Below, in pieces: positions 1 to 64,000 of a stretch of 64,000 nucleotides of DNA. The notes below the pieces were generated by a model. The model saw only the letters and a list, made by a program, of their open reading frames with translations. It made no database searches and was not told where the DNA came from. Both the position numbers and the translations under genes were made by a program. How positions within the stretch are numbered: position 1 is the stretch's first letter; every line of letters begins with the position of its first letter. The DNA comes from an uncultured Pseudomonadota bacterium (GTDB taxonomy: Bacteria; Pseudomonadota; Alphaproteobacteria; UBA9219). The stretch lies in the NCBI GenBank assembly GCA_903869345.1, contig CAIPYM010000071.1, forward strand, positions 14,891 through 78,890, read 5' to 3'.

Positions 1-104
1 TCTATCACCGGACGGCGGAGGATAGAAGATGGGCCGTTTGCGCGAAGGGCGGAGGGTTTGTAGGGTAGGGGGCTTTTCCCTTTGTTTCCCGGTAGGAGCT
101 TTGC

Positions 105-764
105 ATGAAGTTTTTTCTCGATACCGCCGACCTTGACGCGATTCGCGAGCTGAGCGCCACGGGGCTTGTGGACGGGGTGACGACGAATCCCTCGTTGGTC
201 GCCAAATCGGGGCACAAGGATTTCATCAGCCTCGTGCGAGCGATTGCGGCGCTGGTGCCGGGACCCGTGAGCGCGGAAGTGACCGCGAGCGAGGCCGAGC
301 CCATGCTGGCCCAAGGTCGGGCACTGGCGAGTCTCGCCCCGAACATCGCCGTGAAAGTGCCGCTGACGCCTGCGGGGTTGCGCGTGTGCAAGACCCTCAG
401 CGCCGAGGGCGTGAAGGTCAATGTGACGTTGTGCTTTTCGGCAGCTCAAGCGATCCTGGCCGCCAAAGCCGGGGCGACGTTTGTCTCGCCGTTTGTGGGC
501 AGGTTGGACGATATTGGCGAGGACGGGATGAGCCTGATTGCCGACATCGTGACGATTTTCAAGGCCTACCCCGCGTTTACAACCGAGGTGCTGGTGGCCT
601 CGGTTCGCGGGCCCGCGCATGTCGTGGCCGCCGCCAAGCTCGGGGCGCATGTGGCGACGCTGCCGCCCTCTACGTTGCGGCAAATGTTCGCCCACCCCCT
701 GACCACCTCCGGCCTCGCCCAGTTCACGGCGGATTGGGAGAAAGCAGGAATCCGCGAGGGGTGA
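105..764 (+). CDS. fsa: Transaldolase / fructose-6-phosphate aldolase family
   Basis: MKFFLDTA start, GVTTNPSL, Schiff-base Lys motif [18 protein letters not shown]; 219 aa. Confidence 0.92.
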
Positions 765-925
765 GAGGGCGTATCGCAGGGTCTTTTCCGGCCCTTTGGG
801 TCTCCGCTTTCTCGCCATTATAGCGCGAGGCTGCGGATACCATCACGAAAGCGTTTTTGTTCTTGGTGGGCCGAGGGACATGGGGTTAGAATGCCCTCCG
901 CCAACGCCCCTCTTTTCCGGGAAGG

Positions 926-1828
926 ATGAAGACCATGGACCGACGCAGCTTTATGACCTTGATTTTGGCGAGCCTCGCGGGGGCAGCCTCGGGCGCAACC
1001 GTTGGGCCAACAACACACAAGGCCACCGAGCCTTCCGCCCAACGGGTGAAGGACCGCGCCGAACGCATTTTGGATACGCGTCAGATTCGCTGCGGGTACA
1101 TCCCCAACGGTCCTTCCCTTCGAGTCGATCCTTCGACAAAAGCCGTGTCTGGTATTTTTGCGGACATCACGCACCGTTTTGGCGAAATGGTTGCGTGGAA
1201 CGTTACATGGACCGAGGAAAGCACCTGGTCCACGTTTCCCACTGACTTGGGGACAGACCGATTCGACATCATGGTGTGTGGCATATGGCCGAACCCGAAC
1301 AGGGCTAAAGTCGTTGAGTTTTCCCATCCAGCGTTCTATTCGTCGGTGGAAGCCTACGTACGACCGGAAGACCATCGATTCGATAACGATCTAGGACGTC
1401 TGAACGATCCAACGGCGCGCATTGTGACGATTGACGGTGAGTTGGCGCAGTCGATTCAGGCCAGTGATTTTCCTCATGCTTCGGTTGTCAACCTCCCGAA
1501 CACCGCCGATCTCTCCTTGATGGCCGAGAACGTTGTGACCGGAAAAGCCGATGCTGCCTTTCTGGAACGATCCGTTGCCAAAGACTACATCGCCAAAAAC
1601 CCCGGACGGTTGCGGGCGGTCCCGCTGAAAAGGCCCCTGCGCGTCTTTGAAGACACGTGGGCGTGCGCTTTGGGGGCATCGTGGCTGAAACCGATTCTGG
1701 ACGTTGCCATGAAGGACATGACGAGCAGCGGGTACATGGACCGTCTGTTGGCTCAGCACCACGTGCGGGATTCCTTCTTGCTGCCGCGCCTTCCCTTTGA
1801 ACCCGCTGCGAGTGCTGGGGCGGCGTAA
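926..1828 (+). CDS. Solute-binding protein family 3 (amino-acid ABC-type) with Tat-like signal
   Basis: RRSF twin-Arg signal; IRCGY...SGIFADI, W..F..DL...RFDI, VEFSHP pattern of PBP type 2 proteins. Confidence 0.72.
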   Translation: MKTMDRRSFMTLILASLAGAASGATVGPTTHKATEPSAQRVKDRAERILDTRQIRCGYIPNGPSLRVDPSTKAVSGIFADITHRFGEMVAWNVTWTEESTWSTFPTDLGTDRFDIMVCGIWPNPNRAKVVEFSHPAFYSSVEAYVRPEDHRFDNDLGRLNDPTARIVTIDGELAQSIQASDFPHASVVNLPNTADLSLMAENVVTGKADAAFLERSVAKDYIAKNPGRLRAVPLKRPLRVFEDTWACALGASWLKPILDVAMKDMTSSGYMDRLLAQHHVRDSFLLPRLPFEPAASAGAA

Positions 1829-1869
1829 ACAAAGCTTTTTAACACCGCACGTCAAAGAAGGTGCAGCAT

Positions 1870-2324
1870 GACTCCCTCGCCCCCCGGAGGGGGAGAGGGC
1901 CCTGGTGAGGGGGACACGCACAGAACGTGCTGTCGCGCAAAACGCGTTGATTGTTCTCAGTACGCCTGTCCGATTCCCACCTCGTTGTTCCCCACACGTA
2001 GAACCAACTTCCGATAAAAGGGGCGTCGGTTTTCGGGCACGACGGTTGCGGAACGTGCGGCAGTGTCCCCTCTCCCCCCCGAGGGAGAGGGTTAGGGGGC
2101 GTAAAAACAAGGGATTCGTAAGATGTTCAGCACACTTTTTTGTTCAGGAACCCCTCACCCCGGCCTTCTCCCTCAAGGGGAGAGGGAGTCGCGCCGCGCC
2201 TCCTTCACGACCTGCACCTCACCTGATGGGACCACACGGTTTTCTTGGCTCCTGAGTAAAGTATGTTCATGTTTCGCCCCCTCCTCATCCCAACCCTCTC
2301 CCCCCTCCGGGGGGCGAGGGAGTC
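1870..2324. repeat. Cluster of four GC-rich palindromes bounded by ~30-bp inverted repeats (MITE-like)
   Basis: 1870-1899 GACTCCCTCGCCCCCCGGAGGGGGAGAGGG equals the reverse complement of 2294-2324 except for one G; internal palindromes at ~2066-2100 and ~2150-2200. Confidence 0.8.
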
Positions 2325-3934
2325 AGGCCTTCCCCTTCCTCGCCGCGTTTGTTCTCGGCCTTCTGACGGCGTTGGCGTTTCCGCCTTTTCATGCCGTGCC
2401 GCTGTTGCTGGTCACGTTCCCTGCTTTGGCGATGTTGATCCGGCAAACGCGCACAGGAGGAGGTGCGTTCGGTCTGGGTTGGTTGTTCGCGTTCGGTGAG
2501 ATGGGGGTCTCGTTCCATTGGATCGCCGGGGCGCTGTTCGTCGATATTCGGCAATTCTGGTGGGTCCTCCCGTTGGCGGTGATGGGGCTTCCGGCTCTCT
2601 TGGCGCTCGTCTACGGCGCGGCGACGGCAGCGGCCAAGCGGCTGGGGGTCGAAGGAACACGCGGCACCCTGACGTTGGCTCTGGTGTGGTTCGCGGCGGA
2701 AGAATCGCGGGCGCATCTTGTGACGGGCTTTCCCTGGGACCTTTTGGGGTATGTCTGGAGCGGCGTTCTCCCCGTCCTTCAAACCACGAGTCTCATCGGG
2801 ATCGAGGGGCTGACGTTTCTGACGATTCTTGCGGCTTTTGCGCCAGCGGCTCTGAGCCCTTGGCGACGTCGAGGTGACAATCCCACTCTGCCTTCGTCGC
2901 GCCGATCGGGGGTCGCTCTGGTTGGCCTCGGTGCCCTGCTTTTAGGGGGCCTTGCGGTTTGGGGCGTGGTGCGTTTGCAGTTGGCTCCCCTCCCCAACGA
3001 AAACGTTGTGCCGGGGGCGCGGTTGCGCTTGGTGCAACCCGGAACCGAGCAGGCGTTGAAGTGGGTACCGGGGCAACGCGAGGCCAACCTCGATTCGCTG
3101 GTGGTGTTGTCCGTCACGTCCCCCGTCGGCACGCCGCCCACGCACATCCTGTGGCCCGAAACCGCGACGGCGTTTTATTTGATGGAAATGCCCGAGGTCC
3201 GGGCCCGGATCATGGATCGGTTGCGTGCGGTCGCGCCCTCGGCTTACCTGTTGACGGGAGCCGTGCGCCACCGATTTCCGAACGAACTGTCCGCCGTTGC
3301 TGCACCGTCAAGGCTCGAACGCCCCACCTACACCAACGCGCTTCTGGTTCTGGACCCTCATGGGAACGTCGTCGGCGCTTACGACAAGGCGCATCTTGTC
3401 CCCTTTGGCGAGTATATTCCCTTCCGTGCGTTTTTGCCCGTATGGGCGACCTCGGCGGTGGGGATGGATTTCACGGCGGGCGAGGGGCCGCGTACGCTCC
3501 GCGTCCCCGGCGTTCCTCCGTTCAGCCCGCTCGTGTGCTACGAGGCGATTTTCGCAGGCGCGGCGCTCGACCCCGAGGACCGTCCAGGTTGGTTGCTGAA
3601 TGTCACCAACGATGCCTGGTACCACGGCACCATCGGTCCGGCGCAGCATTGGGCCATGGCCGCCGCCCGCGCGGTCGAGGAAGGGGTGCCTCTCGTGCGC
3701 GTGGCGAACGAGGGCTTCACGGGAATCGTGGATCCGTGGGGGCGCGTGACGGCGCGCATAGGTCCTGAATCGCCCGCTGTGCTGGACGCCGATCTGCCCC
3801 GCGCTTTGGCCGTGCCGACGCTTTTTGAGCGCGGGGGGCGTTGGGCCCCGTTGATCCTGGGCGGTGCCCTCGCGCTCGGTCTTGCCTTGGCGCGGGGGCT
3901 TCAGGGCCGTGCGCGACGGGGCGTCAAGCTATGA
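2123..3934 (+). CDS. lnt: Apolipoprotein N-acyltransferase (start uncertain, N-terminus overlaps repeats)
   Basis: GFPWDLLGY; catalytic triad motifs WPETA, YDKAHLVPFGEY, VCYEAIF; NVTNDAWY. Confidence 0.93.
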   Translation: MFSTLFCSGTPHPGLLPQGERESRRASFTTCTSPDGTTRFSWLLSKVCSCFAPSSSQPSPPSGGRGSQAFPFLAAFVLGLLTALAFPPFHAVPLLLVTFPALAMLIRQTRTGGGAFGLGWLFAFGEMGVSFHWIAGALFVDIRQFWWVLPLAVMGLPALLALVYGAATAAAKRLGVEGTRGTLTLALVWFAAEESRAHLVTGFPWDLLGYVWSGVLPVLQTTSLIGIEGLTFLTILAAFAPAALSPWRRRGDNPTLPSSRRSGVALVGLGALLLGGLAVWGVVRLQLAPLPNENVVPGARLRLVQPGTEQALKWVPGQREANLDSLVVLSVTSPVGTPPTHILWPETATAFYLMEMPEVRARIMDRLRAVAPSAYLLTGAVRHRFPNELSAVAAPSRLERPTYTNALLVLDPHGNVVGAYDKAHLVPFGEYIPFRAFLPVWATSAVGMDFTAGEGPRTLRVPGVPPFSPLVCYEAIFAGAALDPEDRPGWLLNVTNDAWYHGTIGPAQHWAMAAARAVEEGVPLVRVANEGFTGIVDPWGRVTARIGPESPAVLDADLPRALAVPTLFERGGRWAPLILGGALALGLALARGLQGRARRGVKL

Positions 3935-4926
3935 ACAAAAACCCCGCTACTTCCGATGCTTGCAGGCCTCCCCTCATCCTGATTGGCGGGCCGACGGCCT
4001 CGGGCAAATCGGCGCTGGCGTTAGCGTGGGCGAAAAAAATCGGTGGGACGATCCTCAACGCCGACGCGATGCAGGTGTATGCGGGCGCTCCTCGGTTGAC
4101 GGCCCAGCCCTCGGCGGAGGCGCGAGCGTCGGTGCCGCATGACCTTTATGGGTTCGTGGACCCCGCTGAGCCGTTTTCGGTCGGGCGGTGGTTGCCGGAG
4201 GTTCACAAAGCCCTGACGCGTTGTGCTGAAGCGGGGCGCGTACCCATTGTCGTCGGCGGCACGGGGCTTTACCTGAAGGCCCTTGTTGAGGGCCTTGCGC
4301 CCATTCCTGACGTGCCGCCCGAGGTCCGCGCCGAGGCGCGGGCGCTGGAGGCCGAGGGGGGTGTCCAGGCTCTGCGGGCGGCAATGGGTCAACGGGGGCT
4401 GACGGAGGAGGAATCCGCTGCGCTCCCTTCGGACCGTCAGCGCCTTTTGCGGGCGTACGAAGTTTTGCTCACGACGGGCAAGACGTTGGCGTGGTGGAAA
4501 ACCCAGCCGCCTCGGGGAGGTGTCGCGGAGCGCTATGACGTGCGCGGGTTTCTGGTTCTCCCCCCGCGTGAGGAGGTCTATGCCGCGTGTGATCGGCGCT
4601 TGGTGCGGATGGTGGAGGAGGGCGCTCTGGACGAGGTGCGCGAGCTTCAGGCGCGGAGGTTGGACCCCGCCGTGCCCGCCTCCAAAATCCTGGGCCTTCG
4701 GGAGTTCGGGCGTTTCGTGGACGGCGCGTGTTCGTTGCAGGCCGCCTTGAGGGAAACGCAACTCGCCACGCGGCATTACGCCAAACGGCAGCGGACGTGG
4801 TTCGTGCATCAAGAGCTGGTCTCGCCCATTGACACGTCCCCCGTTCCCTCCCAGAGAATCGAACACGTGATTGCCGGAGAGCGCGATGCCGAAGCCTTCC
4901 TTATCCCAGATTCTTGCGCCCTATGA
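3931..4926 (+). CDS. miaA: tRNA dimethylallyltransferase
   Basis: GGPTASGKS, NADAMQVY, VGGTGLY, TRHYAKRQRTW; ATGA overlap with lnt stop. Confidence 0.93.
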   Translation: MNKNPATSDACRPPLILIGGPTASGKSALALAWAKKIGGTILNADAMQVYAGAPRLTAQPSAEARASVPHDLYGFVDPAEPFSVGRWLPEVHKALTRCAEAGRVPIVVGGTGLYLKALVEGLAPIPDVPPEVRAEARALEAEGGVQALRAAMGQRGLTEEESAALPSDRQRLLRAYEVLLTTGKTLAWWKTQPPRGGVAERYDVRGFLVLPPREEVYAACDRRLVRMVEEGALDEVRELQARRLDPAVPASKILGLREFGRFVDGACSLQAALRETQLATRHYAKRQRTWFVHQELVSPIDTSPVPSQRIEHVIAGERDAEAFLIPDSCAL

Positions 4927-5521
4927 GGCCGACCCCGAGGGGTACAGCCGTTTGTGGCGGCAGGCGACCAGCGAAGAGGCCCTGCGGCTTTTTCTTCCGT
5001 TTTTTCCTCTGCCTCCCTGTCGGGGGGTGGATATTGGGGCGGGCGATGGGCGCGACGCGACGTTTTTGGCGCACAGGGGTTACACGATGACGGCGGTGGA
5101 GCCCTCGGCGGCCCTGCGGCGGTTTGCTCAGCAACGCCCCGACGCGAACTCCGCCGTGACGTGGGTGGACGACGCGTTGCCCGATCTTTGGAACGTCCGA
5201 CGCAGTGTGCCTGAAGCGAGATTTCGGTTTGCTCTCCTCTCGTCGGTTTTGATGCACGTGCCGGAAGACGACCACGATTCGGCCATGGTGGCGTTGAGCG
5301 CGATTCTGGAACCGTGCGGGCGCGTGTTCCTCAGTTTGCGGCAACAAACCGATCCGGCCCGCCTGATGTTTCCAACGACAGTCGCGACGTTAACCCCGAA
5401 GATTCAAAGGGCGGGGTTGCGGATTGTCCACGCGGTTGAAAACCTGCCCTCGTCGTGGCGGGGCGGTTCGGTGGGTGTCCCAACGTGGGACTTTTTGGTG
5501 CTGGAGAAAGGGGCCTTATGA
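4886..5521 (+). CDS. Class I SAM-dependent methyltransferase
   Basis: VDIGAGDGRDA motif I, AVEPS, VDDALP; GGAG RBS before 4886. Confidence 0.8.
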   Translation: MPKPSLSQILAPYEADPEGYSRLWRQATSEEALRLFLPFFPLPPCRGVDIGAGDGRDATFLAHRGYTMTAVEPSAALRRFAQQRPDANSAVTWVDDALPDLWNVRRSVPEARFRFALLSSVLMHVPEDDHDSAMVALSAILEPCGRVFLSLRQQTDPARLMFPTTVATLTPKIQRAGLRIVHAVENLPSSWRGGSVGVPTWDFLVLEKGAL

Positions 5522-5682
5522 GGGACGTCCCGACGGTGCTTTTGGCCCTTTTTCTTGTACGATTTTTCTTGCTTTTGGGTCGAAAGGGGCCTATAGACAA
5601 ACGCATGGATAACTGCGCCCGCGCTTCAGCCTGAAGACGCGGGTTTTTTGTTGGGTTTCCGGATCCGAGGCCTTCGAATCCC

Positions 5683-6804
5683 ATGCTGATGTACCTCCTC
5701 CGTCGCCTTGCGCTGATCGTTCCGACTCTGTTTGGAATCATGGCGCTGAATTTCCTGATTGTGCAGGCCGCTCCGGGCGGACCGATTGAGCAAATCGTTG
5801 CGCGGCTTCAAGGAAACGCGGTGGAAGCGACGGTGCGTTTCGGGGGTGGTTCGGGCGGAGAGACGCAAGCTCCAGGCATGGCGGACCGTGGGCACGAGGC
5901 GGCGGTGGGGGCGACTTCTAGCCGTTACCGGGGGGCGCAGGGCGTGGACCCCGAGCTTATTCACGAGCTGGAGGTTCAGTTCGGGTTCGACAAGCCGCTC
6001 TATGAACGTTTTGGGACCATGATGGGCCGTTACCTGCGGTTTGATTTCGGCACGTCCTATTTTCGGGACGAACGCGTGATGGATCTGGTCGCAAGCAAAC
6101 TGCCGGTTTCGATCTCGCTGGGGCTTTGGACGACGCTGCTCGTTTACCTGGTGTCCATCCCGCTTGGCATTCGCAAAGCCGTGAAGGACGGAACGCCCTT
6201 TGATGCGCTCTCCAGCGCGGTGGTGATTGTCGGGCACGCGATCCCAAGTTTTCTGTTCGCGGTTGTGCTGGTGGTTCTGTTCGCGGGCGGGCGGTACGCG
6301 GATTGGTTTCCGCTTCGGGGACTCGTGTCGGAAAATTGGGCAGATTTGGCGTGGCCCGCGCGCATTGCCGATTACTTTTGGCACATCACGTTGCCCATCA
6401 CGGCGTTGGTGATTGGTGGGTTTGCGAGTCTCACGCTGCTCACCAAAAACGCGTTTCTGGACGAGATTCACAAACAATACGTCCTGACCGCTCGCGCCAA
6501 GGGGTTGACCGAGCGCCGCGTGCTTTACGGGCATGTGTTTCGCAACGCGATGCTGATTGTGATCGCGGGATTCCCGGCGGCGTTTGTCGGAATTTTGTTC
6601 ACCGGCGCACTGCTGATCGAGGTGATTTTCTCGTTGGATGGCTTGGGCCTTTTGGGGTTTGAGGCCGCGATGAATCGCGATTATCCCGTGATGTTCGGAA
6701 CGCTGTATGTCTTCACGCTGGTGGGGCTTGTGACCAACCTGGTGGGGGACATGCTCTACATGGTGACGGACCCGCGCATTGATTTTGACGTGAGGCGGGC
6801 ATGA
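5683..6804 (+). CDS. yejB: Peptide (microcin C-type) ABC transporter permease YejB
   Basis: [42 protein letters not shown] loop [21 protein letters not shown]. Confidence 0.9.
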
Positions 6805-7535
6805 CATCGGCGGGGGGCGATGAACGCCGGGGTTGGGCGCTGGTGACAGGTGCGGCGCGGCGGCTGGGGCGGAGGACGGCGTGGGCGTTGGCGGAAAAGG
6901 GGTGGGACATCGTTCTGCACGCTCGGCAGGAGGATGACGATTTGCGGCAGACGGCGGAGGTTGTTCGGGCCTTGGGGGGCCGGGTCGCTGTCGTTCAGGC
7001 CGATCTGACTCGGCCCGAGGACGTGGAGGCTTTGTGCGCGTTGGGGGCGAAGCTGGATGGGCCGCTGACGGCGCTGGTGAATAACGCGGCGTTGTTTGTG
7101 CCGGATACCGAGGACCCGGATGGCTCCCGGCATCGTGGAATCAACCTGGAGGTTCCCTTGCGTCTCAGCGCGTGGATTCAGGAGAGGGCGGCGCTGCACG
7201 GGAATGAAGCGGCTATCGTGAACCTGCTGGACGGTACCGAGGCACCACCGACGTTTCAGGCCTACGGAGCCAGCAAACAGGCGCTCCGCCGCGCGACGTT
7301 GGACTTGGCCCGGACCTACGCGCCGAGGGTTCGGGTGAACGGCGTTGATCCTGGGCCGATCTTACCAAGCCCCCGTGAAAGTGCGACGCATTTTCAGGCG
7401 CTTCTGGAGGCAACCCCCCTTCGGCGGCCCCTTCCGCCCGAAGCGGTGGGCGAGGCGGTTGCGTTCTTGCTCATGAACCCGGCCCTGACGGGCGTGATCC
7501 TTCCTGTGGACGGCGGGGCACATTTGATGCGTTAG
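6801..7535 (+). CDS. SDR family oxidoreductase (pteridine-reductase-like)
   Basis: [21 protein letters not shown] (YxxxK), [13 protein letters not shown]. Confidence 0.82.
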
Positions 7536-8428
7536 GACTCAGAATCGGGATCCAGGCCCATCGCCTCGGGCGGCGCGGGGGTGGGTTCGATCCAACGGGC
7601 GGCGAGGATGGACCCTTCGTAGAGCAGCAAAAGCGGGACGGCCAAGCAGAGCTGGCTGACGACGTCGGGGGGCGTGAGGACGGCGGCCACCACGAACGCG
7701 AGGACAATGGCGTAGCGTCGGAAACGTTTGAGCGTCATGGACGAGAGAATCTTCGCCCTGATGAGCATCAACAAAAGGACCGGAAGCTGAAACGCGATCC
7801 CGAACGCGAGAAGGAGAGTCATGGAAAGCGACAGGTATTCGCTGACGCGGGCTTCCAGCTGAATGGGCAGGTTCTCGGGCCCGGCGGGGGATTCGAACCC
7901 GAGGAAAAAACGCCACGCGAGGGGAAACACGAAAAAATACGCGAGAGCCGCGCCCGTGAGGAAAAGCAGGGGTGAGGCGATCAAAAAGCCGAGGAAAACG
8001 GGCCGTTCGTCGCGGTAAAGGCCGGGTGCGACAAAGAGCCACAGTTGCCAAGCGATCACGGGGAGGGCGAAAAACGTTCCTCCCCAGAGCGCCAGTTTGA
8101 GGTACGTGACGAAGGCCTCGGTCAGGCCCGTGTAGATCATGCGGCGCGGCTCACTGGCCCCCGCATCGGCCAGCGGTTGCGCGAGGAACGCGTAAATCTC
8201 GGGCGCAAAAAGGTACGCAAGGCACGATCCTGCTAACAGGGCCCCGAAACAGATGATGAGGCGCTTGCGTGCTTCGATCAGATGCTCCAGCAGCGTCTGC
8301 CGTGCGAGCGGTGCACCTGGGTCCTCAGCGGGTCCTTCGGGGCCGTCGTTGAGGGGGGCTTCGGCGGCCTGCGCCTTGAGGACGTCCAAGCTCTCAAAAT
8401 TCGCGGGATCCAAGGCTTCGGGGCTCAT
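7532..8428 (-). CDS. tatC: Twin-arginine translocase TatC
   Basis: LLEHLIEARKRL, FVAPGLYRDE, FGIAFQLP, LTPPDVVSQ. Confidence 0.95.
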   Translation of the reverse strand: MSPEALDPANFESLDVLKAQAAEAPLNDGPEGPAEDPGAPLARQTLLEHLIEARKRLIICFGALLAGSCLAYLFAPEIYAFLAQPLADAGASEPRRMIYTGLTEAFVTYLKLALWGGTFFALPVIAWQLWLFVAPGLYRDERPVFLGFLIASPLLFLTGAALAYFFVFPLAWRFFLGFESPAGPENLPIQLEARVSEYLSLSMTLLLAFGIAFQLPVLLLMLIRAKILSSMTLKRFRRYAIVLAFVVAAVLTPPDVVSQLCLAVPLLLLYEGSILAARWIEPTPAPPEAMGLDPDSES

Positions 8429-8760
8429 GGCGCTGAACCCCCGGTTGGAGGTGGGGCCGGGTCGGGAGGGGGTGGGGAAGGGGAGGGCGCAGGGACCCCA
8501 AAATCAGAGGCCGGGGGAAGTGCGTCGGGTGAAGGTTTGGCGGAGCGTGGTCGGGAGGGAGGAGCGGGAGGCGGTTCGGGTTCGCGAGCGACCTCGTCGC
8601 TCATGGTCTCAAACGCGGCTCGAAGATCCCCCAACGTTCGGCGTGCGGCGCGGGTCCAACGTCCAAGCCTGTGCGCGACACGCGGCAGGTCGCGCGGCCC
8701 GAGGACGACCAGCGCGACGATCCCGATGACCAGCAGTTCGCCTCCGCCAAATCCGAACAT
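8425..8760 (-). CDS. tatB: Twin-arginine translocase TatB
   Basis: MFGFGGGELLVIGIVALVVLGPRDLP; Pro-rich tail; between tatA and tatC. Confidence 0.92.
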   Translation of the reverse strand: MFGFGGGELLVIGIVALVVLGPRDLPRVAHRLGRWTRAARRTLGDLRAAFETMSDEVAREPEPPPAPPSRPRSAKPSPDALPPASDFGVPAPSPSPPPPDPAPPPTGGSAP

Positions 8761-8765
8761 GGTTC

Positions 8766-9023
8766 TTAAGCCGACGGAGGAGGTGAATCGGAGGACGGCG
8801 GTCCCGGCACGCGGGGAGGGGCCTCCCGTTCGGTCACGCGATCAACCGGGGGCGGCGAGGCGAGGGTGGAAGAAGGGGGCGGGAGGGGGTCGTTGTTCAG
8901 CCCTGCCTTGAAATTGCGCAGGCCCTTGCCAAGATCACCCATGACGTTCGGCAGCTTGCCCGCTCCGAACACCACCAGCACAACCAAAAGGACAACCAGA
9001 AGATGCCAAAGACTGAAACCCAC
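8766..9023 (-). CDS. tatA: Twin-arginine translocase TatA
   Basis: SLWHLLVVLLVVLVVFGAGKLPNVMGDLGKGLRNFK. Confidence 0.95.
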   Translation of the reverse strand: MGFSLWHLLVVLLVVLVVFGAGKLPNVMGDLGKGLRNFKAGLNNDPLPPPSSTLASPPPVDRVTEREAPPRVPGPPSSDSPPPSA

Positions 9024-9168
9024 GGGGACTCTCCTTCGCCCTTAAACCAACGGCCTTCGGCATCCTACCAAACCCCCCGGAGGGGGGCAAACACCCTTCG
9101 CCGCCCTCGTCCAGCAAAAGGCCAACCGAGTTCACCCCAACAGACAGGCACGACGTAAGTGTTTTGGC

Positions 9169-9543
9169 TTAACGTCCCATGTGACTCGCGATGAGCCCAA
9201 GTCCCACCATGGTCAAAATGATTCCCAACCCCATCACGCTGTCCATCTTCTCGCGGAGAACGCTGAGGCCATAAACGAGCAGAACCGTCTGAGTCAGTGA
9301 TGTGATCAGAAGGTACGCGAGACCAACGGGCAAGCGTTGCAGGGCGAGGCCATAAAAGACAAAGGCGGCCATGTAAAAAGACAGCGCCGCGCCGCCAAAA
9401 GCGAGGGTTGGCAACGGTAAGAAGGGGAAGGCGTTGAGCACCGACAGCGGAGTCTGCACCGCTTGCCGCAACAAAAGCGTCGCCAAGCTGTTCGCCAGAA
9501 CAGCGCCACCAACCAGCACCCCAACGGGCAGAGCGGGAATCAT
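9169..9543 (-). CDS. Small DMT/SMR-family membrane protein
   Basis: Four hydrophobic segments, LQRLPVGLAY, LREK...GLGIILTMVG; ATG overlaps the upstream stop (TGATG). Confidence 0.6.
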   Translation of the reverse strand: MIPALPVGVLVGGAVLANSLATLLLRQAVQTPLSVLNAFPFLPLPTLAFGGAALSFYMAAFVFYGLALQRLPVGLAYLLITSLTQTVLLVYGLSVLREKMDSVMGLGIILTMVGLGLIASHMGR

Positions 9544-10199
9544 CACGGGCGTTTTTCCAAAACGAGCCATTCGTGGGCGTAGGCCAGGTACCGCTTGGCC
9601 CCTTGGCGCAGTGTGCGCAGCCCCGCCTCGGCCGCCCAACCTTGAACACGGGCCAGAGGGACATGGTGGATGATCTGCCGCGCCACGACAAAATCGTGCA
9701 GACCATTCACCGCTGCGTAGCCCAAGGGTTGCGCGGCCATATCTTTGTAGATCAAACGTCCTCGGGGGGCCAAGCGCGAAGCGGCCGCGAGGAACAGTTT
9801 TTGTTGCTGAAGACGGGGGACGTGGTGCAAAACATCCACCATCAAAATCACGTCGTGCACGTCCGAGGGCAAGGAGTCGACCCCGGTGATACGATCAAAC
9901 GTGAGATGCGAAAAGCCAAACCGCGTGGCAACGCGTTGGGCGATGGCCAACGCTGCCGGGTTGATATCCACCCCTTGCCCCGAGGCGATTTTTTTGCGGT
10001 GCGCGAGCACGTTCAACAACAGCCCATTGCCGCAGCCGATGTCGAGAACGCGGGCCGAGGTGGGCAGCACCTCGTTCAGCACTTCGTCAAAAGGACAAAT
10101 CAAAGGGCGCAAGGCACCGAGCAATCGCTGGGACCACGGGGCCTGTCCGTAAAGAACAGCGATATCATGGCGCAGGGCCAATGTGTTTTTATTGAACAT
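9543..10199 (-). CDS. Class I SAM-dependent methyltransferase
   Basis: VLDIGCGNGLL, GVDIN, DVILMVDVLHHVP. Confidence 0.82.
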   Translation of the reverse strand: MFNKNTLALRHDIAVLYGQAPWSQRLLGALRPLICPFDEVLNEVLPTSARVLDIGCGNGLLLNVLAHRKKIASGQGVDINPAALAIAQRVATRFGFSHLTFDRITGVDSLPSDVHDVILMVDVLHHVPRLQQQKLFLAAASRLAPRGRLIYKDMAAQPLGYAAVNGLHDFVVARQIIHHVPLARVQGWAAEAGLRTLRQGAKRYLAYAHEWLVLEKRP

Positions 10200-10348
10200 G
10201 CGTCACCCGGACAAAACTCACCGCCCCCTCGCCAAGGGCCAAAAACCTCATCCCCCCTCTCTTGGGGAGATTCTCCCATGGATGAAGACTTGACTTCAAG
10301 GGCCTGTAAACGTTCAGCAAAAGGAGACTCGAGAAGGGTATCAAACGG

Positions 10349-11911
10349 TTACAGCGGGATCACCTTGGGCCGTTTGACGCGCAGCCAAACGACGGTGATC
10401 AGGCGCGTGACCATGAGGGACGAGAAAAGCGCCGTGAGAATCCCGAGGCCAAGCGTGACGGCAAATCCGCGCACGGGACCCGAGCCGAACATGAACAGAA
10501 AGACAGCGGCGATCAAGGTCGTGATGTTGGCGTCCATGATGGCGGAAAGCGCGCGGTTGTAGCCTGCGTCAATCGCGGCAATCGGCGAACGGCCCAGGCT
10601 TTGCTCTTCCCGAATGCGTTCAAACACCAAGACGTTCGCGTCGAACGACATGCCGATGGTGAGGACGATTCCCGCAATGCCGGGGAGCGTGAGCGTCGCT
10701 TGCAGAAACGACAACGCGCCGAACAAAAGCACGATGTTGATGATCAGCGCGAGGGCCGCAAACACGCCGAAAAGACCGTAGTACACCACGAAAAACGTCC
10801 CCGCGAGGGCCAGGCCGATGACGCTGGAGACGGCCCCTGACCGAATCGAGTCCGCGCCGAGTCCGGGGCCCACGGTTCGCTCTTCCAGCACTTTGATGGG
10901 GGCGGGCAGGGCGCCCGCGCGGAGGAGCAGGGCGAGGTCGCTGGCCGATTGCGTGGTGAAGTGGCCCGAGATGACTCCGCTTCCCCCCAAGATGGGCTCC
11001 CGGATCACGGGGGCGCTGATGACTTTGTTGTCGAGGACAATCGCAAAAGGCCGCCCGACGTTGGCGCGGGTGGCCTCGGCAAACCGCTTGCCGCCGAGGG
11101 AATCAAAGCGAAAGCTGACAACGGCCTCGCTTTCTTGGAACGAGGGCTGCGAGTCGACCAACGTGTCACCCGACACCATGACGCGCTTTTGCACGATCCA
11201 GAACAGGCCGTCTTGTTCGGCAGAGGGCAGGCGCTCGGTTCCCGGTGGGGTCGGCGCGTGGGAGTCCTGGCTGCGGTCTTCCACCAAACGGAAGGTCAGC
11301 TTGGCCGTCTGGCCCAGAAGCTTCTTGATGTGCCCAGGGTCTTCCACACCGGGAAGCTGAACGAGGATTCGGTTGGTTCCCTGGCCCTGAATGGAGGGCT
11401 CGCGCGTGCCCGTTTCGTCAATGCGTCGGCGGACAATTTCGATGGATTGGCCCAGCGCGGCGCGTTCGCGGGCGAGGCGTTCGGATTCCGGGATGCTGAG
11501 GACAACCCACCCGTCCGTGGTTTGGACATCCAGCGTGGAATCAATCTTGCGAATCAGGTCACGCGCGGCCCCGGCTTGATCGGGGTTGGCGGGCTTGAAC
11601 TGCACGGTTTGATCGTGTCGCCCCAGTTCGGTGTACCCGATCCGCGCTCCGCGCAATTCGGTGCGGACCTGATCCACCAGCGATTGAAGACGCTCCTCGA
11701 TGACGGCCTGGGTTTCCACTTCCAAAAGCAGGTACGAACCGCCCCGCAGATCAAGCCCCAGATTCACGCTTTGGGAGGGGATGAACGCGGGCGCGTGGCG
11801 TTGCAGGGCCGCGCGGGTCTCGGGTCCCAACAGGTTGGGCGCGGCGGTCAAAAGGCCCCACGCGCACACACCGAGGATGAGAATGACTTTCCAGCGGTCG
11901 AGGTACACCAT
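10349..11911 (-). CDS. secD: Protein translocase subunit SecD
   Basis: NLGLDLRGGSYLLLEV, IVRRRIDETGTREP, LRAGALPAP, ERTVGPGLG, DANVLVFERIREE. Confidence 0.96.
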   Translation of the reverse strand: MVYLDRWKVILILGVCAWGLLTAAPNLLGPETRAALQRHAPAFIPSQSVNLGLDLRGGSYLLLEVETQAVIEERLQSLVDQVRTELRGARIGYTELGRHDQTVQFKPANPDQAGAARDLIRKIDSTLDVQTTDGWVVLSIPESERLARERAALGQSIEIVRRRIDETGTREPSIQGQGTNRILVQLPGVEDPGHIKKLLGQTAKLTFRLVEDRSQDSHAPTPPGTERLPSAEQDGLFWIVQKRVMVSGDTLVDSQPSFQESEAVVSFRFDSLGGKRFAEATRANVGRPFAIVLDNKVISAPVIREPILGGSGVISGHFTTQSASDLALLLRAGALPAPIKVLEERTVGPGLGADSIRSGAVSSVIGLALAGTFFVVYYGLFGVFAALALIINIVLLFGALSFLQATLTLPGIAGIVLTIGMSFDANVLVFERIREEQSLGRSPIAAIDAGYNRALSAIMDANITTLIAAVFLFMFGSGPVRGFAVTLGLGILTALFSSLMVTRLITVVWLRVKRPKVIPL

Positions 11912-11969
11912 GGCGCGGGAATCTCACGAGGTTAGGAACGATCGGCGTGGCTAACAGGCCCTTGGAGAG

Positions 11970-12464
11970 TTAGTCCTTGGGTTTGTCGTGCGCTTTGGCA
12001 TGGGGTTTGTCCGTGGCTTTGTCTTTGTCGTGGGGTTTATCGTTCTTGTTGGCAAGCACGCCCTTGGACACGTTGCCGGGGTCGGCCAAGCTGACGACCG
12101 TGGAGCGCACGACTTTGATGTCCACGTTAGGGGCGATTTCAACAATCAGGTACTTGTCGCCCTCGGTCCGGACGATGGAGCCGACAATGCCCCCGGCGGT
12201 GATGACTTTATCGCCTTTCTTCAGGGACCCCAGCATGCCCTCTTGTTCCTTCAGCTTCTTTTGTTGGGGACGAATGAGGAGGAGGTAAAAGACAACCAGA
12301 ATCAAAACCAACGGCAAGAACTTCATCACGAGCGAGCCCTCGACGGGCTCGCTGGGCGGCACGGGTGTCGAGGCGACGGCGGTCGCTGCGGCCGTCACGG
12401 GCGTAACGGGGTCGGCGGCCAGAGCGGAGGAGATGAACGAAAGGGCATCGGGCAGGAACGACAT
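11970..12464 (-). CDS. yajC: Preprotein translocase subunit YajC
   Basis: FYLLLIRPQQKK, LKKGDKVITAGGIVG; GGAGG RBS before ATG at 12464. Confidence 0.9.
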   Translation of the reverse strand: MSFLPDALSFISSALAADPVTPVTAAATAVASTPVPPSEPVEGSLVMKFLPLVLILVVFYLLLIRPQQKKLKEQEGMLGSLKKGDKVITAGGIVGSIVRTEGDKYLIVEIAPNVDIKVVRSTVVSLADPGNVSKGVLANKNDKPHDKDKATDKPHAKAHDKPKD

Positions 12465-12642
12465 GGGACCTCCTTGGAAGCGCGGGACGCGTGGAACCTT
12501 AAAAGAACGACTGAAGGAACGGCAACCCCGGATGTTTGTCAATCCCACACGCAGCCCCACATGCGGCCCCCACGCGTGGCGGCCAGGGCCGGGACTCAGA
12601 ACCCGGTGGCATGAGCCGGGAAAATGCGGTAAGGGTCGGTCC

Positions 12643-14031
12643 ATGTTGACTTTCGCATCTCCCCTTCGAATCCTTGCGCGTGTTCTCCTCATGGCCCTCG
12701 CGGTCGGCGGTGGCGGGTCGGTGGCCCGTGCAGAGGTTGAGACGTTGCAGCAGGCCCTCGTGCAGGCCTACCAGACGAATCCGGGACTTCAGGCCCAACG
12801 CGCGGCGCTGCGGGCCGTGGACGAGGGCGTGGCCGAGGCCCTGAGCGGGTGGCGCCCCAGTGTGAACGCCAACGCCTCGGCCGGGACCCGCTCGCTTGAT
12901 CTTCGTGGGCAGGGCACGCGCAATCTCACGCCGCGCAGCGTGGGCGTTCAGGTGACGCAACCCGTTTTTCGCGGTTTTCGCACCGTCGCGGGCGTGCGGG
13001 CCGCCGAAGCGCAGGTGAAGGCGCAGCGGGCCTTGTTGCAGGCCGCTGAGCAGCAGCTTTTTCTGAATGTCGGCACGGCTTACTTGGATGTTTTGCACAA
13101 CCAAGCCGTGTTGGATTTGCAGCAGCACAACGAAACCGTTTTGCGCGAGCAGCTCGCCGCCACGCGGGATCGATTTCAAGTCGGCGAGGTGACCAAGACG
13201 GACGTGAGCCAGGCTGAGGCGCGTTTGGAACGTGCAACGGCGGCCCGTATTCAGGCCGAGGGCACCCTTGCGAACGTGCGGGCCACGTACGCAAGTCTTG
13301 TGGGGACGTTGCCGGGAACGCTGGAGACGCCGACCTTGGCGATTCCGGAAGGTCTTGCCACGGTCGACAGGGTTGCGACGCTCGCTGAGACGGACGCGCC
13401 CGATGTACGGGCGGCGGCGTTCACGGAAACGGCGGGACGTGAGACCGTGACCGTGACCGAAGGCAATCTTTTGCCCGAGGTCAATCTGGTGGGGGCGGTG
13501 TCGCGCGGGTGGGATCAAAGCTCGGCGGCTCCTCAACGCCAAGATGTGGTGAGCGCGGAGGCCCAGCTGACGGTTCCGCTCTACCGTTCGGGGGCGGATT
13601 ACGCCCGCACGCGGGCGGCTAAGCAGACGGCCAGCCAATTCCGGTTGGAGCTGGCCGATGTGCGTCGGCGCGCCCGTGCGACGGGAATCGCGGCGTGGCA
13701 GGCTTTGATGACGGCTCGTGCGGCGAGGACGTCCGATGAAGCCGCCGTGAAAGCGGCTGAACTCGCCCTTGAGGGGGTGCGGGAGGAATCCAAGGCGGGC
13801 ACGCGCACGACGCTGGATGTCTTGAACGCTGAACAAGAGGCGTTGGACGCTCGGGTGGCCCTTGTCCAAGCGCGGCACGATGAGCAGGTTGGTCTTCTGC
13901 TGGTGCGATCCGCCGTGGGGATCCTGACCGCCGAGGCGTTGGCTTTGCCCGTGACGCGCTACGATCCGCAGGCCCACCACGATGCCGTGCGCGATGCGTG
14001 GGTTGGCCTTGGAAACGGCGACGACCAATAG
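12643..14031 (+). CDS. TolC-family outer membrane channel
   Basis: ETLQQALVQAYQTNP, QPVFRGF, RFQVGEVTKTDVSQAEAR, GTRTTLDVLNAEQE. Confidence 0.88.
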   Translation: MLTFASPLRILARVLLMALAVGGGGSVARAEVETLQQALVQAYQTNPGLQAQRAALRAVDEGVAEALSGWRPSVNANASAGTRSLDLRGQGTRNLTPRSVGVQVTQPVFRGFRTVAGVRAAEAQVKAQRALLQAAEQQLFLNVGTAYLDVLHNQAVLDLQQHNETVLREQLAATRDRFQVGEVTKTDVSQAEARLERATAARIQAEGTLANVRATYASLVGTLPGTLETPTLAIPEGLATVDRVATLAETDAPDVRAAAFTETAGRETVTVTEGNLLPEVNLVGAVSRGWDQSSAAPQRQDVVSAEAQLTVPLYRSGADYARTRAAKQTASQFRLELADVRRRARATGIAAWQALMTARAARTSDEAAVKAAELALEGVREESKAGTRTTLDVLNAEQEALDARVALVQARHDEQVGLLLVRSAVGILTAEALALPVTRYDPQAHHDAVRDAWVGLGNGDDQ

Positions 14032-14080
14032 CGTGGGTCCAGCCGATCGTGAACGCCGGAATCAAACGGCCCCCGTGCGT

Positions 14081-15163
14081 TCAGGCGACGGGTAACCACA
14101 GGACGTCTTCGATGTGCACGGCACCGACCAGCAGCATCACGAGGCGATCGAATCCCAGCGCGATTCCCGCCGAGGGGGGAAGCCCGGCCTCGAGCGCGGC
14201 CAGAAAGTCCTCGTCCATCGGTAGTGATTCACCGTAGAGGCGTTGGCGCAGGGCACTGTCGGCCTTGAACCGGCGGCGCTGCTCGGCGGCGTCCCCCAGT
14301 TCGCCAAAAGCGTTCGCGATCTCTACGCCAGCAATGTAAAGCTCAAACCGCTCGGCTAGACGCGTATCGTTCGGTTTGGGGCGGGCCAGTGCAGCCAGGC
14401 TGATCGGGTAGTCGGTCAGAAACGTGGGGTGATCCAGGCCGAGAAACGGCTCGATTTTCGCGCCCATCACGCGAAAAAAGAGGTCCTCCCACCGATCATC
14501 CGGGGCCACGCGAAGCCCGAGGGCCTGAACGCGGGGCGCAAGGAGCTCGGCGGACGGGGCCAAGGGATCCGGGGCCGTCGCCAAAAGGTCAATACGTGCG
14601 TAGCGCGTGAAAGCGTCCGCGACGGACAGGGTCTCCCACGGGCCGAAAATCTCACACGTCGCATCCCGAAACACCACGGGCTTGGGTGCGGTTTCTGGTC
14701 CTTCCACGGCGTGTGCGGCCGTGAGGACAAGGGCGCGGCAATCGCGCTGCAGGTCCTCCAGCGTGCCTCCGGCGCGGTACCACTCCAGCATCGTAAACTC
14801 GGGGTGGTGGAGGGGGGACCGCTCACCGTTGCGAAAGGCGTGGGCGAGTTGGAAAATCTGGGTCTCTCCCGCCACGAGGAGTTTTTTCATCGCGAATTCG
14901 GGGCTTGTTGCAAGATGGAGCGTCCGGGGAGGGCCGCCGTGCGGATCGCGGAGGTCGGTCCGAAAGGGGTGCACATGCACCTCTCCACCCGAGGCAACCT
15001 GCAACGCCGGGGTGTCCACTTCCGTGAATCCTTCGGAATCGAACCACCGACGCGTGGCTTGGGTGATGCGCTGCCGCGCCCGCAGATTCGCTCGCCGCCG
15101 TGCGTACACATCGGCCCGCCACCGGGGAGGGGAGAAAGGGGGCTGTCGTCCGTCGTCGGTCAT
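14081..15163 (-). CDS. epmA: EF-P lysine aminoacylase EpmA/GenX
   Basis: LATSPEFAMKKLL, FRNGERSPLHHPEFTMLEWYR, ERFELYIAGVEIANAF, GIALGFDRL. Confidence 0.92.
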   Translation of the reverse strand: MTDDGRQPPFSPPRWRADVYARRRANLRARQRITQATRRWFDSEGFTEVDTPALQVASGGEVHVHPFRTDLRDPHGGPPRTLHLATSPEFAMKKLLVAGETQIFQLAHAFRNGERSPLHHPEFTMLEWYRAGGTLEDLQRDCRALVLTAAHAVEGPETAPKPVVFRDATCEIFGPWETLSVADAFTRYARIDLLATAPDPLAPSAELLAPRVQALGLRVAPDDRWEDLFFRVMGAKIEPFLGLDHPTFLTDYPISLAALARPKPNDTRLAERFELYIAGVEIANAFGELGDAAEQRRRFKADSALRQRLYGESLPMDEDFLAALEAGLPPSAGIALGFDRLVMLLVGAVHIEDVLWLPVA

Positions 15164-15190
15164 GAATCCTCACGGCCCTTCAGCGGAATC

Positions 15191-16396
15191 CTAAGCCGTC
15201 AATGCCTTGGTGTGGCGAGCGATGACGCCTTCCTCGTCCGTGGGGATCACCCAAATTTCCACGGGGCTGTAATGCGTTGAGATCAAAACCTCGCCCTTGC
15301 CCTCCACGTTGGCGTTGGCCTTGGGGTCGAGCGCCATGCCGGTCCACGCGAGGCTTTTGGCGACGCGGGCACGAATGGCCACGGCGTGTTCACCAATGCC
15401 CGCCGTGAACACCAGGGAGTCCAGGCCCCCCAGAAGGCTGATGATGCCGCCTGCCTCGCGGGTCAGACGCCAACAGAACAAGTCAACGGCTTCGGCGGCG
15501 TGGGGGGTGTCACTGGCGAGCAAAACGCCCATGTCCGAGCTCAGCCCCGAGACGCCCAAAAGCCCCGACTTCTTCCACAAAATCGTTTCCACCTCGGGCC
15601 GGGAGAGGCCCGCTTCGTGCAGCATGTAGAAAATCACCTCGGGGTCGAGCGCGCCCGTCCGCGTGCCCATCACCAGGCCATCGAGCGCCGAAAACCCCAT
15701 GGAGGTTTCAAAACTCGTGCCGCCCTTAAGTCCGCAGAGACTCGACCCGTTGCCAAGGTGGGCGACGAGCGACCGGCCCTTGAACGCATGCGGCGCGACC
15801 GCGTGCAGACGGCTTGCGATGTACTCGTACGAAAGCCCGTGGAACCCGTAGCGCTGCACGCCCTTGTCGTGCCACTCGCGGGGTAACGCGAAGCGTTTGT
15901 GAAGCGCCGGGACCGTCGTGTGAAACGCCGTGTCGAAACACGCGACCTGTGGCACGTGAGGGTGCAGTTTTTGAAGAATCTCAATGCCCGCGATGTTGTA
16001 GGGCTCATGCAAAGGCGCAAGCGGGATCAGGGCGCGGAGCTCGTCCAGCAAGGCCGGTGTCACGCGGGCGTGCGCGGTGCGCTTTCCGCCGTGGACAACA
16101 CGATGGCCCACGGCTGTGATTTTGCGCGGCGGGATGCAGGCCTCCAGCCAGCCGATCAGGATTTGCGCGGCCTCGGTTACGTTGGGGCACTTGGGCGGCA
16201 TCACCGGAGGGGGCGGCGCACCGTTTTCGAACACGGGGCCCTTGGCGGACAGCACGGCGTTGACGCCGACGCCGCTGACGCCGCCCTTGCCCAGAAGGGT
16301 GCGTCCCTCGCCGTCAAACAGCGCGAACTTGATGCTGGAGGATCCGCAATTCAGAACCAACAGGCACGCGGAATCGTTGGAGGCCGTGGCATGCAT
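15191..16396 (-). CDS. ackA: Acetate/propionate kinase
   Basis: LNCGSSSIKF, GHRVVHGG, APLHEP, FDTAFH, YGFHGLSY, AHLGNGSS, FTAGIGE. Confidence 0.94.
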   Translation of the reverse strand: MHATASNDSACLLVLNCGSSSIKFALFDGEGRTLLGKGGVSGVGVNAVLSAKGPVFENGAPPPPVMPPKCPNVTEAAQILIGWLEACIPPRKITAVGHRVVHGGKRTAHARVTPALLDELRALIPLAPLHEPYNIAGIEILQKLHPHVPQVACFDTAFHTTVPALHKRFALPREWHDKGVQRYGFHGLSYEYIASRLHAVAPHAFKGRSLVAHLGNGSSLCGLKGGTSFETSMGFSALDGLVMGTRTGALDPEVIFYMLHEAGLSRPEVETILWKKSGLLGVSGLSSDMGVLLASDTPHAAEAVDLFCWRLTREAGGIISLLGGLDSLVFTAGIGEHAVAIRARVAKSLAWTGMALDPKANANVEGKGEVLISTHYSPVEIWVIPTDEEGVIARHTKALTA

Positions 16397-16401
16397 GGGA
16401 T

Positions 16402-17820
16402 TTACGCCTTTCCTGCTGCAATTTGCGAAGCGAGACGGCGGGCCGCCCCCGCAGCCGACAACACGGCCAGCGCAGCGGACGCAAGCCGTGCGTGGGCTTT
16501 GTCAGCTCGGCTGGTCAGCATGACGGGCACGCGCGCACCCAGCACGATTCCGGCGGATTCGGCTGCGGCCAGGTAATCCAATTGTTTGACGAGCATGTTG
16601 CCCGATTCGATGTTCGGCACGACCAGGACGTCGGCCTGCCCCGCGACGGGTGAGATAATTCCCTTGACCCGTGCGGCCTCGGCGTTGATGGCGTTATCGA
16701 ACGCCAAGGGGCCATCCAGAAGCCCGCCCGTGATTTGGCCACGTTCGGCCATTTTGCAAAGCGCGGCTGCATCAAGCGTTGCGGGCATGGTGGCGCTGAC
16801 GGTTTCGGCAGCCGCTAGAATCGCCACGCGCGGCAGCTCCATCCCCAGATCGTGCGCGAGGTCAATCGCGTTTTGGCAAATGTCGCGTTTGTCCAAAAGC
16901 CCCGGCAGGATGTTCAGCGCTGCGTCGGTGATGAGGAGCGGCCATTTGTACGTGGGCACGTCCATCGCGAACACGTGGCTCATGCGCCGATCGGTCCGAA
17001 GCCCACCCTCGCGGCTGATGATGGCCCCGAGGATTTCGTCCGAGTGCAGGCTGCCCTTCATGATCGCCCCGACTTTGCCGGTCCGGGCAAGCTCCACGGC
17101 CTTGTCCGCCGCCGCATGGCTATGCGGCACGCTGAGGATGTCAATGCCCGCGAGGGAGGCCCCGCACGCTTCGGCGGTCGCGCGAATCTTGGCCTCGGGC
17201 CCCACAAGAATGGGAACGATAAGCCCCTCGGAAGCGGCATCCAGCGCCCCTTGCAGCGAGTTCTGGTCGCACGGATGAACAACCGCCGTGCAGAGGGGCG
17301 GCAGGTGCTTGGTTTGCTCGATCAACAGCCGGAGGTTGTCGTGCTCCGTGGGCCGAAGCGACGGCATCTCAACCGCCGCTTTGAACTTTTTGGTGGGGGC
17401 GATGACGTGGGCGGTGCCCGCGATGACCTCGCGCCCGTCTTGATTTGTGCCGATGCAGTCCAGGACGACTCGTTTTGTCGAGGCGTCTTTGGTCCGCACC
17501 GTGACGCGCACCGTCAGCGTATCGTCGGGCCGGATCAGGTGGAGAAACTTGAGGTCCTGTTCCAGGTACACGGTGCCGGGTCCCGGCAATTGCGTGCCCA
17601 GCACAGCGGAAATCAACGCGCCGCTGAGAAGATTATGCGCCACAACGCCTTGGAAACGAGGATCGCTTGCAAACGTCTCGTCGAGGTGCGAGGGGTTCAG
17701 GTCGCCCGAGGCCACCGCGAAAAGCTCCACGTCTCGCCGCGTCAACCGCCGCACGAGTTGGGCGCTATCGCCGATTTTGATCTCGTCAAAAACTTTGTTT
17801 TCCAGAATGCTGCTGGTCAT
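16402..17820 (-). CDS. Bifunctional MaoC-like enoyl-CoA hydratase / phosphate acyltransferase
   Basis: N-terminal MaoC (SGDLNPSHLD, LPGPGTVYLEQ) fused to PTA/PTB (MKGSLH, TDAALN, DGPLAFDNA, PNIESGNML, TSRAD). Confidence 0.9.
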   Translation of the reverse strand: MTSSILENKVFDEIKIGDSAQLVRRLTRRDVELFAVASGDLNPSHLDETFASDPRFQGVVAHNLLSGALISAVLGTQLPGPGTVYLEQDLKFLHLIRPDDTLTVRVTVRTKDASTKRVVLDCIGTNQDGREVIAGTAHVIAPTKKFKAAVEMPSLRPTEHDNLRLLIEQTKHLPPLCTAVVHPCDQNSLQGALDAASEGLIVPILVGPEAKIRATAEACGASLAGIDILSVPHSHAAADKAVELARTGKVGAIMKGSLHSDEILGAIISREGGLRTDRRMSHVFAMDVPTYKWPLLITDAALNILPGLLDKRDICQNAIDLAHDLGMELPRVAILAAAETVSATMPATLDAAALCKMAERGQITGGLLDGPLAFDNAINAEAARVKGIISPVAGQADVLVVPNIESGNMLVKQLDYLAAAESAGIVLGARVPVMLTSRADKAHARLASAALAVLSAAGAARRLASQIAAGKA

Positions 17821-17981
17821 GACGCGCACCTCGGGGACGAAGGGGGGGGGAGTGCAGGGAGGGAGACGAAGGAGAGAATCACGAATCACGAAGGGCTTTC
17901 TTGATTACCTGAAAACCCCTACCAAGGGGTTAACGCGACGTCGCGTTGTTCCGAACGGCTCTTGCCGGAAAGGTTTCTGCC

Positions 17982-20777
17982 GTGCCTGCCGCGACCGTTT
18001 CTCTGATTGATGGTTCGGGGTTCATCTACCGAGCCTTTCACGCGCTCCCCGACATGACCCGAGCCGACGGCACACACGTGAATGCCGTTTACGGGTTTTG
18101 CGCGATGCTGAACAAGACGTTGGGGGACCGGGCGACCTCTCACGTGGCCGTCGTGTTTGATGCAGGACGCACGACGTTCCGCACGGCCCTTTATCCTGCG
18201 TACAAAGCGCACCGCCCACCGCCGCCGCCCGAGCTGGTCCCACAGTTCGCCCTGATCCGCGAGGCCACGCGCGCTTACGGCGTTGCGGCGATCGAAGAGC
18301 CGGGGTTTGAGGCCGATGACCTGATCGCGGCGTACGTCCGCAAAGCCCTTGAAGCGGGACTTGAAGCGCGCGTGATCTCGTCCGACAAGGACCTCATGCA
18401 GTTGATCCGTCCGGGCGTGACGATGATGGATCCCCTGAAAGGGACGCTGGTGGGTCCCAACGAGGTGGAGGCCAAGTTTGGAGTCGCGCCCGAGAAGGTT
18501 GTGGACGTTCAAGCCCTTGTGGGCGACAGCGTGGACAACGTCCCCGGCGTTCCCGGCATTGGCGTTAAAACCGCCGCCGAGCTGATCCGTGCTTACGGCG
18601 ACCTGGAGAGCCTTCTGGCCGCCGCGCCAACCCTTAAGCAACCCAAACGCCGTGAGGCGTTGGTGGCGCATGCGGACCAGGCGCGTTTGTCCAAGCGGCT
18701 TGTGACTCTGGATTCGGAGGCGCCGTGCCGCGCTACGCTGGAATCGTTGCACGCGCAGCCCCCCGATCGTGCGGCTCTTGGAGCGTTTCTCGAAGCGCAG
18801 GGGTTTCGTTCGCTGGTGGCGCGGTTGGAGCGCACCGAGGGGTCCCCCCACCCCAACCCTCCCCTTCAAGAGCTTCAAGGGGTGCCTGCCTCCGCAACGG
18901 AGGAAATTCACGAACCCGCGTACGTGTGTGTCCAAAAACTCGACGATCTCCGGCCCTGGATCGACGAGGCCACGGCGCAAGGGTTTATCGCGGTGGACAC
19001 GGAGACAACCTCGCTGACGCCCTCCACAACGCGGCTTGTCGGAATCTCCCTCGCCACAGCCCCTGGGCGGGCGTGCTACATCCCGATTACGCACAAAGAC
19101 CCCGCTGCGCCGGATGATGAGGGCGGGCTGGCTTTGGCTCCCCCCGTCGCGTCGCCGACGCAGATCCCTCTGCCCGAGGTGGTTCAGGCCTTGCGTCCGC
19201 TTTTCGCCAACCCCAGCGTCCTCAAGATCGGGCACAACCTCAAGTTCGATAGCCAGGCGCTGGGGCAGCAGGGGCTCGCGATCACCTCGTTCGACGACAC
19301 GATGCTGATGTCGTACGCGCTGGGCGCGGGGCTGCACGGGCACGGGTTGGACGAGCTGACGCTCCGCTTCTTTCAGCACAAGATGATTGCGTTTTCCGAT
19401 GTGACGACGGGGCCCGGCACGCGCAAGGTCACGTTCGACCGCGTGCCGCTGATCGAAGCGACCGCGTACGCCGCCGAGGATGCTGATTGGACGTTGCGCC
19501 TTTGGCAAACGTTGAAGCCGCGCCTTGTCGCGCAGCATGTGACGCGCGTTTACGAACGACTCGACCGTCCCTTGGTGCCCATCGTGGCCGCGATGGAGCG
19601 TTGGGGCATTCGCATCAACCCCACCGTTCTCACGACGCTGAGCGCGTCGTTTGGGCGGCGTCTCGCGGCCCTGGAGGGCGAAATCCACGCCCTCGTTGGG
19701 CATCCGTTCCTCATCAGTTCGCCCAAACAGCTGGGTGTTGTCCTGTTCGAGGAACAGGGGATTCCGGGCGGCGTGAAGGGCAAGACGGGTGCGTACAGCA
19801 CGGGGCACGAGGTGTTGGAACCTCTGGCCGAAAGCGGCAACGTCCTGGCCACGAAAGTCCTGGAATGGAGGGCGCTCGCCAAACTGATGTCCACGTACAC
19901 CGAAGCGCTCGTGCGGCAAATTGATAGCGCGACGGGACGTGCCCACACGTCGTTTGTCCTGACGGGTGCGGCCACGGGGCGGCTATCGTCGTCGGACCCG
20001 AACGTGCAGAACATCCCCGTGCGCACGGAAGACGGACGCGCGATCCGCAAAGCGTTCATCGCGGACGAGGGGTTTGTTCTTCTGTCGGCGGATTATTCGC
20101 AGATCGAGCTTCGCCTCGCTGCCGAGGTGTCCGGTGCGCCCGCGCTTTTGGGCGCTTTCCGCGAAGGGCACGACATTCACGCGCTCACGGCCTCGCAAGT
20201 GTTCGGCGTGCCGCTGGCGGAGGTTTCCGCCGACCAGCGCCGCGCGGCCAAGGCCGTGAACTTTGGTATCCTCTATGGAATCAGCGGGTTTGGCCTGGCC
20301 AAACAGCTGGGAGGCTCGCCCGCCGAGGCGCAAGCGTTCATTCGGCAGTACCTCGATCGCCTGCCCGAGGTGAAAACCTGGATGGAGGGCATCAAGACGT
20401 TTGCGCGAACCCACGGCTATGTCCTGACGCCGTTCGGACGGCAGATTCACATTCAGGGGTTGCAGGACAAAAACCCCGCGCGGCGAGCGTTTGCCGAACG
20501 CCAAGCGATCAACGCGCCCCTGCAAGGTGCGGCGGCGGATATCATCAAGCGGGCGATGATCCACCTTCCCCCCGCCCTTCAAGCGGCGGGTTTGGGGGCA
20601 CGGATGCTGCTGCAGGTGCACGATGAACTGGTGTTCGAGGTCCCACAGGGCGAAGTTTCCGCAACGGCCGAGCTTATCAAGCGCGTCATGGAAGAGGCCC
20701 CGTTGCCGGTCATCACGCTTCAAGTCCCCCTGGTCGTCACAACGGGCGTCGGCCCCTCCTGGGCCGAGGCCCACTGA
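17982..20777 (+). CDS. polA: DNA polymerase I
   Basis: LIDGSGFIYRAFHA (5'-3' exo), AVDTET (3'-5' exo), GRLSSSDPNVQNIP, SADYSQIELR, AKAVNFGILYG, QVHDEL; GTG start inferred. Confidence 0.97.
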   Translation: MPAATVSLIDGSGFIYRAFHALPDMTRADGTHVNAVYGFCAMLNKTLGDRATSHVAVVFDAGRTTFRTALYPAYKAHRPPPPPELVPQFALIREATRAYGVAAIEEPGFEADDLIAAYVRKALEAGLEARVISSDKDLMQLIRPGVTMMDPLKGTLVGPNEVEAKFGVAPEKVVDVQALVGDSVDNVPGVPGIGVKTAAELIRAYGDLESLLAAAPTLKQPKRREALVAHADQARLSKRLVTLDSEAPCRATLESLHAQPPDRAALGAFLEAQGFRSLVARLERTEGSPHPNPPLQELQGVPASATEEIHEPAYVCVQKLDDLRPWIDEATAQGFIAVDTETTSLTPSTTRLVGISLATAPGRACYIPITHKDPAAPDDEGGLALAPPVASPTQIPLPEVVQALRPLFANPSVLKIGHNLKFDSQALGQQGLAITSFDDTMLMSYALGAGLHGHGLDELTLRFFQHKMIAFSDVTTGPGTRKVTFDRVPLIEATAYAAEDADWTLRLWQTLKPRLVAQHVTRVYERLDRPLVPIVAAMERWGIRINPTVLTTLSASFGRRLAALEGEIHALVGHPFLISSPKQLGVVLFEEQGIPGGVKGKTGAYSTGHEVLEPLAESGNVLATKVLEWRALAKLMSTYTEALVRQIDSATGRAHTSFVLTGAATGRLSSSDPNVQNIPVRTEDGRAIRKAFIADEGFVLLSADYSQIELRLAAEVSGAPALLGAFREGHDIHALTASQVFGVPLAEVSADQRRAAKAVNFGILYGISGFGLAKQLGGSPAEAQAFIRQYLDRLPEVKTWMEGIKTFARTHGYVLTPFGRQIHIQGLQDKNPARRAFAERQAINAPLQGAAADIIKRAMIHLPPALQAAGLGARMLLQVHDELVFEVPQGEVSATAELIKRVMEEAPLPVITLQVPLVVTTGVGPSWAEAH

Positions 20778-21057
20778 CAAAAGACGCAAGTCCCCAAGAT
20801 TAAAAAGGGCCTTTTTCTCATTCCCCGTCCTTTCCGCCGTCCTCCGTGATAACCCCCTCCTCCAACAGAGGGGATGACGACGGAGAGGACAGGACAAAAA
20901 GGAGAACCCCTGCCGTGCCGCCGTATCCCCAGGGATTCTTTCCGATGTTCTTGCGGTTCCCTCAGGAGTTCCCTACTACTTTATTCACGCCCACGTTGGG
21001 CGCGTGCTTTCCTGGGCGAGGGCCCCGTTTGCCCTCAAGACCCCGAGGTTTCCGTTC

Positions 21058-21453
21058 ATGGCCAACGAGTCCCCCCTTGATCGGCCTGAATGGCGGGCGC
21101 TTGCTCGCGAGGCGTTGGACGTGTGGCAAGAGCATCTCGCGTTTTACGCCTCCGACCCCAAGGCCAAAGACGATCTGACGCATCTGATTGAACCGCTGGC
21201 CAAGATGTTTGCCGAAAACGGCCTTGGCAGCGCATGGACCGGAAAAGGCGCGACTTCCTCCGATGCAAAACCGGGTGTGACCGTGGCCGACCTCGCGCGA
21301 CGCCTAGCCCAGGTGGAAAAAACAGTGGCAACGTTGGTTTCTCCGAAGGCCTCTCCCGTTTCTTCTCCTGCGCGGAAACGTGCCGTCGCAAAACCATCTT
21401 CCCGCGCGGCCAAGCGTTCCAAACCGCGCTCAACGCGAGTCCCCAAAGCCTAA
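21058..21453 (+). CDS. Hypothetical protein with basic Lys/Arg-rich C-terminal tail
   Basis: LAREALDVWQEH N-terminus, coiled coil DLARRLAQVEK, basic tail; fills the gap between polA and the HIT gene. Confidence 0.5.
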   Translation: MANESPLDRPEWRALAREALDVWQEHLAFYASDPKAKDDLTHLIEPLAKMFAENGLGSAWTGKGATSSDAKPGVTVADLARRLAQVEKTVATLVSPKASPVSSPARKRAVAKPSSRAAKRSKPRSTRVPKA

Positions 21454-21550
21454 CGCGCACAGGCTTGAACCAGGGGGAGGGGGCGTTCGCTTTCCGAGCA
21501 GAATTACAGTAAAAAAAGCGCAGGAGAGCGGCTTTCAGGAGGGCGCGACG

Positions 21551-21919
21551 ATGCCTTACAACCCCGACAACGTTTTTGCGGCAATCTTGCGCGGGGCGAT
21601 TCCTTGCCAAAAGATTTTTGAAAACGAGCATGTTGTCGCGTTTCACGACATTCACCCTCAGGCGCCCGTGCACGTTTTGGTGATCCCCAAGGGGGCGTAC
21701 ACGGGCCCCGACGACTTCGCGACCCGAGCGAGCGAGGCCGAGATTGTTGCCTTCACGCGGGCGATCGGTACCCTCGCGCGGCAGTTAGGGGTCGAAGCGA
21801 CGGGCTACCGCCTTCTGGCCAACGAAGGTCCCCACGCCCACCAGGAAGTTCCGCACTTCCATGTGCATCTTCTCGCGGGTCGTCCCCTGGGGCCCTTGCT
21901 GACGCCTGCGAGCGCCTGA
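21551..21919 (+). CDS. HIT-family nucleotide-binding protein
   Basis: YNPDNVFAAILRGAIP, FHDIHPQAPVHVLVIPK, histidine triad HFHVHLL. Confidence 0.92.
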   Translation: MPYNPDNVFAAILRGAIPCQKIFENEHVVAFHDIHPQAPVHVLVIPKGAYTGPDDFATRASEAEIVAFTRAIGTLARQLGVEATGYRLLANEGPHAHQEVPHFHVHLLAGRPLGPLLTPASA

Positions 21920-21920
21920 C

Positions 21921-22562
21921 ATGCCGGACGAGCCCCGCGCACTGCCCGCCAAGCCCCCCGGCATCGTCTCGGTGTTGCGGGAAGCGCTTTTGCAGGGGCA
22001 CGGTCCGCGCATGAGCGTGGGCGAACTGGTCCAAGCGTTAGGCCCGCGTGGGTACGGTGCTATGATCCTCGTCCTGGATTTGCCCAACCTGATTCCCCTG
22101 CCGATTCCGGGCCCTTCCGCCCTTTTCGGCCTGCCCATGGCGCTTCTTGCGATTCAGATGGCGTTTGGGGCCGAGGCCCCATGGTTACCGCAAGGTATTC
22201 GTCGCCGCATGTTCAACCGTGCCCATTTGATGAGCCTCTGTGCTCGGATAGAACCTTTTTTGCGCCATGTGGAGCGCGTGCTGCGTCCCCGGTGGTCGGG
22301 GTTTTCCGGTCGCCTTGCCGACCGTTTTCTGGGGGCCTTTATCGCCCTTCTAGCCGCCGTGATGTCGCTGCCCATCCCCTTCGGAAACCTGATTTTGGCG
22401 GTTCCCATCGGGTTTGTGGCCCTGGGGCTGATCGCCCGAGACGGCGTGGCGATTCTGGGAGGCCTGGTGTTCGGTGTCATCGCGTTGATCGTGAACGTGC
22501 TGATTGGCTCATCCCTGATTTTAGGGGGTGTCTATGCCCTTCACCGTTTTTTCGGCGGGTAA
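21921..22562 (+). CDS. exoD: ExoD-family membrane protein
   Basis: LGPRGYG, LPNLIPLP, PIPFGN, GLIARDG. Confidence 0.85.
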   Translation: MPDEPRALPAKPPGIVSVLREALLQGHGPRMSVGELVQALGPRGYGAMILVLDLPNLIPLPIPGPSALFGLPMALLAIQMAFGAEAPWLPQGIRRRMFNRAHLMSLCARIEPFLRHVERVLRPRWSGFSGRLADRFLGAFIALLAAVMSLPIPFGNLILAVPIGFVALGLIARDGVAILGGLVFGVIALIVNVLIGSSLILGGVYALHRFFGG

Positions 22563-22652
22563 GCGGCGCGTTCAGTTTCCCGAAAGCTCATGAGGGGTCG
22601 TCAAAAAAACAGGAGGAATCCTGTAGAATCCGGGGACACGCGGCCCTCGCGC

Positions 22653-23816
22653 CTATTTTTCTCGAACACGTGTGAACGAGTCCGGGTACCTTTTGGCAAG
22701 AGCACGTGCAATGATGTCAGCAACAACCTTGCTGCCGTTCGTGTTCAGATGCACGGCATCGTAGATGAATGCGGATGTTGGCGTCACCTCTTTGTCCAAA
22801 TCAATGAGGAAGACGTTTTCGTCCCGAGCCACCTCGCGCACAATCGCGTTGGCCGCCTGATAAAGACGCACGAAATCGTCGTACGAGAGGGGCTGATCTT
22901 TTTCTTCATAGGTTTTGCGCACGAACGCATCGTTGGTGTGCAAGCGATTAAATTGGGTCATCAGAATCGGCTCGATGTTCCAAGCGCGTGCGACACGGAC
23001 GAACGACGTCAGCGAGGCGCGGAATTGCGTTCGAAGCACTAGCTCCACGTCCTGCGGCGTTGTTTTACGGGCACGGTACGTCGCCCATTCGTCTTGAGCG
23101 GCAACCTTGTCCACGGCTCGTGAAAAGAGATGTCCAATTTTGGGCCAAGTGTTGGGCAAAAGAACATCCTTCACGGCCTTAAGGACCGTGTACAAGGCCC
23201 CCTGTTTCCCGAGCCTGTCGTCTTGAATGATCTCGCGCCCCGGCGGGGCTTCCCAATAGGAGAGGGTCTTGGACAACGCCGTCACATCATTGATGGCATG
23301 CATGAGAATGACGAACGATGGCTCCTGCGGAAGCCCTTTGGCCATAAAGGCAAAGAGCGAATGCAGGGAGTTGTTTCCCGACATTCCTCCGTTCAGCACG
23401 CGCAAAGAACGCCCCTGCTTGTTTTGCAATTTTTCTGATACCGAATAAGGGAATCTCGCCTCTTCGCCGTCAATGTATTCACATTCCGTTGTGCTTCCGC
23501 CCCAAAAAATAATGTCCACTTTTTGTGATTGAACGTCTTTGGAAAAATCCTTCTCGCCGACGATAAATCCGTCTTTGTCCGTCCTTAATCGGTACTCTTT
23601 TTGGGGGAGATTTTCGGTGTCCTGCATGTAGTCGTCGGGGGGCACCTCGGTTTTATCGGTGTTCACGCCATGTTCCCTGAGCCTGATGGACCTGACGACG
23701 GAGATCCCCGCACTTCTGCATGTGAAAACCCCCACGGTCCAATCCACGACCTTCACCGTCGTCAAAGAAACCAGAAGAACAATTAAAACGGCTCCAAAGC
23801 CCTTAATCCAACGCAT
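22653..23816 (-). CDS. SGNH/GDSL hydrolase-family protein
   Basis: N-terminal TM; block I GGSTT, NGGMSG, AIND, DAVH (DxxH). Confidence 0.75.
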   Translation of the reverse strand: MRWIKGFGAVLIVLLVSLTTVKVVDWTVGVFTCRSAGISVVRSIRLREHGVNTDKTEVPPDDYMQDTENLPQKEYRLRTDKDGFIVGEKDFSKDVQSQKVDIIFWGGSTTECEYIDGEEARFPYSVSEKLQNKQGRSLRVLNGGMSGNNSLHSLFAFMAKGLPQEPSFVILMHAINDVTALSKTLSYWEAPPGREIIQDDRLGKQGALYTVLKAVKDVLLPNTWPKIGHLFSRAVDKVAAQDEWATYRARKTTPQDVELVLRTQFRASLTSFVRVARAWNIEPILMTQFNRLHTNDAFVRKTYEEKDQPLSYDDFVRLYQAANAIVREVARDENVFLIDLDKEVTPTSAFIYDAVHLNTNGSKVVADIIARALAKRYPDSFTRVREK

Positions 23817-25641
23817 AGTTTTCCTTGTAGTTGGCGGTTAACGACGCGTGTTGCTCGGCCTTGCGCAGAAAGGCCGTTCCCACAACCAACACGTCCAGCT
23901 CGGTTCCCATAAAGCACCGGAACGCGTCCTCGGGTGAGCAGACAATCGGTTCACCACGAACATTGAACGAGGTGTTCACAACAACCGGGCACCCCGTCAG
24001 CTCGTTGAATCGTTGAATCAGGCGGTGGTAGCGCGGGTTGGTCTCCCGGTGGACAGTCTGTACACGTGCCGAGTAGTCCACGTGCGTCACGGCGGGAATC
24101 GTTGAGCGCGGCACGTTGAGTTTATCAATACCGAAAAGCGCTTGCTCGTCCGCTGTCATGGCCCGGCGTTTATCACGGGCGACATCGGCCACAAGAAGCA
24201 TGTAGGGACTGTCCACGTCCATCTCAAACCATGCTCCCACGTTTTCGCGGAGAACGCTCGGCGCGAAAGGCCTGAACGATTCGCGGTATTTCACCTTGAG
24301 GTTCAGAAGCTTTTGCATGGCGGGGGAACGCGGGTCCGCGAGGATGCTGCGGGCCCCCAGCGCACGCGGGCCAAACTCCATGCGCCCACTCATCCACCCA
24401 ATCGCTTTTCCATCGGCCAAAGCTTGCGCCGTGTGCTCAATCACCTCGTCATCCGAAAGCGTTGTGAACACAGCCCCGCAGCGCGTGAGGCTTTCGGTAA
24501 TCGCGTGTGAACTGAACGCGGGCCCCAGGTACGCGCCCTTCATTCCGTCCAAACCCTTCGGGACGTCGCGCGGCTTGCCCAGCATGATGTGATACGCCCC
24601 CAGCGCCGCACCCACGGCCCCACCAGCATCCCCAGCCGCTGGTTGAATCCAGAGGCGTTCAAACACATTTTCGCGCAGCAGCTTGCCATTCGCCACGCAA
24701 TTCAGGGCCACACCACCCGCTAAACACAGATTCTTTTGGCCTGTGCTGCGCGCAATACCCTTGGCAAGTTTCAGGACGACCTCTTCGGTCACCGCTTGAA
24801 TCGAGGCAGCCAGGTCCATCTCACGTTGCGTCAGCGTGGACTCTTGTTGGCGTGGAGGCCCCCCGAACAACGCATCAAACTTGGCGTTGGTCATCGTGAG
24901 GCCCGTGCAATAGTTGAAATAGCTCATGTCCAGCGCGAACGAGCCGTCGTCCTTGATGTCGATGAGGTGATCCTTGATCAGCTTGGCGTACGTCGGTGCA
25001 CCGTAGGGCGCGAGCCCCATCACTTTGTATTCGCCGCTGTTGACCTTGAATCCCGTGTAAGACGTCAGCGCCGAATAGAGCAGCCCCAGAGAGTGCGGAA
25101 AGTGAATCTCTTTGTGGACCGACAGGGTGTTGCCCTGCCCCACGGCCAGGGATGTTGTCGTCCACTCCCCCACGCCGTCCATCGTCAGCACGGCAGCGGA
25201 TTCAAAGGGGCTTGGAAAGAACGCGCTGGCGGCGTGGCTCAGGTGGTGCTCGGAAAACAAGAGTCGGCTTTCCCAATCAACCCCTTTTCCCCAGAGATCC
25301 TTCAGCGCGTGCGCGATCACGGTCTTTTGAAAGAGTTTGTCCTTGATCCAGACGGGCAGCGACGTCACAAAGCTCGAAAAGCCTCTGGGCGCAAACGCAA
25401 GGTAAGTCTCCAGCAAGCGCTCAAACTTGAGAAACGGCTTGTCGTAAAACACCACATGGTCAACATCCTGGGGCGCAATCCCGGCCTCGGCTAAGCAATA
25501 GGTGATGGCCTGACAGGGGAAGCCGGGGTCGTGCTTGATGCGCGTAAACCGCTCCTCTTGCGCGGCGGCGATGATCTCGCCGTCGATCACCAGGCACGCC
25601 GCCGAGTCGTGGTAGTAAGCCGAGATTCCAAGGATCTTCAT
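23803..25641 (-). CDS. O-carbamoyltransferase (NodU/CmcH family)
   Basis: ILGISAYYHDSAA, EERFTRIKH, EHHLSHAASAF, GEYKVMGLAPYG, GGVALNCVANG, EFGPRALGARS, NTSFNVRGEPIV. Confidence 0.92.
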   Translation of the reverse strand: MKILGISAYYHDSAACLVIDGEIIAAAQEERFTRIKHDPGFPCQAITYCLAEAGIAPQDVDHVVFYDKPFLKFERLLETYLAFAPRGFSSFVTSLPVWIKDKLFQKTVIAHALKDLWGKGVDWESRLLFSEHHLSHAASAFFPSPFESAAVLTMDGVGEWTTTSLAVGQGNTLSVHKEIHFPHSLGLLYSALTSYTGFKVNSGEYKVMGLAPYGAPTYAKLIKDHLIDIKDDGSFALDMSYFNYCTGLTMTNAKFDALFGGPPRQQESTLTQREMDLAASIQAVTEEVVLKLAKGIARSTGQKNLCLAGGVALNCVANGKLLRENVFERLWIQPAAGDAGGAVGAALGAYHIMLGKPRDVPKGLDGMKGAYLGPAFSSHAITESLTRCGAVFTTLSDDEVIEHTAQALADGKAIGWMSGRMEFGPRALGARSILADPRSPAMQKLLNLKVKYRESFRPFAPSVLRENVGAWFEMDVDSPYMLLVADVARDKRRAMTADEQALFGIDKLNVPRSTIPAVTHVDYSARVQTVHRETNPRYHRLIQRFNELTGCPVVVNTSFNVRGEPIVCSPEDAFRCFMGTELDVLVVGTAFLRKAEQHASLTANYKENYALD

Positions 25642-25654
25642 CGTCGGTGGTTTT

Positions 25655-25804
25655 CTAAAAGAGCGTGTAGACGAAGGGGGCGATCACCGAGCCTTGCGCG
25701 AGGATCAACAAACCTCCCAGCAAGACGAGCACAACGAAGATCGGTGCTAACCACAGCTTCTTGCGAACGCGCAAAAACGCCCACAGTTCTTTCAAAAAGC
25801 CCAT
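25655..25804 (-). CDS. 49-aa SxtK-like (DUF5989) membrane peptide, not in the ORF track
   Basis: Manual translation MGFLKELWAFLRVRKKLWLAPIFVVLVLLGGLLILAQGSVIAPFVYTLF*; typical position before the carbamoyltransferase. Confidence 0.8.
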   Translation of the reverse strand: MGFLKELWAFLRVRKKLWLAPIFVVLVLLGGLLILAQGSVIAPFVYTLF

Positions 25805-25815
25805 CGCTTCTCTCC

Positions 25816-26229
25816 TTAAAACAGGTGCTTGAACGATTCCGGTGTGGGGCCATGGGGCTCACGATTCACCCAATAGCTTGGGGCGTCACGTTTCTTCAGT
25901 AAAAGCGCGTCCCGCCCTGCGAGGCGCATGATCAGCGCAAGCGGCGTGATGACCAGAAAGAACAAGGTCCCCAAGACGATGGGGTTCACAACCTTGCCCA
26001 GCAAAACTCCGAGCTCAAACCACAGCTTGTTCAAGGGCTCGAGCCGCTGGGGAGCAAAGACCGTGACAAACGTGGTAAGGCCTGACGCGACAAGAATCGC
26101 GGCCCCCCAACCGGGCTGGTGCCGGCTCAACATGTAAACGGCCACCAAGGCGAAGAGAATCGCGAACGTCCCACCAAATTTACGGGGAGACGGACGATTT
26201 GCCAGGCGAGAAGACGTGATTCGTGCCAC
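25816..26229 (-). CDS. SxtJ-like membrane protein
   Basis: SPRKFG, LEPLNKLW..LGVLLGKVVNPIVL, GRDALLLK, SYWVNR; start uncertain. Confidence 0.75.
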   Translation of the reverse strand: MARITSSRLANRPSPRKFGGTFAILFALVAVYMLSRHQPGWGAAILVASGLTTFVTVFAPQRLEPLNKLWFELGVLLGKVVNPIVLGTLFFLVITPLALIMRLAGRDALLLKKRDAPSYWVNREPHGPTPESFKHLF

Positions 26230-26447
26230 AGGAGCGTCCTTCGTCTCGGAAAAATTAGGTAGAGAAGGCCGGTGTGTGCGGTGCGTGTGCGCCAACAAAC
26301 GGATTTCTGAAGGGGCAAAACAACAACGAAAATAACGTCCGATTTATAGGGGGTAGAAAGTGGACGAGTCAATCCAGCCCCCCGAGCGCGTGCCTGAGTG
26401 AACAAGGCTTCGGTTGGCTTGCAGAAGACTTCCTTCTAGAATGCCGT

Positions 26448-27827
26448 ATGCGTTTCTGGGCTGCTCTCTTTCTGGTCGTCGCTTGCTGGAATCTCGTGCC
26501 CGGACTCGCGCGGGCCGGGGAGGGCGATCGGCTGGTTATCCTCCGCGATGCGGAGACCGAGGAAACCCTTCGCCGGTTGGCCACGCCCGTGTTCAAGGCC
26601 GCCGGGATTGAGCCCGAGGCCGTCAAGCTGATCATCGTTAAGGACCCGTCCGTCAACGCGTTCGTGGCGGGTGGGCCGAACTTGTTTCTGCACATGGGCC
26701 TCTTGGAAGCCACCCCCACGCCCGAGCAACTTTTGGGCGTGATCGCGCACGAAACGGGCCACATGGCGGGCGGGCACCTTGCGCGGGGCAGCGAGGCCCT
26801 CCGGAACGCCCGCATTGAGACCATCGTCGGGATCCTGGCGGGCCTGGCGGCGGGCGTGACAACGGGGCACGGCGAGATGCTCGGCGCGGCTCTTGGTGGG
26901 GCGCAGACCGTCGCGACGCGGTCGCTCCTCAGCTTTAGCCGCGATCAAGAGGGCTCGGCCGACGCGGCGGCGCTGACGTACTTGGACGCCGTGGGGGTCT
27001 CGGCCAAAGAGTTTCTCGCGTTCATGCAAACGCTGAAGGGGCAAGAGGATATCCCCCTCGACCGTCAAGCTCCCTACCTTCGCACCCACCCCCTGACCCA
27101 CGAGCGCATGGACGCCGTCGCCGCGCATCTTCAACGCACCAAGGTCTCGCCGGACGCTCGGCTCGGCCCCGCGTTCGCGGCGCGGCACGCACGGATGGAG
27201 GCCAAGCTGCGCGGGTACCTGCATGCCGAAAGGGTCCTGCAGGAAACCAAGGACCGCCCGAACCTTGAGGTCCCCGCGCTTTACGCCCGAGCCCTTGCGC
27301 TGGAGCAAACGGGGCAACTCGCGCCAGCGTTAAGCGCCGTGGATCGGTTGCTTCAGAAAGCTCCCGAGGACCCCTATTTCCACGAATTGCGGGGCCAAAT
27401 GCTGTTTGAAAAAGGCCACGTGGATGAATCCCTGAGCGACTACGCGGCGGCGGCCAAGGCCCTGTCCCGTGCCGCCCTGATCCGCGCGGCCTACGGGCAC
27501 GCGCTTTTAGAAAGCACCACGCCGAACCATCTGGACCGTGCCATTTCAGAATTGACGGCGGCCAGTGGCCTGGAAGGTGAAACGCCGGAGACCTGGCACC
27601 TTCTGGCTGCCGCCTGGGGCCAAAAGGGGGCGCAAACGAACGATCCCGTGGACCGGGGTCAAGCCGCGTACGCCCTGGCCGAAGAAGCCAACGCCGAAGG
27701 CCGCACCCAAGACGCCAAGCGCTTTCTTGCGCAGGCCTTGCGGTTGCTCCCCGAAGGCTCTCCCACGCGGCTTCGTGCCCAGGATCTGCACATGGATGTG
27801 AATTCGGCTTCGCACACGGACGAATGA
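26448..27827 (+). CDS. M48 metalloprotease with TPR domain (BepA/YfgC-like)
   Basis: Signal peptide, VNAFVAGG, HETGH (HExxH), FSRDQEGSAD, YLRTHP, TPR tail. Confidence 0.87.
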   Translation: MRFWAALFLVVACWNLVPGLARAGEGDRLVILRDAETEETLRRLATPVFKAAGIEPEAVKLIIVKDPSVNAFVAGGPNLFLHMGLLEATPTPEQLLGVIAHETGHMAGGHLARGSEALRNARIETIVGILAGLAAGVTTGHGEMLGAALGGAQTVATRSLLSFSRDQEGSADAAALTYLDAVGVSAKEFLAFMQTLKGQEDIPLDRQAPYLRTHPLTHERMDAVAAHLQRTKVSPDARLGPAFAARHARMEAKLRGYLHAERVLQETKDRPNLEVPALYARALALEQTGQLAPALSAVDRLLQKAPEDPYFHELRGQMLFEKGHVDESLSDYAAAAKALSRAALIRAAYGHALLESTTPNHLDRAISELTAASGLEGETPETWHLLAAAWGQKGAQTNDPVDRGQAAYALAEEANAEGRTQDAKRFLAQALRLLPEGSPTRLRAQDLHMDVNSASHTDE

Positions 27828-28003
27828 ATCTCCTATCGTTCCTCCAAACAAGAAAGAGGGCTCTTGCTCGGCTCCGCCTCGTGTTCTTCCGCCTTCCTCA
27901 AACCTTTCCCTTTGGTTAAGATTTTGATGGGTGGTAAGGTACGTCACCGGATGCCAGAGTCATTGGATGTCAAGCTGGCTTGAGCTGCGAAAGGGACTCG
28001 TTC

Positions 28004-28663
28004 ATGGACTTAAGTTTGATTCAGGAAATTGACGAAGACCTGCAGCGCCAGCGCCTGGAGGCGGCCTGGAAACGCTGGGGCACGATGGTGGTCGGTGGTG
28101 CTGTGGCGCTGATTCTGGGCACGGCCGCGGTGACGGGGTGGATGTCGTGGACCGAGCGTCGAGACCAGACAAACTCTGCCGAATTGCACGCGTTGCTGGA
28201 ACCTTCCGCGAACGGTGTGTCCTCACCCCAAGCTTCCCCTCAGGCCCTTGAAGTGTTTGCCGCGCAACACCCGTCACGCCAACAGTCGGCGCTTGCGCGG
28301 CTTCACGCGGCGGCGCTTTTGGCCAACGCGGGGCAAACCCAAGAGGCTGCGGCGCTTTACGACACCCTGGCCAAGGACACGAACACCGATTCGGTTTTAC
28401 GCGAATTTGCCGCGTTTCAGGCCGCACGGACGCTGTTGGACACAGGCGACACCGCCAACCTGAATGACCGTTTGGCGGCTCTGGCCTCGTCGCCCACGTG
28501 GGGCCTTTTGGCCCGCGAGCTCAGCGGGTATGTCGCCCTCCGGGAGGGGGACCTGTCGAAAGCCAAAGCTATTTTCCGCGTGCTGGCGCTTGAGCCCGAC
28601 GCCCCGGCCCCCTTGGTCGCACGTGTCAAGGACCTGAGTCGCAGCCTGGATTTGGGAGACTGA
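28004..28663 (+). CDS. TPR protein (YfgM-like)
   Basis: IQEIDEDLQRQRL..AWKRWG, single TM, helical repeats; precedes bamB. Confidence 0.72.
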   Translation: MDLSLIQEIDEDLQRQRLEAAWKRWGTMVVGGAVALILGTAAVTGWMSWTERRDQTNSAELHALLEPSANGVSSPQASPQALEVFAAQHPSRQQSALARLHAAALLANAGQTQEAAALYDTLAKDTNTDSVLREFAAFQAARTLLDTGDTANLNDRLAALASSPTWGLLARELSGYVALREGDLSKAKAIFRVLALEPDAPAPLVARVKDLSRSLDLGD

Positions 28664-28666
28664 CTC

Positions 28667-30052
28667 ATGAAACGTGACGCGCGTTGGCGGTTGGTGGTGG
28701 GGAGCGTTCTGCTTTTAGGAACGTTGGGCGGGTGTTCCTCGCTTTTCGGAAGCGCTCCGAAGGGGCCGGATTCCCTCGCGCACGACGAAAATCCTCCCGT
28801 GCAGCAGGACAGCGAGGGGGACAACGAAGGGTCCCCCGCTCTTGGCGCAGGGCCTCGGCTCACGCCGGACAAAAACGCGGCCTCCATCCTGTTGCGGTTG
28901 CCGAACCCGGAGAACGCGTCGGCGTGGTCCCAGGCGGGCGGTTCGGCGACTCATGCGGGTCGGCACCTCGCGCTGCTGAAGAGCCCTTGGGACGTTTGGA
29001 GTGTCTCCATCGGTGAAGGTTCAGGGCGCGACGCCAAAATTCTCGGGACGCCCGTTGTGAGCCAAGGGCGCGTGTTCGCGCTCGACGCTGAGGGACACGT
29101 CAGCGCGTGGCAAACGGAAGAAAGCCGCCATGCCGTGTGGACCTTTGACACCGCCCCGCCCGAGAGCGACGGCGAGGCGCTTGGCGGCGGACTTGCTGTG
29201 GACGGTGCGCGACTGGTGGTGACGACAGGGTGGGGCGAGGTCATCGCGCTGGCCCCGTCCACCGGAAAAGTCCTGTGGCGCGTCCAGGTCGGCAAGCCTC
29301 TGCGGGCCGCGCCGACGCTGGCGGGCGGGCGCGTGTTGGTTGTGACGTTCGACAACGAGCTTCAGGCGCTTGACCTTAAGGACGGGCATTTCCTTTGGAA
29401 GCATAACGGGATTGCCGAGAACGCGACGCTGATGGGGTCGGCCAGCCCCGCCGCTGAAGACGAGACGGTGATTGCCGCCTACGGGTCGGGCGAGGTGTTT
29501 GCCCTCCGTGCTGAAAACGGTCGCGTGCTCTGGAGCGACACCCTGGCAGCGCGCGGCGCGGGGGGAAGTTTGCCCTCGTTGCCGTCCATCCGGGGCCTGC
29601 CTGTTCTGGACAGGGACCTTGTGATCGTCATGAGCCACAACGGTCGCCTCGTTGCCCTGAATGCGCTGACGGGCGAGCGGGCATGGGAGGTGGAGGTGGG
29701 CGGCGTTTCGACGCCGCTCGTCGTGGGTGAGGCCGTGATCATCCTGACGAACGACAACGACCTTGCGGCCCTCAGCCGTGCCGACGGGCGCGTTGTGTGG
29801 GTGAAGTCCCTGCAGCGGTTGGCCAAGCCGGGGGACCCCGATTCGGATCCCGTGTTCTGGCAGGGTCCGATTTTGGCGGGGGGCCAGGTGTGGCTCACGA
29901 ACTCGCTGGGGCAGCTTGTGGCGTTCGCCCCTACCGACGGGCAGTTGCGCTTGACCCGGACGGGGCCGGGGCCCTTCTTCCTGCCCCCCATCAGCGCGGC
30001 CGAGGTCCTTTACGTCCTCAGCGACGACGGCACGTTGCAGGCCTGGCGGTAA
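28667..30052 (+). CDS. bamB: PQQ-like beta-propeller lipoprotein BamB
   Basis: Lipobox LGGC; repeated G..LW propeller motifs; TPR-BamB synteny. Confidence 0.8.
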   Translation: MKRDARWRLVVGSVLLLGTLGGCSSLFGSAPKGPDSLAHDENPPVQQDSEGDNEGSPALGAGPRLTPDKNAASILLRLPNPENASAWSQAGGSATHAGRHLALLKSPWDVWSVSIGEGSGRDAKILGTPVVSQGRVFALDAEGHVSAWQTEESRHAVWTFDTAPPESDGEALGGGLAVDGARLVVTTGWGEVIALAPSTGKVLWRVQVGKPLRAAPTLAGGRVLVVTFDNELQALDLKDGHFLWKHNGIAENATLMGSASPAAEDETVIAAYGSGEVFALRAENGRVLWSDTLAARGAGGSLPSLPSIRGLPVLDRDLVIVMSHNGRLVALNALTGERAWEVEVGGVSTPLVVGEAVIILTNDNDLAALSRADGRVVWVKSLQRLAKPGDPDSDPVFWQGPILAGGQVWLTNSLGQLVAFAPTDGQLRLTRTGPGPFFLPPISAAEVLYVLSDDGTLQAWR

Positions 30053-30272
30053 AGGGTCGGGTCATCAACACCCAAGCGAACCTGTAAGCCGCGCAATTCG
30101 CGCTGATTAGGATGGGGGATCCCCCCGATCGTCGCATCCAGGCTCCGGCGGCCTTTGAACGCCGGATGCCCAAAAACACGACGAGTCGGTTTTTTGCAGC
30201 GCAAAGCTCTTCCTTGCGCTACAAAAGTCATGGAGGGTACAAACCTCCCAGACGTGGCAAAAGGGGGACGGT

Positions 30273-30983
30273 ATGGGTTCTTCAGGTCTCACCGTTGTTG
30301 ATCTTGGCGTTTTGGTCATTCTGGTGCTCTCGGGCGGACTCGCGTTTATGCGCGGACTCGTGCGGGAGGTGTTTGCCCTCGGCACCTGGATCGGCGCGTT
30401 GGCCGTGGCCGTTTTTGCTTATCCTCTCGTCAAGCCCTTGGTCGCGAGCCACATCAAGAACCCCCTCACGGCGGACGTGGCAACGGCGCTGGGGCTGTTT
30501 TGCGCCGCCCTGCTCGTGCTGGTGCCGCTGGGGTATTTCCTGTCCAGCCTGGTGCGGGGCGGAGCGCTCACCGCGATCGATCGGTCGTTGGGCCTCGTGT
30601 TCGGCCTTGTGCGCGGGGCGCTCATCCTGTCCCTTATGTACCTCGGCGTGAGTTGGATTCTCCCTGCCGCCAAGGACCAACCTGCAGCTTTGGCCGAAGC
30701 CAAAAGCCGCTTTCTGCTGGACCACGGGGCCAACATCCTGGAGGGCTTCCTGCCGGGCAAGGGCTCGGGCGGGCCGGTCATCCCCCTGTCCCTGGAGGCG
30801 GCCGTCTCGCCCGAACAGAAAACAGCGGATGATGCGAAGACGCTGGATCGGCTGTCGCGTCCTGTTCCGGTGGCCAAGCCGTCCGGGGATGATCTCTCGG
30901 GGTACACGGACACGATTCGCGACCACCTCAACGCCTTGATTGAGCATAGCGACACGACGTCCTCCGAGAAAGCCAAGCCATGA
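30273..30983 (+). CDS. cvpA: CvpA-family membrane protein
   Basis: RGLVREV, IDRSLGLVFGLVRG; upstream of purF. Confidence 0.88.
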   Translation: MGSSGLTVVDLGVLVILVLSGGLAFMRGLVREVFALGTWIGALAVAVFAYPLVKPLVASHIKNPLTADVATALGLFCAALLVLVPLGYFLSSLVRGGALTAIDRSLGLVFGLVRGALILSLMYLGVSWILPAAKDQPAALAEAKSRFLLDHGANILEGFLPGKGSGGPVIPLSLEAAVSPEQKTADDAKTLDRLSRPVPVAKPSGDDLSGYTDTIRDHLNALIEHSDTTSSEKAKP

Positions 30984-32461
30984 TGTCTCCCACGCTCCCG
31001 TCCCTGTTCGCGTCGTGTCCCGACGATGATGCGTTTCACGAAGAATGCGGCGTGTTCGGAATCCTGGGGGCGGATTCGGCCGCCGCGTTGACGGCGCTGG
31101 GTCTTCACGCCCTCCAGCACCGAGGGCAGGAGGCGGCGGGGATTGTCTCGGCGAACGGTCAAGATTTTCATTCGCACCACGCCCTCGGCCATGTTGGGGA
31201 AACGTTCAATGCCGAGCGCGTGATGCGCCCCCTTGTGGGCAACGCGGCCATCGGGCACGTGCGCTATTCAACGACCGGCGAGACCGCGCTTCGCAACGCG
31301 CAGCCGCTGTTTGCGGACCTGGACATGGGCGGGTTTGCGCTGGCCCATAACGGCAACTTGACCAACGCCTACACCCTCCGCAAGGAGCTGGTGCGGCAGG
31401 GCTGCATCTTCAGCACCACCAGCGACACCGAAGTGATCGTCCATCTGACTGCGCGGGCGCAAAAAGGCCAAACGCTGGTGGATCGGCTCATTGAAGCGCT
31501 GCAACAGGTGCAAGGGGCTTACGCCCTCGTGGGCCTTGCGCCCGGCACGCTGATGGGCGCCCGCGACCCGCACGGTGTGCGACCCCTCGTGTTGGGACAA
31601 CTGGGCGATTCTTACGTTTTGGCCAGCGAGACATGTGCACTCGACATCATCGAGGCGCGGTTTGTGCGTGACATTGAACCCGGAGAAGTGGTGATCATCC
31701 GGGATGGAGTCGTGACCTCGCTTCACCCGTTCCGCGCCGCGCCCTGCAAGTTCTGCGTGTTTGAGTACATTTACTTCGCCCGGCCCGACTCCTCTCTGGA
31801 GGGACGATCCGTCTACGCGATCCGGCGGCAAATCGGCTGTGAGCTGGCGAAAGAAGCCCCTGTGGATGCCGATTGCGTGGTGCCCGTGCCCGATTCAGGT
31901 GTGCCCGCGGCCATTGGGTACGCCGAGCAAAGCGGCATCCCGTTTGATCTGGGGATCATTCGCAGCCACTACGTCGGACGGACGTTTATTCAACCGACGG
32001 ACCGCATTCGCCACCTTGGTGTGCGCCTCAAGCACAACGCGAACCGGCGATTTATTGAGGGCAAGCGCATTGTGCTGTTGGATGACTCCATCGTGCGCGG
32101 CACGACCTCGGTCCGCATCGTGGACATGCTCCGTCAGGCGGGGGCCAAAGAAATCCACATGCGAATCTCAAGCCCGCCCACGCGCTACAGCTGCTACTAC
32201 GGTATTAACACGCCCGAGCCGGACCAACTCTTGGCGCACGCGCACACGCCCGACGAAATGGCGAAATTCATCGGCGTGGACAGTCTGGCGTTTGTCTCGT
32301 TGGATGGCCTTTACCGTGCGCTCGGCGAGGCCCGACGCGACCCGAACATGCCGCAGTTCTGCGACGCTTGCTTTAGCGGGGATTACGCCATCCCGCTGAC
32401 CGACAAGGAAACGCACACGGGCGCCCCTCAACTGTCGTTCCTTTTGGCCAAGGGGCAATGA
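30980..32461 (+). CDS. purF: Amidophosphoribosyltransferase
   Basis: ECGVFG, ALQHRGQE, GHVRYSTTG, HNGNL, VPVPDSG, LDDSIVRGTTS, FCDACFSG. Confidence 0.97.
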   Translation: MMSPTLPSLFASCPDDDAFHEECGVFGILGADSAAALTALGLHALQHRGQEAAGIVSANGQDFHSHHALGHVGETFNAERVMRPLVGNAAIGHVRYSTTGETALRNAQPLFADLDMGGFALAHNGNLTNAYTLRKELVRQGCIFSTTSDTEVIVHLTARAQKGQTLVDRLIEALQQVQGAYALVGLAPGTLMGARDPHGVRPLVLGQLGDSYVLASETCALDIIEARFVRDIEPGEVVIIRDGVVTSLHPFRAAPCKFCVFEYIYFARPDSSLEGRSVYAIRRQIGCELAKEAPVDADCVVPVPDSGVPAAIGYAEQSGIPFDLGIIRSHYVGRTFIQPTDRIRHLGVRLKHNANRRFIEGKRIVLLDDSIVRGTTSVRIVDMLRQAGAKEIHMRISSPPTRYSCYYGINTPEPDQLLAHAHTPDEMAKFIGVDSLAFVSLDGLYRALGEARRDPNMPQFCDACFSGDYAIPLTDKETHTGAPQLSFLLAKGQ

Positions 32462-32558
32462 TCTGTGAAAACCTGTCAGATTCGAGAGTCGTTTTAGGGG
32501 AGGGGGGCTAGACTGTCCTGAAAACGTACCGACCTCGTTCTTCGTCACCCCACCAGGC

Positions 32559-33620
<1,062 letters not shown>

Positions 33621-33722
33621 TTATGCCCCTCCCACGCTGCGCGTCCGGGGAAAAGTCCCCGTCCCTTTAATCGCCCGAAAAGCGCCGGGGGAACGTCACG
33701 CGAACCCCTGCTACTGTCCCGC

Positions 33723-34001
33723 TTACGAGGCTTGGTCCGACGCGTTGTCCGGCTTTTCAACCGAGACGGTCATGCGCCCGCCGATGGAACGGCGAAACTT
33801 GACACGCCCTGCCGCAAGCGCGAACAGCGTGTGATCGCGCCCCATGCCCACCAACTCGCCGCCGTAGACCTTCGTCCCACGCTGGCGAATGATGATCATG
33901 CCCGGCTCGGCCCACTGGCCGCCCGCGAGTTTGACGCCGAGACGCCGACCGGCGGTGTCGCGCCCGTTGCGCGAGGAACCTCCCGCTTTCTTATGGGCCA
34001 T
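33723..34001 (-). CDS. rpmA: 50S ribosomal protein L27
   Basis: [35 protein letters not shown]. Confidence 0.98.
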
Positions 34002-34041
34002 GAATGCCTCCCCTGATCCGTCGTGTTAACGATAAAACCGC

Positions 34042-34359
34042 CTAGCCCCCGACCGTGATGCCCTCCACGCGGAGCACGGTGAACAATTGGCGATGGTGCT
34101 TCTTGCGGCGATAGTTCTGGCGGCGCTTTTTCTTGAACACGATCAGCTTGCCGGTGCGCGTCTGTTCCAACACCGTGACCTTGACCGAAGCGCCCACGAT
34201 GCGCGGGGTTCCCGTCGTCACATGCGCCCCGTCCACCACCATCAGGACGTCGTCCAAAAGGACCGACGCACCAACTTCAGCATCGAGTTTTTCGACCTGG
34301 AAACGGTCGCCCGGAGCCACTTTGTATTGTTTGCCCCCGGTCTTCAAAATCGCGAACAT
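34042..34359 (-). CDS. rplU: 50S ribosomal protein L21
   Basis: [23 protein letters not shown]. Confidence 0.97.
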
Positions 34360-34459
34360 GACAGGCTTCCTAACACCAAACAGAAGGAACATCGAAAAAG
34401 CGCACAGCCACTCTGCCGCGAAAGTCCATCCAGACCCCCCGCAAGCTGCCGAAGGGAGG

Positions 34460-34488
34460 CTTATGGGCTATCCCACGCCCCCTGTCAA
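34460..34488 (-). promoter_or_regulatory. Putative sigma70 promoter of rplU-rpmA
   Basis: Minus strand TTGACA-17 nt-CATAAG. Confidence 0.6.
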
Positions 34489-34710
34489 GGGAAGGCGCGA
34501 CGCTTTCAGGGCTTTTCAACGTTAACGATTGACTACCCCTACCCACAAATATCGTCAGAGAGTATTCATTCAAAATACATTTGAATTGGGAAGCGAGGAG
34601 TTCGTCGTTTTCGGGTTGGGAAAGAGAGTGAGGGAGACGTAAGGGGAGGTCGACCCTTTCTTGAGAGTGAGAGACAACGTTCGTGCGACGCCGGAACTTC
34701 CAGACTTTCG

Positions 34711-35469
34711 TCACGTGCCCGGCCGGGGGGCACGAGCCAATGTAAGGGCCATGACAGAGGCTGCCCCGGCGCTATGAAGGGCGGTGGCACAGGCCTCCAG
34801 CGTCGCGCCCGTGGTTAGCACGTCATCCACCAACAGGACTCTTTTGCCCCGAAGGTCCAAAGCGCGGCGTGGCGTGACGCGAAACGCGCCCGCGATGTTG
34901 CGGGCCCTCTCTGTACGGCTTTTGTGACCTTGGGATTCCGTCTTCCGCCAACGAGTCAGAGCGTCCACCATCACGGGTTTGCCCGTGGATTCGCCAAGAG
35001 CACGCGCGAGAAGCGCCGCTTGGTTGTACCGCCGCTTGAGAAGCCTCCAGCGGTGAAGGGGCACAGGGACCAGCACGTCGCTTGTGTCCCAGAGGGGACC
35101 GCCCGCGCGGTGCATCCATGTTGCCATGGCGGGAACAAGGTGCAGTTGATCGCCGTGCTTGAGCCCCAAGACAAGGCGCTTGCTCGCGTCGTTGTAGAGC
35201 ATCACGCTGCGGGTTTTGGCCACCTTGGGGGGATAGGCGAGGCACGTTCCGCACACAGTGCCCTCGTCCGTGGGCACCTCAAACGGCGCTCCGCAGCAGG
35301 CGCACAGTGGCGCATCCAGAAATTGAATGGCCGACCAGCACGAGGGGCACAACGCGGAGGGACTTCCAACGGACGCATCGCACGCGAGGCATAAAGGCGG
35401 CCATAGGACATCCAAAAACGCACGCCCCACGGCGCAAAGACGGGTCAAGGCAGAAGGCTGTTCGTTCAT
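34711..35469 (-). CDS. ComF-family double zinc-ribbon / PRTase protein
   Basis: CLAC, CPSC, CACC, CGTC; VPVPLH, RRYNQA, LLVDDVLTTGAT. Confidence 0.87.
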   Translation of the reverse strand: MNEQPSALTRLCAVGRAFLDVLWPPLCLACDASVGSPSALCPSCWSAIQFLDAPLCACCGAPFEVPTDEGTVCGTCLAYPPKVAKTRSVMLYNDASKRLVLGLKHGDQLHLVPAMATWMHRAGGPLWDTSDVLVPVPLHRWRLLKRRYNQAALLARALGESTGKPVMVDALTRWRKTESQGHKSRTERARNIAGAFRVTPRRALDLRGKRVLLVDDVLTTGATLEACATALHSAGAASVMALTLARAPRPGT

Positions 35470-35622
35470 CGGAGCCCGTCTATGTTGTGCGGCATGGCGT
35501 GGATTCTCCTTTTTGTCCTGTCCTCTCTTCCATCAATTGTGAGCGGAGCGATTCACCTCACAACTTCTTGGTCGAACGGAAAGGGCCGAAGATGGATCGC
35601 CACGGCCCCTCTGGGGCCTCGC

Positions 35623-35680
35623 GATGACGGGAGAGGGGGGGGAGGGGCTGAGAAAAAGACCCTTGTGTGCCGTGTTGCAG
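35623..35680 (+). repeat. Dispersed repeat, left copy of an inverted pair flanking ubiT-ubiU
   Basis: 35645-35680 matches the reverse complement of 37513-37548 at 34/36; preceded by hairpin GGATCGCCACGGCCCC...GGGGCCTCGCGATGAC. Confidence 0.8.
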
Positions 35681-35693
35681 TCTACTTTCTCAT

Positions 35694-36701
35694 CTACCTC
35701 CACCCTTTGCGAAAAGCCCCGCACGTTTCTCGCCCGCCTTCCACAATCGCACGGAGCTCCGGGGAAAGCGCGGGCTCTTCCCCCCGTGCGAGCGCGTCCA
35801 GAACCGTTCGGAAAGCGCGGACGACTTGCTCAACGTAGGCACGGCTACGCTGGCGGCCCTCAATCTTGAGCGCCGTGACACCCGCTGCTTTAAGATCCGG
35901 CAACATTTGGGCGAGGTTGAGACCAACGGGCTCCTCAAACAAATACAACGGCTTTCCGTTCACCAAAAACCGGCCCTTGCAGGGCGTCGGGTAGGCGGCG
36001 GATTCGTTCTTGTCGAAGATGTTGAGGGTTGTCGAACCCAGGCACGCGCGCAGCTTGTCCCCTTCCTCGCGGTAGGCGACGTGGCTCGCCGGGGCGCACG
36101 CACCGTCGCTGCTCGGCGAGATTCCGGTGATGTAGGACGAGAGAAAACATCGCCCTTCCACCATCGTGCCGAGACTGCCGAACACGAAGGTTTCAACCTC
36201 CACGCCGATCCTCTCCACAAGAGCTCTGATTTCATCCAGCGCCAGGACGCGCGGCAAAACGAGGCGCTTGATGTCGAATTGCTCACGGTAAAAAGCAATG
36301 GACAGGGGGTTTGAGGCCGCAGCTTGAACCGACAAATGCCGCCGCAACGTGGGATGTGTTTTGGTCGCGTAGGCCAAAAGCCCAACATCGGCCAGGATCA
36401 CGGCGTCAACTTCTGCTTCGGCGGATGCATCCACGGCTTGCCGCCAGGGGGTCGCGTCCCCCGCGCGGGGAAACGTGTTGATCGCGACAAAAATTTTGCA
36501 CCCGTGTGCATGCGCGAACGCAACGCCCGCTTTCAGTTCGTCGGGGTCAAAGTTGAGCCCTGGGTAGTTTCGCGCGTTGGTGGGGCCCTTGAGCCCGCAA
36601 TAGACCGAATCTGCCCCGGCCAGAACGGCGGTCTCCAGCGCGGCGGGGTTGCCTGCCGGACAGACCAATTCCATGTACGAATCGCGGCGGGGCTCTTTCA
36701 T
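35694..36701 (-). CDS. ubiU: O2-independent ubiquinone biosynthesis U32-family protein UbiU
   Basis: MELVCPAG, GADSVY, NARNYPGLNF, RHLSVQA, EGRC.LSSY.TG.SP, LKIEGRQRS. Confidence 0.87.
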   Translation of the reverse strand: MKEPRRDSYMELVCPAGNPAALETAVLAGADSVYCGLKGPTNARNYPGLNFDPDELKAGVAFAHAHGCKIFVAINTFPRAGDATPWRQAVDASAEAEVDAVILADVGLLAYATKTHPTLRRHLSVQAAASNPLSIAFYREQFDIKRLVLPRVLALDEIRALVERIGVEVETFVFGSLGTMVEGRCFLSSYITGISPSSDGACAPASHVAYREEGDKLRACLGSTTLNIFDKNESAAYPTPCKGRFLVNGKPLYLFEEPVGLNLAQMLPDLKAAGVTALKIEGRQRSRAYVEQVVRAFRTVLDALARGEEPALSPELRAIVEGGRETCGAFRKGWR

Positions 36702-37372
36702 GCCGTCGCGCTCTCTTTTCGCCGTTGCCGCCCCTCCAGTTTCGCAAGCCGCGTCCGCAGATCGTCCAGCTCGGTGCGCAAACGCTCGTTCAGCGCGGCC
36801 TGTTCACGGGCCTGCCCCTCATCGGCCCGATGCAGAGTCCCATGCACTTCGGCCAGGTGGTCTTTAACCTTTCGAGCGCGTTCCCCAACAAACGCCAAAA
36901 CCTGCCGCGCAGGTCCCGCGAACGGCCCCGCCAAGGCTGCAACGGCTCCGAGGGTGTCCAAAGGCTCTCGGTCCAGCGTGTTGCGGAGGGCCACAACAGC
37001 CTCGGTATCGCCCGTCATCGTAAGAGCACGCGTGAAGAACAGCGTGTCACTGTCGATTCGCCCTTCCACCAGGTCCAAGAGGGATTTGAGGCTTCCGCGC
37101 ACCCGCGCGTCGGGCTCGGGCGGGAAAAGCCCCAAAAGGCTGATCCGTTGGGCCGAGGGCCCGAGGGTCAGCGCGAACCCATGCCGGGGAAGGTCCGTGA
37201 TCTCCACGTGAATCACGGCGGGCTTGAGGGCGCCGAGACGTTCAAAAAGGCGCGGGTAGGCTGCTTCAAGCCGTCGTGTCACGATCGGCAAAAGACGAGC
37301 CAAAAGCGCCGGGGGCATCACCCGAAGGGCGGCCAGAATGATCTCGGAGGGCAGAGGAGTTTGGGGCGGCAT
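36698..37372 (-). CDS. ubiT: SCP2-domain protein UbiT
   Basis: DSDTLFFTRALTMTGDTEAVVALRNTLD; directly upstream of ubiU. Confidence 0.82.
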   Translation of the reverse strand: MPPQTPLPSEIILAALRVMPPALLARLLPIVTRRLEAAYPRLFERLGALKPAVIHVEITDLPRHGFALTLGPSAQRISLLGLFPPEPDARVRGSLKSLLDLVEGRIDSDTLFFTRALTMTGDTEAVVALRNTLDREPLDTLGAVAALAGPFAGPARQVLAFVGERARKVKDHLAEVHGTLHRADEGQAREQAALNERLRTELDDLRTRLAKLEGRQRRKESATA

Positions 37373-37512
37373 AGAGGTTCTCCGAGGAAAGACCGGGCGC
37401 AAGGTTAAGCACTTTTAGGCACGCAAGACAGCTGACCCTTGAGCAATTCTCGCAGGCGCAGAACGAAAAAACGAACGCGCACACCATTTTTCAGGACTGA
37501 TCTGGGATTATC

Positions 37513-37570
37513 CTGCGACACGGCACACAAGGGCCTTTTTCTCAGCCCTGTCTCCCCCTCCTCGTCATCA
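37513..37570 (-). repeat. Dispersed repeat, right copy of an inverted pair flanking ubiT-ubiU
   Basis: See left copy; a 16-nt third copy AAGGGCCTTTTTCTCA lies at 20805-20820 after polA. Confidence 0.8.
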
Positions 37571-38854
37571 ACCCCGGCCCGCTTCCTCAGGGGAGAGGGA
37601 GTCGCGCCGCCCCGCGTTGTCGCGGCCAACCTGCTCTGCGGTCGCCAGCGAACGCGCGTGAACGGCCAGAACGCGCACAAAACCTTCGGAATCACGGTGA
37701 TCGAACGAGCCTTCACGCTCCATCGAGCCATCGGCCGAGAACAGTGAATGAGGCACATCCTCGGCGCGAACGTACGACAGAGTCCCCTTGTACAACCGGA
37801 CGGTGATTGTGCCCGTCGCCAAGGCACTCGTTGTCGCAACGGCCTCGGCGATCATCCGCGAGGCCAGGTCGTTGCCGTACCCTTGGTACACTTGCTCGGC
37901 GAGCGTTTCCGACAGCACGTTGAACAACCGCCGCGCCCGCCGATCAAGGACAAGCTGGAGTAAGAACCCGTAGCACGTGCCGAGAATCTCAATCCCCGGC
38001 TGTTCGTACACGCCGCGCGACTTCACACCGACAAAGCGGTTTTCGATCATGTGAAGGCCGATGCCCACGCCGTTGCGTCCCCCGGCCTCGTTAGCCTTCA
38101 GGAAAGCGCCCAGAGTATCCACTTTCTTACCGTTAACGCTGACGGGACGGCCTTTTTCAAACCGAACGGTGAAATCCTCGGCCTTGTCGGGCGCATCCTT
38201 GGCCCAAACGCCCATCTCGGCCGCCACAAGGCTTGCAGGCGTTGTCATGGATTCCAGTTGTCCGCCTTCGTGCGTGAGCCCCAGAAGGTTCGCATCCGTC
38301 GAATACGGCTTTTCGCGTGAGGCGCGAATAGGCAGCCCGTGTTGCTCACAGTAGGCAATCATCTGTTGCCGTCCGCCAAAACGGGCCAAAAACGCCGGGT
38401 CACGCCAGGGCGCATAGACCTCGATGGAAGGCTCCAGCATGTTGGTAATCAGTTGGAAACGCACCTGATCGTTGCCTCGGCCCGTCGCGCCGTGCGAGAG
38501 GACCTTGAGCCCGCGCTTGACGACTTCGGGAAGGGCACCCGCCGTCGTCACCATGCGGCCCAGGCCCGTGACGTTCCAATAGCGGCTTTCGTAGCAGGCT
38601 TGGGCCTGAACACCCCACAAACCCGCCTCGGCAATCGCGTTTTTCAGCGGCAGGGCGACGAAATCCACCGCGCCACAGGCCCGCATGCGGCCTTCAATCG
38701 CCTGAAAATCGGGCTCGTCGGGTTGCCCCAGGTCGGCCGTGAAACAGGCGACGCGCACGCCGTTTTCCGTCAGCCAATGGGTGATCGTGCAGCTATCCAG
38801 CCCCCCTGACGCCAGAAAAGCGATGGTCTGTCCCTTCAGCTGCGCCACATCCAT
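37568..38854 (-). CDS. argG: Argininosuccinate synthase
   Basis: SGGLDS, TADLGQ, HGATGRGNDQVRF, YSTDANLLG, ENRFVGVKSRGVYE. Confidence 0.92.
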   Translation of the reverse strand: MDVAQLKGQTIAFLASGGLDSCTITHWLTENGVRVACFTADLGQPDEPDFQAIEGRMRACGAVDFVALPLKNAIAEAGLWGVQAQACYESRYWNVTGLGRMVTTAGALPEVVKRGLKVLSHGATGRGNDQVRFQLITNMLEPSIEVYAPWRDPAFLARFGGRQQMIAYCEQHGLPIRASREKPYSTDANLLGLTHEGGQLESMTTPASLVAAEMGVWAKDAPDKAEDFTVRFEKGRPVSVNGKKVDTLGAFLKANEAGGRNGVGIGLHMIENRFVGVKSRGVYEQPGIEILGTCYGFLLQLVLDRRARRLFNVLSETLAEQVYQGYGNDLASRMIAEAVATTSALATGTITVRLYKGTLSYVRAEDVPHSLFSADGSMEREGSFDHRDSEGFVRVLAVHARSLATAEQVGRDNAGRRDSLSPEEAGRG

Positions 38855-38856
38855 GA

Positions 38857-39273
38857 TTGCGGTCCCCCGTTGCATCGACTCCGCCCAGTCCCCGCCCGAG
38901 CATCGGGGGCAAGCCAACACGCGCGGGCGATCGGAGTCAAGGCGTGGGAGGGGCGTGGGGGTGGATCTTCCTGTTTTCGCTGAAGGTCTTGCCGACGCGG
39001 GGGGCTCGTGCTCCTCTTTCTGTCACCCCTGTGGCTGATGCGCTGAGGGCGTGGGCGCTTATAGACCCCGCAGTTAGAGCTCGGCTTCGTGACCTCATTG
39101 ATTATGTTGCGGCCACACCTTCGACCCCGTTGCTGCCTGAACAGGCAGATATGCTGAGGCGGGCCCTCACCGAGGCTAAGGCGAGCTTTTCACCCCCTCC
39201 AGCAGCAGGTCGGGCAGTTGGCAAACGCGGCGGTGGCCCATTGGCAGACATATTGTATGGCCCTGCTGGGTAG
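38857..39273 (+). CDS. Possible hypothetical protein
   Basis: ORF filling the argG-ettA gap; no recognisable motif. Confidence 0.25.
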   Translation: MRSPVASTPPSPRPSIGGKPTRAGDRSQGVGGAWGWIFLFSLKVLPTRGARAPLSVTPVADALRAWALIDPAVRARLRDLIDYVAATPSTPLLPEQADMLRRALTEAKASFSPPPAAGRAVGKRGGGPLADILYGPAG

Positions 39274-39296
39274 ACGATCAAGGTTTCCCTCCCGAC

Positions 39297-40979
39297 CTAC
39301 CCTCGGCTGAGCGGCTTGTACCGCAGGCGATGGGGGTGGTCGGCGTCGGTACCGAGGCGGCGGTGGCGGTCGGCCTCGTAGTCCTGGTAATTGCCCTCAA
39401 ACCACACGACGCGGCTGTCGCCTTCAAAGGCCAGCATGTGCGTGGCCAAGCGGTCCAGAAGCCAGCGGTCGTGGCTCACGATCACGACGCAGCCGGGAAA
39501 ATCCTCCAGCGCGTCTTCCAGCGCCCGGAGCGTGTCCATGTCGAGGTCATTGCTCGGCTCATCAAGTAGCAAAACGTTCGCGCCGGATTTCAGCATTTTC
39601 GCCATGTGGACGCGGTTGCGTTCCCCGCCCGACAGGACTCCGACTTTCTTTTGCTGATCTGTCCCCTTGAACCCAAACGCCGCGACATAGGCACGGCTGG
39701 GGATGGTCCGCTTGCCAAGATCGATCACGTCCTGACCGTCCGCGATTTCCTCCCACACCGTCCGGGCGTCGTTCAGGGAATCGCGGCTTTGATCGACGTA
39801 GCCGAGCTTGACGGCCTCGCCCAAAACCAGCTTGCCGGAATCGGGCTTGTCGACCCCCGTGATCATCCGAAAGAGCGTCGTCTTGCCCGCCCCGTTGGGG
39901 CCGATGATCCCCACGATGCCGCCGGGCGGCAACCTGAACGTGAGGTCCTCCATCAGTAGCCGGTCGCCGTAGCTTTTGGCGACGTGAATCGCTTCCACAA
40001 CCTGTTGGCCGAGGCGCGGGGGCGTCGGGATGACAATTTGCGCGGTTTCGGTCGTGGCCTTCGCGCTTTGGGCAAGGAGGTTATCGTAAGCCGTGATGCG
40101 GGCTTTGTTTTTTGCCTGCCGCGCCTTGGGCGAGGAGCGGATCCATTCCAGCTCGTGGGCCAGGGCGCGTTGGCGTGCGCTTTCCTCGCGGCTCTCCTGG
40201 CCGAGGCGCTTGTGCTTCTGTTCAAGCCAGAGCGAATAATTCCCCTGGTAGGGAATGCCGCGCCCGCGATCGAGCTCCAGAATCCAGCCCGTCACGTTGT
40301 CCAAGAAATACCGATCGTGCGTCACGAGGACGACCGCGCCCTTGTACGCGAGCAAATGCTCTTGCAGCCAGGTGACGGACTCGGCGTCCAGATGGTTCGT
40401 GGGTTCATCCAGCAGCAACAAGTCCGGCTTTTGCATGAGCAGACGGCACAGCGCCACGCGCCGCTTTTCACCGCCCGAAAGCGTGTCCACCCGCGCATCT
40501 CCAGGCGGGCAGCGCAGGGCATCCAGCGCGATCTCAATTTGCGAACTGAGGTCCCACGCGTCGGCGGCCTCGATTTTTTCCTGCAACTCGGCTTGCTCAT
40601 CGAGCAGGGCTTGCATCTCGTCGGCGTCTTCGACCTCGCCGAGGCGTTGGCTGACGGTCTCAAACCGGTCCAGAATCGCCTTGGTCGCCGTCAGGCCCGC
40701 GAGGACGTTTTCTTGCACCGTGAGCGCCGAATCCAGCGCGGGCTCTTGCGGCAGGTACCCGACCGTCGCGCCGGGGGCCGGCCCAGCCTCGCCCGAAAAG
40801 TCGGTTTCGATCCCCGCTAGGATCTTGAGCAGCGTGGATTTTCCCGCCCCGTTAGGCCCCAAGACGCCGATCTTCGCATTCGGGAGGAACGACAGGCTCA
40901 GGTTCTCAAAAACAACCTTCCCCCCCGCCCAGGCTTTGGTGAGGTTGTGCATCGTGAAAACATACTGGTACGCGGGCAT
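39297..40979 (-). CDS. ettA: ABC-F translational throttle EttA
   Basis: MPAYQYVFTM, GPNGAGKSTL, LSGGEKRRVALC, LLDEPTNHLD, second ABC domain LSGGERNR. Confidence 0.94.
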   Translation of the reverse strand: MPAYQYVFTMHNLTKAWAGGKVVFENLSLSFLPNAKIGVLGPNGAGKSTLLKILAGIETDFSGEAGPAPGATVGYLPQEPALDSALTVQENVLAGLTATKAILDRFETVSQRLGEVEDADEMQALLDEQAELQEKIEAADAWDLSSQIEIALDALRCPPGDARVDTLSGGEKRRVALCRLLMQKPDLLLLDEPTNHLDAESVTWLQEHLLAYKGAVVLVTHDRYFLDNVTGWILELDRGRGIPYQGNYSLWLEQKHKRLGQESREESARQRALAHELEWIRSSPKARQAKNKARITAYDNLLAQSAKATTETAQIVIPTPPRLGQQVVEAIHVAKSYGDRLLMEDLTFRLPPGGIVGIIGPNGAGKTTLFRMITGVDKPDSGKLVLGEAVKLGYVDQSRDSLNDARTVWEEIADGQDVIDLGKRTIPSRAYVAAFGFKGTDQQKKVGVLSGGERNRVHMAKMLKSGANVLLLDEPSNDLDMDTLRALEDALEDFPGCVVIVSHDRWLLDRLATHMLAFEGDSRVVWFEGNYQDYEADRHRRLGTDADHPHRLRYKPLSRG

Positions 40980-41044
40980 CGGGCGGGTCTCCGTCTTGTA
41001 AGGTGAGGGATGATCTATAGGGCACTTCTTAAAACGCGTCGAGC

Positions 41045-41344
41045 ACCACTCTTTTGATCGTTGCGACGGGACGCTATATTGGCGAGGGATTCGACGATCC
41101 TGGCCTGGATACGCTTTTTCTGGCGATGCCCATTTCGTGGCACGGCACACTGGCGCAGTATGCCGGTCGATTGCATCGCCTGCATCACGCCAAAAAGGAA
41201 GTTATCATCTACGACTATGTTGACCGGCAAATTCCCATACTGGCGCGCATGGCCGAAAAACGGATGAAAGGCTATGCCCGGCTGGGCTATACGATCAAGC
41301 TGTCCGAAGAGAGGGGCTCTTCTATGAGCGCGTCCGGTGAATGA
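41045..41344 (+). pseudogene. C-terminal fragment of an SF2 (DEAD/DEAH-like) helicase
   Basis: Only motifs V (ATGRYIGEGFD) and VI (QYAGRLHR) plus VIIYDYVD tail; N-terminal part absent. Confidence 0.72.
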
Positions 41345-41561
41345 CCATCGGCTAAAGTCGGTGGCTGAATTTTTTTCTTGACTCGGCTGGGGCAAAGGCG
41401 TATTGACAAACTCATGGCGACCTGTACCTGCGTTTCGGCCGAATCGCGGGTTTTTTTGTGCCCAAACGGTGAGATACCGCTCTGCTGGCGTTGCATCAAC
41501 CCCCGTCTAACCAGGTGAATCTCTTCGACTTATTGCCGGACAGCCGTGATGTCGGACGTGA

Positions 41562-42251
41562 TTAGCGTGCCAAAGGCTCAAACGTGGCATCGAAAAACGT
41601 CGCAAGATCTACAAAGGTGTGATCCACATAGGGATGCTTCGCGGGCTCAAACGGACGACCTTGCGTGATGTAAACAGTTGTCAGGCCCAGCCCCTTGGCG
41701 GGAGGCAAATTGCACAGCGTGTCCTCTACCATGACGGTTCCTTCCGCCGTCGTGCCCAACCGATCCAAGACGTGGCGATAAACTGCACCGTCTTCCTGTT
41801 GCTTGAAACGAAAGTCCAGATCCTCCAGCCCAAACACGTGGGAATCGGGAAAGAGGTCGTTCAAACCAAACCGATCCAGCACCCCCCGAATCCAAGCACG
41901 TGACCCGTGCGAGAGAATGGCTTTCTCCACCGGACACATCATCAAATGCTCGGCGGTGACGTGCAACGCCTCAACTACCGTTGGATTCAGTTCTTCTGAA
42001 AACGTGCCGTGGCAATCCTGTACAGGCAGGTCATAGAGTTTTTGAAAGGCTTCCACGCTTGAGCCCAGCGCCGCGTACGATCGCTCCGCCAGAATCAACG
42101 CATCCTCCGGCGACAAGGGGACGCCCAACCGCAAGGCCGCCCGCGCCGCAGCTTGGTTCACGTGCGCGTGAAAATCGGTGGTGAACGGGTAGAAAACGCC
42201 ATCAAAATCCAACAGCAGAACCTTCACCCGCTTGATCGCCTCACGCTCCAT
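41562..42251 (-). CDS. HAD-family hydrolase (pyrimidine 5'-nucleotidase-like)
   Basis: LLDFDGVFY (DxD), ILSHG, FKQ, MVEDTLCNL, GLTTV. Confidence 0.82.
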   Translation of the reverse strand: MEREAIKRVKVLLLDFDGVFYPFTTDFHAHVNQAAARAALRLGVPLSPEDALILAERSYAALGSSVEAFQKLYDLPVQDCHGTFSEELNPTVVEALHVTAEHLMMCPVEKAILSHGSRAWIRGVLDRFGLNDLFPDSHVFGLEDLDFRFKQQEDGAVYRHVLDRLGTTAEGTVMVEDTLCNLPPAKGLGLTTVYITQGRPFEPAKHPYVDHTFVDLATFFDATFEPLAR

Positions 42252-42453
42252 CGTTGCCGAGTCCTTCCTTGATCACAGAGGCTCTACGTGTTTGCCGTGC
42301 CCCTGTGCGTACGACGGGAAGAATCGCTCCCGAGAAAATCTTCCTTGCCACGCCTTTCCAAGAACAACAACGGTTTATCGGCGGCGAGAAAACCCTATAA
42401 TCCCCATCCGCGCGGCAAGGGCGAATCGCGCGAACACACAGGACAACACCCGC

Positions 42454-43071
42454 ATGGCGCAATCCGCACCGATCAAAACGCTTTTCTTGCTGCCAACCGT
42501 CCTCATCCTCGGGCTTGGGATCCGTGCCGCGTGTGCGGAGACACGTGCAAACGACGAGAGGGCATCAACGCACACCTTGCCCTCCCCGGCGATCTCGGAC
42601 CCGGCCAGCTCCGAATCATGGCAGCGCCTGGAAAGTTTTCTAGCAAAAAACCCGCCCCCCTCAACGACAGGCCCAACATCAACGGAAAAATTGTTGCCCT
42701 TGACACCGACCCTTCTCAAAGAGCCCATTACGGACAAGGAGCAACAAGCCCAAGATCGCCGTCGCCGCATCCTCGGCGACAAGGCCGCCGTTGTGATTCG
42801 CTACGCACCTCTTCCAGGAGACATTGTGCTCTCCCCTGAAGCGGCTGCGGCACTTGAAGCGAAGAAAGCAGCCTCTGAAACGGAAGAAGCAACGCTCACG
42901 ACCAACCGTAATAAGGCCTTTGAACGTAAGCTGACGACAATTCAGAAAGATCGGCAATTGTTGGAAGCGATCAAAGACGCTATCACAAGCCTTGATTCCT
43001 CACCGAAGGCATCACCCAACAAAAGAGACCTTGATTCCGATTCAACGGGACATGAACCAAAACGTGAATAA
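42454..43071 (+). CDS. Hypothetical exported protein
   Basis: Hydrophobic N-terminal signal-like stretch, coiled-coil C-terminus. Confidence 0.5.
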   Translation: MAQSAPIKTLFLLPTVLILGLGIRAACAETRANDERASTHTLPSPAISDPASSESWQRLESFLAKNPPPSTTGPTSTEKLLPLTPTLLKEPITDKEQQAQDRRRRILGDKAAVVIRYAPLPGDIVLSPEAAAALEAKKAASETEEATLTTNRNKAFERKLTTIQKDRQLLEAIKDAITSLDSSPKASPNKRDLDSDSTGHEPKRE

Positions 43072-43109
43072 CTCGCTGCCTCTTAAATGTTTGAAGGAGA
43101 ATATCCCCG

Positions 43110-44075
43110 ATGGTTTTCCGCACCGTTCTCCTCAAACGCTTTGCCCTTCCGATTTTGGCCGTGCTGGGTCTTGGGCTTGGCCTGTACTTTGCCGCGGTGC
43201 TGGCCAACCCGTCGGAACCGCCGCCTCAGCAATTGGGGTTGCCCCCTGAAAGTCCTTACACGCACACGGTCTCGGGATCCGGGCTTGTGGAGGCCAACAC
43301 ACGGAATATCGCCCTTGGCGTCCCAACCGGCGGCCTGGTCAGCGACGTGCGGGTGACGGAGGGTGATGAGGTGGCCGCCGGGGATGTCCTGGTGCGGCTC
43401 GATGATCGCGCGTTGCAAGCGGACCGGGCCGTTCAGGAACAAAATGTCGCGCTGGTGGGTGCCCAACGGACCGAAGCCGAGGTGCATCGCGCCGACGCCT
43501 ACGATCAACTTCACCGCGCCGAACGCTTGAAGGCGGGCCTCAGCGTCAGCGAGGACAGGCTGGCACGTCTACGATTTTCGGCGCAAAGCGCGGACACGGC
43601 GTTGGCCTCTATGAAGGCGCAGCAGGCGTTGGCCGAGGCCCGACTCGCCGCCGCGCAAGTGGCCATCAACGAACGTCTCATCACCGCGCCCGTCGCGGGC
43701 CGTATTTTGAAAGTGAACGTGACGCTCGGCGCGTACATCGCCCCGCAAACCAACACCGCCGCCTTGGTGCTGGGCAACGATGATCCTCTTTATGTGCGCG
43801 TGAGCGTGGACGAGAACGACCTCTGGCGCTTGCAACCGGGGGCAAAAGCTACGGGGGCTCTGCGCAGCCACGCCGCCATCGGCTTTCCCCTCACGTTCGT
43901 GCGGATCGAGCCTTACGTGATTCCCAAAACCTCCCTCACGGGCAGCCTGTCCGAGCGCGTGGACACGCGGACCATGGACGTTCTGTTCAAGGTGGAGCCC
44001 TCTCCGGACGGTCGGGCGTGGCCGCTTTACATCGGTCAGCAAGTGGACGTCTTCATCCACGCGCCCAAAACGTAA
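43110..44075 (+). CDS. HlyD/RND periplasmic adaptor subunit
   Basis: GSGLVEA, VTEGDEVAAGDVL, ITAPVAGRILKVN, VSVDENDL, GQQVDVFI. Confidence 0.86.
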   Translation: MVFRTVLLKRFALPILAVLGLGLGLYFAAVLANPSEPPPQQLGLPPESPYTHTVSGSGLVEANTRNIALGVPTGGLVSDVRVTEGDEVAAGDVLVRLDDRALQADRAVQEQNVALVGAQRTEAEVHRADAYDQLHRAERLKAGLSVSEDRLARLRFSAQSADTALASMKAQQALAEARLAAAQVAINERLITAPVAGRILKVNVTLGAYIAPQTNTAALVLGNDDPLYVRVSVDENDLWRLQPGAKATGALRSHAAIGFPLTFVRIEPYVIPKTSLTGSLSERVDTRTMDVLFKVEPSPDGRAWPLYIGQQVDVFIHAPKT

Positions 44076-44091
44076 CCGCCCTTTTTTCGGA

Positions 44092-44184
44092 AGAACCAAC
44101 CTCCGATAAAAGGACCCTCTCGTTGTGGGCGCATGGGGTGCGGGAGGTGCCGTAGGATTCCCTCTCCCTCCGAGGGAGAGGGTT
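44092..44184 (+). repeat. ~95-bp element homologous to 2000-2094
   Basis: Shared ends AGAACCAAC(C/T)TCCGATAAAAGG ... CCCTCTCCC.CCGAGGGAGAGGGTTA at near-identical spacing. Confidence 0.75.
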
Positions 44185-44368
44185 ACCCCCCTGACCGGCT
44201 ACGGCCATGTGTCCACCGAACGGCAGGGGAAGATGATGGGGGGCTCGGGCAAGCCAAGGCAGCCCCCCCAACCGGACGATAAGAGGGCCGAGAAAACGGC
44301 TGAGATGGTTGCAGAGAAGATGAAAAAAGGGCGAGAATCTCAATGAGTTTCCGATTTCCGTCGCCGAG

Positions 44369-47300
44369 TTGAACATGGAATCCCATGCGTCGTTAATCTC
44401 CTTCGATTTTCTTCGGCGGGTCTGGGGCGATGGTTACGCGACCTATTGCCAGTCCGGGGAGGATGCCCGCCTTCTTGATACCCTTCGAACATGGGAGGGG
44501 CGTTCCAAGAAAAATGAAACATCGGATGAAGTGGCTTTCATCAAGCATTTTTTTGTGAAGGTCTGGGGCTATCGGTTAAACGGCGAGGGCGAAGGCTACA
44601 CGATCCACCCCAAACATACAGTCAGCCAAGGCAGTGCGCCAGGAAACGTCGGGATCGCCGATGCCGCCCTGGGCTGGTTTGACCATCCGACCATTCCTTC
44701 CGTTCCTATCGCCCTGTGCGAGTTTAAGGACATTCACTCGAATCTGGATGCTCCGCAGAAACGCAAGAATGACAAACGCAGTCCCGTGAAGCAATGCGCC
44801 GAATACCTGCGCGAAGCCGCCCGTGAATCCTATGGCAACGAGCGCTTCCAGCCGCTTTGGGGTTTTGTATCGGACATGAACGAGTTTCGCCTGTATTGGC
44901 GCAACACCATTCCGAATCAATGCCAAAGGTTTGTTTTAGAACGCACAGGCTTAGAGCCTGCTCATGATCTTCTGAGGAGCAAGGCGAGGAAAGCGAAGAC
45001 GACCATTTGCAGGCTGGTGTTGAGTTTGCGTTCGCAGTTTTTCCAGAGCCTGCGCCACTTCTCAAGCCAACCGAACGAGCGTTCGACGACCCAACGCTTG
45101 GGGATGACGGCGAACGTATGCAGCTCGCTGCGCTTGGCGACTTTGACCGTGGTCCCCAGCGTTTCTCGGACTCCCGTGGCGAAAGGCTCTCCCGTGTAAC
45201 CGCCATCAACGAGCACGTTTTGCACGCGGGTCAGGTTGGCGTGAGGGAGGGAGAAAGCGGCCAAAGCCCCGGCGCGATCGGTCACATCAGCGGTGGTCAC
45301 ATGGATCATATGTGGCAGGCCGTTGGTGTCGACACCGATGTGGCGTTTGATGCCGGAAATGAGCTTGCCGCCGTCAAACCCTTTGTTTTCTGCCGTGTCT
45401 GTGTTCTTGACGCTTTGTGAGTCAACGATCAGAAAGGTTGTTTGCGCGTGTCGACCAAGGCTGTGTCGGACCCCGCCAACCACCTTTTTTTAACGCCTCC
45501 TCGAGGAGACTTGGACTGTCCTGACCTTGTGCTCCCCATTTCTGAAAATAGTCGAAGGCCAAGAGGTCTGGGATAAATTGAAAAAGCTGTTTGACGCGAT
45601 GGACGCAGGCGGACGGTTTGGAGATAAAACGCTCAACCGTTTCAACGGTGGCCTGTTCCGTCCCGATCCAGTGCTTGATGGCCTGCGCCTTCCCAACAAG
45701 GTTTTCTGTGAGAAACTGCAGGCCGAAAGCGTAGCGTTTCTAAACGCGCAAAAAGAAACGCTTCTCTATCTGGCGGCCACCTATAATTTTGGCATTCATG
45801 CCAGCGGACAAAAATCCATCACGCTTTACACGTTGGGTCGTATTTTCGAACAATCCATCACCGAACTTGAAAAGCTGAAAGCCGAAGCCGACCAGCGTGT
45901 TTCGTTGACGGTCATTTCCAAGCGTAAGCTTGATGGCGTGTACTACACGCCTGAATGGGTGGTGGCCCAGGTTGTCCAAGAAACCATCGGCACGCGCTTG
46001 GCCGAATTGAGGAACGAGGCCGGGTGGGACGATAGCGAACCCATTCCCGAGCCCAAAGACAAAAAAGCACGGCTTGCCCTGCACCACACTTTGCTGGCCT
46101 ATCTTGAACGTCTTGGAACCTGGCGGGTGGTGGACCCGGCCTGTGGTTCAGGCGCATTTCTCATTCATGCGCTTGAATATCTTTTGGCCGAACGACAAAG
46201 AGCCAAGGCCGTGTTAAACGAAATTGGCGTTCTGACTGAAACAGAACGTGATGCCGAGAACGATATACGTTTCATTCTCGCTCAGAACATCTATGGCGTG
46301 GATATCAACCCCGCCTCCATCGAAATCGCCCGTTTAGCCTTATGGCTGCATACCACCCGCGCCGACCGTCCGTTGTGCGATCTTGACCAGAACATTGTTG
46401 AAGGCAATGCACTGGTGGGCACAGATTTTTACGGCAACAAGAAGGGGAAAGATTTATGGGACGCCGAGCAGCGTGACGCCATCAACGCCTTCGACTGGCC
46501 AAAAGCTTTTCCAACCATTTTCGAGCGTGGCGGGTTTGATTGCGTGATTGGCAATCCGCCTTATGTGAAACTGCAAAATCTACGGAAGGTGAGCCCCACG
46601 GTCGCAAGCGGCAACTATGATTTATTTCTGCCTTTTGTTGAACGCGGCTTGATGCTGCTGCGTGAACAGGGTCGGCTTGGCTACATCGCCCCGTCCTTGT
46701 GGCTGAAAAACGCGTACGGGAAAGGCCTGCGCAAACTGATTCAGCAGGGGAAGTATCTGGAACGCTGGATCGATTTTCGTGATTTCCAGGTGTTCGACGA
46801 AGCCATCACCTACACGGCCCTTCAGTTCTATAACAAAAGCGCCTGTGAAAAAATCAGCTTCGCCTTTGCGTCCGATGGGCAGGTCGGGGGGATTGATTGG
46901 TCGACGCCCGATGGCACGGCCAGCTATGCCACACTGCCCACTGAAGACGTCTGGATTTTTGCTCCGCAGGACGAGAAGGCTTTGCTTGATAAGCTGGCCA
47001 AGAAATGTAGAAAACTGGGTGATTCTGACGTGGCACAAATCGTCGTTGGGGTGCAGACAAGTGCTGACAAGATTTATCACCTTAAACGCCTTGGAGAGAA
47101 CCGCTACCAAACACAGGTGGAGACTGAAGTGGCGATTGAAGACTCCATCATGCGCCCCCATGTCTCTGGTGAAGAAGCCAAGCGTTACCTGCACCCGGAA
47201 ACGGAAACGTGGCTGTTGTTACCCTATGCCCTCGACAACGAAAACACCCCCTGCTTGATTACAAAACGAGAATTTTTAAAAAATATCCAAACGCATGGCG

Positions 47301-48254
47301 CTATATTTGTGATAACGAGATCGTTTTGCGTAGACGAGAGAATGGCAAAATGGATCAAGACAATGGCTGGTGGGGTTACGTCTATCCCAAAAATATCAAC
47401 AAACAACATTTACCCAAACTCCTCATCCCACGCCTAACTGAAAAATTAGGATGTGGCATTGACGCTGACGGCTTATTTGCGACAGATAATGTCGACGTGA
47501 ATGGTGTTATCCCCAAGCGAAGGGACGACTTGTATTTTCTTACCGCCATTTTAAATGGCCCCGTTGCTAATTTCGTGTGGCGAAGAATCTCCAAACCATT
47601 TCAAAACAACTTCATGTCGGCCAACAAACAATTTATCGCCCCTCTGCCCGTCCCTCAAGCGACCCCGCAACAATGCGCTGAAATCGCTGCGGCTGCTCAA
47701 AAACTTGAATCGATGCACTCTGATCTGCGCAGCCTGTACGCTGACGCCAAGAAACGTCTTGAAACCTGCCAATGGACGGAACACCAAGAAAGCCTTCTGT
47801 GGCCCGAACTGGAAGCGTTCAAAGGCCGTGGCGTGACAACCGAGCGCCTGGCGCGGCTGAAAGAATTGAAAGAAAGACTTAAGGAAGCACTCAGCGTTGA
47901 CGGCGAACTGTTGGTCGTTTGGAAAAAGGGCGAGTTATCCCTCCACGTTGGCAAGGCTCCTGTGCTTGACAACCTCTTCCTGACAGAAAGCCAAGGGCAG
48001 CTTTTGGCGATGGCGTGGCGCACAGCCTCTTGACCACACCTAGCCTGCGCGGAAACATTGACCGGCTTGTGGCGCGTCTGTGCCAAGTCCCCGCTACAAC
48101 AAACGCCTCTTTGCAGCAACAGCTTGCAGAGATAGACGCCAAGGTTGCTTCATTGCGATCTGAAATAGCCGCTGCTGAGTCCGCGATGAACGAAACTCTT
48201 TTTGCCCTCTACCGCCTCAAACCCGCCGAATGCGCGATGGTTTTGGCGGGATAA
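44369..48254 (+). pseudogene. Type IIG/Eco57I-like fused restriction-modification enzyme, disrupted
   Basis: PD-(D/E)xK IADAAL...LCEFKD; N6-MTase DPACGSGAFL and NPPY; TaqI-C-like KLLIPRL; interrupted by IS at ~44951-45552, frameshifts at ~47278 and ~48020. Confidence 0.85.
44951..45552 (-). mobile_element. Truncated IS5-family element (orfB plus end of orfA)
   Basis: DSQSVK, GFDGGKLISGIKRHIGVDTNG, RWVVERSFGWL; A7 frameshift run at 45485-45491; end TTAGAGCCTG at 44951; 5' half missing. Confidence 0.87.
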
Positions 48255-48385
48255 GAATTCAGCCTGGGGGCATAAAGGGGGGCACATGCGGACATGCAGA
48301 ATATGTTTCCGTTACCTATCAATATAAGGTGCTTCGAATCTCAGCTTTCAACAGAGGGAACGGGAGAGAGAGGCTGTCGCCCCCC

Positions 48386-49078
48386 TTAATCAATCCGTCC
48401 GGCTCCGCTGAGAGAGCGGAGTCCCTGCGAGCGCCAACGTGACAAGGCCTCCGTGCGGCTGCTTGTCTGAGGTGCGCGCACGTCGCCCGCGCCGCGCACA
48501 TCCCCCATTTGTTCTTGATCAAAGAGGTCAACAAGGGATTGAGGCAAGCGGCCATGCTCGGGAAAGCCACTGCCGATTCCTTCTTCCTCGCGGCCCCGAG
48601 GTCCACAGAAAAGAATCTGAGCCGTGCGACCATTACAGTTGGAATGCCACCCCGAATGCAAAAGCTTTTGCATGTCTCGGGATAGTTCCGGCAAACGGCC
48701 AAGAACATCTTGCAGAAGGGGGCGTAGGCTTTCGACTAAACGGTCGCTTGCCCGCTCAACCTCCTGGTGCCCACGTCCTGCCAAATCTTCATATTCATCG
48801 CGAAAGACATGAAGACGTCTAAGGATGTCGACCAGGCGTGTGGCCTTCTTTTGCCGCTGCTCATGCGATGCAAGATCAGAATCATCGAGGTAGGGTGGTT
48901 TGGTGTAAACGTCTACGGCCGTGGTGAACTGATCAATCACCACCTGGGCCCATCCCATCCATACGGAACACGAAGGTTTTACATCCACCATGGTGCCAAA
49001 CTCCATCCGATTCGTGCGCCCTAAACGGTACCGACGCCCGTGGTTGTCAAAATCTCCGAATCCCTCTTCCCCCCCCAC
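48386..49078 (-). CDS. Hypothetical protein
   Basis: 230-codon ORF between the RM relic and the tRNA; helical, no motif recognised; start uncertain. Confidence 0.35.
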   Translation of the reverse strand: MGGEEGFGDFDNHGRRYRLGRTNRMEFGTMVDVKPSCSVWMGWAQVVIDQFTTAVDVYTKPPYLDDSDLASHEQRQKKATRLVDILRRLHVFRDEYEDLAGRGHQEVERASDRLVESLRPLLQDVLGRLPELSRDMQKLLHSGWHSNCNGRTAQILFCGPRGREEEGIGSGFPEHGRLPQSLVDLFDQEQMGDVRGAGDVRAPQTSSRTEALSRWRSQGLRSLSGAGRID

Positions 49079-49194
49079 TTAGTCTAGGCCAGAGACGACT
49101 CCTTTCTCAAGAGCCGTGTCAGTTGGCCGTGTCAGCTGGCCCCTTGTGTTTTGGAGCAGTATCGGACAAGGTGACCGTCCTTTTCCGCGACCGT

Positions 49195-49270
49195 GGGGCC
49201 ATAGCTCAGCTGGGAGAGCGCGACAATGGCATTGTCGAGGTCAGGGGTTCGATCCCCCTTGGCTCCACCA
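49195..49270 (+). tRNA. tRNA-Ala(GGC)
   Basis: 76-nt cloverleaf GGGGCCA..TGGCTCCACCA; anticodon loop ATGGCAT with the A32-U38 pair typical of Ala(GGC); GTTCGA T-loop; encoded CCA. Confidence 0.97.
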
Positions 49271-49383
49271 TTTACACTTCCGAACATATCTCAAGACATC
49301 CAGGAAAACGGCAAAAACGGCCGTTTTCCATGGGGTTTTCGTCCCAAGAGCGTCCAGGGCATCCGTTGACATCCGGCCCCCCG

Positions 49384-49434
49384 TGGGGGCAACTTTGGGG
49401 GCAAGTGGATCATGCCGCTAAAGAGTTGCCCCCA
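49384..49434 (+). promoter_or_regulatory. Integrase arm-type sites (attL arm)
   Basis: TGGGGGCAACTTTGGGGGCA (49384-49403) and inverted TTGCCCCCA overlapping the int ATG. Confidence 0.72.
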
Positions 49435-50648
49435 TGCCGCTCACGAACACCGCGATTCGCCAGGCCAAGCCCACCGGGAAAACGGCCAAACTTTTTGACG
49501 ACCGGGGGCTGTACCTGGAGGTTTCTCCGACCGGGGGGAAGTGGTGGCGGCTGAAATATCGCTTTGACGGCAAAGAAAAGCGGTTGTCCCTGGGGGTCTA
49601 TCCCGACGTCAGCCTGAAAGACGCCCGCGAACGCCGCGACGAGGCCCGCAAGCGGCTTGCCGGTGGCATTGACCCCAGCGCATACCGCAAAATTCAGAAA
49701 ACGGCCGAGATCGCGCTCTCCGAACACAGTTTTGAGATCGTCGCTCGTGAGTGGGTGGCCAAGTACACCCCCCGCTGGGCCCCATCACATGCCAACAAGA
49801 TTCTTCAAAGGCTCGAAAAAGACGTCTTCCCCTGGATTGGTTCCAGACCCCTTGCGGAGATCACGGCTCCAGAATTGCTTGCGGTCCTGCGCCGCATCGA
49901 AACACGGGGTGCGGTGGATACCTCCCACCGTGCACAACAAAATTGCGGCCAGGTTTTTCGTTATGGGATTGCCACCGGACGTTGCGAACGTAACCCGGCG
50001 GGGGACCTTCGCGGCGCGTTGGCCCCGGTCCAGCACCGGCATTTCGCGGCGATCGTTGACCCCGACGACGTGGGGGCTTTGCTGCGCGCGATTGACGGGT
50101 TTCGAGGAACGCTTGTTGTCCAAAGTGCCTTGAGGCTTGCGCCGCTTCTCTTTGTGCGGCCGGGCGAGCTGCGCCACGCGAAGTGGGAACACTTCAACTT
50201 GGTCAAACGCGAGTGGCGCTACACGGTCAGCAAAACCAAAACCGAGCACCTTGTTCCCCTGGCCGATCAGGTCGTCGCGATCCTGGAGGACCTGCGCCCT
50301 CTGACGGGCAACCGGACGTATGTTTTCCCAGGGCGTGATCCCCTGAAACCCATGAGCGACGCCGCCATCAACGCGGCTCTGAAGCGCATGGGCTATGACA
50401 CCAAGACAGAGATCACCGGGCACGGCTTTCGTGCCATGGCTCGGACGATCCTGCATCAGGAACTGGGGATTCAACCGGAGGTGATTGAGCACCAGCTGGC
50501 CCACCGCGTGCCCGATGCCCTTGGCACCGCTTACAACCGCACCAAATTCCTCCCCCAACGCCGCGCCATGATGCAGCAGTGGGCGGATTATCTGGATAAG
50601 ATGAAAAGGGGGGCCGAGATTGTGGCGCTGCCCAAGAGAGCTTCATGA
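49434..50648 (+). CDS. P4-type tyrosine integrase
   Basis: Arm-binding domain KLFDDRGLYLEVSPTGGKWWRLKYRFDGKEKRLSLGVYP; catalytic RPGE, KTK, HGFR, QLAH, AYNR. Confidence 0.95.
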   Translation: MPLTNTAIRQAKPTGKTAKLFDDRGLYLEVSPTGGKWWRLKYRFDGKEKRLSLGVYPDVSLKDARERRDEARKRLAGGIDPSAYRKIQKTAEIALSEHSFEIVAREWVAKYTPRWAPSHANKILQRLEKDVFPWIGSRPLAEITAPELLAVLRRIETRGAVDTSHRAQQNCGQVFRYGIATGRCERNPAGDLRGALAPVQHRHFAAIVDPDDVGALLRAIDGFRGTLVVQSALRLAPLLFVRPGELRHAKWEHFNLVKREWRYTVSKTKTEHLVPLADQVVAILEDLRPLTGNRTYVFPGRDPLKPMSDAAINAALKRMGYDTKTEITGHGFRAMARTILHQELGIQPEVIEHQLAHRVPDALGTAYNRTKFLPQRRAMMQQWADYLDKMKRGAEIVALPKRAS

Positions 50649-50684
50649 TGGGATGCTGGTGACGATCACGAGCCTATTGGAATG

Positions 50685-50720
50685 GTCCTGGTTTCCCGAC
50701 CGATTCGACTGTGGTAGGCA
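50685..50720 (+). CRISPR. Orphan degenerate CRISPR repeat
   Basis: GTCCTGGTTTCCCGACCGATTCGACTGTGGTAGGCA aligns ungapped to the array repeat at 27/36, same orientation. Confidence 0.82.
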
Positions 50721-50782
50721 CGAGAAAACGAGGCATGAAGCGGAAGCCTTAGAAGGGGTTGGAATAAGGTGTTGAGGGGGAA

Positions 50783-51217
50783 ATGATGAATCGAGACCTT
50801 GCCATTGCCGCCACAGCCATCTACGGCCCTCGCTGGCAAAGTGAATTATCTCGCCACCTAGGCGTGAACGACCGCACTGTGCGGTATTGGGTGGCTGGCC
50901 GCCAGGTTCCTGACGGGGTGCTGGCGGCCCTCGCCGAGGCTTACGCTGACCGTGCCCTTGCCGTGATGTCCAACCTCGGTATGGGCGGACAGCCGATGGC
51001 CCTGGCCGTGTACGAAAACGATGAGGACCTAAAACGAATCACGGGGGACGAATGGAGTGCGGCGTTTCACACGCGAATCATGCAGCGCGTGGCGGAAAAA
51101 ACAGGTTCATCCCTCGTGACGGTACGCGCGGACGAGTACTTTGCGTGGCTGGAGGGCTCAGGGCAAGAGAACACGCCAGCGGCGCGTACGGCTTATGGCC
51201 GCAGAGTCAACGGGTGA
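50783..51217 (+). CDS. HTH-domain protein fused to an unknown C-terminal domain
   Basis: YGPRWQSELSRHLGVNDRTVRYWVAG (Cro/XRE-like HTH); GAGGGGG RBS. Confidence 0.72.
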   Translation: MMNRDLAIAATAIYGPRWQSELSRHLGVNDRTVRYWVAGRQVPDGVLAALAEAYADRALAVMSNLGMGGQPMALAVYENDEDLKRITGDEWSAAFHTRIMQRVAEKTGSSLVTVRADEYFAWLEGSGQENTPAARTAYGRRVNG

Positions 51218-51459
51218 ATGAAGAAACAAGAGCACCGGAGGCTTACGAAGCCGAAGCGGATCGTCAACAGTTGCACATGGCCTGTTTGATGGTGGTGAAA
51301 ATGGCGGGAGCGTTTTCTGTTCAAATCCACCGTGCGTTGTCTCGAAAAGCCGTGTTCAAGACCTCAACCTCGCGCATAAAAAAGGTATGTTTCCTTAACA
51401 AACCTGTTTGCCTTGAAGACCAAAGCGCCGTGGTTTCCCTACCGATTTGCCCATGGTAG
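51214..51459 (+). CDS. Possible 81-aa ORF coupled to the HTH gene, ending inside repeat 1
   Basis: GTGA start/stop overlap at 51214-51217; open until TAG in repeat 1. Confidence 0.3.
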   Translation: MNEETRAPEAYEAEADRQQLHMACLMVVKMAGAFSVQIHRALSRKAVFKTSTSRIKKVCFLNKPVCLEDQSAVVSLPICPW

Positions 51460-52585
51460 GTTTGGTAGGGTGAAGGGGGATGAAATGGTAGGGCCGTGGT
51501 TTCCCTACCGATTTGCCCATGGTAGGTTATCCTCTGTGGCGAAGAGTGTGCGCCTCACGCCGTGGTTTCCCTACCGATTTGCCCATGGTAGGTTAAGGCG
51601 GTGCAGCATGAACGCGCCCGTCCCGCCGTGGTTTCCCTACCGATTTGCCCATGGTAGGTTACACAGGCGCCTCTGCGCGAGTCTGGGACCGCCGTGGTTT
51701 CCCTACCGATTTGCCCATGGTAGGTTACGTCGTTGTTCCGCCCACGCCGCCGTTCCGCCGTGGTTTCCCTACCGATTTGCCCATGGTAGGTTCCTCCGTT
51801 TTCCTCAAGCATCGGCTGAAGAGCCGTGGTTTCCCTACCGATTTGCCCATGGTAGGTTACGGATGATAAAGACGTGAATGGTCACTACGCCGTGGTTTCC
51901 CTACCGATTTGCCCATGGTAGGTTCGGAGCGTTTGCTTGCAGCTTTTGTGCATAGGCCGTGGTTTCCCTACCGATTTGCCCATGGTAGGTTAAGAGGTCA
52001 ATCGCGCGGCGGTTCAGGGCGGCCGTGGTTTCCCTACCGATTTGCCCATGGTAGGTTTTTGGTCCACAGCAGCCCGTCGCGCCCGTTGCCGTGGTTTCCC
52101 TACCGATTTGCCCATGGGAGGTTCTGCTACGCCCGTCGGCTGAGTGGCGATGTGCCGTGGTTTCCCTACCGATTTGCCCATGGTAGGTTCGATTGTCCCG
52201 AGGCTCCGTTGTAAAATGTGCCGTGGTTTCCCTACCGATTTGCCCATGGTAGGTTGAAGAGGTCCTACCATGAGTGCTTCAAAGCGCCGTGGTTTCCCTA
52301 CCGATTTGCCCATGGTAGGTTCCCGTCCCGTTTTCCTTTTCCCCCCTCGGAGCCGTGGTTTCCCTACCGATTTGCCCATGGTAGGTTCGTGAAGGCCGTC
52401 GCAAAAATGGTTGGTGTGCCGTGGTTTCCCTACCGATTTGCCCATGGTAGGTTGTTGTCCTCCACGAGTACCCGCAAAAGGACGCCGTGGTTTCCCTACC
52501 GATTTGCCCATGGTAGGTTAAACTTAGACGCCTGGGTGATGGACTGGAGGCCGTGGTTTCCCTACCGATTTGCCCATGGTAGGTT
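51427..52585 (+). CRISPR. Type II-C CRISPR array: 18 x 36-bp repeats, 17 spacers
   Basis: Repeat GCCGTGGTTTCCCTACCGATTTGCCCATGGTAGGTT; 16 spacers of 30 nt and one of 31 nt; repeat 11 has T31G; strand inferred from tracrRNA pairing. Confidence 0.99.
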
Positions 52586-52643
52586 CCCTTGCTTGTAACA
52601 GCTTGGAATTGCTGTGATTTTCGCGCTTTCTTGTGCGCCGAAA
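52586..52643. promoter_or_regulatory. Short CRISPR leader (cas2-proximal, probable acquisition end)
   Basis: 58-nt gap between the last intact repeat and the cas2 stop; degenerate repeat is at the opposite end. Confidence 0.5.
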
Positions 52644-52973
52644 TCACAGCAAAACCATCTGATCCGCCCCGAATCGCTCGGTTTTTGGGGCCATTCCGAG
52701 CATAAGTTCCATGTGTCCATATTGCCGGTCCGTGACCTGCAACGCCCGGATACTCCCTTCCGAAGGAAGGGTTCCTCGAACACGCCGCAGGTGTTTTTCA
52801 ACCGCATCTTGCCCTCGGCACACGCGTGCGTAAACCGAAAATTGCAGCATCATAAAGCCGTCGTCTTTCAGCGCCCCGCGAAAGCGCGTGGCTCGCCGAC
52901 GCTGCTCTTTGCTGCCTACCGGAAGATCAAAGAAGACAAAGAGCCACATGAATCGGACATCCTCCTCGTTCAT
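52644..52973 (-). CDS. cas2: CRISPR-associated endoribonuclease Cas2
   Basis: RFMWLFVFFDLPV, DGFMMLQFSVYARVC, VTDRQY; ATGA overlap with cas1. Confidence 0.95.
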   Translation of the reverse strand: MNEEDVRFMWLFVFFDLPVGSKEQRRRATRFRGALKDDGFMMLQFSVYARVCRGQDAVEKHLRRVRGTLPSEGSIRALQVTDRQYGHMELMLGMAPKTERFGADQMVLL

Positions 52974-53875
52974 CGCGTCACCGGGTTTTCGGGGGGCCAC
53001 GCGGGCGTTTGCAAAAGGGTTGCGTCGCCCTGTTCCAGGACCCTGACCGTGGACGTTGCCACCGCCTCGGTTGCGACAAGAATGGTCATGTGGTCTTGGT
53101 CCATCAGGACCTCGCGCCCCAAAACAGTTGCCATGTGGCGTCGGTCGTCAACCGTCAATTCTCCTTCGGGAAAGGCGTCAGCACGACCCTGGGCCAGACG
53201 GTCCACAAAAGGCCGAAACGGCTCGATCAGGTCGTCCACCAGGTTAAAAGCGTTGGATTGCGAGTCGTGATGAACGCCAAAAACAGGCAAAAGGCCCGAG
53301 GCCACGCAGGCCCGCGCCAACGTGGCCCGCATAACGGCATACCCGTAATTCAGCAAGGCGTTGCGGCGGTCGCGGTCGTTGCTGCGCGTGAAGCCCTGGA
53401 AAAGCGAGGGCCAGTAAGCCTGGGCGGCTTGCGCTTCCAGGTTGTCGGGATCACCCGAGCCGACGCGCCGGGCCATGGCGAACAGGGCCTTGGCGTTGGC
53501 ACGATTCAGGGCTTGCAACACGGCGGCTTGGTTACGGATTTTGGCGACCACCAACGTTTGCCAAAGACGTTTTTGAAGCGGCAACCCCAGGTCCCTTTGC
53601 AGGTGAGCCACGTACGTCTGAGCGTGATGCTGATGAAAGGAAAGCAAGAGACCCGCTGGATGATGCCGCGAATCCGGCACGATCAGCGTGACACCGCTTT
53701 CGGCCAAAGCGGACAGCAACGAGCCCGTGATGCTGACGTGGACGGTATCCAGAACCACCCATGCCACATCTTCGAGCGCAAAGGAGGACTCGCCATCCTC
53801 CTGCGCCACGACGATTTGGCGGTCCCGAAGACTTAATCGGGCGGCTTGGGCAATGTGCAGACCTCGCCATGCCAT
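52970..53875 (-). CDS. cas1: Type II CRISPR-associated integrase Cas1
   Basis: MAWRGLHI, EDVAWVVLD, EAQAAQAYW, NALLNYGYAVMR, GVHH, NLVDDLIEPFRP. Confidence 0.96.
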   Translation of the reverse strand: MAWRGLHIAQAARLSLRDRQIVVAQEDGESSFALEDVAWVVLDTVHVSITGSLLSALAESGVTLIVPDSRHHPAGLLLSFHQHHAQTYVAHLQRDLGLPLQKRLWQTLVVAKIRNQAAVLQALNRANAKALFAMARRVGSGDPDNLEAQAAQAYWPSLFQGFTRSNDRDRRNALLNYGYAVMRATLARACVASGLLPVFGVHHDSQSNAFNLVDDLIEPFRPFVDRLAQGRADAFPEGELTVDDRRHMATVLGREVLMDQDHMTILVATEAVATSTVRVLEQGDATLLQTPAWPPENPVTR

Positions 53876-56800
53876 GTGCGGACCTCGCGTTTCACTTCGG
53901 CACATTGGCCGAAACGGTCCACAGTGTACTTTCTAATGCTTAATAAAGTCTTTGTACTCACCCTTTCAGAGAGGGACGAGCTCTTGTTGGAGAACAGCCT
54001 GATCTTTCCATTATCACGATCCACACCTCCCGCAAGATAACCTTCAACATGTTTTCCTTTTGCATCAACGGTTCTCACATAACTGCGGTCGTAGAGGCTG
54101 AAGCAAAACGTGTGCTCGGGGCCGATGTCCGTCCAGTCCCGCTCGTCCTTATGGGCAACAACGGCCTTGTTCGGAGGTAAACTGTCCTTTTCAATAAGTT
54201 GATGCGGGTAAATCGGCACTAAAAACCATTTGATTCGGTCCTTCTTGTCGGCCTGGCTGAACACATCCACGCGGACCATTTCGCCGCGTGCGGCAGTGCC
54301 GCCTCGAACGCTGATCCCGGGCTTGTCCGTTGTCACGCAGCGGACTTTGGTGATCACGTCCCCCTGCGGTGAACGCGGGAGAGCATCGGCAGGTTTACCT
54401 TTTTCGATCCACGCCTTCAGGGATTCGATGATGGCCGCGTTGCGTTCGGGATCTTTGATTTGGTCCAGATTCTTAGCCGTCAACTCGTTGATGTCTTTGC
54501 GTTCCGAGACCACGGGGCCTTGATCCGAATCCCACACTTGTCGAATCGTCTCCTTGTGCCCTGCGCCCCGCGCACGCCGACGCTCGGGCCGGGCGACAAA
54601 GACCGAGTCATAGGCCTTCAGCACATCGTCCCTGAACGTGGGCCAAGGCGGCGTGACGTGGCGCAGAGGGCGACCCAGACCTTTTTGTTCCCACTGTTGG
54701 AAGGATTGGGTCAACCGTTGCACTTCGCCTTCACCCACCGCTGCCACGGTGAGTGCATCGATCGCATGGTGCCGAGAATCCTCCACGCGCTCACCGTTGA
54801 CCTTCTTGAGTGATTCGAGGCCCCACGCATGCCGCAACGTGGCCGTGAGGGCTCCGGGCCGCGTGAACACACGCCGATGGCCGCCTTTTTCCTGCCGCTC
54901 CCCGACGGGATAGAACAGCTTGACCGCCTCCGCGAGAAGGCGCGTTGCGTAACGTGTGTCGTTGAGGTTGCGGCTTCTGAACTTCTGCGCTACCTCGTCG
55001 GCGTTTTTCAGAAGGCAGTTGCGCTTCTTGAACCCGCGAAGGTTTTTGTTGGTCTCGATGCGTTGGGCAAAGAGCAGCCAATCCTCGGGGGATTTTGCAC
55101 GGCTGAACCATTCGTAGGGCGTTTGTCCCCCTTTGTCTTGGTTGGCCTTCGCCAGGCACAAAACCTTGTTGTTGAAACTGTCATCGCCAAAGCGGGACCA
55201 GGGCAAGATATGATCCACCTGGACGCTGTTGTCGGTGGCCGCGATTTGATCGGGGTGAATTTCCTGATCCGTATAGGGGCATCGTCCATTTTGTTCCTTC
55301 CAGAGGCGGTAGCGCAGCAACGTGTCACCGTTAACGTCCTCTCTGTTTGCAATCCCCAAAAGCTCCTGGGCTTCGCCGCGTTCTTTCTCGCGCTTGGCCT
55401 GGGTTTCCTTGTTCTTTCTGTCCAGCTCACCGCGTTTTTCGGCGCTGTTGCCGACATCACGAGCCATCTCGATATGAACGGCGCCGGGCAAGCCATAGCG
55501 GTTGCGGAGGGCCCACAGTTGTTTAAGCCCTTCGGTCAACGCCTTGCGGGCCACGGGATTCGCAATGCTGGCGGTCACGTCCGCGACCAGGGCCGTAAAC
55601 TGGGCCTTGGTCGTCACATGCTCGCTTTGCGATAACGTGGAAGCAGCGTGGTTGTACCCAGCGTGGGCGCACGCCTCATCGTAGCGCAAACCTTGCTCCA
55701 GGTAGGGCACAAGGTTGCGACACGCTTTGGCAGAAATATGCCCCGCGCCTTTGAAGGGGTCGGTTAATTTGCCGTCTTCAAGAGCAGCAAGGAGTTTTTC
55801 GAGGATCCCTGCTTCCAGGGGAATCGTACGCAACTCTTTTGCGATGCTCGCGGACGATTCAAAGAAGGTGAACGCACGGGCCATAGCATCGAGTTGATCG
55901 GGATGCTGAAGCATCTTCTGCCATAAATCTTCGCCCAGAGCATTTTTAAGAGCCTTGGTTCCCCCCATGGCCTCGCCTTTGCCAGCAGCAATATCTCGTT
56001 CCTGGTCAGGCTTATCTTGGGGAATGCCTACAAAGGGCTCGTCCTCGGACAGCCCTATTTTTTTGCGAACAGCCTTAACGGTAAGTTTGGCAACGCTCCC
56101 TAAATCAGCAGTGGCTCGTGCGATTTCCTCCGGGGTCAGGGCGCGTTCCCCGGTTGCCGTCTTGACCCGCAGATTCACGAGACGTTGAAGAAGGCGAAAC
56201 TTTTCGAACGAGGGGGATCGTTTGGCGGCTCTTTTCTCAGTGGGTTCAAAGGGACAGAGGCCTACCAAACGCTCGCTATCTTGCAGGGGCCTTTGGTAAA
56301 ACGCGATATCCGTGAACGCCTTTTCCAACTCCGGCGAAGCGAATGCTTGTCCAAACCGACGTTGTGCAGCGAACAGAGCCGTCACTTCCTTCGTCAGGTC
56401 TTCACGACCAACGGTGCGGTCGTAGCGTTTCTCGCGGTTGCGTTTGCGGTCCTGAAAATCGGGATCACAGGCAAACATTTCACCGACGGTACGATACGGG
56501 GCTTGCTTTTCCTGCGTGATTTTCAGCGCGGACAACATCTTTTTGTCGTCCGGACTCTCCGTCTTGCGTTTGGCAGACGATTTGAATCCTCGGTGCTTGG
56601 CGATATGCCCCAGGGCAACCGCGAACTCCAGGGGTCTCAACGCTTCATCCAGACCCCGTCCCCGCACGTCCCAAGGATTAATGGACGGCTTCTTGAAAGG
56701 ATGGGGAGGGGCGCGATGATCCAGCGGATGATGGAGAGCCTGGGCCTCCGCCGAAGGGAGAAGGCCGTTTGCGTGAAAGAGGCCTCGAATGTCTGCCATG

Positions 56801-57021
56801 CGCTGGCAACGACGGCGGAGAACACGGCGAAGAAGCCGAAAGCCTCGCCGCTCCTGATTCTTGGGGGTGCGATCTTTGGGGTTTTCCGGCGCGTCGAAAC
56901 ACCAGCTTCCCAGGCCCTCAATCACCGAGGCTTCACCCGCGTGCGTCGGTTGCCGCAGAACAGCCCAACCGCATGAGGCAATGCCAAGGTCAAGGCCAAA
57001 AACCAAACGCTCATCTGTCAT
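53833..57021 (-). CDS. cas9: Type II-C Cas9, 1062 aa
   Basis: RuvC-I GLDLGIASCGW, Arg-rich bridge helix, RuvC-II HIEMARD, HNH VDHILP...NKVL...N, RuvC-III HHAIDA; GGGAGG RBS; no csn2 or cas4 in the locus. Confidence 0.97.
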   Translation of the reverse strand: MTDERLVFGLDLGIASCGWAVLRQPTHAGEASVIEGLGSWCFDAPENPKDRTPKNQERRGFRLLRRVLRRRCQRMADIRGLFHANGLLPSAEAQALHHPLDHRAPPHPFKKPSINPWDVRGRGLDEALRPLEFAVALGHIAKHRGFKSSAKRKTESPDDKKMLSALKITQEKQAPYRTVGEMFACDPDFQDRKRNREKRYDRTVGREDLTKEVTALFAAQRRFGQAFASPELEKAFTDIAFYQRPLQDSERLVGLCPFEPTEKRAAKRSPSFEKFRLLQRLVNLRVKTATGERALTPEEIARATADLGSVAKLTVKAVRKKIGLSEDEPFVGIPQDKPDQERDIAAGKGEAMGGTKALKNALGEDLWQKMLQHPDQLDAMARAFTFFESSASIAKELRTIPLEAGILEKLLAALEDGKLTDPFKGAGHISAKACRNLVPYLEQGLRYDEACAHAGYNHAASTLSQSEHVTTKAQFTALVADVTASIANPVARKALTEGLKQLWALRNRYGLPGAVHIEMARDVGNSAEKRGELDRKNKETQAKREKERGEAQELLGIANREDVNGDTLLRYRLWKEQNGRCPYTDQEIHPDQIAATDNSVQVDHILPWSRFGDDSFNNKVLCLAKANQDKGGQTPYEWFSRAKSPEDWLLFAQRIETNKNLRGFKKRNCLLKNADEVAQKFRSRNLNDTRYATRLLAEAVKLFYPVGERQEKGGHRRVFTRPGALTATLRHAWGLESLKKVNGERVEDSRHHAIDALTVAAVGEGEVQRLTQSFQQWEQKGLGRPLRHVTPPWPTFRDDVLKAYDSVFVARPERRRARGAGHKETIRQVWDSDQGPVVSERKDINELTAKNLDQIKDPERNAAIIESLKAWIEKGKPADALPRSPQGDVITKVRCVTTDKPGISVRGGTAARGEMVRVDVFSQADKKDRIKWFLVPIYPHQLIEKDSLPPNKAVVAHKDERDWTDIGPEHTFCFSLYDRSYVRTVDAKGKHVEGYLAGGVDRDNGKIRLFSNKSSSLSERVSTKTLLSIRKYTVDRFGQCAEVKREVRTWHGEVCTLPKPPD

Positions 57022-57090
57022 AGTGTCCTCCCTGTTGCCCCTGTTGTTCCGGCCCTTGACTTTATGCTGCAATTCTGGCCCATTGGCTAT

Positions 57091-57185
57091 GGCAAATCGG
57101 TGGGGAAGCCACGGTAACGGAGTTACCGAAAGGTTTCTCCGGAAGGATCATCCCCCATCGGGCAACCGGTGGGGGAAATTCTTTT
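57091..57185 (+). ncRNA. tracrRNA
   Basis: Anti-repeat GGCAAATCGGTGGGGAAGCCACGGT pairs 25/25 (3 G-U) with the repeat 5' part; GAAA and GCAA tetraloop hairpins; U-rich end. Confidence 0.87.
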
Positions 57186-57291
57186 GAGCCGCCTGTAAGC
57201 CTTCTCTTCAAGCACCGTCGCCTTTACCACGTCCCGTCTTGTCGGCTAAGCTCCGGACCGTTCTCGTTACGTCTCGATGGGGCTTGGTGCC

Positions 57292-58503
57292 ATGACCCGC
57301 CACTACGCCACAAAGCATTTCTTTCGGCAGATGCCGAACGAGCTTTTAGGGCGGTATTTTCAGACCAAGGATGTTCTTAAGGACGTTGACTTCGCGGCAC
57401 TGCCGAAGAAGAAGCCGGACAAACTGTTCGCGGCTTGGTTGAAATTGCCGGACACACAACGCAACGCGATGGATGCCGAACTGCACGAGATTTTCGCGCT
57501 GTGCTGCGAGAAGGGGGTTATCGCCATTCTGGACGAAGCCGAATGGCAATTGCGTGAATCGCCTGAAGCCCTGAGTGCCCTTGTGGAGAAACTCTCGGCC
57601 CTGCCCGGCCATTTTGAACGAGCCATGGTGACGTTTCTGGATCATCCCGCGTTTTGGCAAGGGGCATGTCTTTTCTGCCACGCGGACACGCTGGGGTTTT
57701 GGCGAAAACGCAACAACATCCCTCAGAAGCACGCGCGTACGGACCCAAAGAGCCGGAAGGATTTGGCCCATCAAATCAGCACCTATTTCCATCACACGGA
57801 AGGGCGCGGACAGAACTGCGTGGTTGAGGCGTATCGGCGCGGCGAAAGGGACTATTTCTTCTGCTACCCCGAGGACCACGCGCAACAAGGTATCGAATGG
57901 GTCAACGGTGAATGCGCCCGCCGCCCGCATAACCCAGCGTTTGAGATTGTGTACGTCTATGCGCAAAAAGAAGGGTCTTTGGACCTGAGTTTTCGCGGCT
58001 CTTCTAAGGCCGTTGGACCTTTGCAGGCGATGTTCGCCTTGTCCATTTTGAACGTGGAGGAGCTGCTTCCCGATTCCCGCGACACGCGCGTCTATGACCT
58101 GGAGCCATTGCGCAAAAGGAGCTTCCGTTTTAGCTACCCCGTGGACAGCGGCATTCAACGGGTGGCCGTCAAAAAACTCCGCCTTTCGTCGCGGATCAAA
58201 CAGGGCGAGCGTCTGACGCTGGAGGCTGACACCGAAGAGAATGCCGAAGCGATTTACGATCTGTTGGATCAGGTCAAAAAATCCCCCGAGTTTCGCCTTT
58301 ACAATTACCATGTCACGCAGGTGGAGCTGGTGGCCTGCGTGGCCCTTCGTGTGGACAAGCCGCCCAAGACTTTCCCCATCCGGCTCACGTACCCCAATTC
58401 ATGCTCGCTCAAGTATGACGACATCGGGCTGAAGCTGCGGGATATGCTGCAATGCTCGGGGATTGAACCCAAGCAGCCGGAATCGGCCCCCTCTGACGCA
58501 TGA
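57292..58503 (+). CDS. Uncharacterised island protein (~403 aa)
   Basis: Long ORF TRHYATKHFFRQMPN...TYPNSCSLK; ATGA-coupled to the next ORF. Confidence 0.75.
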   Translation: MTRHYATKHFFRQMPNELLGRYFQTKDVLKDVDFAALPKKKPDKLFAAWLKLPDTQRNAMDAELHEIFALCCEKGVIAILDEAEWQLRESPEALSALVEKLSALPGHFERAMVTFLDHPAFWQGACLFCHADTLGFWRKRNNIPQKHARTDPKSRKDLAHQISTYFHHTEGRGQNCVVEAYRRGERDYFFCYPEDHAQQGIEWVNGECARRPHNPAFEIVYVYAQKEGSLDLSFRGSSKAVGPLQAMFALSILNVEELLPDSRDTRVYDLEPLRKRSFRFSYPVDSGIQRVAVKKLRLSSRIKQGERLTLEADTEENAEAIYDLLDQVKKSPEFRLYNYHVTQVELVACVALRVDKPPKTFPIRLTYPNSCSLKYDDIGLKLRDMLQCSGIEPKQPESAPSDA

Positions 58504-59243
58504 CGCCGGAGGAAACCCTTGAGGCTTGGCTTGCTGTTCTGGCGGCTCGTCCAGGCGCGGTTGCTGTGATCGGCCAAGAGGGCCTGCAGGATTGGGACAG
58601 AACGGTTGTTGACGCTTTCAAGGCCAAAGGATTGCTGAAAAAAGCACATCCCGGCGCAAGCATCCCATGCCCCGGTTGTGAAGAGCAGTGTGTGAGGCCG
58701 GTGCACGTTCTGCCCGGCGCTTCGATGGCGTTCATCGTGTGTGATCTCCGCAGTGATACCAACCGCGTGCCGATTCCTTTGGCGAGTCTTGATCGGTGGC
58801 AGACGTCCGGTGATGCGCTGGCCGCCTTGCTGACAGCTATGTTGGGGATTCATCAGCCTGTTGCCCGGAGGGATGCGCCAGGTCGCTGGGAGATTGGCAA
58901 CCTCAAAGGCAAGAAACACGCTAGCCACGTGGTGCTGATGGCCGAGGACGAATTTCTTTTGTCTCTGGCAGGGCACACGGTCAGGCTTACGGAAGTGTTG
59001 GGATTTGAAAAAGGCTCTTTCTGGATGGATCAAAAAAAGTTGACGCATTGCGTGGATAACCCAGCTTCTGGCGGTGGGGATCGGGAATCGGCGCAAGAAC
59101 GGCGGCAGAGGCTTAGGCGTGAACACAATGAGGAAATAGCTAAAGGTAATCGTGCGCCCACCAAGACATTGGCCCTACGCGAAGGCCGTACGGAACGTCG
59201 GATCAGAGCGCTTTTGGAAGACGAAAACAAATCAGTCGTTTGA
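58500..59243 (+). CDS. Uncharacterised protein with Cys cluster and probable C-terminal HTH
   Basis: CPGCEEQC...C motif; basic C-terminus KTLALREGRTERRIRALL. Confidence 0.68.
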   Translation: MTPEETLEAWLAVLAARPGAVAVIGQEGLQDWDRTVVDAFKAKGLLKKAHPGASIPCPGCEEQCVRPVHVLPGASMAFIVCDLRSDTNRVPIPLASLDRWQTSGDALAALLTAMLGIHQPVARRDAPGRWEIGNLKGKKHASHVVLMAEDEFLLSLAGHTVRLTEVLGFEKGSFWMDQKKLTHCVDNPASGGGDRESAQERRQRLRREHNEEIAKGNRAPTKTLALREGRTERRIRALLEDENKSVV

Positions 59244-59267
59244 ACAAAATCGCGCGAGCATCCCGTG

Positions 59268-59340
59268 AGGGGTTCCGCCCTAAGCCCTAAAAGTCGAGCT
59301 TTTCTGAGCTCTTTAGGGCGGAATATTGCACGGAACCCCT
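59268..59340. promoter_or_regulatory. Nested inverted repeats upstream of alpA
   Basis: TTCCGCCCTAA/TTAGGGCGGAA, AGGGGTTCC/GGAACCCCT, GAGCT/AGCTC. Confidence 0.55.
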
Positions 59341-59394
59341 GTGCCGCCCCTTTAATCCCTAACCATGTTCAACAACGCCCAAGGAGGCGCCGAC

Positions 59395-59610
59395 ATGGTT
59401 ACGACAATCCTCAGACTTCCCAACGTCAAGGCCCGCACGGGACTTTCTCGCAGCACCCTCTACCTGCGCATCGCCACGGGCACTTTCCCCAGGCCCATCT
59501 CACTTGGCGGCCGAGCCGTTGGATGGGTCGAAGAGGAAGTGGACGCCTGGCTGACCCAACGCATTCAGGCTCGTCGTCCGTCCTCGTCCAAAGTGGAGGG
59601 CCGGTCATGA
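59395..59610 (+). CDS. alpA: AlpA-family regulator / excisionase
   Basis: ILRLPNVKARTGLSRSTLY...FPRPISLGGRAVGWVEEEVDAWL; AAGGAGG RBS. Confidence 0.93.
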   Translation: MVTTILRLPNVKARTGLSRSTLYLRIATGTFPRPISLGGRAVGWVEEEVDAWLTQRIQARRPSSSKVEGRS

Positions 59611-62162
59611 CGCGCGTGACAGATTCCGATGCCCCACCCGACAAAACCTCCGAAACCGGCAAAACCGACACCGTGAGCAACGGGGAGTTTCTGCGCACGG
59701 TGTTTGGGGAGGGGTTGGGGGATGTGCGGCCGGTTCTGGTGAGCTTCGCCGGCAATCCGACCAACATCCCCAAAGGGGCATGGTTCGGACGCGCCTGGTC
59801 CGAAGAGGGCACAACGGACCAGCTTCTCCCTCCCACCGCCAACAATTATTTCAGCCTAGCGGTGTTTCGCCCGGACGAGGCGGGGCAGTACCGACGGCAA
59901 AAGGCGCGTTTCCATGCGCTTTATGCCGTGATGCTGGACGATATTGGAAGCAAGGTGGCGAAGGATAGGCTGACGTTACAGCCAAGCTGGCTCCTTGAAA
60001 CCTCGCCCGGAAACTACCAGGCCGGGTACCTGCTCAAGGAACCTCTTACAGACGGCAACGCCGCTGACCGGTTGATGCAAGCGATTGTGAATGCCGGGCT
60101 ATGCGACCCCGGGGCCAACGGGCCTCGTGCGCGGCTTGCGCGTTTGCCGGTGGCGGTGAACGGAAAACACACACCGCCTTTCCGTTGCCAAATGGAGGAA
60201 TGGGAGCCCAAGCGGCGCTATGCCGTGCAAGAACTGGTGGATGGGCTTCAGCTGGAAATCGCCCCGACAAAACGGCCCGAGCGTCGGGACACCCGAGGGA
60301 CAGGAACGTCCCCGGTGGATGGCGACCCGATCTGGATTCCTCGACCAACGGAAAACGCTGTCCTTGCCGCTCTGCATCATCGCGGGTTGTACAAATCCCC
60401 TCTGGGTGACGGCAAACACGACATCACCTGCCCTTGGTCCGAGGAGCACACCGACGGGACGGACAGCGGCACAGCCTACTTTGAGCCGGAGGACCATTGG
60501 CCTCTGGGCGGCTTCAAATGCCTGCATGGGCATTGCGCCGAACGGCACATCCGCGACCTGCTTCGCGTGCTCGACATTGAGGTAGGTGCGGCGCGCATGA
60601 AGCCCACCATCCGCATCATGGCGGGGGAAATTCATCGTGTTGTGGACGCCGCTGAGCGCGAATTGGCCCAGTCCTGTCGGCACTACCAGCGCGGCAGCCT
60701 GATCGTCACCGTTGTGACCGATCCTGGCACGCTTGAAACCCGCGTGCAGGAAGTTTCGCAGCCTGCCTTGGTCCGAGCGTTGGCGGGTGCAGCAACATGG
60801 GAGCGCTTTGACGCACGATCCCAAGCGTGGGTGCGCACAGATCCGCCCGCTCGTCATGCGGTCGTGCTGCACGACGCCACCAGTTACGCACACTTGCCCG
60901 TGCTTAACGGACTGGCACGCCAACCTTACCTGCGAGCGGATGGGAGCCTGATGCAGACAGCAGGCTATGACCAAGCCACAGGCATGTTTGGTGTGTTCGC
61001 CGAACACGCGTTTTCTGTCCCTGAAAAACCGAGCCGTGCTGAGGCCGAAGCCGCGCTTGCGCTGCTGAACGATCTCTTGGGGGAGTTCAGTTTTGCCGCA
61101 GAATCTGACCGCGCGGCCGCCTTGGCAGCCCTGTTGACGGCGGCTCTACGTCCCAGCCTCGCCCTTGCGCCCATGTTTCATGCGCGGGCCCACGTGGTCG
61201 GTTCCGGCAAATCCTACTTGTGCGAATTGATCACAGCCTTTGCCACCCCCCAACGCAGTGCTCCGACGACTTTCCCCGCCGACGATGAAGAATGCCGGAA
61301 ACTTCTGCTTGCCGAATTGCTACGGGCTCCAGCGGTGATTGAGTTTGATAACCTCAACGGTGATCTGATGGCCCACAAAAGTCTCTGCACCACGCTCACC
61401 TCAGGATTCCTTGAAGGACGCATCCTGGGCGTCTCGAAGACCGCGACCGTCAGCACCCGCGCCCTGTTTTTATCAAGCGGCAACAACGTCGGCCCTGTGA
61501 AGGACATGACACGGCGTTGCCTGACCATCCGCCTCGACCCCAGTCTGGAGGTCCCGGCGGCACGCACTTTCAAGCGGCCCGACCTGGTGCGCGAGCTGCT
61601 GCGAGAACGGGGACGCTACGTTTCGGCGGCGTTGACCCTCGTGCGGGCCTGGATTGTTGCGGACAGGCCCAAGAGCGTCTGCAAAGCCCTGGCAGGCTAT
61701 GGCGAATGGTCCGACCTGTGCCGCCAACCGCTGCTGTGGCTCGGCTGTGCCGACCCGACCGCCTCGGTCTTTGAGGCCATGGCAGAAGACCCCGACCGCG
61801 AGACTTTGGCACGGCTGCTCATTTCTTGGTGGGAGGCGTTTGCGGACCAGCCTACCCGCATTCGAGAGGCCATTCATCGGGCAACCATGAACCCCACCAC
61901 TAACAATGATTTAAACGAAGTGCTGAATGACATTGCCAGCGAACGTGGCGAGATCAACCGCCGCCGCTTGGGATGGTGGATCAAGCACCATACCGGATGC
62001 ATGGTGAACGGTCTGCGCTTTGTCCGTGCGAGCGGAAACAGCTCGGCAGAGAAGTGGCGGGTGGAATCGGTTTTGCCGGTTTTGCCGGTTTCTTCCAGCC
62101 CCAAGGCAGAAGCTGTCACAGGGGAAGATGACCTCCGGCAGGTGCCTTCAGGCGAGGGATAA
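59607..62162 (+). CDS. Primase-helicase (RepB-like primase, Zn-finger, SF3-like ATPase), 851 aa
   Basis: VMLDD...PSWLLETSPGNYQAGY; CPW...H...CLHGHC; Walker A GSGKS, Walker B IEFDN; ATGA overlap with alpA. Confidence 0.85.
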   Translation: MTRVTDSDAPPDKTSETGKTDTVSNGEFLRTVFGEGLGDVRPVLVSFAGNPTNIPKGAWFGRAWSEEGTTDQLLPPTANNYFSLAVFRPDEAGQYRRQKARFHALYAVMLDDIGSKVAKDRLTLQPSWLLETSPGNYQAGYLLKEPLTDGNAADRLMQAIVNAGLCDPGANGPRARLARLPVAVNGKHTPPFRCQMEEWEPKRRYAVQELVDGLQLEIAPTKRPERRDTRGTGTSPVDGDPIWIPRPTENAVLAALHHRGLYKSPLGDGKHDITCPWSEEHTDGTDSGTAYFEPEDHWPLGGFKCLHGHCAERHIRDLLRVLDIEVGAARMKPTIRIMAGEIHRVVDAAERELAQSCRHYQRGSLIVTVVTDPGTLETRVQEVSQPALVRALAGAATWERFDARSQAWVRTDPPARHAVVLHDATSYAHLPVLNGLARQPYLRADGSLMQTAGYDQATGMFGVFAEHAFSVPEKPSRAEAEAALALLNDLLGEFSFAAESDRAAALAALLTAALRPSLALAPMFHARAHVVGSGKSYLCELITAFATPQRSAPTTFPADDEECRKLLLAELLRAPAVIEFDNLNGDLMAHKSLCTTLTSGFLEGRILGVSKTATVSTRALFLSSGNNVGPVKDMTRRCLTIRLDPSLEVPAARTFKRPDLVRELLRERGRYVSAALTLVRAWIVADRPKSVCKALAGYGEWSDLCRQPLLWLGCADPTASVFEAMAEDPDRETLARLLISWWEAFADQPTRIREAIHRATMNPTTNNDLNEVLNDIASERGEINRRRLGWWIKHHTGCMVNGLRFVRASGNSSAEKWRVESVLPVLPVSSSPKAEAVTGEDDLRQVPSGEG
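62067..62092 (+). repeat. Putative replication iterons (GGTTTTGCC tandem), inverted copy at 59652-59668
   Basis: TCGGTTTTGCCGGTTTTGCCGGTTTC; GAAACCGGCAAAACCGA near the gene start. Confidence 0.55.
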
Positions 62163-62206
62163 CAGCGTGATTTGCCAAATGATTTCGGAAAAAACGGAGG
62201 GCCAAA

Positions 62207-62812
62207 ATGGGCGGATACGGCAGCGGGCAAGGTCGACATTACGGCGCACACGACGCAACCAATGACTACCGGGCTCTTGATGTGCGGCGCTGGCAACGGG
62301 ATGGACTTCTTGTGCCGGACCGCGTCTTCAGCTGGCAATGGAGTTGTGACGGCGAGGTGATGGCCTGGATTCGCGTAGGCGTCGAAGAGGGTTATGTGCG
62401 TTTAATCTACCGCCACCGAAGCCCAGGCGACGTTGAATGGAAGGACGAGGATTATCCCGTCGCACTTGATTGGACCTCCTGCCGTTTGGGCGGGCGACGT
62501 CCTTGGTTCCTCTGTCCTGCACGGGGATGCGGCCGCCGGGTCGCGATCCTCTACGGAGGCGGTATCTTTGCTTGCCGTCGCTGCTACCGACTGGCCTACC
62601 CAAGCCAGCGCGAAACCTGGGATGACCGAGCCGCACGGCGAGCCGACCGCCTACGCGACAAGCTGAAGTGGGAACCCGGCATTCTCAACGGGAACGGCTG
62701 GAAGCCGAAGGGCATGCACCAACGCACTTTCAACCGTCTTGTGGCCCAACATGACGCCCATGTGGAAAGGTCGCTCGCAGGCATGGTACTACGCTTTGGC
62801 ATCAAGCTGTAG
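62207..62812 (+). CDS. Island-associated Zn-finger hypothetical protein
   Basis: MGGYGSG start; CPARGCGRR...CRRCYRLAYPSQRE. Confidence 0.75.
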   Translation: MGGYGSGQGRHYGAHDATNDYRALDVRRWQRDGLLVPDRVFSWQWSCDGEVMAWIRVGVEEGYVRLIYRHRSPGDVEWKDEDYPVALDWTSCRLGGRRPWFLCPARGCGRRVAILYGGGIFACRRCYRLAYPSQRETWDDRAARRADRLRDKLKWEPGILNGNGWKPKGMHQRTFNRLVAQHDAHVERSLAGMVLRFGIKL

Positions 62813-62828
62813 TCCCGTTAAACACACA

Positions 62829-62923
62829 TGGGGGCAACTTTAGGGGCAGGTCTTTTTGGGAAATTGATGATAGGGATTGTTTTTCAAAGGGTTGCGCATT
62901 TTGTTCGATAGACCTTGGCCCGA
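62829..62923 (+). mobile_element. Right attachment region (arm plus degenerate core)
   Basis: Arm TGGGGGCAACTTTAGGGGCA (62829-62848, 19/20 to left arm); core GTTCGATAGACCTTGGCCCGA (62903-62923), 16/21 to tRNA 49247-49267. Confidence 0.68.
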
Positions 62924-63102
62924 TTTGCCGACGTTCGGCACCGTTCACCCAAACCTCGCAAACATCAACAAAACCGCCACCTTCGGTTCGCGGATGTTCG
63001 GGATTGTTCCTTGCGAGCCGGTACCGCGTGGGGGTAACTTTGGGGGTAACGGTACAGGGCGTGGGGTAACAACCCTGCTCCGGAACCTCGGGAGTTACCC
63101 CC

Positions 63103-63495
63103 ATGACGCTGTCCCACCTGACGATTCAAACCGCCAAACCCAAGGCCAAGTCCTACAAAATGTCCGGCGAGAAGGGCCTTTTCCTGCTTGTTACCCCCAA
63201 GGGGCAGAAATGGTGGCGGCTGAAATACCGCTTTGACGGCAAAGAAAAGTCTCTCTCGCTGGGCGTTTATCCCCAGGTCAGTCTCAAGGAAGCCAACGAT
63301 CGCCGCGATAAGGCGCGGGACCTCCTCGCTGAGGGCGTTGATCCTTCCGCGAGCCGCAAGGCCAAAAAAGAAGGGAACGTCCAAGAAACCACCAACACGT
63401 TTGAGGCCGTTGCGCGTGAATGGCTTGGCAGGCAATCGAACATCGGGCGAACATCGGGGCCGAATCACATTGTAGACAGAAGAAAGCAAGGATGA
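63103..63495 (+). pseudogene. Truncated second P4-type integrase (arm-binding domain only)
   Basis: KMSGEKGLFLLVTPKGQKWWRLKYRFDGKEKSLSLGVYP...TFEAVAREW, then divergence and stop; own arm sites TGGGGGTAACTTTGGGGGTA at 63029-63048. Confidence 0.87.
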
Positions 63496-63738
63496 TTTCA
63501 TGACACACTTTCCTGCGTAAGGTGGGGAGGCTCGCTTCGCTTTGAATGATCTACGGGCGCGTGAGGCCCTGACCACTCTTCAGGCGTTGCGGGTAGGAAC
63601 GGACGGGGACCGGGATGACAACGGTTACGAGAACCGATTGCGAGACGATCGCCCGCCTCGCAAGGACGATTTTCCCCCCATCAACAGAGTTGATGACGGG
63701 GATGGGGAAAAGACCCCCTGCAGGAGGTGTCGCGTTCC

Positions 63739-64000
63739 ATGCCCGAGGATGACATCGAAGGCTATGTCCATTCCATCGAAACCGCCGGGACCGTGGACGG
63801 GCCAGGGCTGCGGTACGTTGTGTTTTTGTCGGGGTGCCCGCTGCGGTGCCTTTACTGTCACAACCCGGACACGCGTCGCAAAAAACAGGGGAAGCTGACC
63901 CGCGCGTCCACCTTGATCACCGAGATGGCTCACTACCGCGATTTCCTTCTCCGCACGGGTGGGGGTGTGACGCTCAGCGGTGGGGAGCCGTTGGCTCAGC
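63739..64000 (+). CDS. pflA: Pyruvate formate-lyase activating enzyme (5' part, runs off the window)
   Basis: Manual translation MPEDDIEGYVHSIETAGTVDGPGLRYVVFLSGCPLRCLYCHNPDT...GGVTLSGGEP; radical-SAM CxxxCxxC; AGGAGG RBS. Confidence 0.9.
   Translation, partial: MPEDDIEGYVHSIETAGTVDGPGLRYVVFLSGCPLRCLYCHNPDTRRKKQGKLTRASTLITEMAHYRDFLLRTGGGVTLSGGEPLAQ

Follow-up and report, generated by a model that had tools for sequence, protein, structure and literature searches.

An apparently intact type II-C CRISPR-Cas9 system in the cargo slot of a small tRNA-Ala island with a P4-type integrase

To our knowledge, the vehicles that carry CRISPR-Cas systems between lineages are known in few cases, namely plasmids, ICEs, Tn7-like transposons, some Vibrio islands and phages. 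A study of Vibrio mobile genetic elements (MGEs) reportedly describes complete CRISPR-Cas systems on such elements, genomic islands among them; there is apparently no type II-C case in that study, and the elements are said to be mostly larger than the island described here. The Vibrio elements and the island also have different integrase and backbone families. Closer in its cargo is CampyICE1, a Campylobacter ICE (PMC8743540), which like the island carries a type II-C Cas9 and CRISPR arrays on an integrative mobile element. However, CampyICE1 is 70–129 kb long and conjugative and its Cas9 is without cas1 and cas2, whereas the island measures 13.7 kb, has no conjugation genes and holds a complete cas9-cas1-cas2-tracrRNA set.

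Among small elements, the closest are P4 and the P4-like elements, including the cryptic ones of the CP4-57 type. The island shares with them a location at a tRNA gene, an Int of 40% and an AlpA/Vis protein of 49% identity, an attP layout in which tandem arm repeats of 12-nt period flank the core on either side at almost the same distances, a defence hotspot beside int and a size of ~11–14 kb. In contrast to P4, it has no recognisable psu, sid, delta or epsilon gene (a BLASTP comparison with the complete P4 protein set gave none of them below E 0.1), its replicase is unrelated to alpha, and p408, p247 and zn201 have no P4 counterpart; its family, unlike the P4-like elements, has hosts outside Enterobacterales. 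P4-like hotspots have been reported without large systems such as CRISPR-Cas, type I R-M and BREX, which are present in the slots of the island family (PMC9122126). We rejected membership in the P4-like satellites: int and alpA fit, and the tests for alpha, psu, sid, delta and epsilon failed. The int, alpA-type regulator and primase-replicase of PICIs are also found in the island, the replicase by PHROG matches and motifs only; no packaging component is recognisable. The PICMIs of Vibrionaceae (PMC10803314) and the Type C PICIs (PMC10085698) have the same core of int, alpA and primase and, like the island, combine defence cargo with a lack of capsid-remodelling genes. Unlike a PICMI, the island sits at tRNA-Ala and not beside fis, of which its flanking genes show no sign; it is bigger and has three extra conserved genes and a replicase family outside Pfam.

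The island occupies 13.66 kb (~13.7 kb) at the 3′ end of a tRNA-Ala(GGC) gene in the window, the 64-kb stretch of DNA that was analysed, and has the gene order int, cargo, p408, p247, alpA, prim, zn201 (Table 1). Its backbone, which encloses the cas locus with int on the left and p408 to zn201 on the right, consists of an integrase of P4 type with arm sites in the style of P4, an AlpA/Vis protein, a family-specific primase/SF3-helicase-like replicase and the conserved proteins p408, p247 and zn201. The type II-C CRISPR-Cas system, adaptation genes included, takes up 6.5 kb (48%), or about half of this integrase/AlpA/primase element. The G+C content of the island is 58.5%, against 62.5% for the chromosome. 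All of the parts that the first-pass annotation had listed were found where it had placed them or within a few bases. Its account of an integrative element at tRNA-Ala agrees with two hallmarks of a P4-type-integrase tRNA island, an intact integrase adjoining the tRNA 3′ end and arm sites of P4 layout on both sides, and the enclosure of the cas locus by the backbone was likewise as it had described.

Table 1 Features of the island and its right flank (positions are those of the window).
Feature	Position	Strand	Evidence or remark
tRNA-Ala(GGC)	49195..49270	+	ARAGORN; Rfam tRNA 60.7 bits; 3′ end (~49246-49270) = attL core
Integrase arm-type repeats, left	49384..49434	.	TGGGGGCAA in tandem at 49384 and 49396, period 12; inverted copy 49426-49434
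P4-type tyrosine integrase (int), intact, 404 aa	49434..50648	+	Arm-DNA-bind_3, Phage_int_M, Phage_integrase (Pfam)
Solitary degenerate CRISPR repeat	50685..50720	+	27/36 to consensus; 37 nt past int stop
HTH protein (HTH144), 144 aa	50783..51217	+	Weak HTH_3/MerR and PHROG repressor matches
CRISPR array	51427..52585	+	18 x 36-nt repeats, 17 spacers
cas2	52644..52973	-	PF09827, TIGR01573
cas1, type II (NMENI subtype)	52970..53875	-	TIGR03639, 277 bits
cas9, type II-C, 1062 aa	53833..57021	-	TIGR01865, 628 bits
tracrRNA	57085..57186	+	Anti-repeat 57091-57114, stem-loops, terminator 57151-57176, T run
p408, conserved backbone protein, first gene right of cargo slot	57277..58503	+	1842 homologues; phrog_37634 (function unknown)
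p247, conserved backbone protein, always adjoining p408	58500..59243	+	No meaningful PDB match
AlpA/Vis-type excisionase-regulator, 71 aa	59395..59610	+	PF05930, E 2.8e-19
Predicted primase/helicase-like replicase (prim), 851 aa	59607..62162	+	PHROG DNA primase and polymerase/primase matches
zn201, Cys4 zinc-ribbon, terminal backbone gene	62207..62812	+	Adjoins att or tRNA in relatives
Arm-type repeats, right	62829..62849	+	TGGGGGCAA then TAGGGGCAG, period 12
Candidate attR core, degenerate	62902..62926	+	16/25 to tRNA 3′ end; 14/17 over GTTCGAT...CCTTGGC
Remnant of earlier or tandem element, outside present island	63011..63495	+	Own arm repeats at 63029, 63041, 63095

The alignment of the integrase with P4 Int is full-length (E 7e-99), and the left arm repeats, the inverted copy of which overlaps the int start codon, are laid out as in the annotated arm repeats of P4 attP. 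The exact 9-mer TGGGGGYAA occurs eight times in the 64 kb, and because all eight copies sit at the island ends, at 49384-49434 or 62829-63199, this architecture is beyond chance. The right arm and att together span 62829-62926. The candidate attR core lies 53 nt past the right arm repeats, as in P4 attP, and the arm-to-core gaps are 53 nt on one side and 113–117 nt on the other, compared with 53 and 112 nt in P4. Chance matches elsewhere resemble the tRNA end as well as this core does, which counts against our main reading; the candidate is supported by its position, which is as expected. The remnant just past the island includes a 130-aa N-terminal integrase fragment (63103-63495; PF13356, E 1e-24).

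AlpA is 49% identical to P4 ORF88 in particular. The 851-aa protein is a predicted primase/helicase, a label drawn from PHROG matches and from motifs that can be read in its translation: an AEP-like N-terminus (MLDDIG), a Cys/His cluster (CPW..EHT..GGFKCLHGHC), a Walker A motif (GSGKS) and an SF3-like motif C (LSSGNN), along with a sub-threshold RepB_primase match. It has no Pfam or PDB match and its AF2 model, with a pLDDT of 38, is unusable; the earlier primase-helicase label is thus consistent with the PHROG matches and motifs and finds no counterpart in Pfam or the PDB. A 965-aa ORF in the ORF listing proved to be an over-extension of this gene across alpA. An identification with P4 alpha was discarded, as hhalign gave a probability of 3.7%, confined to the Walker A region, and neither Toprim nor DUF3987 was present. 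Of int, alpA and primase, only int and alpA are homologous to those of P4. For p408 there is no Pfam match, and comparison of its AF2 model (pLDDT 65) with PDB and BFVD brought up no fold of significant similarity; nor did the replicase, p408, p247 or zn201 have a meaningful counterpart in the PDB by sequence or profile. All backbone ORFs are full length and align end to end with relatives. The backbone holds four abundant protein families without functional annotation, the replicase, p408, p247 and zn201, and the replicase and p408 have more than 1800 homologues each.

On its left side the CRISPR module begins with the solitary degenerate repeat. Within the array, 17 of the 18 repeats are identical and the spacers are 30–31 nt long; transcription on the + strand is predicted because the repeats end in an extended -10-like TGGTAGGTT. 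A gap of 58 nt separates the array from cas2 and no further ORF was recognised in the cas locus, which has the makeup of a type II-C system: cas9, cas1 and cas2 without csn2 or cas4, a tracrRNA with anti-repeat, and an array. The RuvC-I, II and III and HNH motifs are readable in the Cas9 translation, the anti-repeat is complementary to the repeat at 22 of 24 positions, and the tracrRNA terminator is GC-rich and 11 bp long and precedes the T run. Profile matches and translation here agree with the first-pass annotation, which had called a complete cas9-cas1-cas2 locus with tracrRNA, 17 spacers and catalytic motifs. The set appears to be intact. HTH144 may be a regulator; it was not found in the backbone relatives or the Cas9-locus relatives, and tblastn finds the same clone only. 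The proposed matching of spacers to phage and plasmid databases produced no targets: with the whole array as query against 50,697 phage records and 72,556 plasmids, with five spacers against IMG/VR, and in 190 retrieved loci and the window, the matches were at chance level only, a result that counts against our main reading and leaves CRISPR activity putative.

The closest Cas9 homologues are 64–65% identical, and those with names are alphaproteobacterial. Alphaproteobacterial chromosomal II-C loci (Rhodospirillum sp., Brucella endophytica, Gluconacetobacter diazotrophicus) have the same order of cas9-cas1-cas2 followed by the array and encode Cas9 proteins 61–65% identical to that of the island, and an array on a Tistrella mobilis megaplasmid aligns with the island array at 72% over 86% of the query. 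Unlike the island, the two closest loci, whose neighbours were read, lie between housekeeping genes in an ordinary chromosomal context without the int/alpA/primase backbone. No backbone was found next to any of 80 Cas9 relatives, nor Cas9 in any of ~85 backbone relatives. A chromosomal II-C locus of the alphaproteobacterial kind is the probable source from which the cas operon was acquired. Two arrangements had been named beforehand as refuting the reading of Cas9 as cargo, namely the same cas locus at this position without the backbone and backbone genes that flank the locus without enclosing it; we found neither, and the closest cas loci sit elsewhere. Three Cas9 relatives (L101, L102, L109) are located beside a tRNA gene and integrases of other kinds.

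The replicase has 1806 homologues, and its family is found in several phyla at 50–79% identity; cultivable bacteria with a relative include Thiobaca trueperi DSM 13587, Legionella santicrucis and L. drancourtii. The relatives are located at many different tRNA and tmRNA genes, and between int and p408 they carry one large defence system that is read divergently from p408. In L051 a tmRNA and int are followed by type I R-M and then p408 to zn201, the same order with other cargo, and L207 and L210 read SmpB, tmRNA, int, type I R-M, p408, p247, alpA, primase, while in L033 the slot is almost empty and int lies ~950 bp from p408. Type I R-M fills the slot at eight relative loci. Other cargo consists of type III R-M, BREX, helicase-nucleases, a SNF2/DrmD-like gene, a PDC-S37/Hhe-like gene and a type II methyltransferase, and CRISPR-Cas is represented by type I-C (L007), type I-E (L015) and a complete I-E system with array (L212). 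At these three loci the far-side, integrase enclosure of the cas operon lies outside what could be seen, which counts against our reading. In L051, L203 and L195 a small RHH/HTH gene is divergent from p408; the Cas9 island lacks it and has the tracrRNA and cas9 in its place. L212 and L069 have an integrase beyond the primase/zn201 end. Among 80 genome loci, none had a CRISPR array within 10 kb of the primase. At fitting positions in the relatives we found no tRNA or tmRNA 3′-end repeat of at least 10 nt that could serve as attR, the few exact matches of 10–11 nt being chance-like; short imperfect candidates are present in L044, L011 and L051 only, which is a further point against our main reading.

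The int-p408 slot is a hotspot for cargo, and a family of small integrating elements with large anti-phage systems at the same position is widespread and undescribed. The search for the same backbone with other cargo, which the first-pass annotation had proposed, was thus successful. Its further remark that Cas9 is unusual cargo for a small element is apt in comparison with P4-like satellites (PMC9122126) and not within this family, whose usual cargo is large systems, type I CRISPR-Cas among them. We consider it likely that the island is a tRNA-Ala(GGC)-integrated member of this widespread, uncharacterised family of small integrative elements, predicted to be self-replicating, with Cas9 in its cargo slot. 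In the mechanism we propose, Int and AlpA would excise the island at attL and attR, the replicase would amplify the excised circle, and the circle would be moved by a vehicle that the island does not encode, for which helper-phage packaging of the PICMI style seems somewhat likelier than conjugative mobilisation. With the Cas9 system, both host and island would gain adaptive immunity to phages or competing elements.

A broader proposal, which we put forward tentatively and ourselves regard with some doubt, is that of an undescribed cross-phylum class of small replicative integrative elements that share an Int of P4 type, AlpA and p408/p247/zn201 and have a replicase that can be swapped, the slot of which would shuttle whole large defence systems between distant bacteria, including complete CRISPR-Cas of at least three subtypes (II-C, I-C, I-E). 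If true, adaptive immunity would spread horizontally by a route that has gone unrecognised; the class could also be phage satellites of a new kind, free of the capsid-size limit, in which p408/p247 would form a new module for helper exploitation or transfer. Should the family be mobile, it would provide a compact natural carrier of whole adaptive immune systems across phyla and would contradict the view, derived from P4-like elements, that satellite-sized elements carry small defence systems only.

The Cas9 island itself was found on seven contigs from at least three samples, all 100% identical, which counts against our main reading. The combination of Cas9 and backbone was found in one clone only, and the earlier description of an element spreading Cas9 was not borne out. 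Two apparent variants were dismissed: the array looks short in Logan contigs L003 and L004 because the assembly collapsed it to a single repeat, and gene-length differences between samples are gene-calling differences only. Contigs were searched with the exact proteins of the two flanks and with the integrase remnant: all that contained the flanking genes also had the island and were clonal, and no empty site, attP junction or circular form was seen among the seven contigs. An old integration that has lost excision, its Cas9 now effectively chromosomal and vertically inherited, would account for these identical copies and the missing empty site, and we regard such a decaying, immobilised island as a serious possibility, though short of an even chance. 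The degenerate attR core, the truncated integrase next door, which records decay at this site, and the loss of the RHH/HTH gene at the point where the tracrRNA and cas9 now stand are consistent with it. However, the int ORF is intact, the backbone ORFs match their relatives in full and the arm sites are intact on both sides. Tyrosine recombinases need identical sequence in the short overlap only, and the two cores have GTTCGAT and CCTTGGC in common, which likewise argues against lost excision.

A rival to our preferred reading of an integrated family member is a true phage satellite. In this case a helper phage would induce the island via AlpA, and the island would replicate and be packaged in helper capsids, with p408, p247 and zn201 as the helper-exploitation module. 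Int, AlpA and primase, three functions in all, are enough for a PICMI to excise and replicate (PMC10803314) and form the core common to P4-like elements and PICIs (PMC10085698), and the hotspot lies beside int as in P4 (PMC9122126). Moreover, p408, which matches a PHROG family, and p247 fill the interval between hotspot and alpA where P4 has psu-delta-sid. Against this, homologues of psu, sid, delta, epsilon, terS, ppi and capsid genes were not recognisable among the island proteins, and none of p408, p247, zn201 and HTH144 could be recognised as a component of packaging or capsid morphogenesis such as terS, ppi or rpp. The first-pass annotation had likewise recognised no capsid, psu, sid or terminase gene, and Pfam, PHROG and BLASTP searches against the P4 proteins bear this out; the helper dependence that it nevertheless suggested is not upheld, with only int and alpA homologous to P4 and no hijack or packaging gene recognisable. 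The replicase, too, differs from P4 alpha, and the BREX, type I R-M and type I CRISPR-Cas systems of the family exceed the capsid-limited cargo of P4-like elements (PMC9122126). Only one of 23 IMG/VR matches is a full-length primase relative, and the cross-phylum distribution is broad for helper-phage dependence. In the SatelliteFinder scheme a three-core-gene element is a 'Type C PICI', a class that its authors treat as ambiguous. We regard satellite status as rather unlikely.

Mobilisation by a conjugative element, in which the replicase would maintain the circle and transfer would use an oriT or relaxase that has escaped recognition (p408?), is improbable. It would be in keeping with a primase family that crosses phyla at high identity, with unlimited cargo size, with an island that has no phage structural or packaging gene and with three conserved proteins of unknown function. 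However, no relaxase, T4CP or T4SS domain, as expected of an ICE or IME, was found in any ORF of the island, a reading of the p408 sequence and its conserved residues revealed no HUH motif, and the window contains no conjugative element.

That the integrated element we favour is a chance juxtaposition, either of a separate p408-zn201 element and a neighbouring CRISPR-Cas locus or island that has an integrase of its own or of a cas operon from an unrelated event that is not transferable cargo, is very improbable: the second integrase fragment just past zn201, the integrases after the primase/zn201 end in L212 and L069, and the tRNA and other integrases beside the Cas9 relatives L101, L102 and L109 would fit it, but the same int family is linked to p408-zn201 across a variable slot in L051, L033, L207 and L210, arm sites matching int flank the whole 13.66 kb and not a sub-part, and the remnant integrase is only 52% identical to the intact one and has its own variant arm sites, TGGGGGTAA.

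The island at the tRNA-Ala(GGC) gene spans ~13.66 kb and consists of a backbone, formed by the integrase gene int, the two-gene module p408-p247, alpA, a predicted replicase gene and zn201 (encoding a Cys4 zinc-ribbon protein), and of a CRISPR module (50685-57186) that makes up 48% of its length. The integrase aligns with P4 Int over its full length at 40% identity (E 7e-99), and AlpA is 49% identical to P4 ORF88/Vis. The G+C content is 58.5% in the island versus 62.5% in the upstream chromosome, which carries the housekeeping genes Lnt, SecD, AckA, Pta, BamB and PurF; core genes for a radical-SAM activase, CTP synthase and SecG lie beyond an integrase remnant on the right. At the replicase, a 965-aa ORF from a mechanical ORF listing crosses alpA in another frame and was rejected in favor of the 851-aa gene call.

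Features of the island in window positions
Feature	Position	Strand	Details
tRNA-Ala(GGC)	49195-49270		Rfam 60.7 bits
int	49434-50648		404 aa, intact; three domains typical of P4-type integrases
CRISPR array	51427-52585		18 repeats of 36 nt, 17 spacers of 30-31 nt
cas2	52644-52973	minus	
cas1, type II	52970-53875	minus	TIGR03639, 277 bits
cas9	53833-57021	minus	TIGR01865, 628 bits
tracrRNA anti-repeat	57091-57114	plus	tracrRNA between cas9 and p408
p408	57277-58503		right of CRISPR module
p247	58500-59243		right of CRISPR module
alpA	59395-59610		PF05930, E 2.8e-19
replicase (primase/helicase-like)	59607-62162		851 aa, gene call
zn201	62207-62812		201 aa, Cys4 zinc ribbon

The cas locus contains no csn2 or cas4 and is therefore assigned to type II-C. 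The RuvC-I (GLDLGIAS), RuvC-II (IHIEMARD), HNH (DHILPW...NNK) and RuvC-III (HHAIDAL) motifs of Cas9 are all present in the translation, and 17 of the 18 array repeats are identical. The 256-nt gap between cas9 and p408 accommodates the tracrRNA, whose anti-repeat is complementary to the array repeat at 22 of 24 positions and whose 3' part forms stem-loops followed by an 11-bp GC-rich terminator and a T run (57151-57186). Judged from its sequence, the system looks complete. The first-pass annotation had described a complete type II-C system with intact Cas9 catalytic motifs within an element comprising tRNA-Ala, int, the cas locus, p408/p247, alpA, the replicase, a zinc-ribbon ORF and a right end, and each of these points agrees with our analysis.

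A solitary degenerate repeat (27/36) is located at 50685-50720, 37 nt past the int stop codon, and a 144-aa HTH gene (50783-51217) stands between it and the array. This gene, which had no match in any backbone relative or Cas9-locus relative, may be an insertion into an older part of the array or a regulator that arrived with the CRISPR module. Spacer 1 (51463-51492), the most distant from the cas genes, is the G-rich TGGTAGGGTGAAGGGGGATGAAATGGTAGG; it starts and finishes with TGGTAGG, which is also the 3'-terminal motif of the repeat, and may be repeat-derived rather than a true protospacer copy. In three Logan contigs carrying the island (L003, L004 and L090), from two samples, the sequence ends within the tRNA-Ala gene (49222-49241) and the array is collapsed to one repeat; both are assembly effects, and a reading as biological variation was rejected.

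Searches of relatives with the island proteins (tblastn) revealed a minimal layout of int, ~1.2 kb, alpA and primase, and an extended layout of p408, p247, alpA, primase and zn201 (21 loci). Insertion sites of the relatives are tmRNA and tRNA-Phe, -Met, -Ser, -Leu, -Arg and -Pro. The 1842 p408 homologues are all hypothetical proteins. Wherever int and p408 are both visible, the content of the interval between them varies: it is nearly empty (~950 bp) in locus L033, holds a complete type I restriction-modification (R-M) system in L051, L207 and L210, a 1595-aa PDC-S37/Hhe-like helicase-nuclease in L027 and a type II methyltransferase in L020. Directly upstream of p408, and divergent from it, other relatives have type I R-M (L006, L008, L010, L023, L035, L052), a type III methyltransferase (L062), BREX with BrxB and BrxC at 1497 bits (L203), an SNF2/DrmD-like gene (L028), type I-C cas3-cas5c-cas8c-cas7c-cas4 (L007), type I-E CRISPR-Cas (L015) and a complete I-E operon with array on a 251-kb contig (L212). 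CRISPR-Cas cargo is recurrent in the backbone family, with no integrase seen past the far side of the cas operon in L007, L015 and L212. For L212 (242-9842) the same protein is present on 14 contigs from several sources, and the primase is followed by an HTH_17 gene and the gene for a tyrosine integrase of 343 aa, which places the integrase at the opposite end relative to the window.

The cas9 gene of the window has the same place and orientation relative to p408 as the defense cargo of the relatives. The claim that the cas locus is cargo is thereby well supported, and the homologous backbones with other cargo that the first-pass annotation had proposed to look for do exist, for example with type I R-M in L051, L207 and L210. 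The latter two share the order SmpB, tmRNA, int, type I R-M, p408, p247, alpA and primase, with a DruA gene downstream; their primase is of the Toprim/DUF3987 type (Toprim_3/DUF3987; P4-alpha-like) and replaces the 851-aa family (L207 12540-14960). Because p408-p247-alpA occurs here with a different replicase, modules recombine, and replicase modules have been swapped within the family.

None of the 80 genome loci, nor any further fetched relative, encodes cas9, cas1 or cas2 of the window's type, and all 80 metagenomic loci that encode a Cas9 relative (43-62% identity) lack primase, p408, p247 and zn201. The nearest two homologues of the island's Cas9 (65% and 64%) are flanked by housekeeping genes, those among the closest that are named are alphaproteobacterial, and the array of a Tistrella mobilis megaplasmid matches that of the window at 72% identity over 86% of the query. 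The Cas9-bearing island was found on seven contigs from at least three samples, all 100% identical to the window and therefore one clone. Our inference is a single capture event, with a chromosomal II-C lineage as the source of the cas operon. Three of the 80 Cas9-relative loci, L101 (8466-13147), L102 (1497-13135) and L109 (820-13153), adjoin a tRNA gene and an integrase of another kind, whole or fragmentary, the latter two also with alpA; type II-C loci may reside in other tRNA-associated islands too.

The 851-aa protein is a predicted primase/helicase-like replicase, based on matches to PHROG 'DNA primase' and 'polymerase/primase' families (E 1e-14 to 1e-19), a sub-threshold RepB_primase match and motifs read by eye (MLDDIG, a Cys/His cluster, Walker A GSGKS and SF3-like LSSGNN). 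It has at least 1806 homologues, the best 72-79% identical and none annotated; the family is covered by neither Pfam nor NCBIfam and has no relative in PDB, and an AlphaFold2 model from a 30-sequence alignment reached a pLDDT of 38. Scanning one genome per species with an alignment as query gave 80 replicase loci (48-77% identity) in Beta-, Gamma- and Alphaproteobacteria, Nitrospirota, Thermodesulfobacteriota and Acidobacteriota, among others, a spread to be read with caution given short-contig MAG binning, although the contigs of several loci are 45 kb to 2 Mb long.

The island may be a phage satellite, as int, alpA and primase functions can suffice for one in PICMIs (PMC10803314); in the SatelliteFinder scheme, this set alone would be a 'Type C PICI', which its authors consider ambiguous (PMC10085698). 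Three observations argue against a capsid-limited satellite: the backbone family spans phyla, IMG/VR contains a single full-length relative, and family cargo includes BREX, type I R-M and type I CRISPR-Cas, which are reported missing from P2/P4 hotspots owing to the packaging limit (PMC9122126). The sole homologues of P4 genes in the island are int and alpA; the match of P4 alpha to the replicase is confined to the Walker A loop (hhalign probability 3.7%). As noted at first pass, no capsid, psu, sid or terminase gene is recognizable: P4 psu, sid, delta and epsilon had no match among the island proteins, and Pfam, NCBIfam, PHROG and PADLOC models suggested no capsid, terminase or packaging function. 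Relaxase and T4SS domains are also absent from the island. The original interpretation as a satellite-like element is partly supported: the part that holds is an integrative element whose cargo is a complete II-C system, and we rate the island among defense-carrying integrative islands, a known kind. The nearest described precedent for a mobile II-C Cas9, CampyICE1, is a conjugative element of 70-129 kb with Cas9 only (PMC8743540), compared to cas9-cas1-cas2 in ~13.66 kb here. Full-text literature searches returned no account of this backbone family, nor of satellite-like int/alpA/primase elements that carry CRISPR-Cas, an absence that is not proof of novelty.

The ends of the island resemble the annotated P4 attP, in which tandem 12-nt arm repeats flank the core and an inverted repeat copy overlaps the int start codon. 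The island has the same layout: a tandem pair of period 12 at 49384 and 49396, an inverted copy at 49426-49434 on the int start codon, and a second pair after zn201 (62829 and a diverged copy at 62841). All eight exact copies of the 9-mer TGGGGGYAA in the 64-kb window fall within 49384-49434 or 62829-63199. On the right, the 53 nt from 62849 to GTTCGAT at 62903 agree with the 53 nt from core to far arm pair in P4; on the left, 113-117 nt separate the tRNA-derived core end from 49384, versus 112 nt to the int-side pair in P4. In the candidate attR core (62902-62926), only 16/25 positions agree with the tRNA 3' end (14/17 over GTTCGAT...CCTTGGC), a level that chance matches elsewhere also reach, and the support for this core is therefore positional. 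The location of zn201 as the final gene before the tRNA in L010, L028, L060 and L062 agrees with the proposed right end.

Just past the candidate attR, 63011-63495 is all that is left of an earlier or tandem element with the same integrase family and tRNA. It contains an N-terminal integrase fragment of 130 aa (63103-63495) with the arm-binding domain only, 52% identical to the intact int, and variant arm repeats TGGGGGTAA at 63029, 63041 and 63095. The island copy in the window may no longer be mobile. Across the tRNA, a low-G+C tract (41000-49194; 55.4% versus 62.5%) holds an MmeI-type type IIG restriction-modification gene (45527-47437) and several ORFs without family, and may be a second variable or defense region adjoining the same tRNA.

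Follow-up and report, generated by a model that had tools for sequence, protein, structure and literature searches.

The window analysed here is a 64,000-nucleotide stretch of a contig from an uncultured bacterium of the Alphaproteobacteria. It contains an island of about 13.7 kb, the left end of which is formed by a tRNA-Ala(GGC) gene (49195-49270, + strand) and, on the same strand, a P4-type tyrosine integrase gene (49434-50648), whose product carries Arm-DNA-bind_3, Phage_int_M and Phage_integrase domains. Next on this strand is an ORF encoding 144 aa (50783-51217), the subject of this report. The ORF starts 135 nt after the integrase gene and ends 209 nt before the first repeat of a type II-C CRISPR array. 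The array (51427-52585, crRNA sense on the + strand) has 18 copies of a 36-nt repeat, separated by 17 spacers with lengths of 30-31 nt. It is followed on the minus strand by cas2 (52644-53000), cas1 (52970-53905) and a cas9 gene encoding 1079 aa (53833-57072; TIGR01865, E 3e-188), and on the + strand by a tracrRNA (57080-57185) composed of an anti-repeat (57080-57115), hairpins and a U-tract. Beyond the tracrRNA lie + strand genes for proteins of 408, 247, 965 (primase-helicase-like) and 201 aa, and then a truncated second integrase gene. An Rfam scan returned tRNA only.

The 408-aa and 247-aa genes (57277-59243) overlap and sit between the tracrRNA and the primase operon; neither has a Pfam or PADLOC match, and both are missing from the minimal related islands described below. 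Directly to the left of the tRNA-Ala gene, a gene for an Eco57I/MmeI-type restriction-modification fusion protein (44369-48254) is apparently split; the interrupting element we take to be a putative IS transposase ORF (44962-483, minus strand).

Relatives of the primase-helicase with 64-66% identity were found in three genomes. In two of these the relative lies in a minimal island (L123, G045:C17; L124, G041:C16) that consists of a tRNA-Ser gene, an integrase gene (41-45% identity), the primase gene (about 64% identity; in-frame stops appeared in it in the genome search) and the gene for the 201-aa protein. These islands contain no HTH gene (the HMM search was empty), no CRISPR-Cas and neither the 408-aa nor the 247-aa gene. 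A search of 36 other genomes within the same family and of 24 further relatives likewise found no homologue of the ORF, HTH-only matches in one genus being the only result. Because the minimal islands lack both the ORF and the CRISPR module, the ORF is, by these sequence comparisons, accessory cargo of the tRNA-Ala island, carried next to the integrase gene with the type II-C module and not part of the integrase-alpA-primase backbone. Between it and the alpA-primase operon stand 6.5 kb of CRISPR-Cas.

The minimal islands also define a cargo slot, which is the region between the integrase gene and the alpA-primase operon. Within the bacterial order, the nearest Cas9 detected (L129, G462:C22) is 39% identical in the genome search and 35% identical by BLASTP; its locus has a different repeat and adjoins a tRNA-like sequence. 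The low identity and the different repeat argue that the Cas9 of the island is not the resident system of the lineage.

Gene product and protein family

The ORF is a genuine conserved gene and not a chance frame, as is evident from its two-domain relatives and a confident AlphaFold model. Its ATG is preceded, in the sequence as read, by GAGGGGG at a distance of 5-11 nt. An exhaustive HMMER search of 1.84 billion representatives with the product returned 553 proteins at E<=1e-3. Among the best 150 of these 553 matches are about 15 clusters of full-length two-domain relatives (32-47% identity), the remainder being mostly HTH-only proteins of 60-100 aa that align to aa 1-60. A word-indexed homologue search found no match except the protein itself. 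Both halves of the product are conserved in an alignment of 18 family sequences (A1), the N-terminal half with the motif G-V-x-D-R-T-V-R-R-W-x-A-G and the C-terminal half with Y77, the motif TGD-x-W-x-A-x-F-H and the motif Y-x-x-W-L-x-G-R-x-N-T. The AlphaFold model built on this alignment (pLDDT 92.9, pTM 0.80) has helices at residues 3-26, 30-37, 44-64, 80-87, 93-107, 116-126 and 132-143 and strands at residues 73-77 and 110-114. It comprises an N-terminal XRE-type HTH (about aa 1-65), an alpha/beta dimerisation domain in the order beta1, helices, beta2 (core at about aa 70-115) and a two-helix extension (aa 116-143).

Scans of the product against Pfam, NCBIfam, PHROGs and PADLOC gave sub-threshold generic HTH matches only. 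The HTH matched Cro/YdaS/CI-type HTH models and phage repressor PHROGs weakly, and two PHROGs without known function aligned to aa 4-57; the C-terminal domain had no match in the four collections, and the product matched no defence-system model. PF08965 (Aca2_YdiL), with a gathering score of 23.8 bits that the product does not reach, gave no match to the product at E<=1 and none in a six-frame search of the genome, and matched 3 of the 18 family members weakly (best E 0.013). PF14590 (DUF4447) is absent from the matches listed for the product at E<=1 and from the 25 of 31 Pfam families listed for the 18 family members. Since these Pfam models fail to reach the product, its membership of a superfamily is based on profile-profile and structure comparison.

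When searched against all PDB sequences, the A1 profile matched four Aca2 sequences (five entries), the best being 7ezy (E 1.3e-4), with positions 1-116 aligned to 1-112 across both domains. The sequences of ZF40 Aca2 (gp30) and of YdiL from E. coli were taken from annotated records, the Aca2 family was collected, and a second profile (A3) of 36 Aca2/YdiL sequences was built. Aligned with A1 by hhalign, this profile gave a probability of 96.0% and E 3.9e-9 over 136 aligned columns covering both domains; against single sequences, A1 gave 85% with ZF40 Aca2 and 53% (E 1.3e-4) with YdiL. The feature and structure neighbours of the product in the ESM Atlas belong to DUF4447 and Aca2_YdiL clusters.

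Foldseek placed SO3848 (2OX6) first with the model (E 1.4e-4) and Aca2 next (E 1e-3 to 8e-3), with probabilities of 0.99-1.00. VIA-align gave Z 9.2 over 124 residues for SO3848 and Z 7.3-8.1 over aa 1-69 for Aca2, and a scan of 48,161 chains, independent of Foldseek, ranked SO3848 first (Z 8.5, 141 aa) and Aca2 second. The C-terminal 83 residues were also modelled alone (pLDDT 91.4). This domain superposed on SO3848 2OX6 with TM 0.74 and rmsd 2.1 A; in a second comparison Z was 8.7 over 82 of the 83 residues (rmsd 2.6 A), the next chain reaching Z 4.5. SO3848 is the sole clear structural match of the C-terminal domain, and no Acr structure is among the matches listed. Going by the models, the C-terminal 85 or so residues are assigned to the dimerisation domain of the Aca2/YdiL/SO3848 superfamily, and helices 116-126 and 132-143 of the model correspond to the C-terminal extension of SO3848, a feature previously known from that protein alone. 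Two extra C-terminal alpha-helices after beta2 have been described for that protein (PMC8434428). The product is accordingly best described, on profile and model, as a divergent long-form member of this superfamily.

SO3848 of Shewanella oneidensis MR-1 has the two-domain architecture and the two extra C-terminal helices in common with the ORF product, at a sequence identity of only 11-16%. It has been described as structurally homologous to Aca2, without a known function, and its gene, which adjoins an SMI1/KNR4 gene, is chromosomal and reported outside islands (PMC8434428), unlike the ORF, which an island carries as cargo next to a Cas9 array. Because some ESM Atlas neighbours carry PF14590, DUF4447/PF14590 is suggested as the family of SO3848. 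Aca2 of Pectobacterium phage ZF40 and its relatives (PF08965) shares the HTH and the alpha/beta dimerisation domain with the ORF product and, like it, is carried by mobile elements; the identity is about 18-24%, and the ORF product has 28 extra C-terminal residues. YdiL of E. coli/Salmonella (1S4K) is of the same superfamily and matches at Z 6.7-6.8 in the HTH domain and at Z 3.0 over 51 residues in the C-terminal domain. It is a short form without the two-helix extension, and its gene lies in a core chromosomal region, whereas the ORF lies on an island.

In the hhalign alignment, R30 and Y34 of ZF40 Aca2 fall on R31 and Y35 of the ORF product. R39 falls on R40 only after a one-residue gap is shifted by hand, the unshifted alignment having R39 opposite the gap and S40 on R40. 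R31 is nearly invariant within the family, and the position of Y35 is R in most members. Mutation of R30, Y34 or R39 abolishes the binding of ZF40 Aca2 to IR1 (PMC8633003). As aligned after this shift, the recognition helix of the ORF product keeps the three base-contact residues of ZF40 Aca2 (R31/Y35/R40).

The initial annotation had described a gene beside the Cas9 array for an HTH protein with a fused unknown domain of about 85 aa. The gene is real, the peptides quoted for it are present in the product, and its two-domain relatives are conserved. The HTH part of the description stands; the supposedly unknown fusion partner is, by the model, the dimerisation domain of the Aca2/YdiL/SO3848 superfamily. 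With homology to Aca2 in both domains and the DNA-contact residues kept, the suggested label of an Aca-like regulator suits both the fold and the likely biochemistry. An HTH-fused Acr of the AcrIIA1 type finds no support, since the C-terminal domain is assigned to the family's own dimerisation module, with SO3848 as its unique match.

Degenerate repeat and transcription signals

A solitary degenerate CRISPR repeat (50685-50720, + strand) lies in the 5' region of the ORF, in the same orientation as the array repeat and identical to it at 27 of 36 positions. It was found by scanning and was placed in the repeat family of the array by a later repeat search. Matches to the repeat of at least 23/36 outside the array, in the 1.74-Mb genome, are this lone repeat (27), the tracrRNA anti-repeat (24) and a hit on contig C18 (23). 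The crRNA sense of the repeat is the + strand, so transcription of the array runs away from the ORF and towards cas2. The ORF is thus located at the array end that is proximal to transcription and distal to the cas genes, and it is co-directional with the crRNAs. With the degenerate repeat on one side and the first intact repeat on the other, it occupies a "spacer position" of 706 nt. As both ends of the contiguous array have intact repeats, the lone repeat looks like a decayed terminal repeat at an old array end.

The anti-repeat pairs with repeat positions 1-25, including three G-U wobbles, and 21 of these 25 positions can still pair in the lone repeat (hand count). Duplex energies with the tracrRNA were -55.6 kcal/mol for the true repeat, -39.9 kcal/mol for the lone repeat and -20.5 +/- 3.7 kcal/mol for shuffles, and a few unrelated 36-mers of the window also reach about -40 kcal/mol. 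Neither the 30-nt stretches flanking the lone repeat nor the 30 nt ahead of repeat 1 gave more than chance-level matches in the genome (<=17 nt), and a role of the flanks as regulatory guides is therefore without support. A chimeric crRNA-tracrRNA mimic after the lone repeat was not seen by eye.

One spacer of the array (52322-52351) matches another contig of the same genome at 28 of 30 positions (C60:14211-14240), within a prophage and just after the major capsid gene. The mismatches are at spacer positions 22 and 25 of 30, which would be PAM-proximal with a PAM on the 3' side of the protospacer, as is assumed here; the 3' flank of the protospacer, GGTCACCA, is a clue to the PAM. From its sequence the spacer looks like a near self-target, as would fit a resident prophage that has escaped.

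The intergenic region between the integrase gene and the ORF (50649-50782, + strand) contains no consensus promoter, terminator or statistically supported operator. None of the former two was predicted anywhere within 50550-51500, so that co-transcription of the integrase gene, the lone repeat, the ORF and the array is possible. A 40-aa frame in this region (50653-50775, + strand, ATG to TGA by sequence reading) for the most part translates the degenerate repeat and is unlikely to be a gene. Two palindromes (50658-50669 and 50684-50701) occur nowhere else in the window, yet are within chance, being reproduced by shuffles. The motifs GGTGA-N3-TCAC and GGTC-N10-GACC occur once each, with at least one match in 36 and 83 of 100 shuffles, respectively. 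Neither GTTC-N8-GAAC, the operator of ZF40 Aca2, nor a structured 5' UTR motif like the one bound by Aca2 was found at the ORF, which differs from aca2 in both respects; the RNA fold of the 5' region has z -0.55.

The 209-nt gap from the stop codon of the ORF to the first repeat (51218-51426) contains no + strand terminator, so read-through from the ORF into the array is possible. The RNA fold of this gap is unremarkable (z +0.64). On the minus strand, just outside repeat 1, an AT-rich hairpin (51377-51405) with a 9-bp stem containing one mismatch is followed by TTTTTT. It is below the GC rule of the terminator scanner and could stop antisense transcription from the cas operon through the array.

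Genomic context of the relatives

The contexts of three two-domain relatives (L107, L108 and L062) and of one weak match (L009) were read. L107 (G393) lies within a prophage, beside terminase and portal genes, and the cas1 gene of its host is on another contig. At L107:9640-9700 a TTGACA / TATAAA-type promoter is overlapped by the inverted repeat TATCAC-N6-GTGATA. This layout is of the classic autorepressor type and is in line with autorepression as a habit of the family. Upstream of the promoter are 3.5 copies of a 20-nt tandem repeat, iteron-like in look. L108 is located in a small islet between two tRNA genes, in a genome without detectable cas1; its neighbours are a gene pair that we take, by eye, to be a putative hicA/hicB-like pair. 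L009 is from a Lentzea genome, in which cas1 was not detectable either.

L062, the best two-domain relative with readable DNA, is on a 1-kb contig, where it is flanked by a 70-nt direct repeat. The two copies (L062:196-265 and 778-847) are identical at 66 of 70 positions and duplicate the 5' coding part of a minus-strand gene. Flanking direct repeats are absent in L107, L108 and L109. Both L062 and the gene in the window, the latter with the degenerate repeat and repeat 1, are bracketed by direct repeats, a hint at possible movement of the gene as a small cassette through recombination between short homologous stretches.

No cas genes or array were found near L107, L108, L062 or L009, and no aca2-like ORF was found within the short readable flanks of the cas9 loci of the same order and of two in IMG/VR. 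When genome, metagenome and viral collections were scanned by pattern, almost all matches were small HTH-only proteins, as they were in tblastn of plasmids and phages. Among the contexts read, the arrangement beside a Cas9 array is a single case, and on present evidence the family consists of mobile-element regulators that are not CRISPR-linked. The association with acr and cas loci by which the initial annotation would have tied the gene to CRISPR was not borne out: the readable relatives belong to a prophage and a tRNA islet where cas genes are not close by, and the genomes of two relatives have no detectable cas1. Since the readable relatives are not beside CRISPR loci, a role of the ORF in array expression is suggested only by its position in this one locus.

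Possible roles of the regulator

In the reading that we consider probable, the ORF encodes a homodimeric HTH repressor of the Aca2/YdiL/SO3848 superfamily, carried as cargo of the CRISPR module, which autoregulates and sets the read-in to the array and is not an inhibitor of Cas9. The homodimer would recognise an inverted repeat within the 5' region of its gene, repressing that gene, and this autoregulation would set the transcription that passes from the integrase/ORF unit into the first repeats of the array. Judged by sequence, a dimeric autorepressor carried with the CRISPR cargo is the most likely role; the protein may also gate the transcription that enters the array.

Racr (RNA anti-CRISPR) elements are solitary repeat units that often lie close to anti-CRISPR genes; validated examples act against types I-C, I-E, I-F and V-A and are carried by phages and plasmids attacking a CRISPR host (PMC10651486). 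The locus resembles them in that a CRISPR-repeat-like element stands by itself, apart from the array, on a mobile element and beside a gene of an anti-CRISPR-associated type. It seems unlikely that this repeat and the Aca2-like gene form one unit, built into the head of a Cas9 array of a satellite-like island, in which a repeat-mimic RNA, or a site for tracrRNA/RNase III processing of the integrase-ORF transcript, is under an Aca-type repressor. A cassette of racr-aca type would be captured from an invader by terminal-repeat recombination, or kept to damp the Cas9 of the island; its repeat-mimic RNA would pair with the tracrRNA and titrate Cas9, and the Aca2-like protein would repress the unit. 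The lone repeat is directly upstream of the aca2-like gene and co-directional with it, which is the position of acr in acr-aca operons, and its pairing with the anti-repeat is well above that of shuffles. However, similar duplex energies occur in other 36-mers of the window, the promoter search found none ahead of the lone repeat, and arrays ordinarily end in a decayed repeat. The element also differs from Racrs in lying 706 nt from an array of its own island, and it shares that island with the Cas9 to be inhibited. A spacer that nearly matches a resident prophage is a situation often linked to CRISPR inhibition, but the two mismatches, which would fall in the PAM-proximal seed with the assumed 3' PAM, could alone explain tolerance. 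On balance the racr-aca cassette is held to be improbable. If true, it would amount to a brake on a mobile Cas9, made of an RNA and a repressor and encoded in cis, or to an anti-Cas9 cassette that was captured, and would be the first racr-aca pair for type II-C.

Repressors next to the integrase gene are usual in PICI-type and satellite-type islands. A regulator of the island life cycle, unrelated to CRISPR, would be a Stl/CI/Cro-like repressor or a directionality factor acting on the integrase or on the alpA-primase operon. The same strand as the integrase gene, the short distance from it without a terminator and the weak matches to phage repressor models speak for such a role, which is nevertheless doubtful: the closest related islands (G041 and G045, primase 64-66%) are without a homologue, the CRISPR-Cas genes stand between the ORF and the alpA-primase operon, and the CRISPR repeats that bracket the ORF tie it to the array. 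A classical acr-aca operon, with the 40-aa frame as a tiny protein anti-CRISPR and the ORF as its Aca, is very improbable. The frame begins 5 nt after the integrase stop codon and ends 7 nt before the ORF, a packing like that of acr-aca operons, but about one-third of it is the degenerate repeat, in the frame that gives 'WFPYRFAHGR' through every true repeat, and its ribosome-binding site is poor. We know of no Acr protein as short as 40 aa. Upstream of the ORF there are only the integrase gene, the degenerate repeat and this doubtful frame; unlike Aca2, the ORF has no protein acr gene upstream, and it is in cis with a cas9 locus whereas Aca2 is on a phage attacking one. Hardly any likelihood is given to an XRE-HTH antitoxin of a toxin-antitoxin pair, another of the earlier proposals. 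The HTH structurally resembles HigA/MqsA-type antitoxin domains (Z about 6), and L108 adjoins its putative hicAB pair, but that pair would be complete alone. In the window the integrase gene and the array are the only neighbours, with no toxin-sized partner ORF on either side, and the C-terminal domain matches the dimerisation domain of Aca2/SO3848, not a toxin-neutralising segment.

The locus places a divergent long-form Aca2 relative, missed by Pfam, in cis with a complete Cas9 system on a small integrative island. Aca2-type repressors are brakes on phage anti-CRISPR genes. Even if the protein is only a passenger autoregulator, a fold and a likely biochemistry are assigned to a rare family of about 15 clusters, which is linked to the hitherto orphan SO3848 structure, and the locus is a warning that Aca2 homology alone is no marker of an anti-CRISPR locus. 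If the protein regulates the array or Cas9, it would be a compact switch for a type II-C Cas9 of 1079 aa, and mobile CRISPR-Cas modules would borrow the fold of a counter-defence regulator for self-control.
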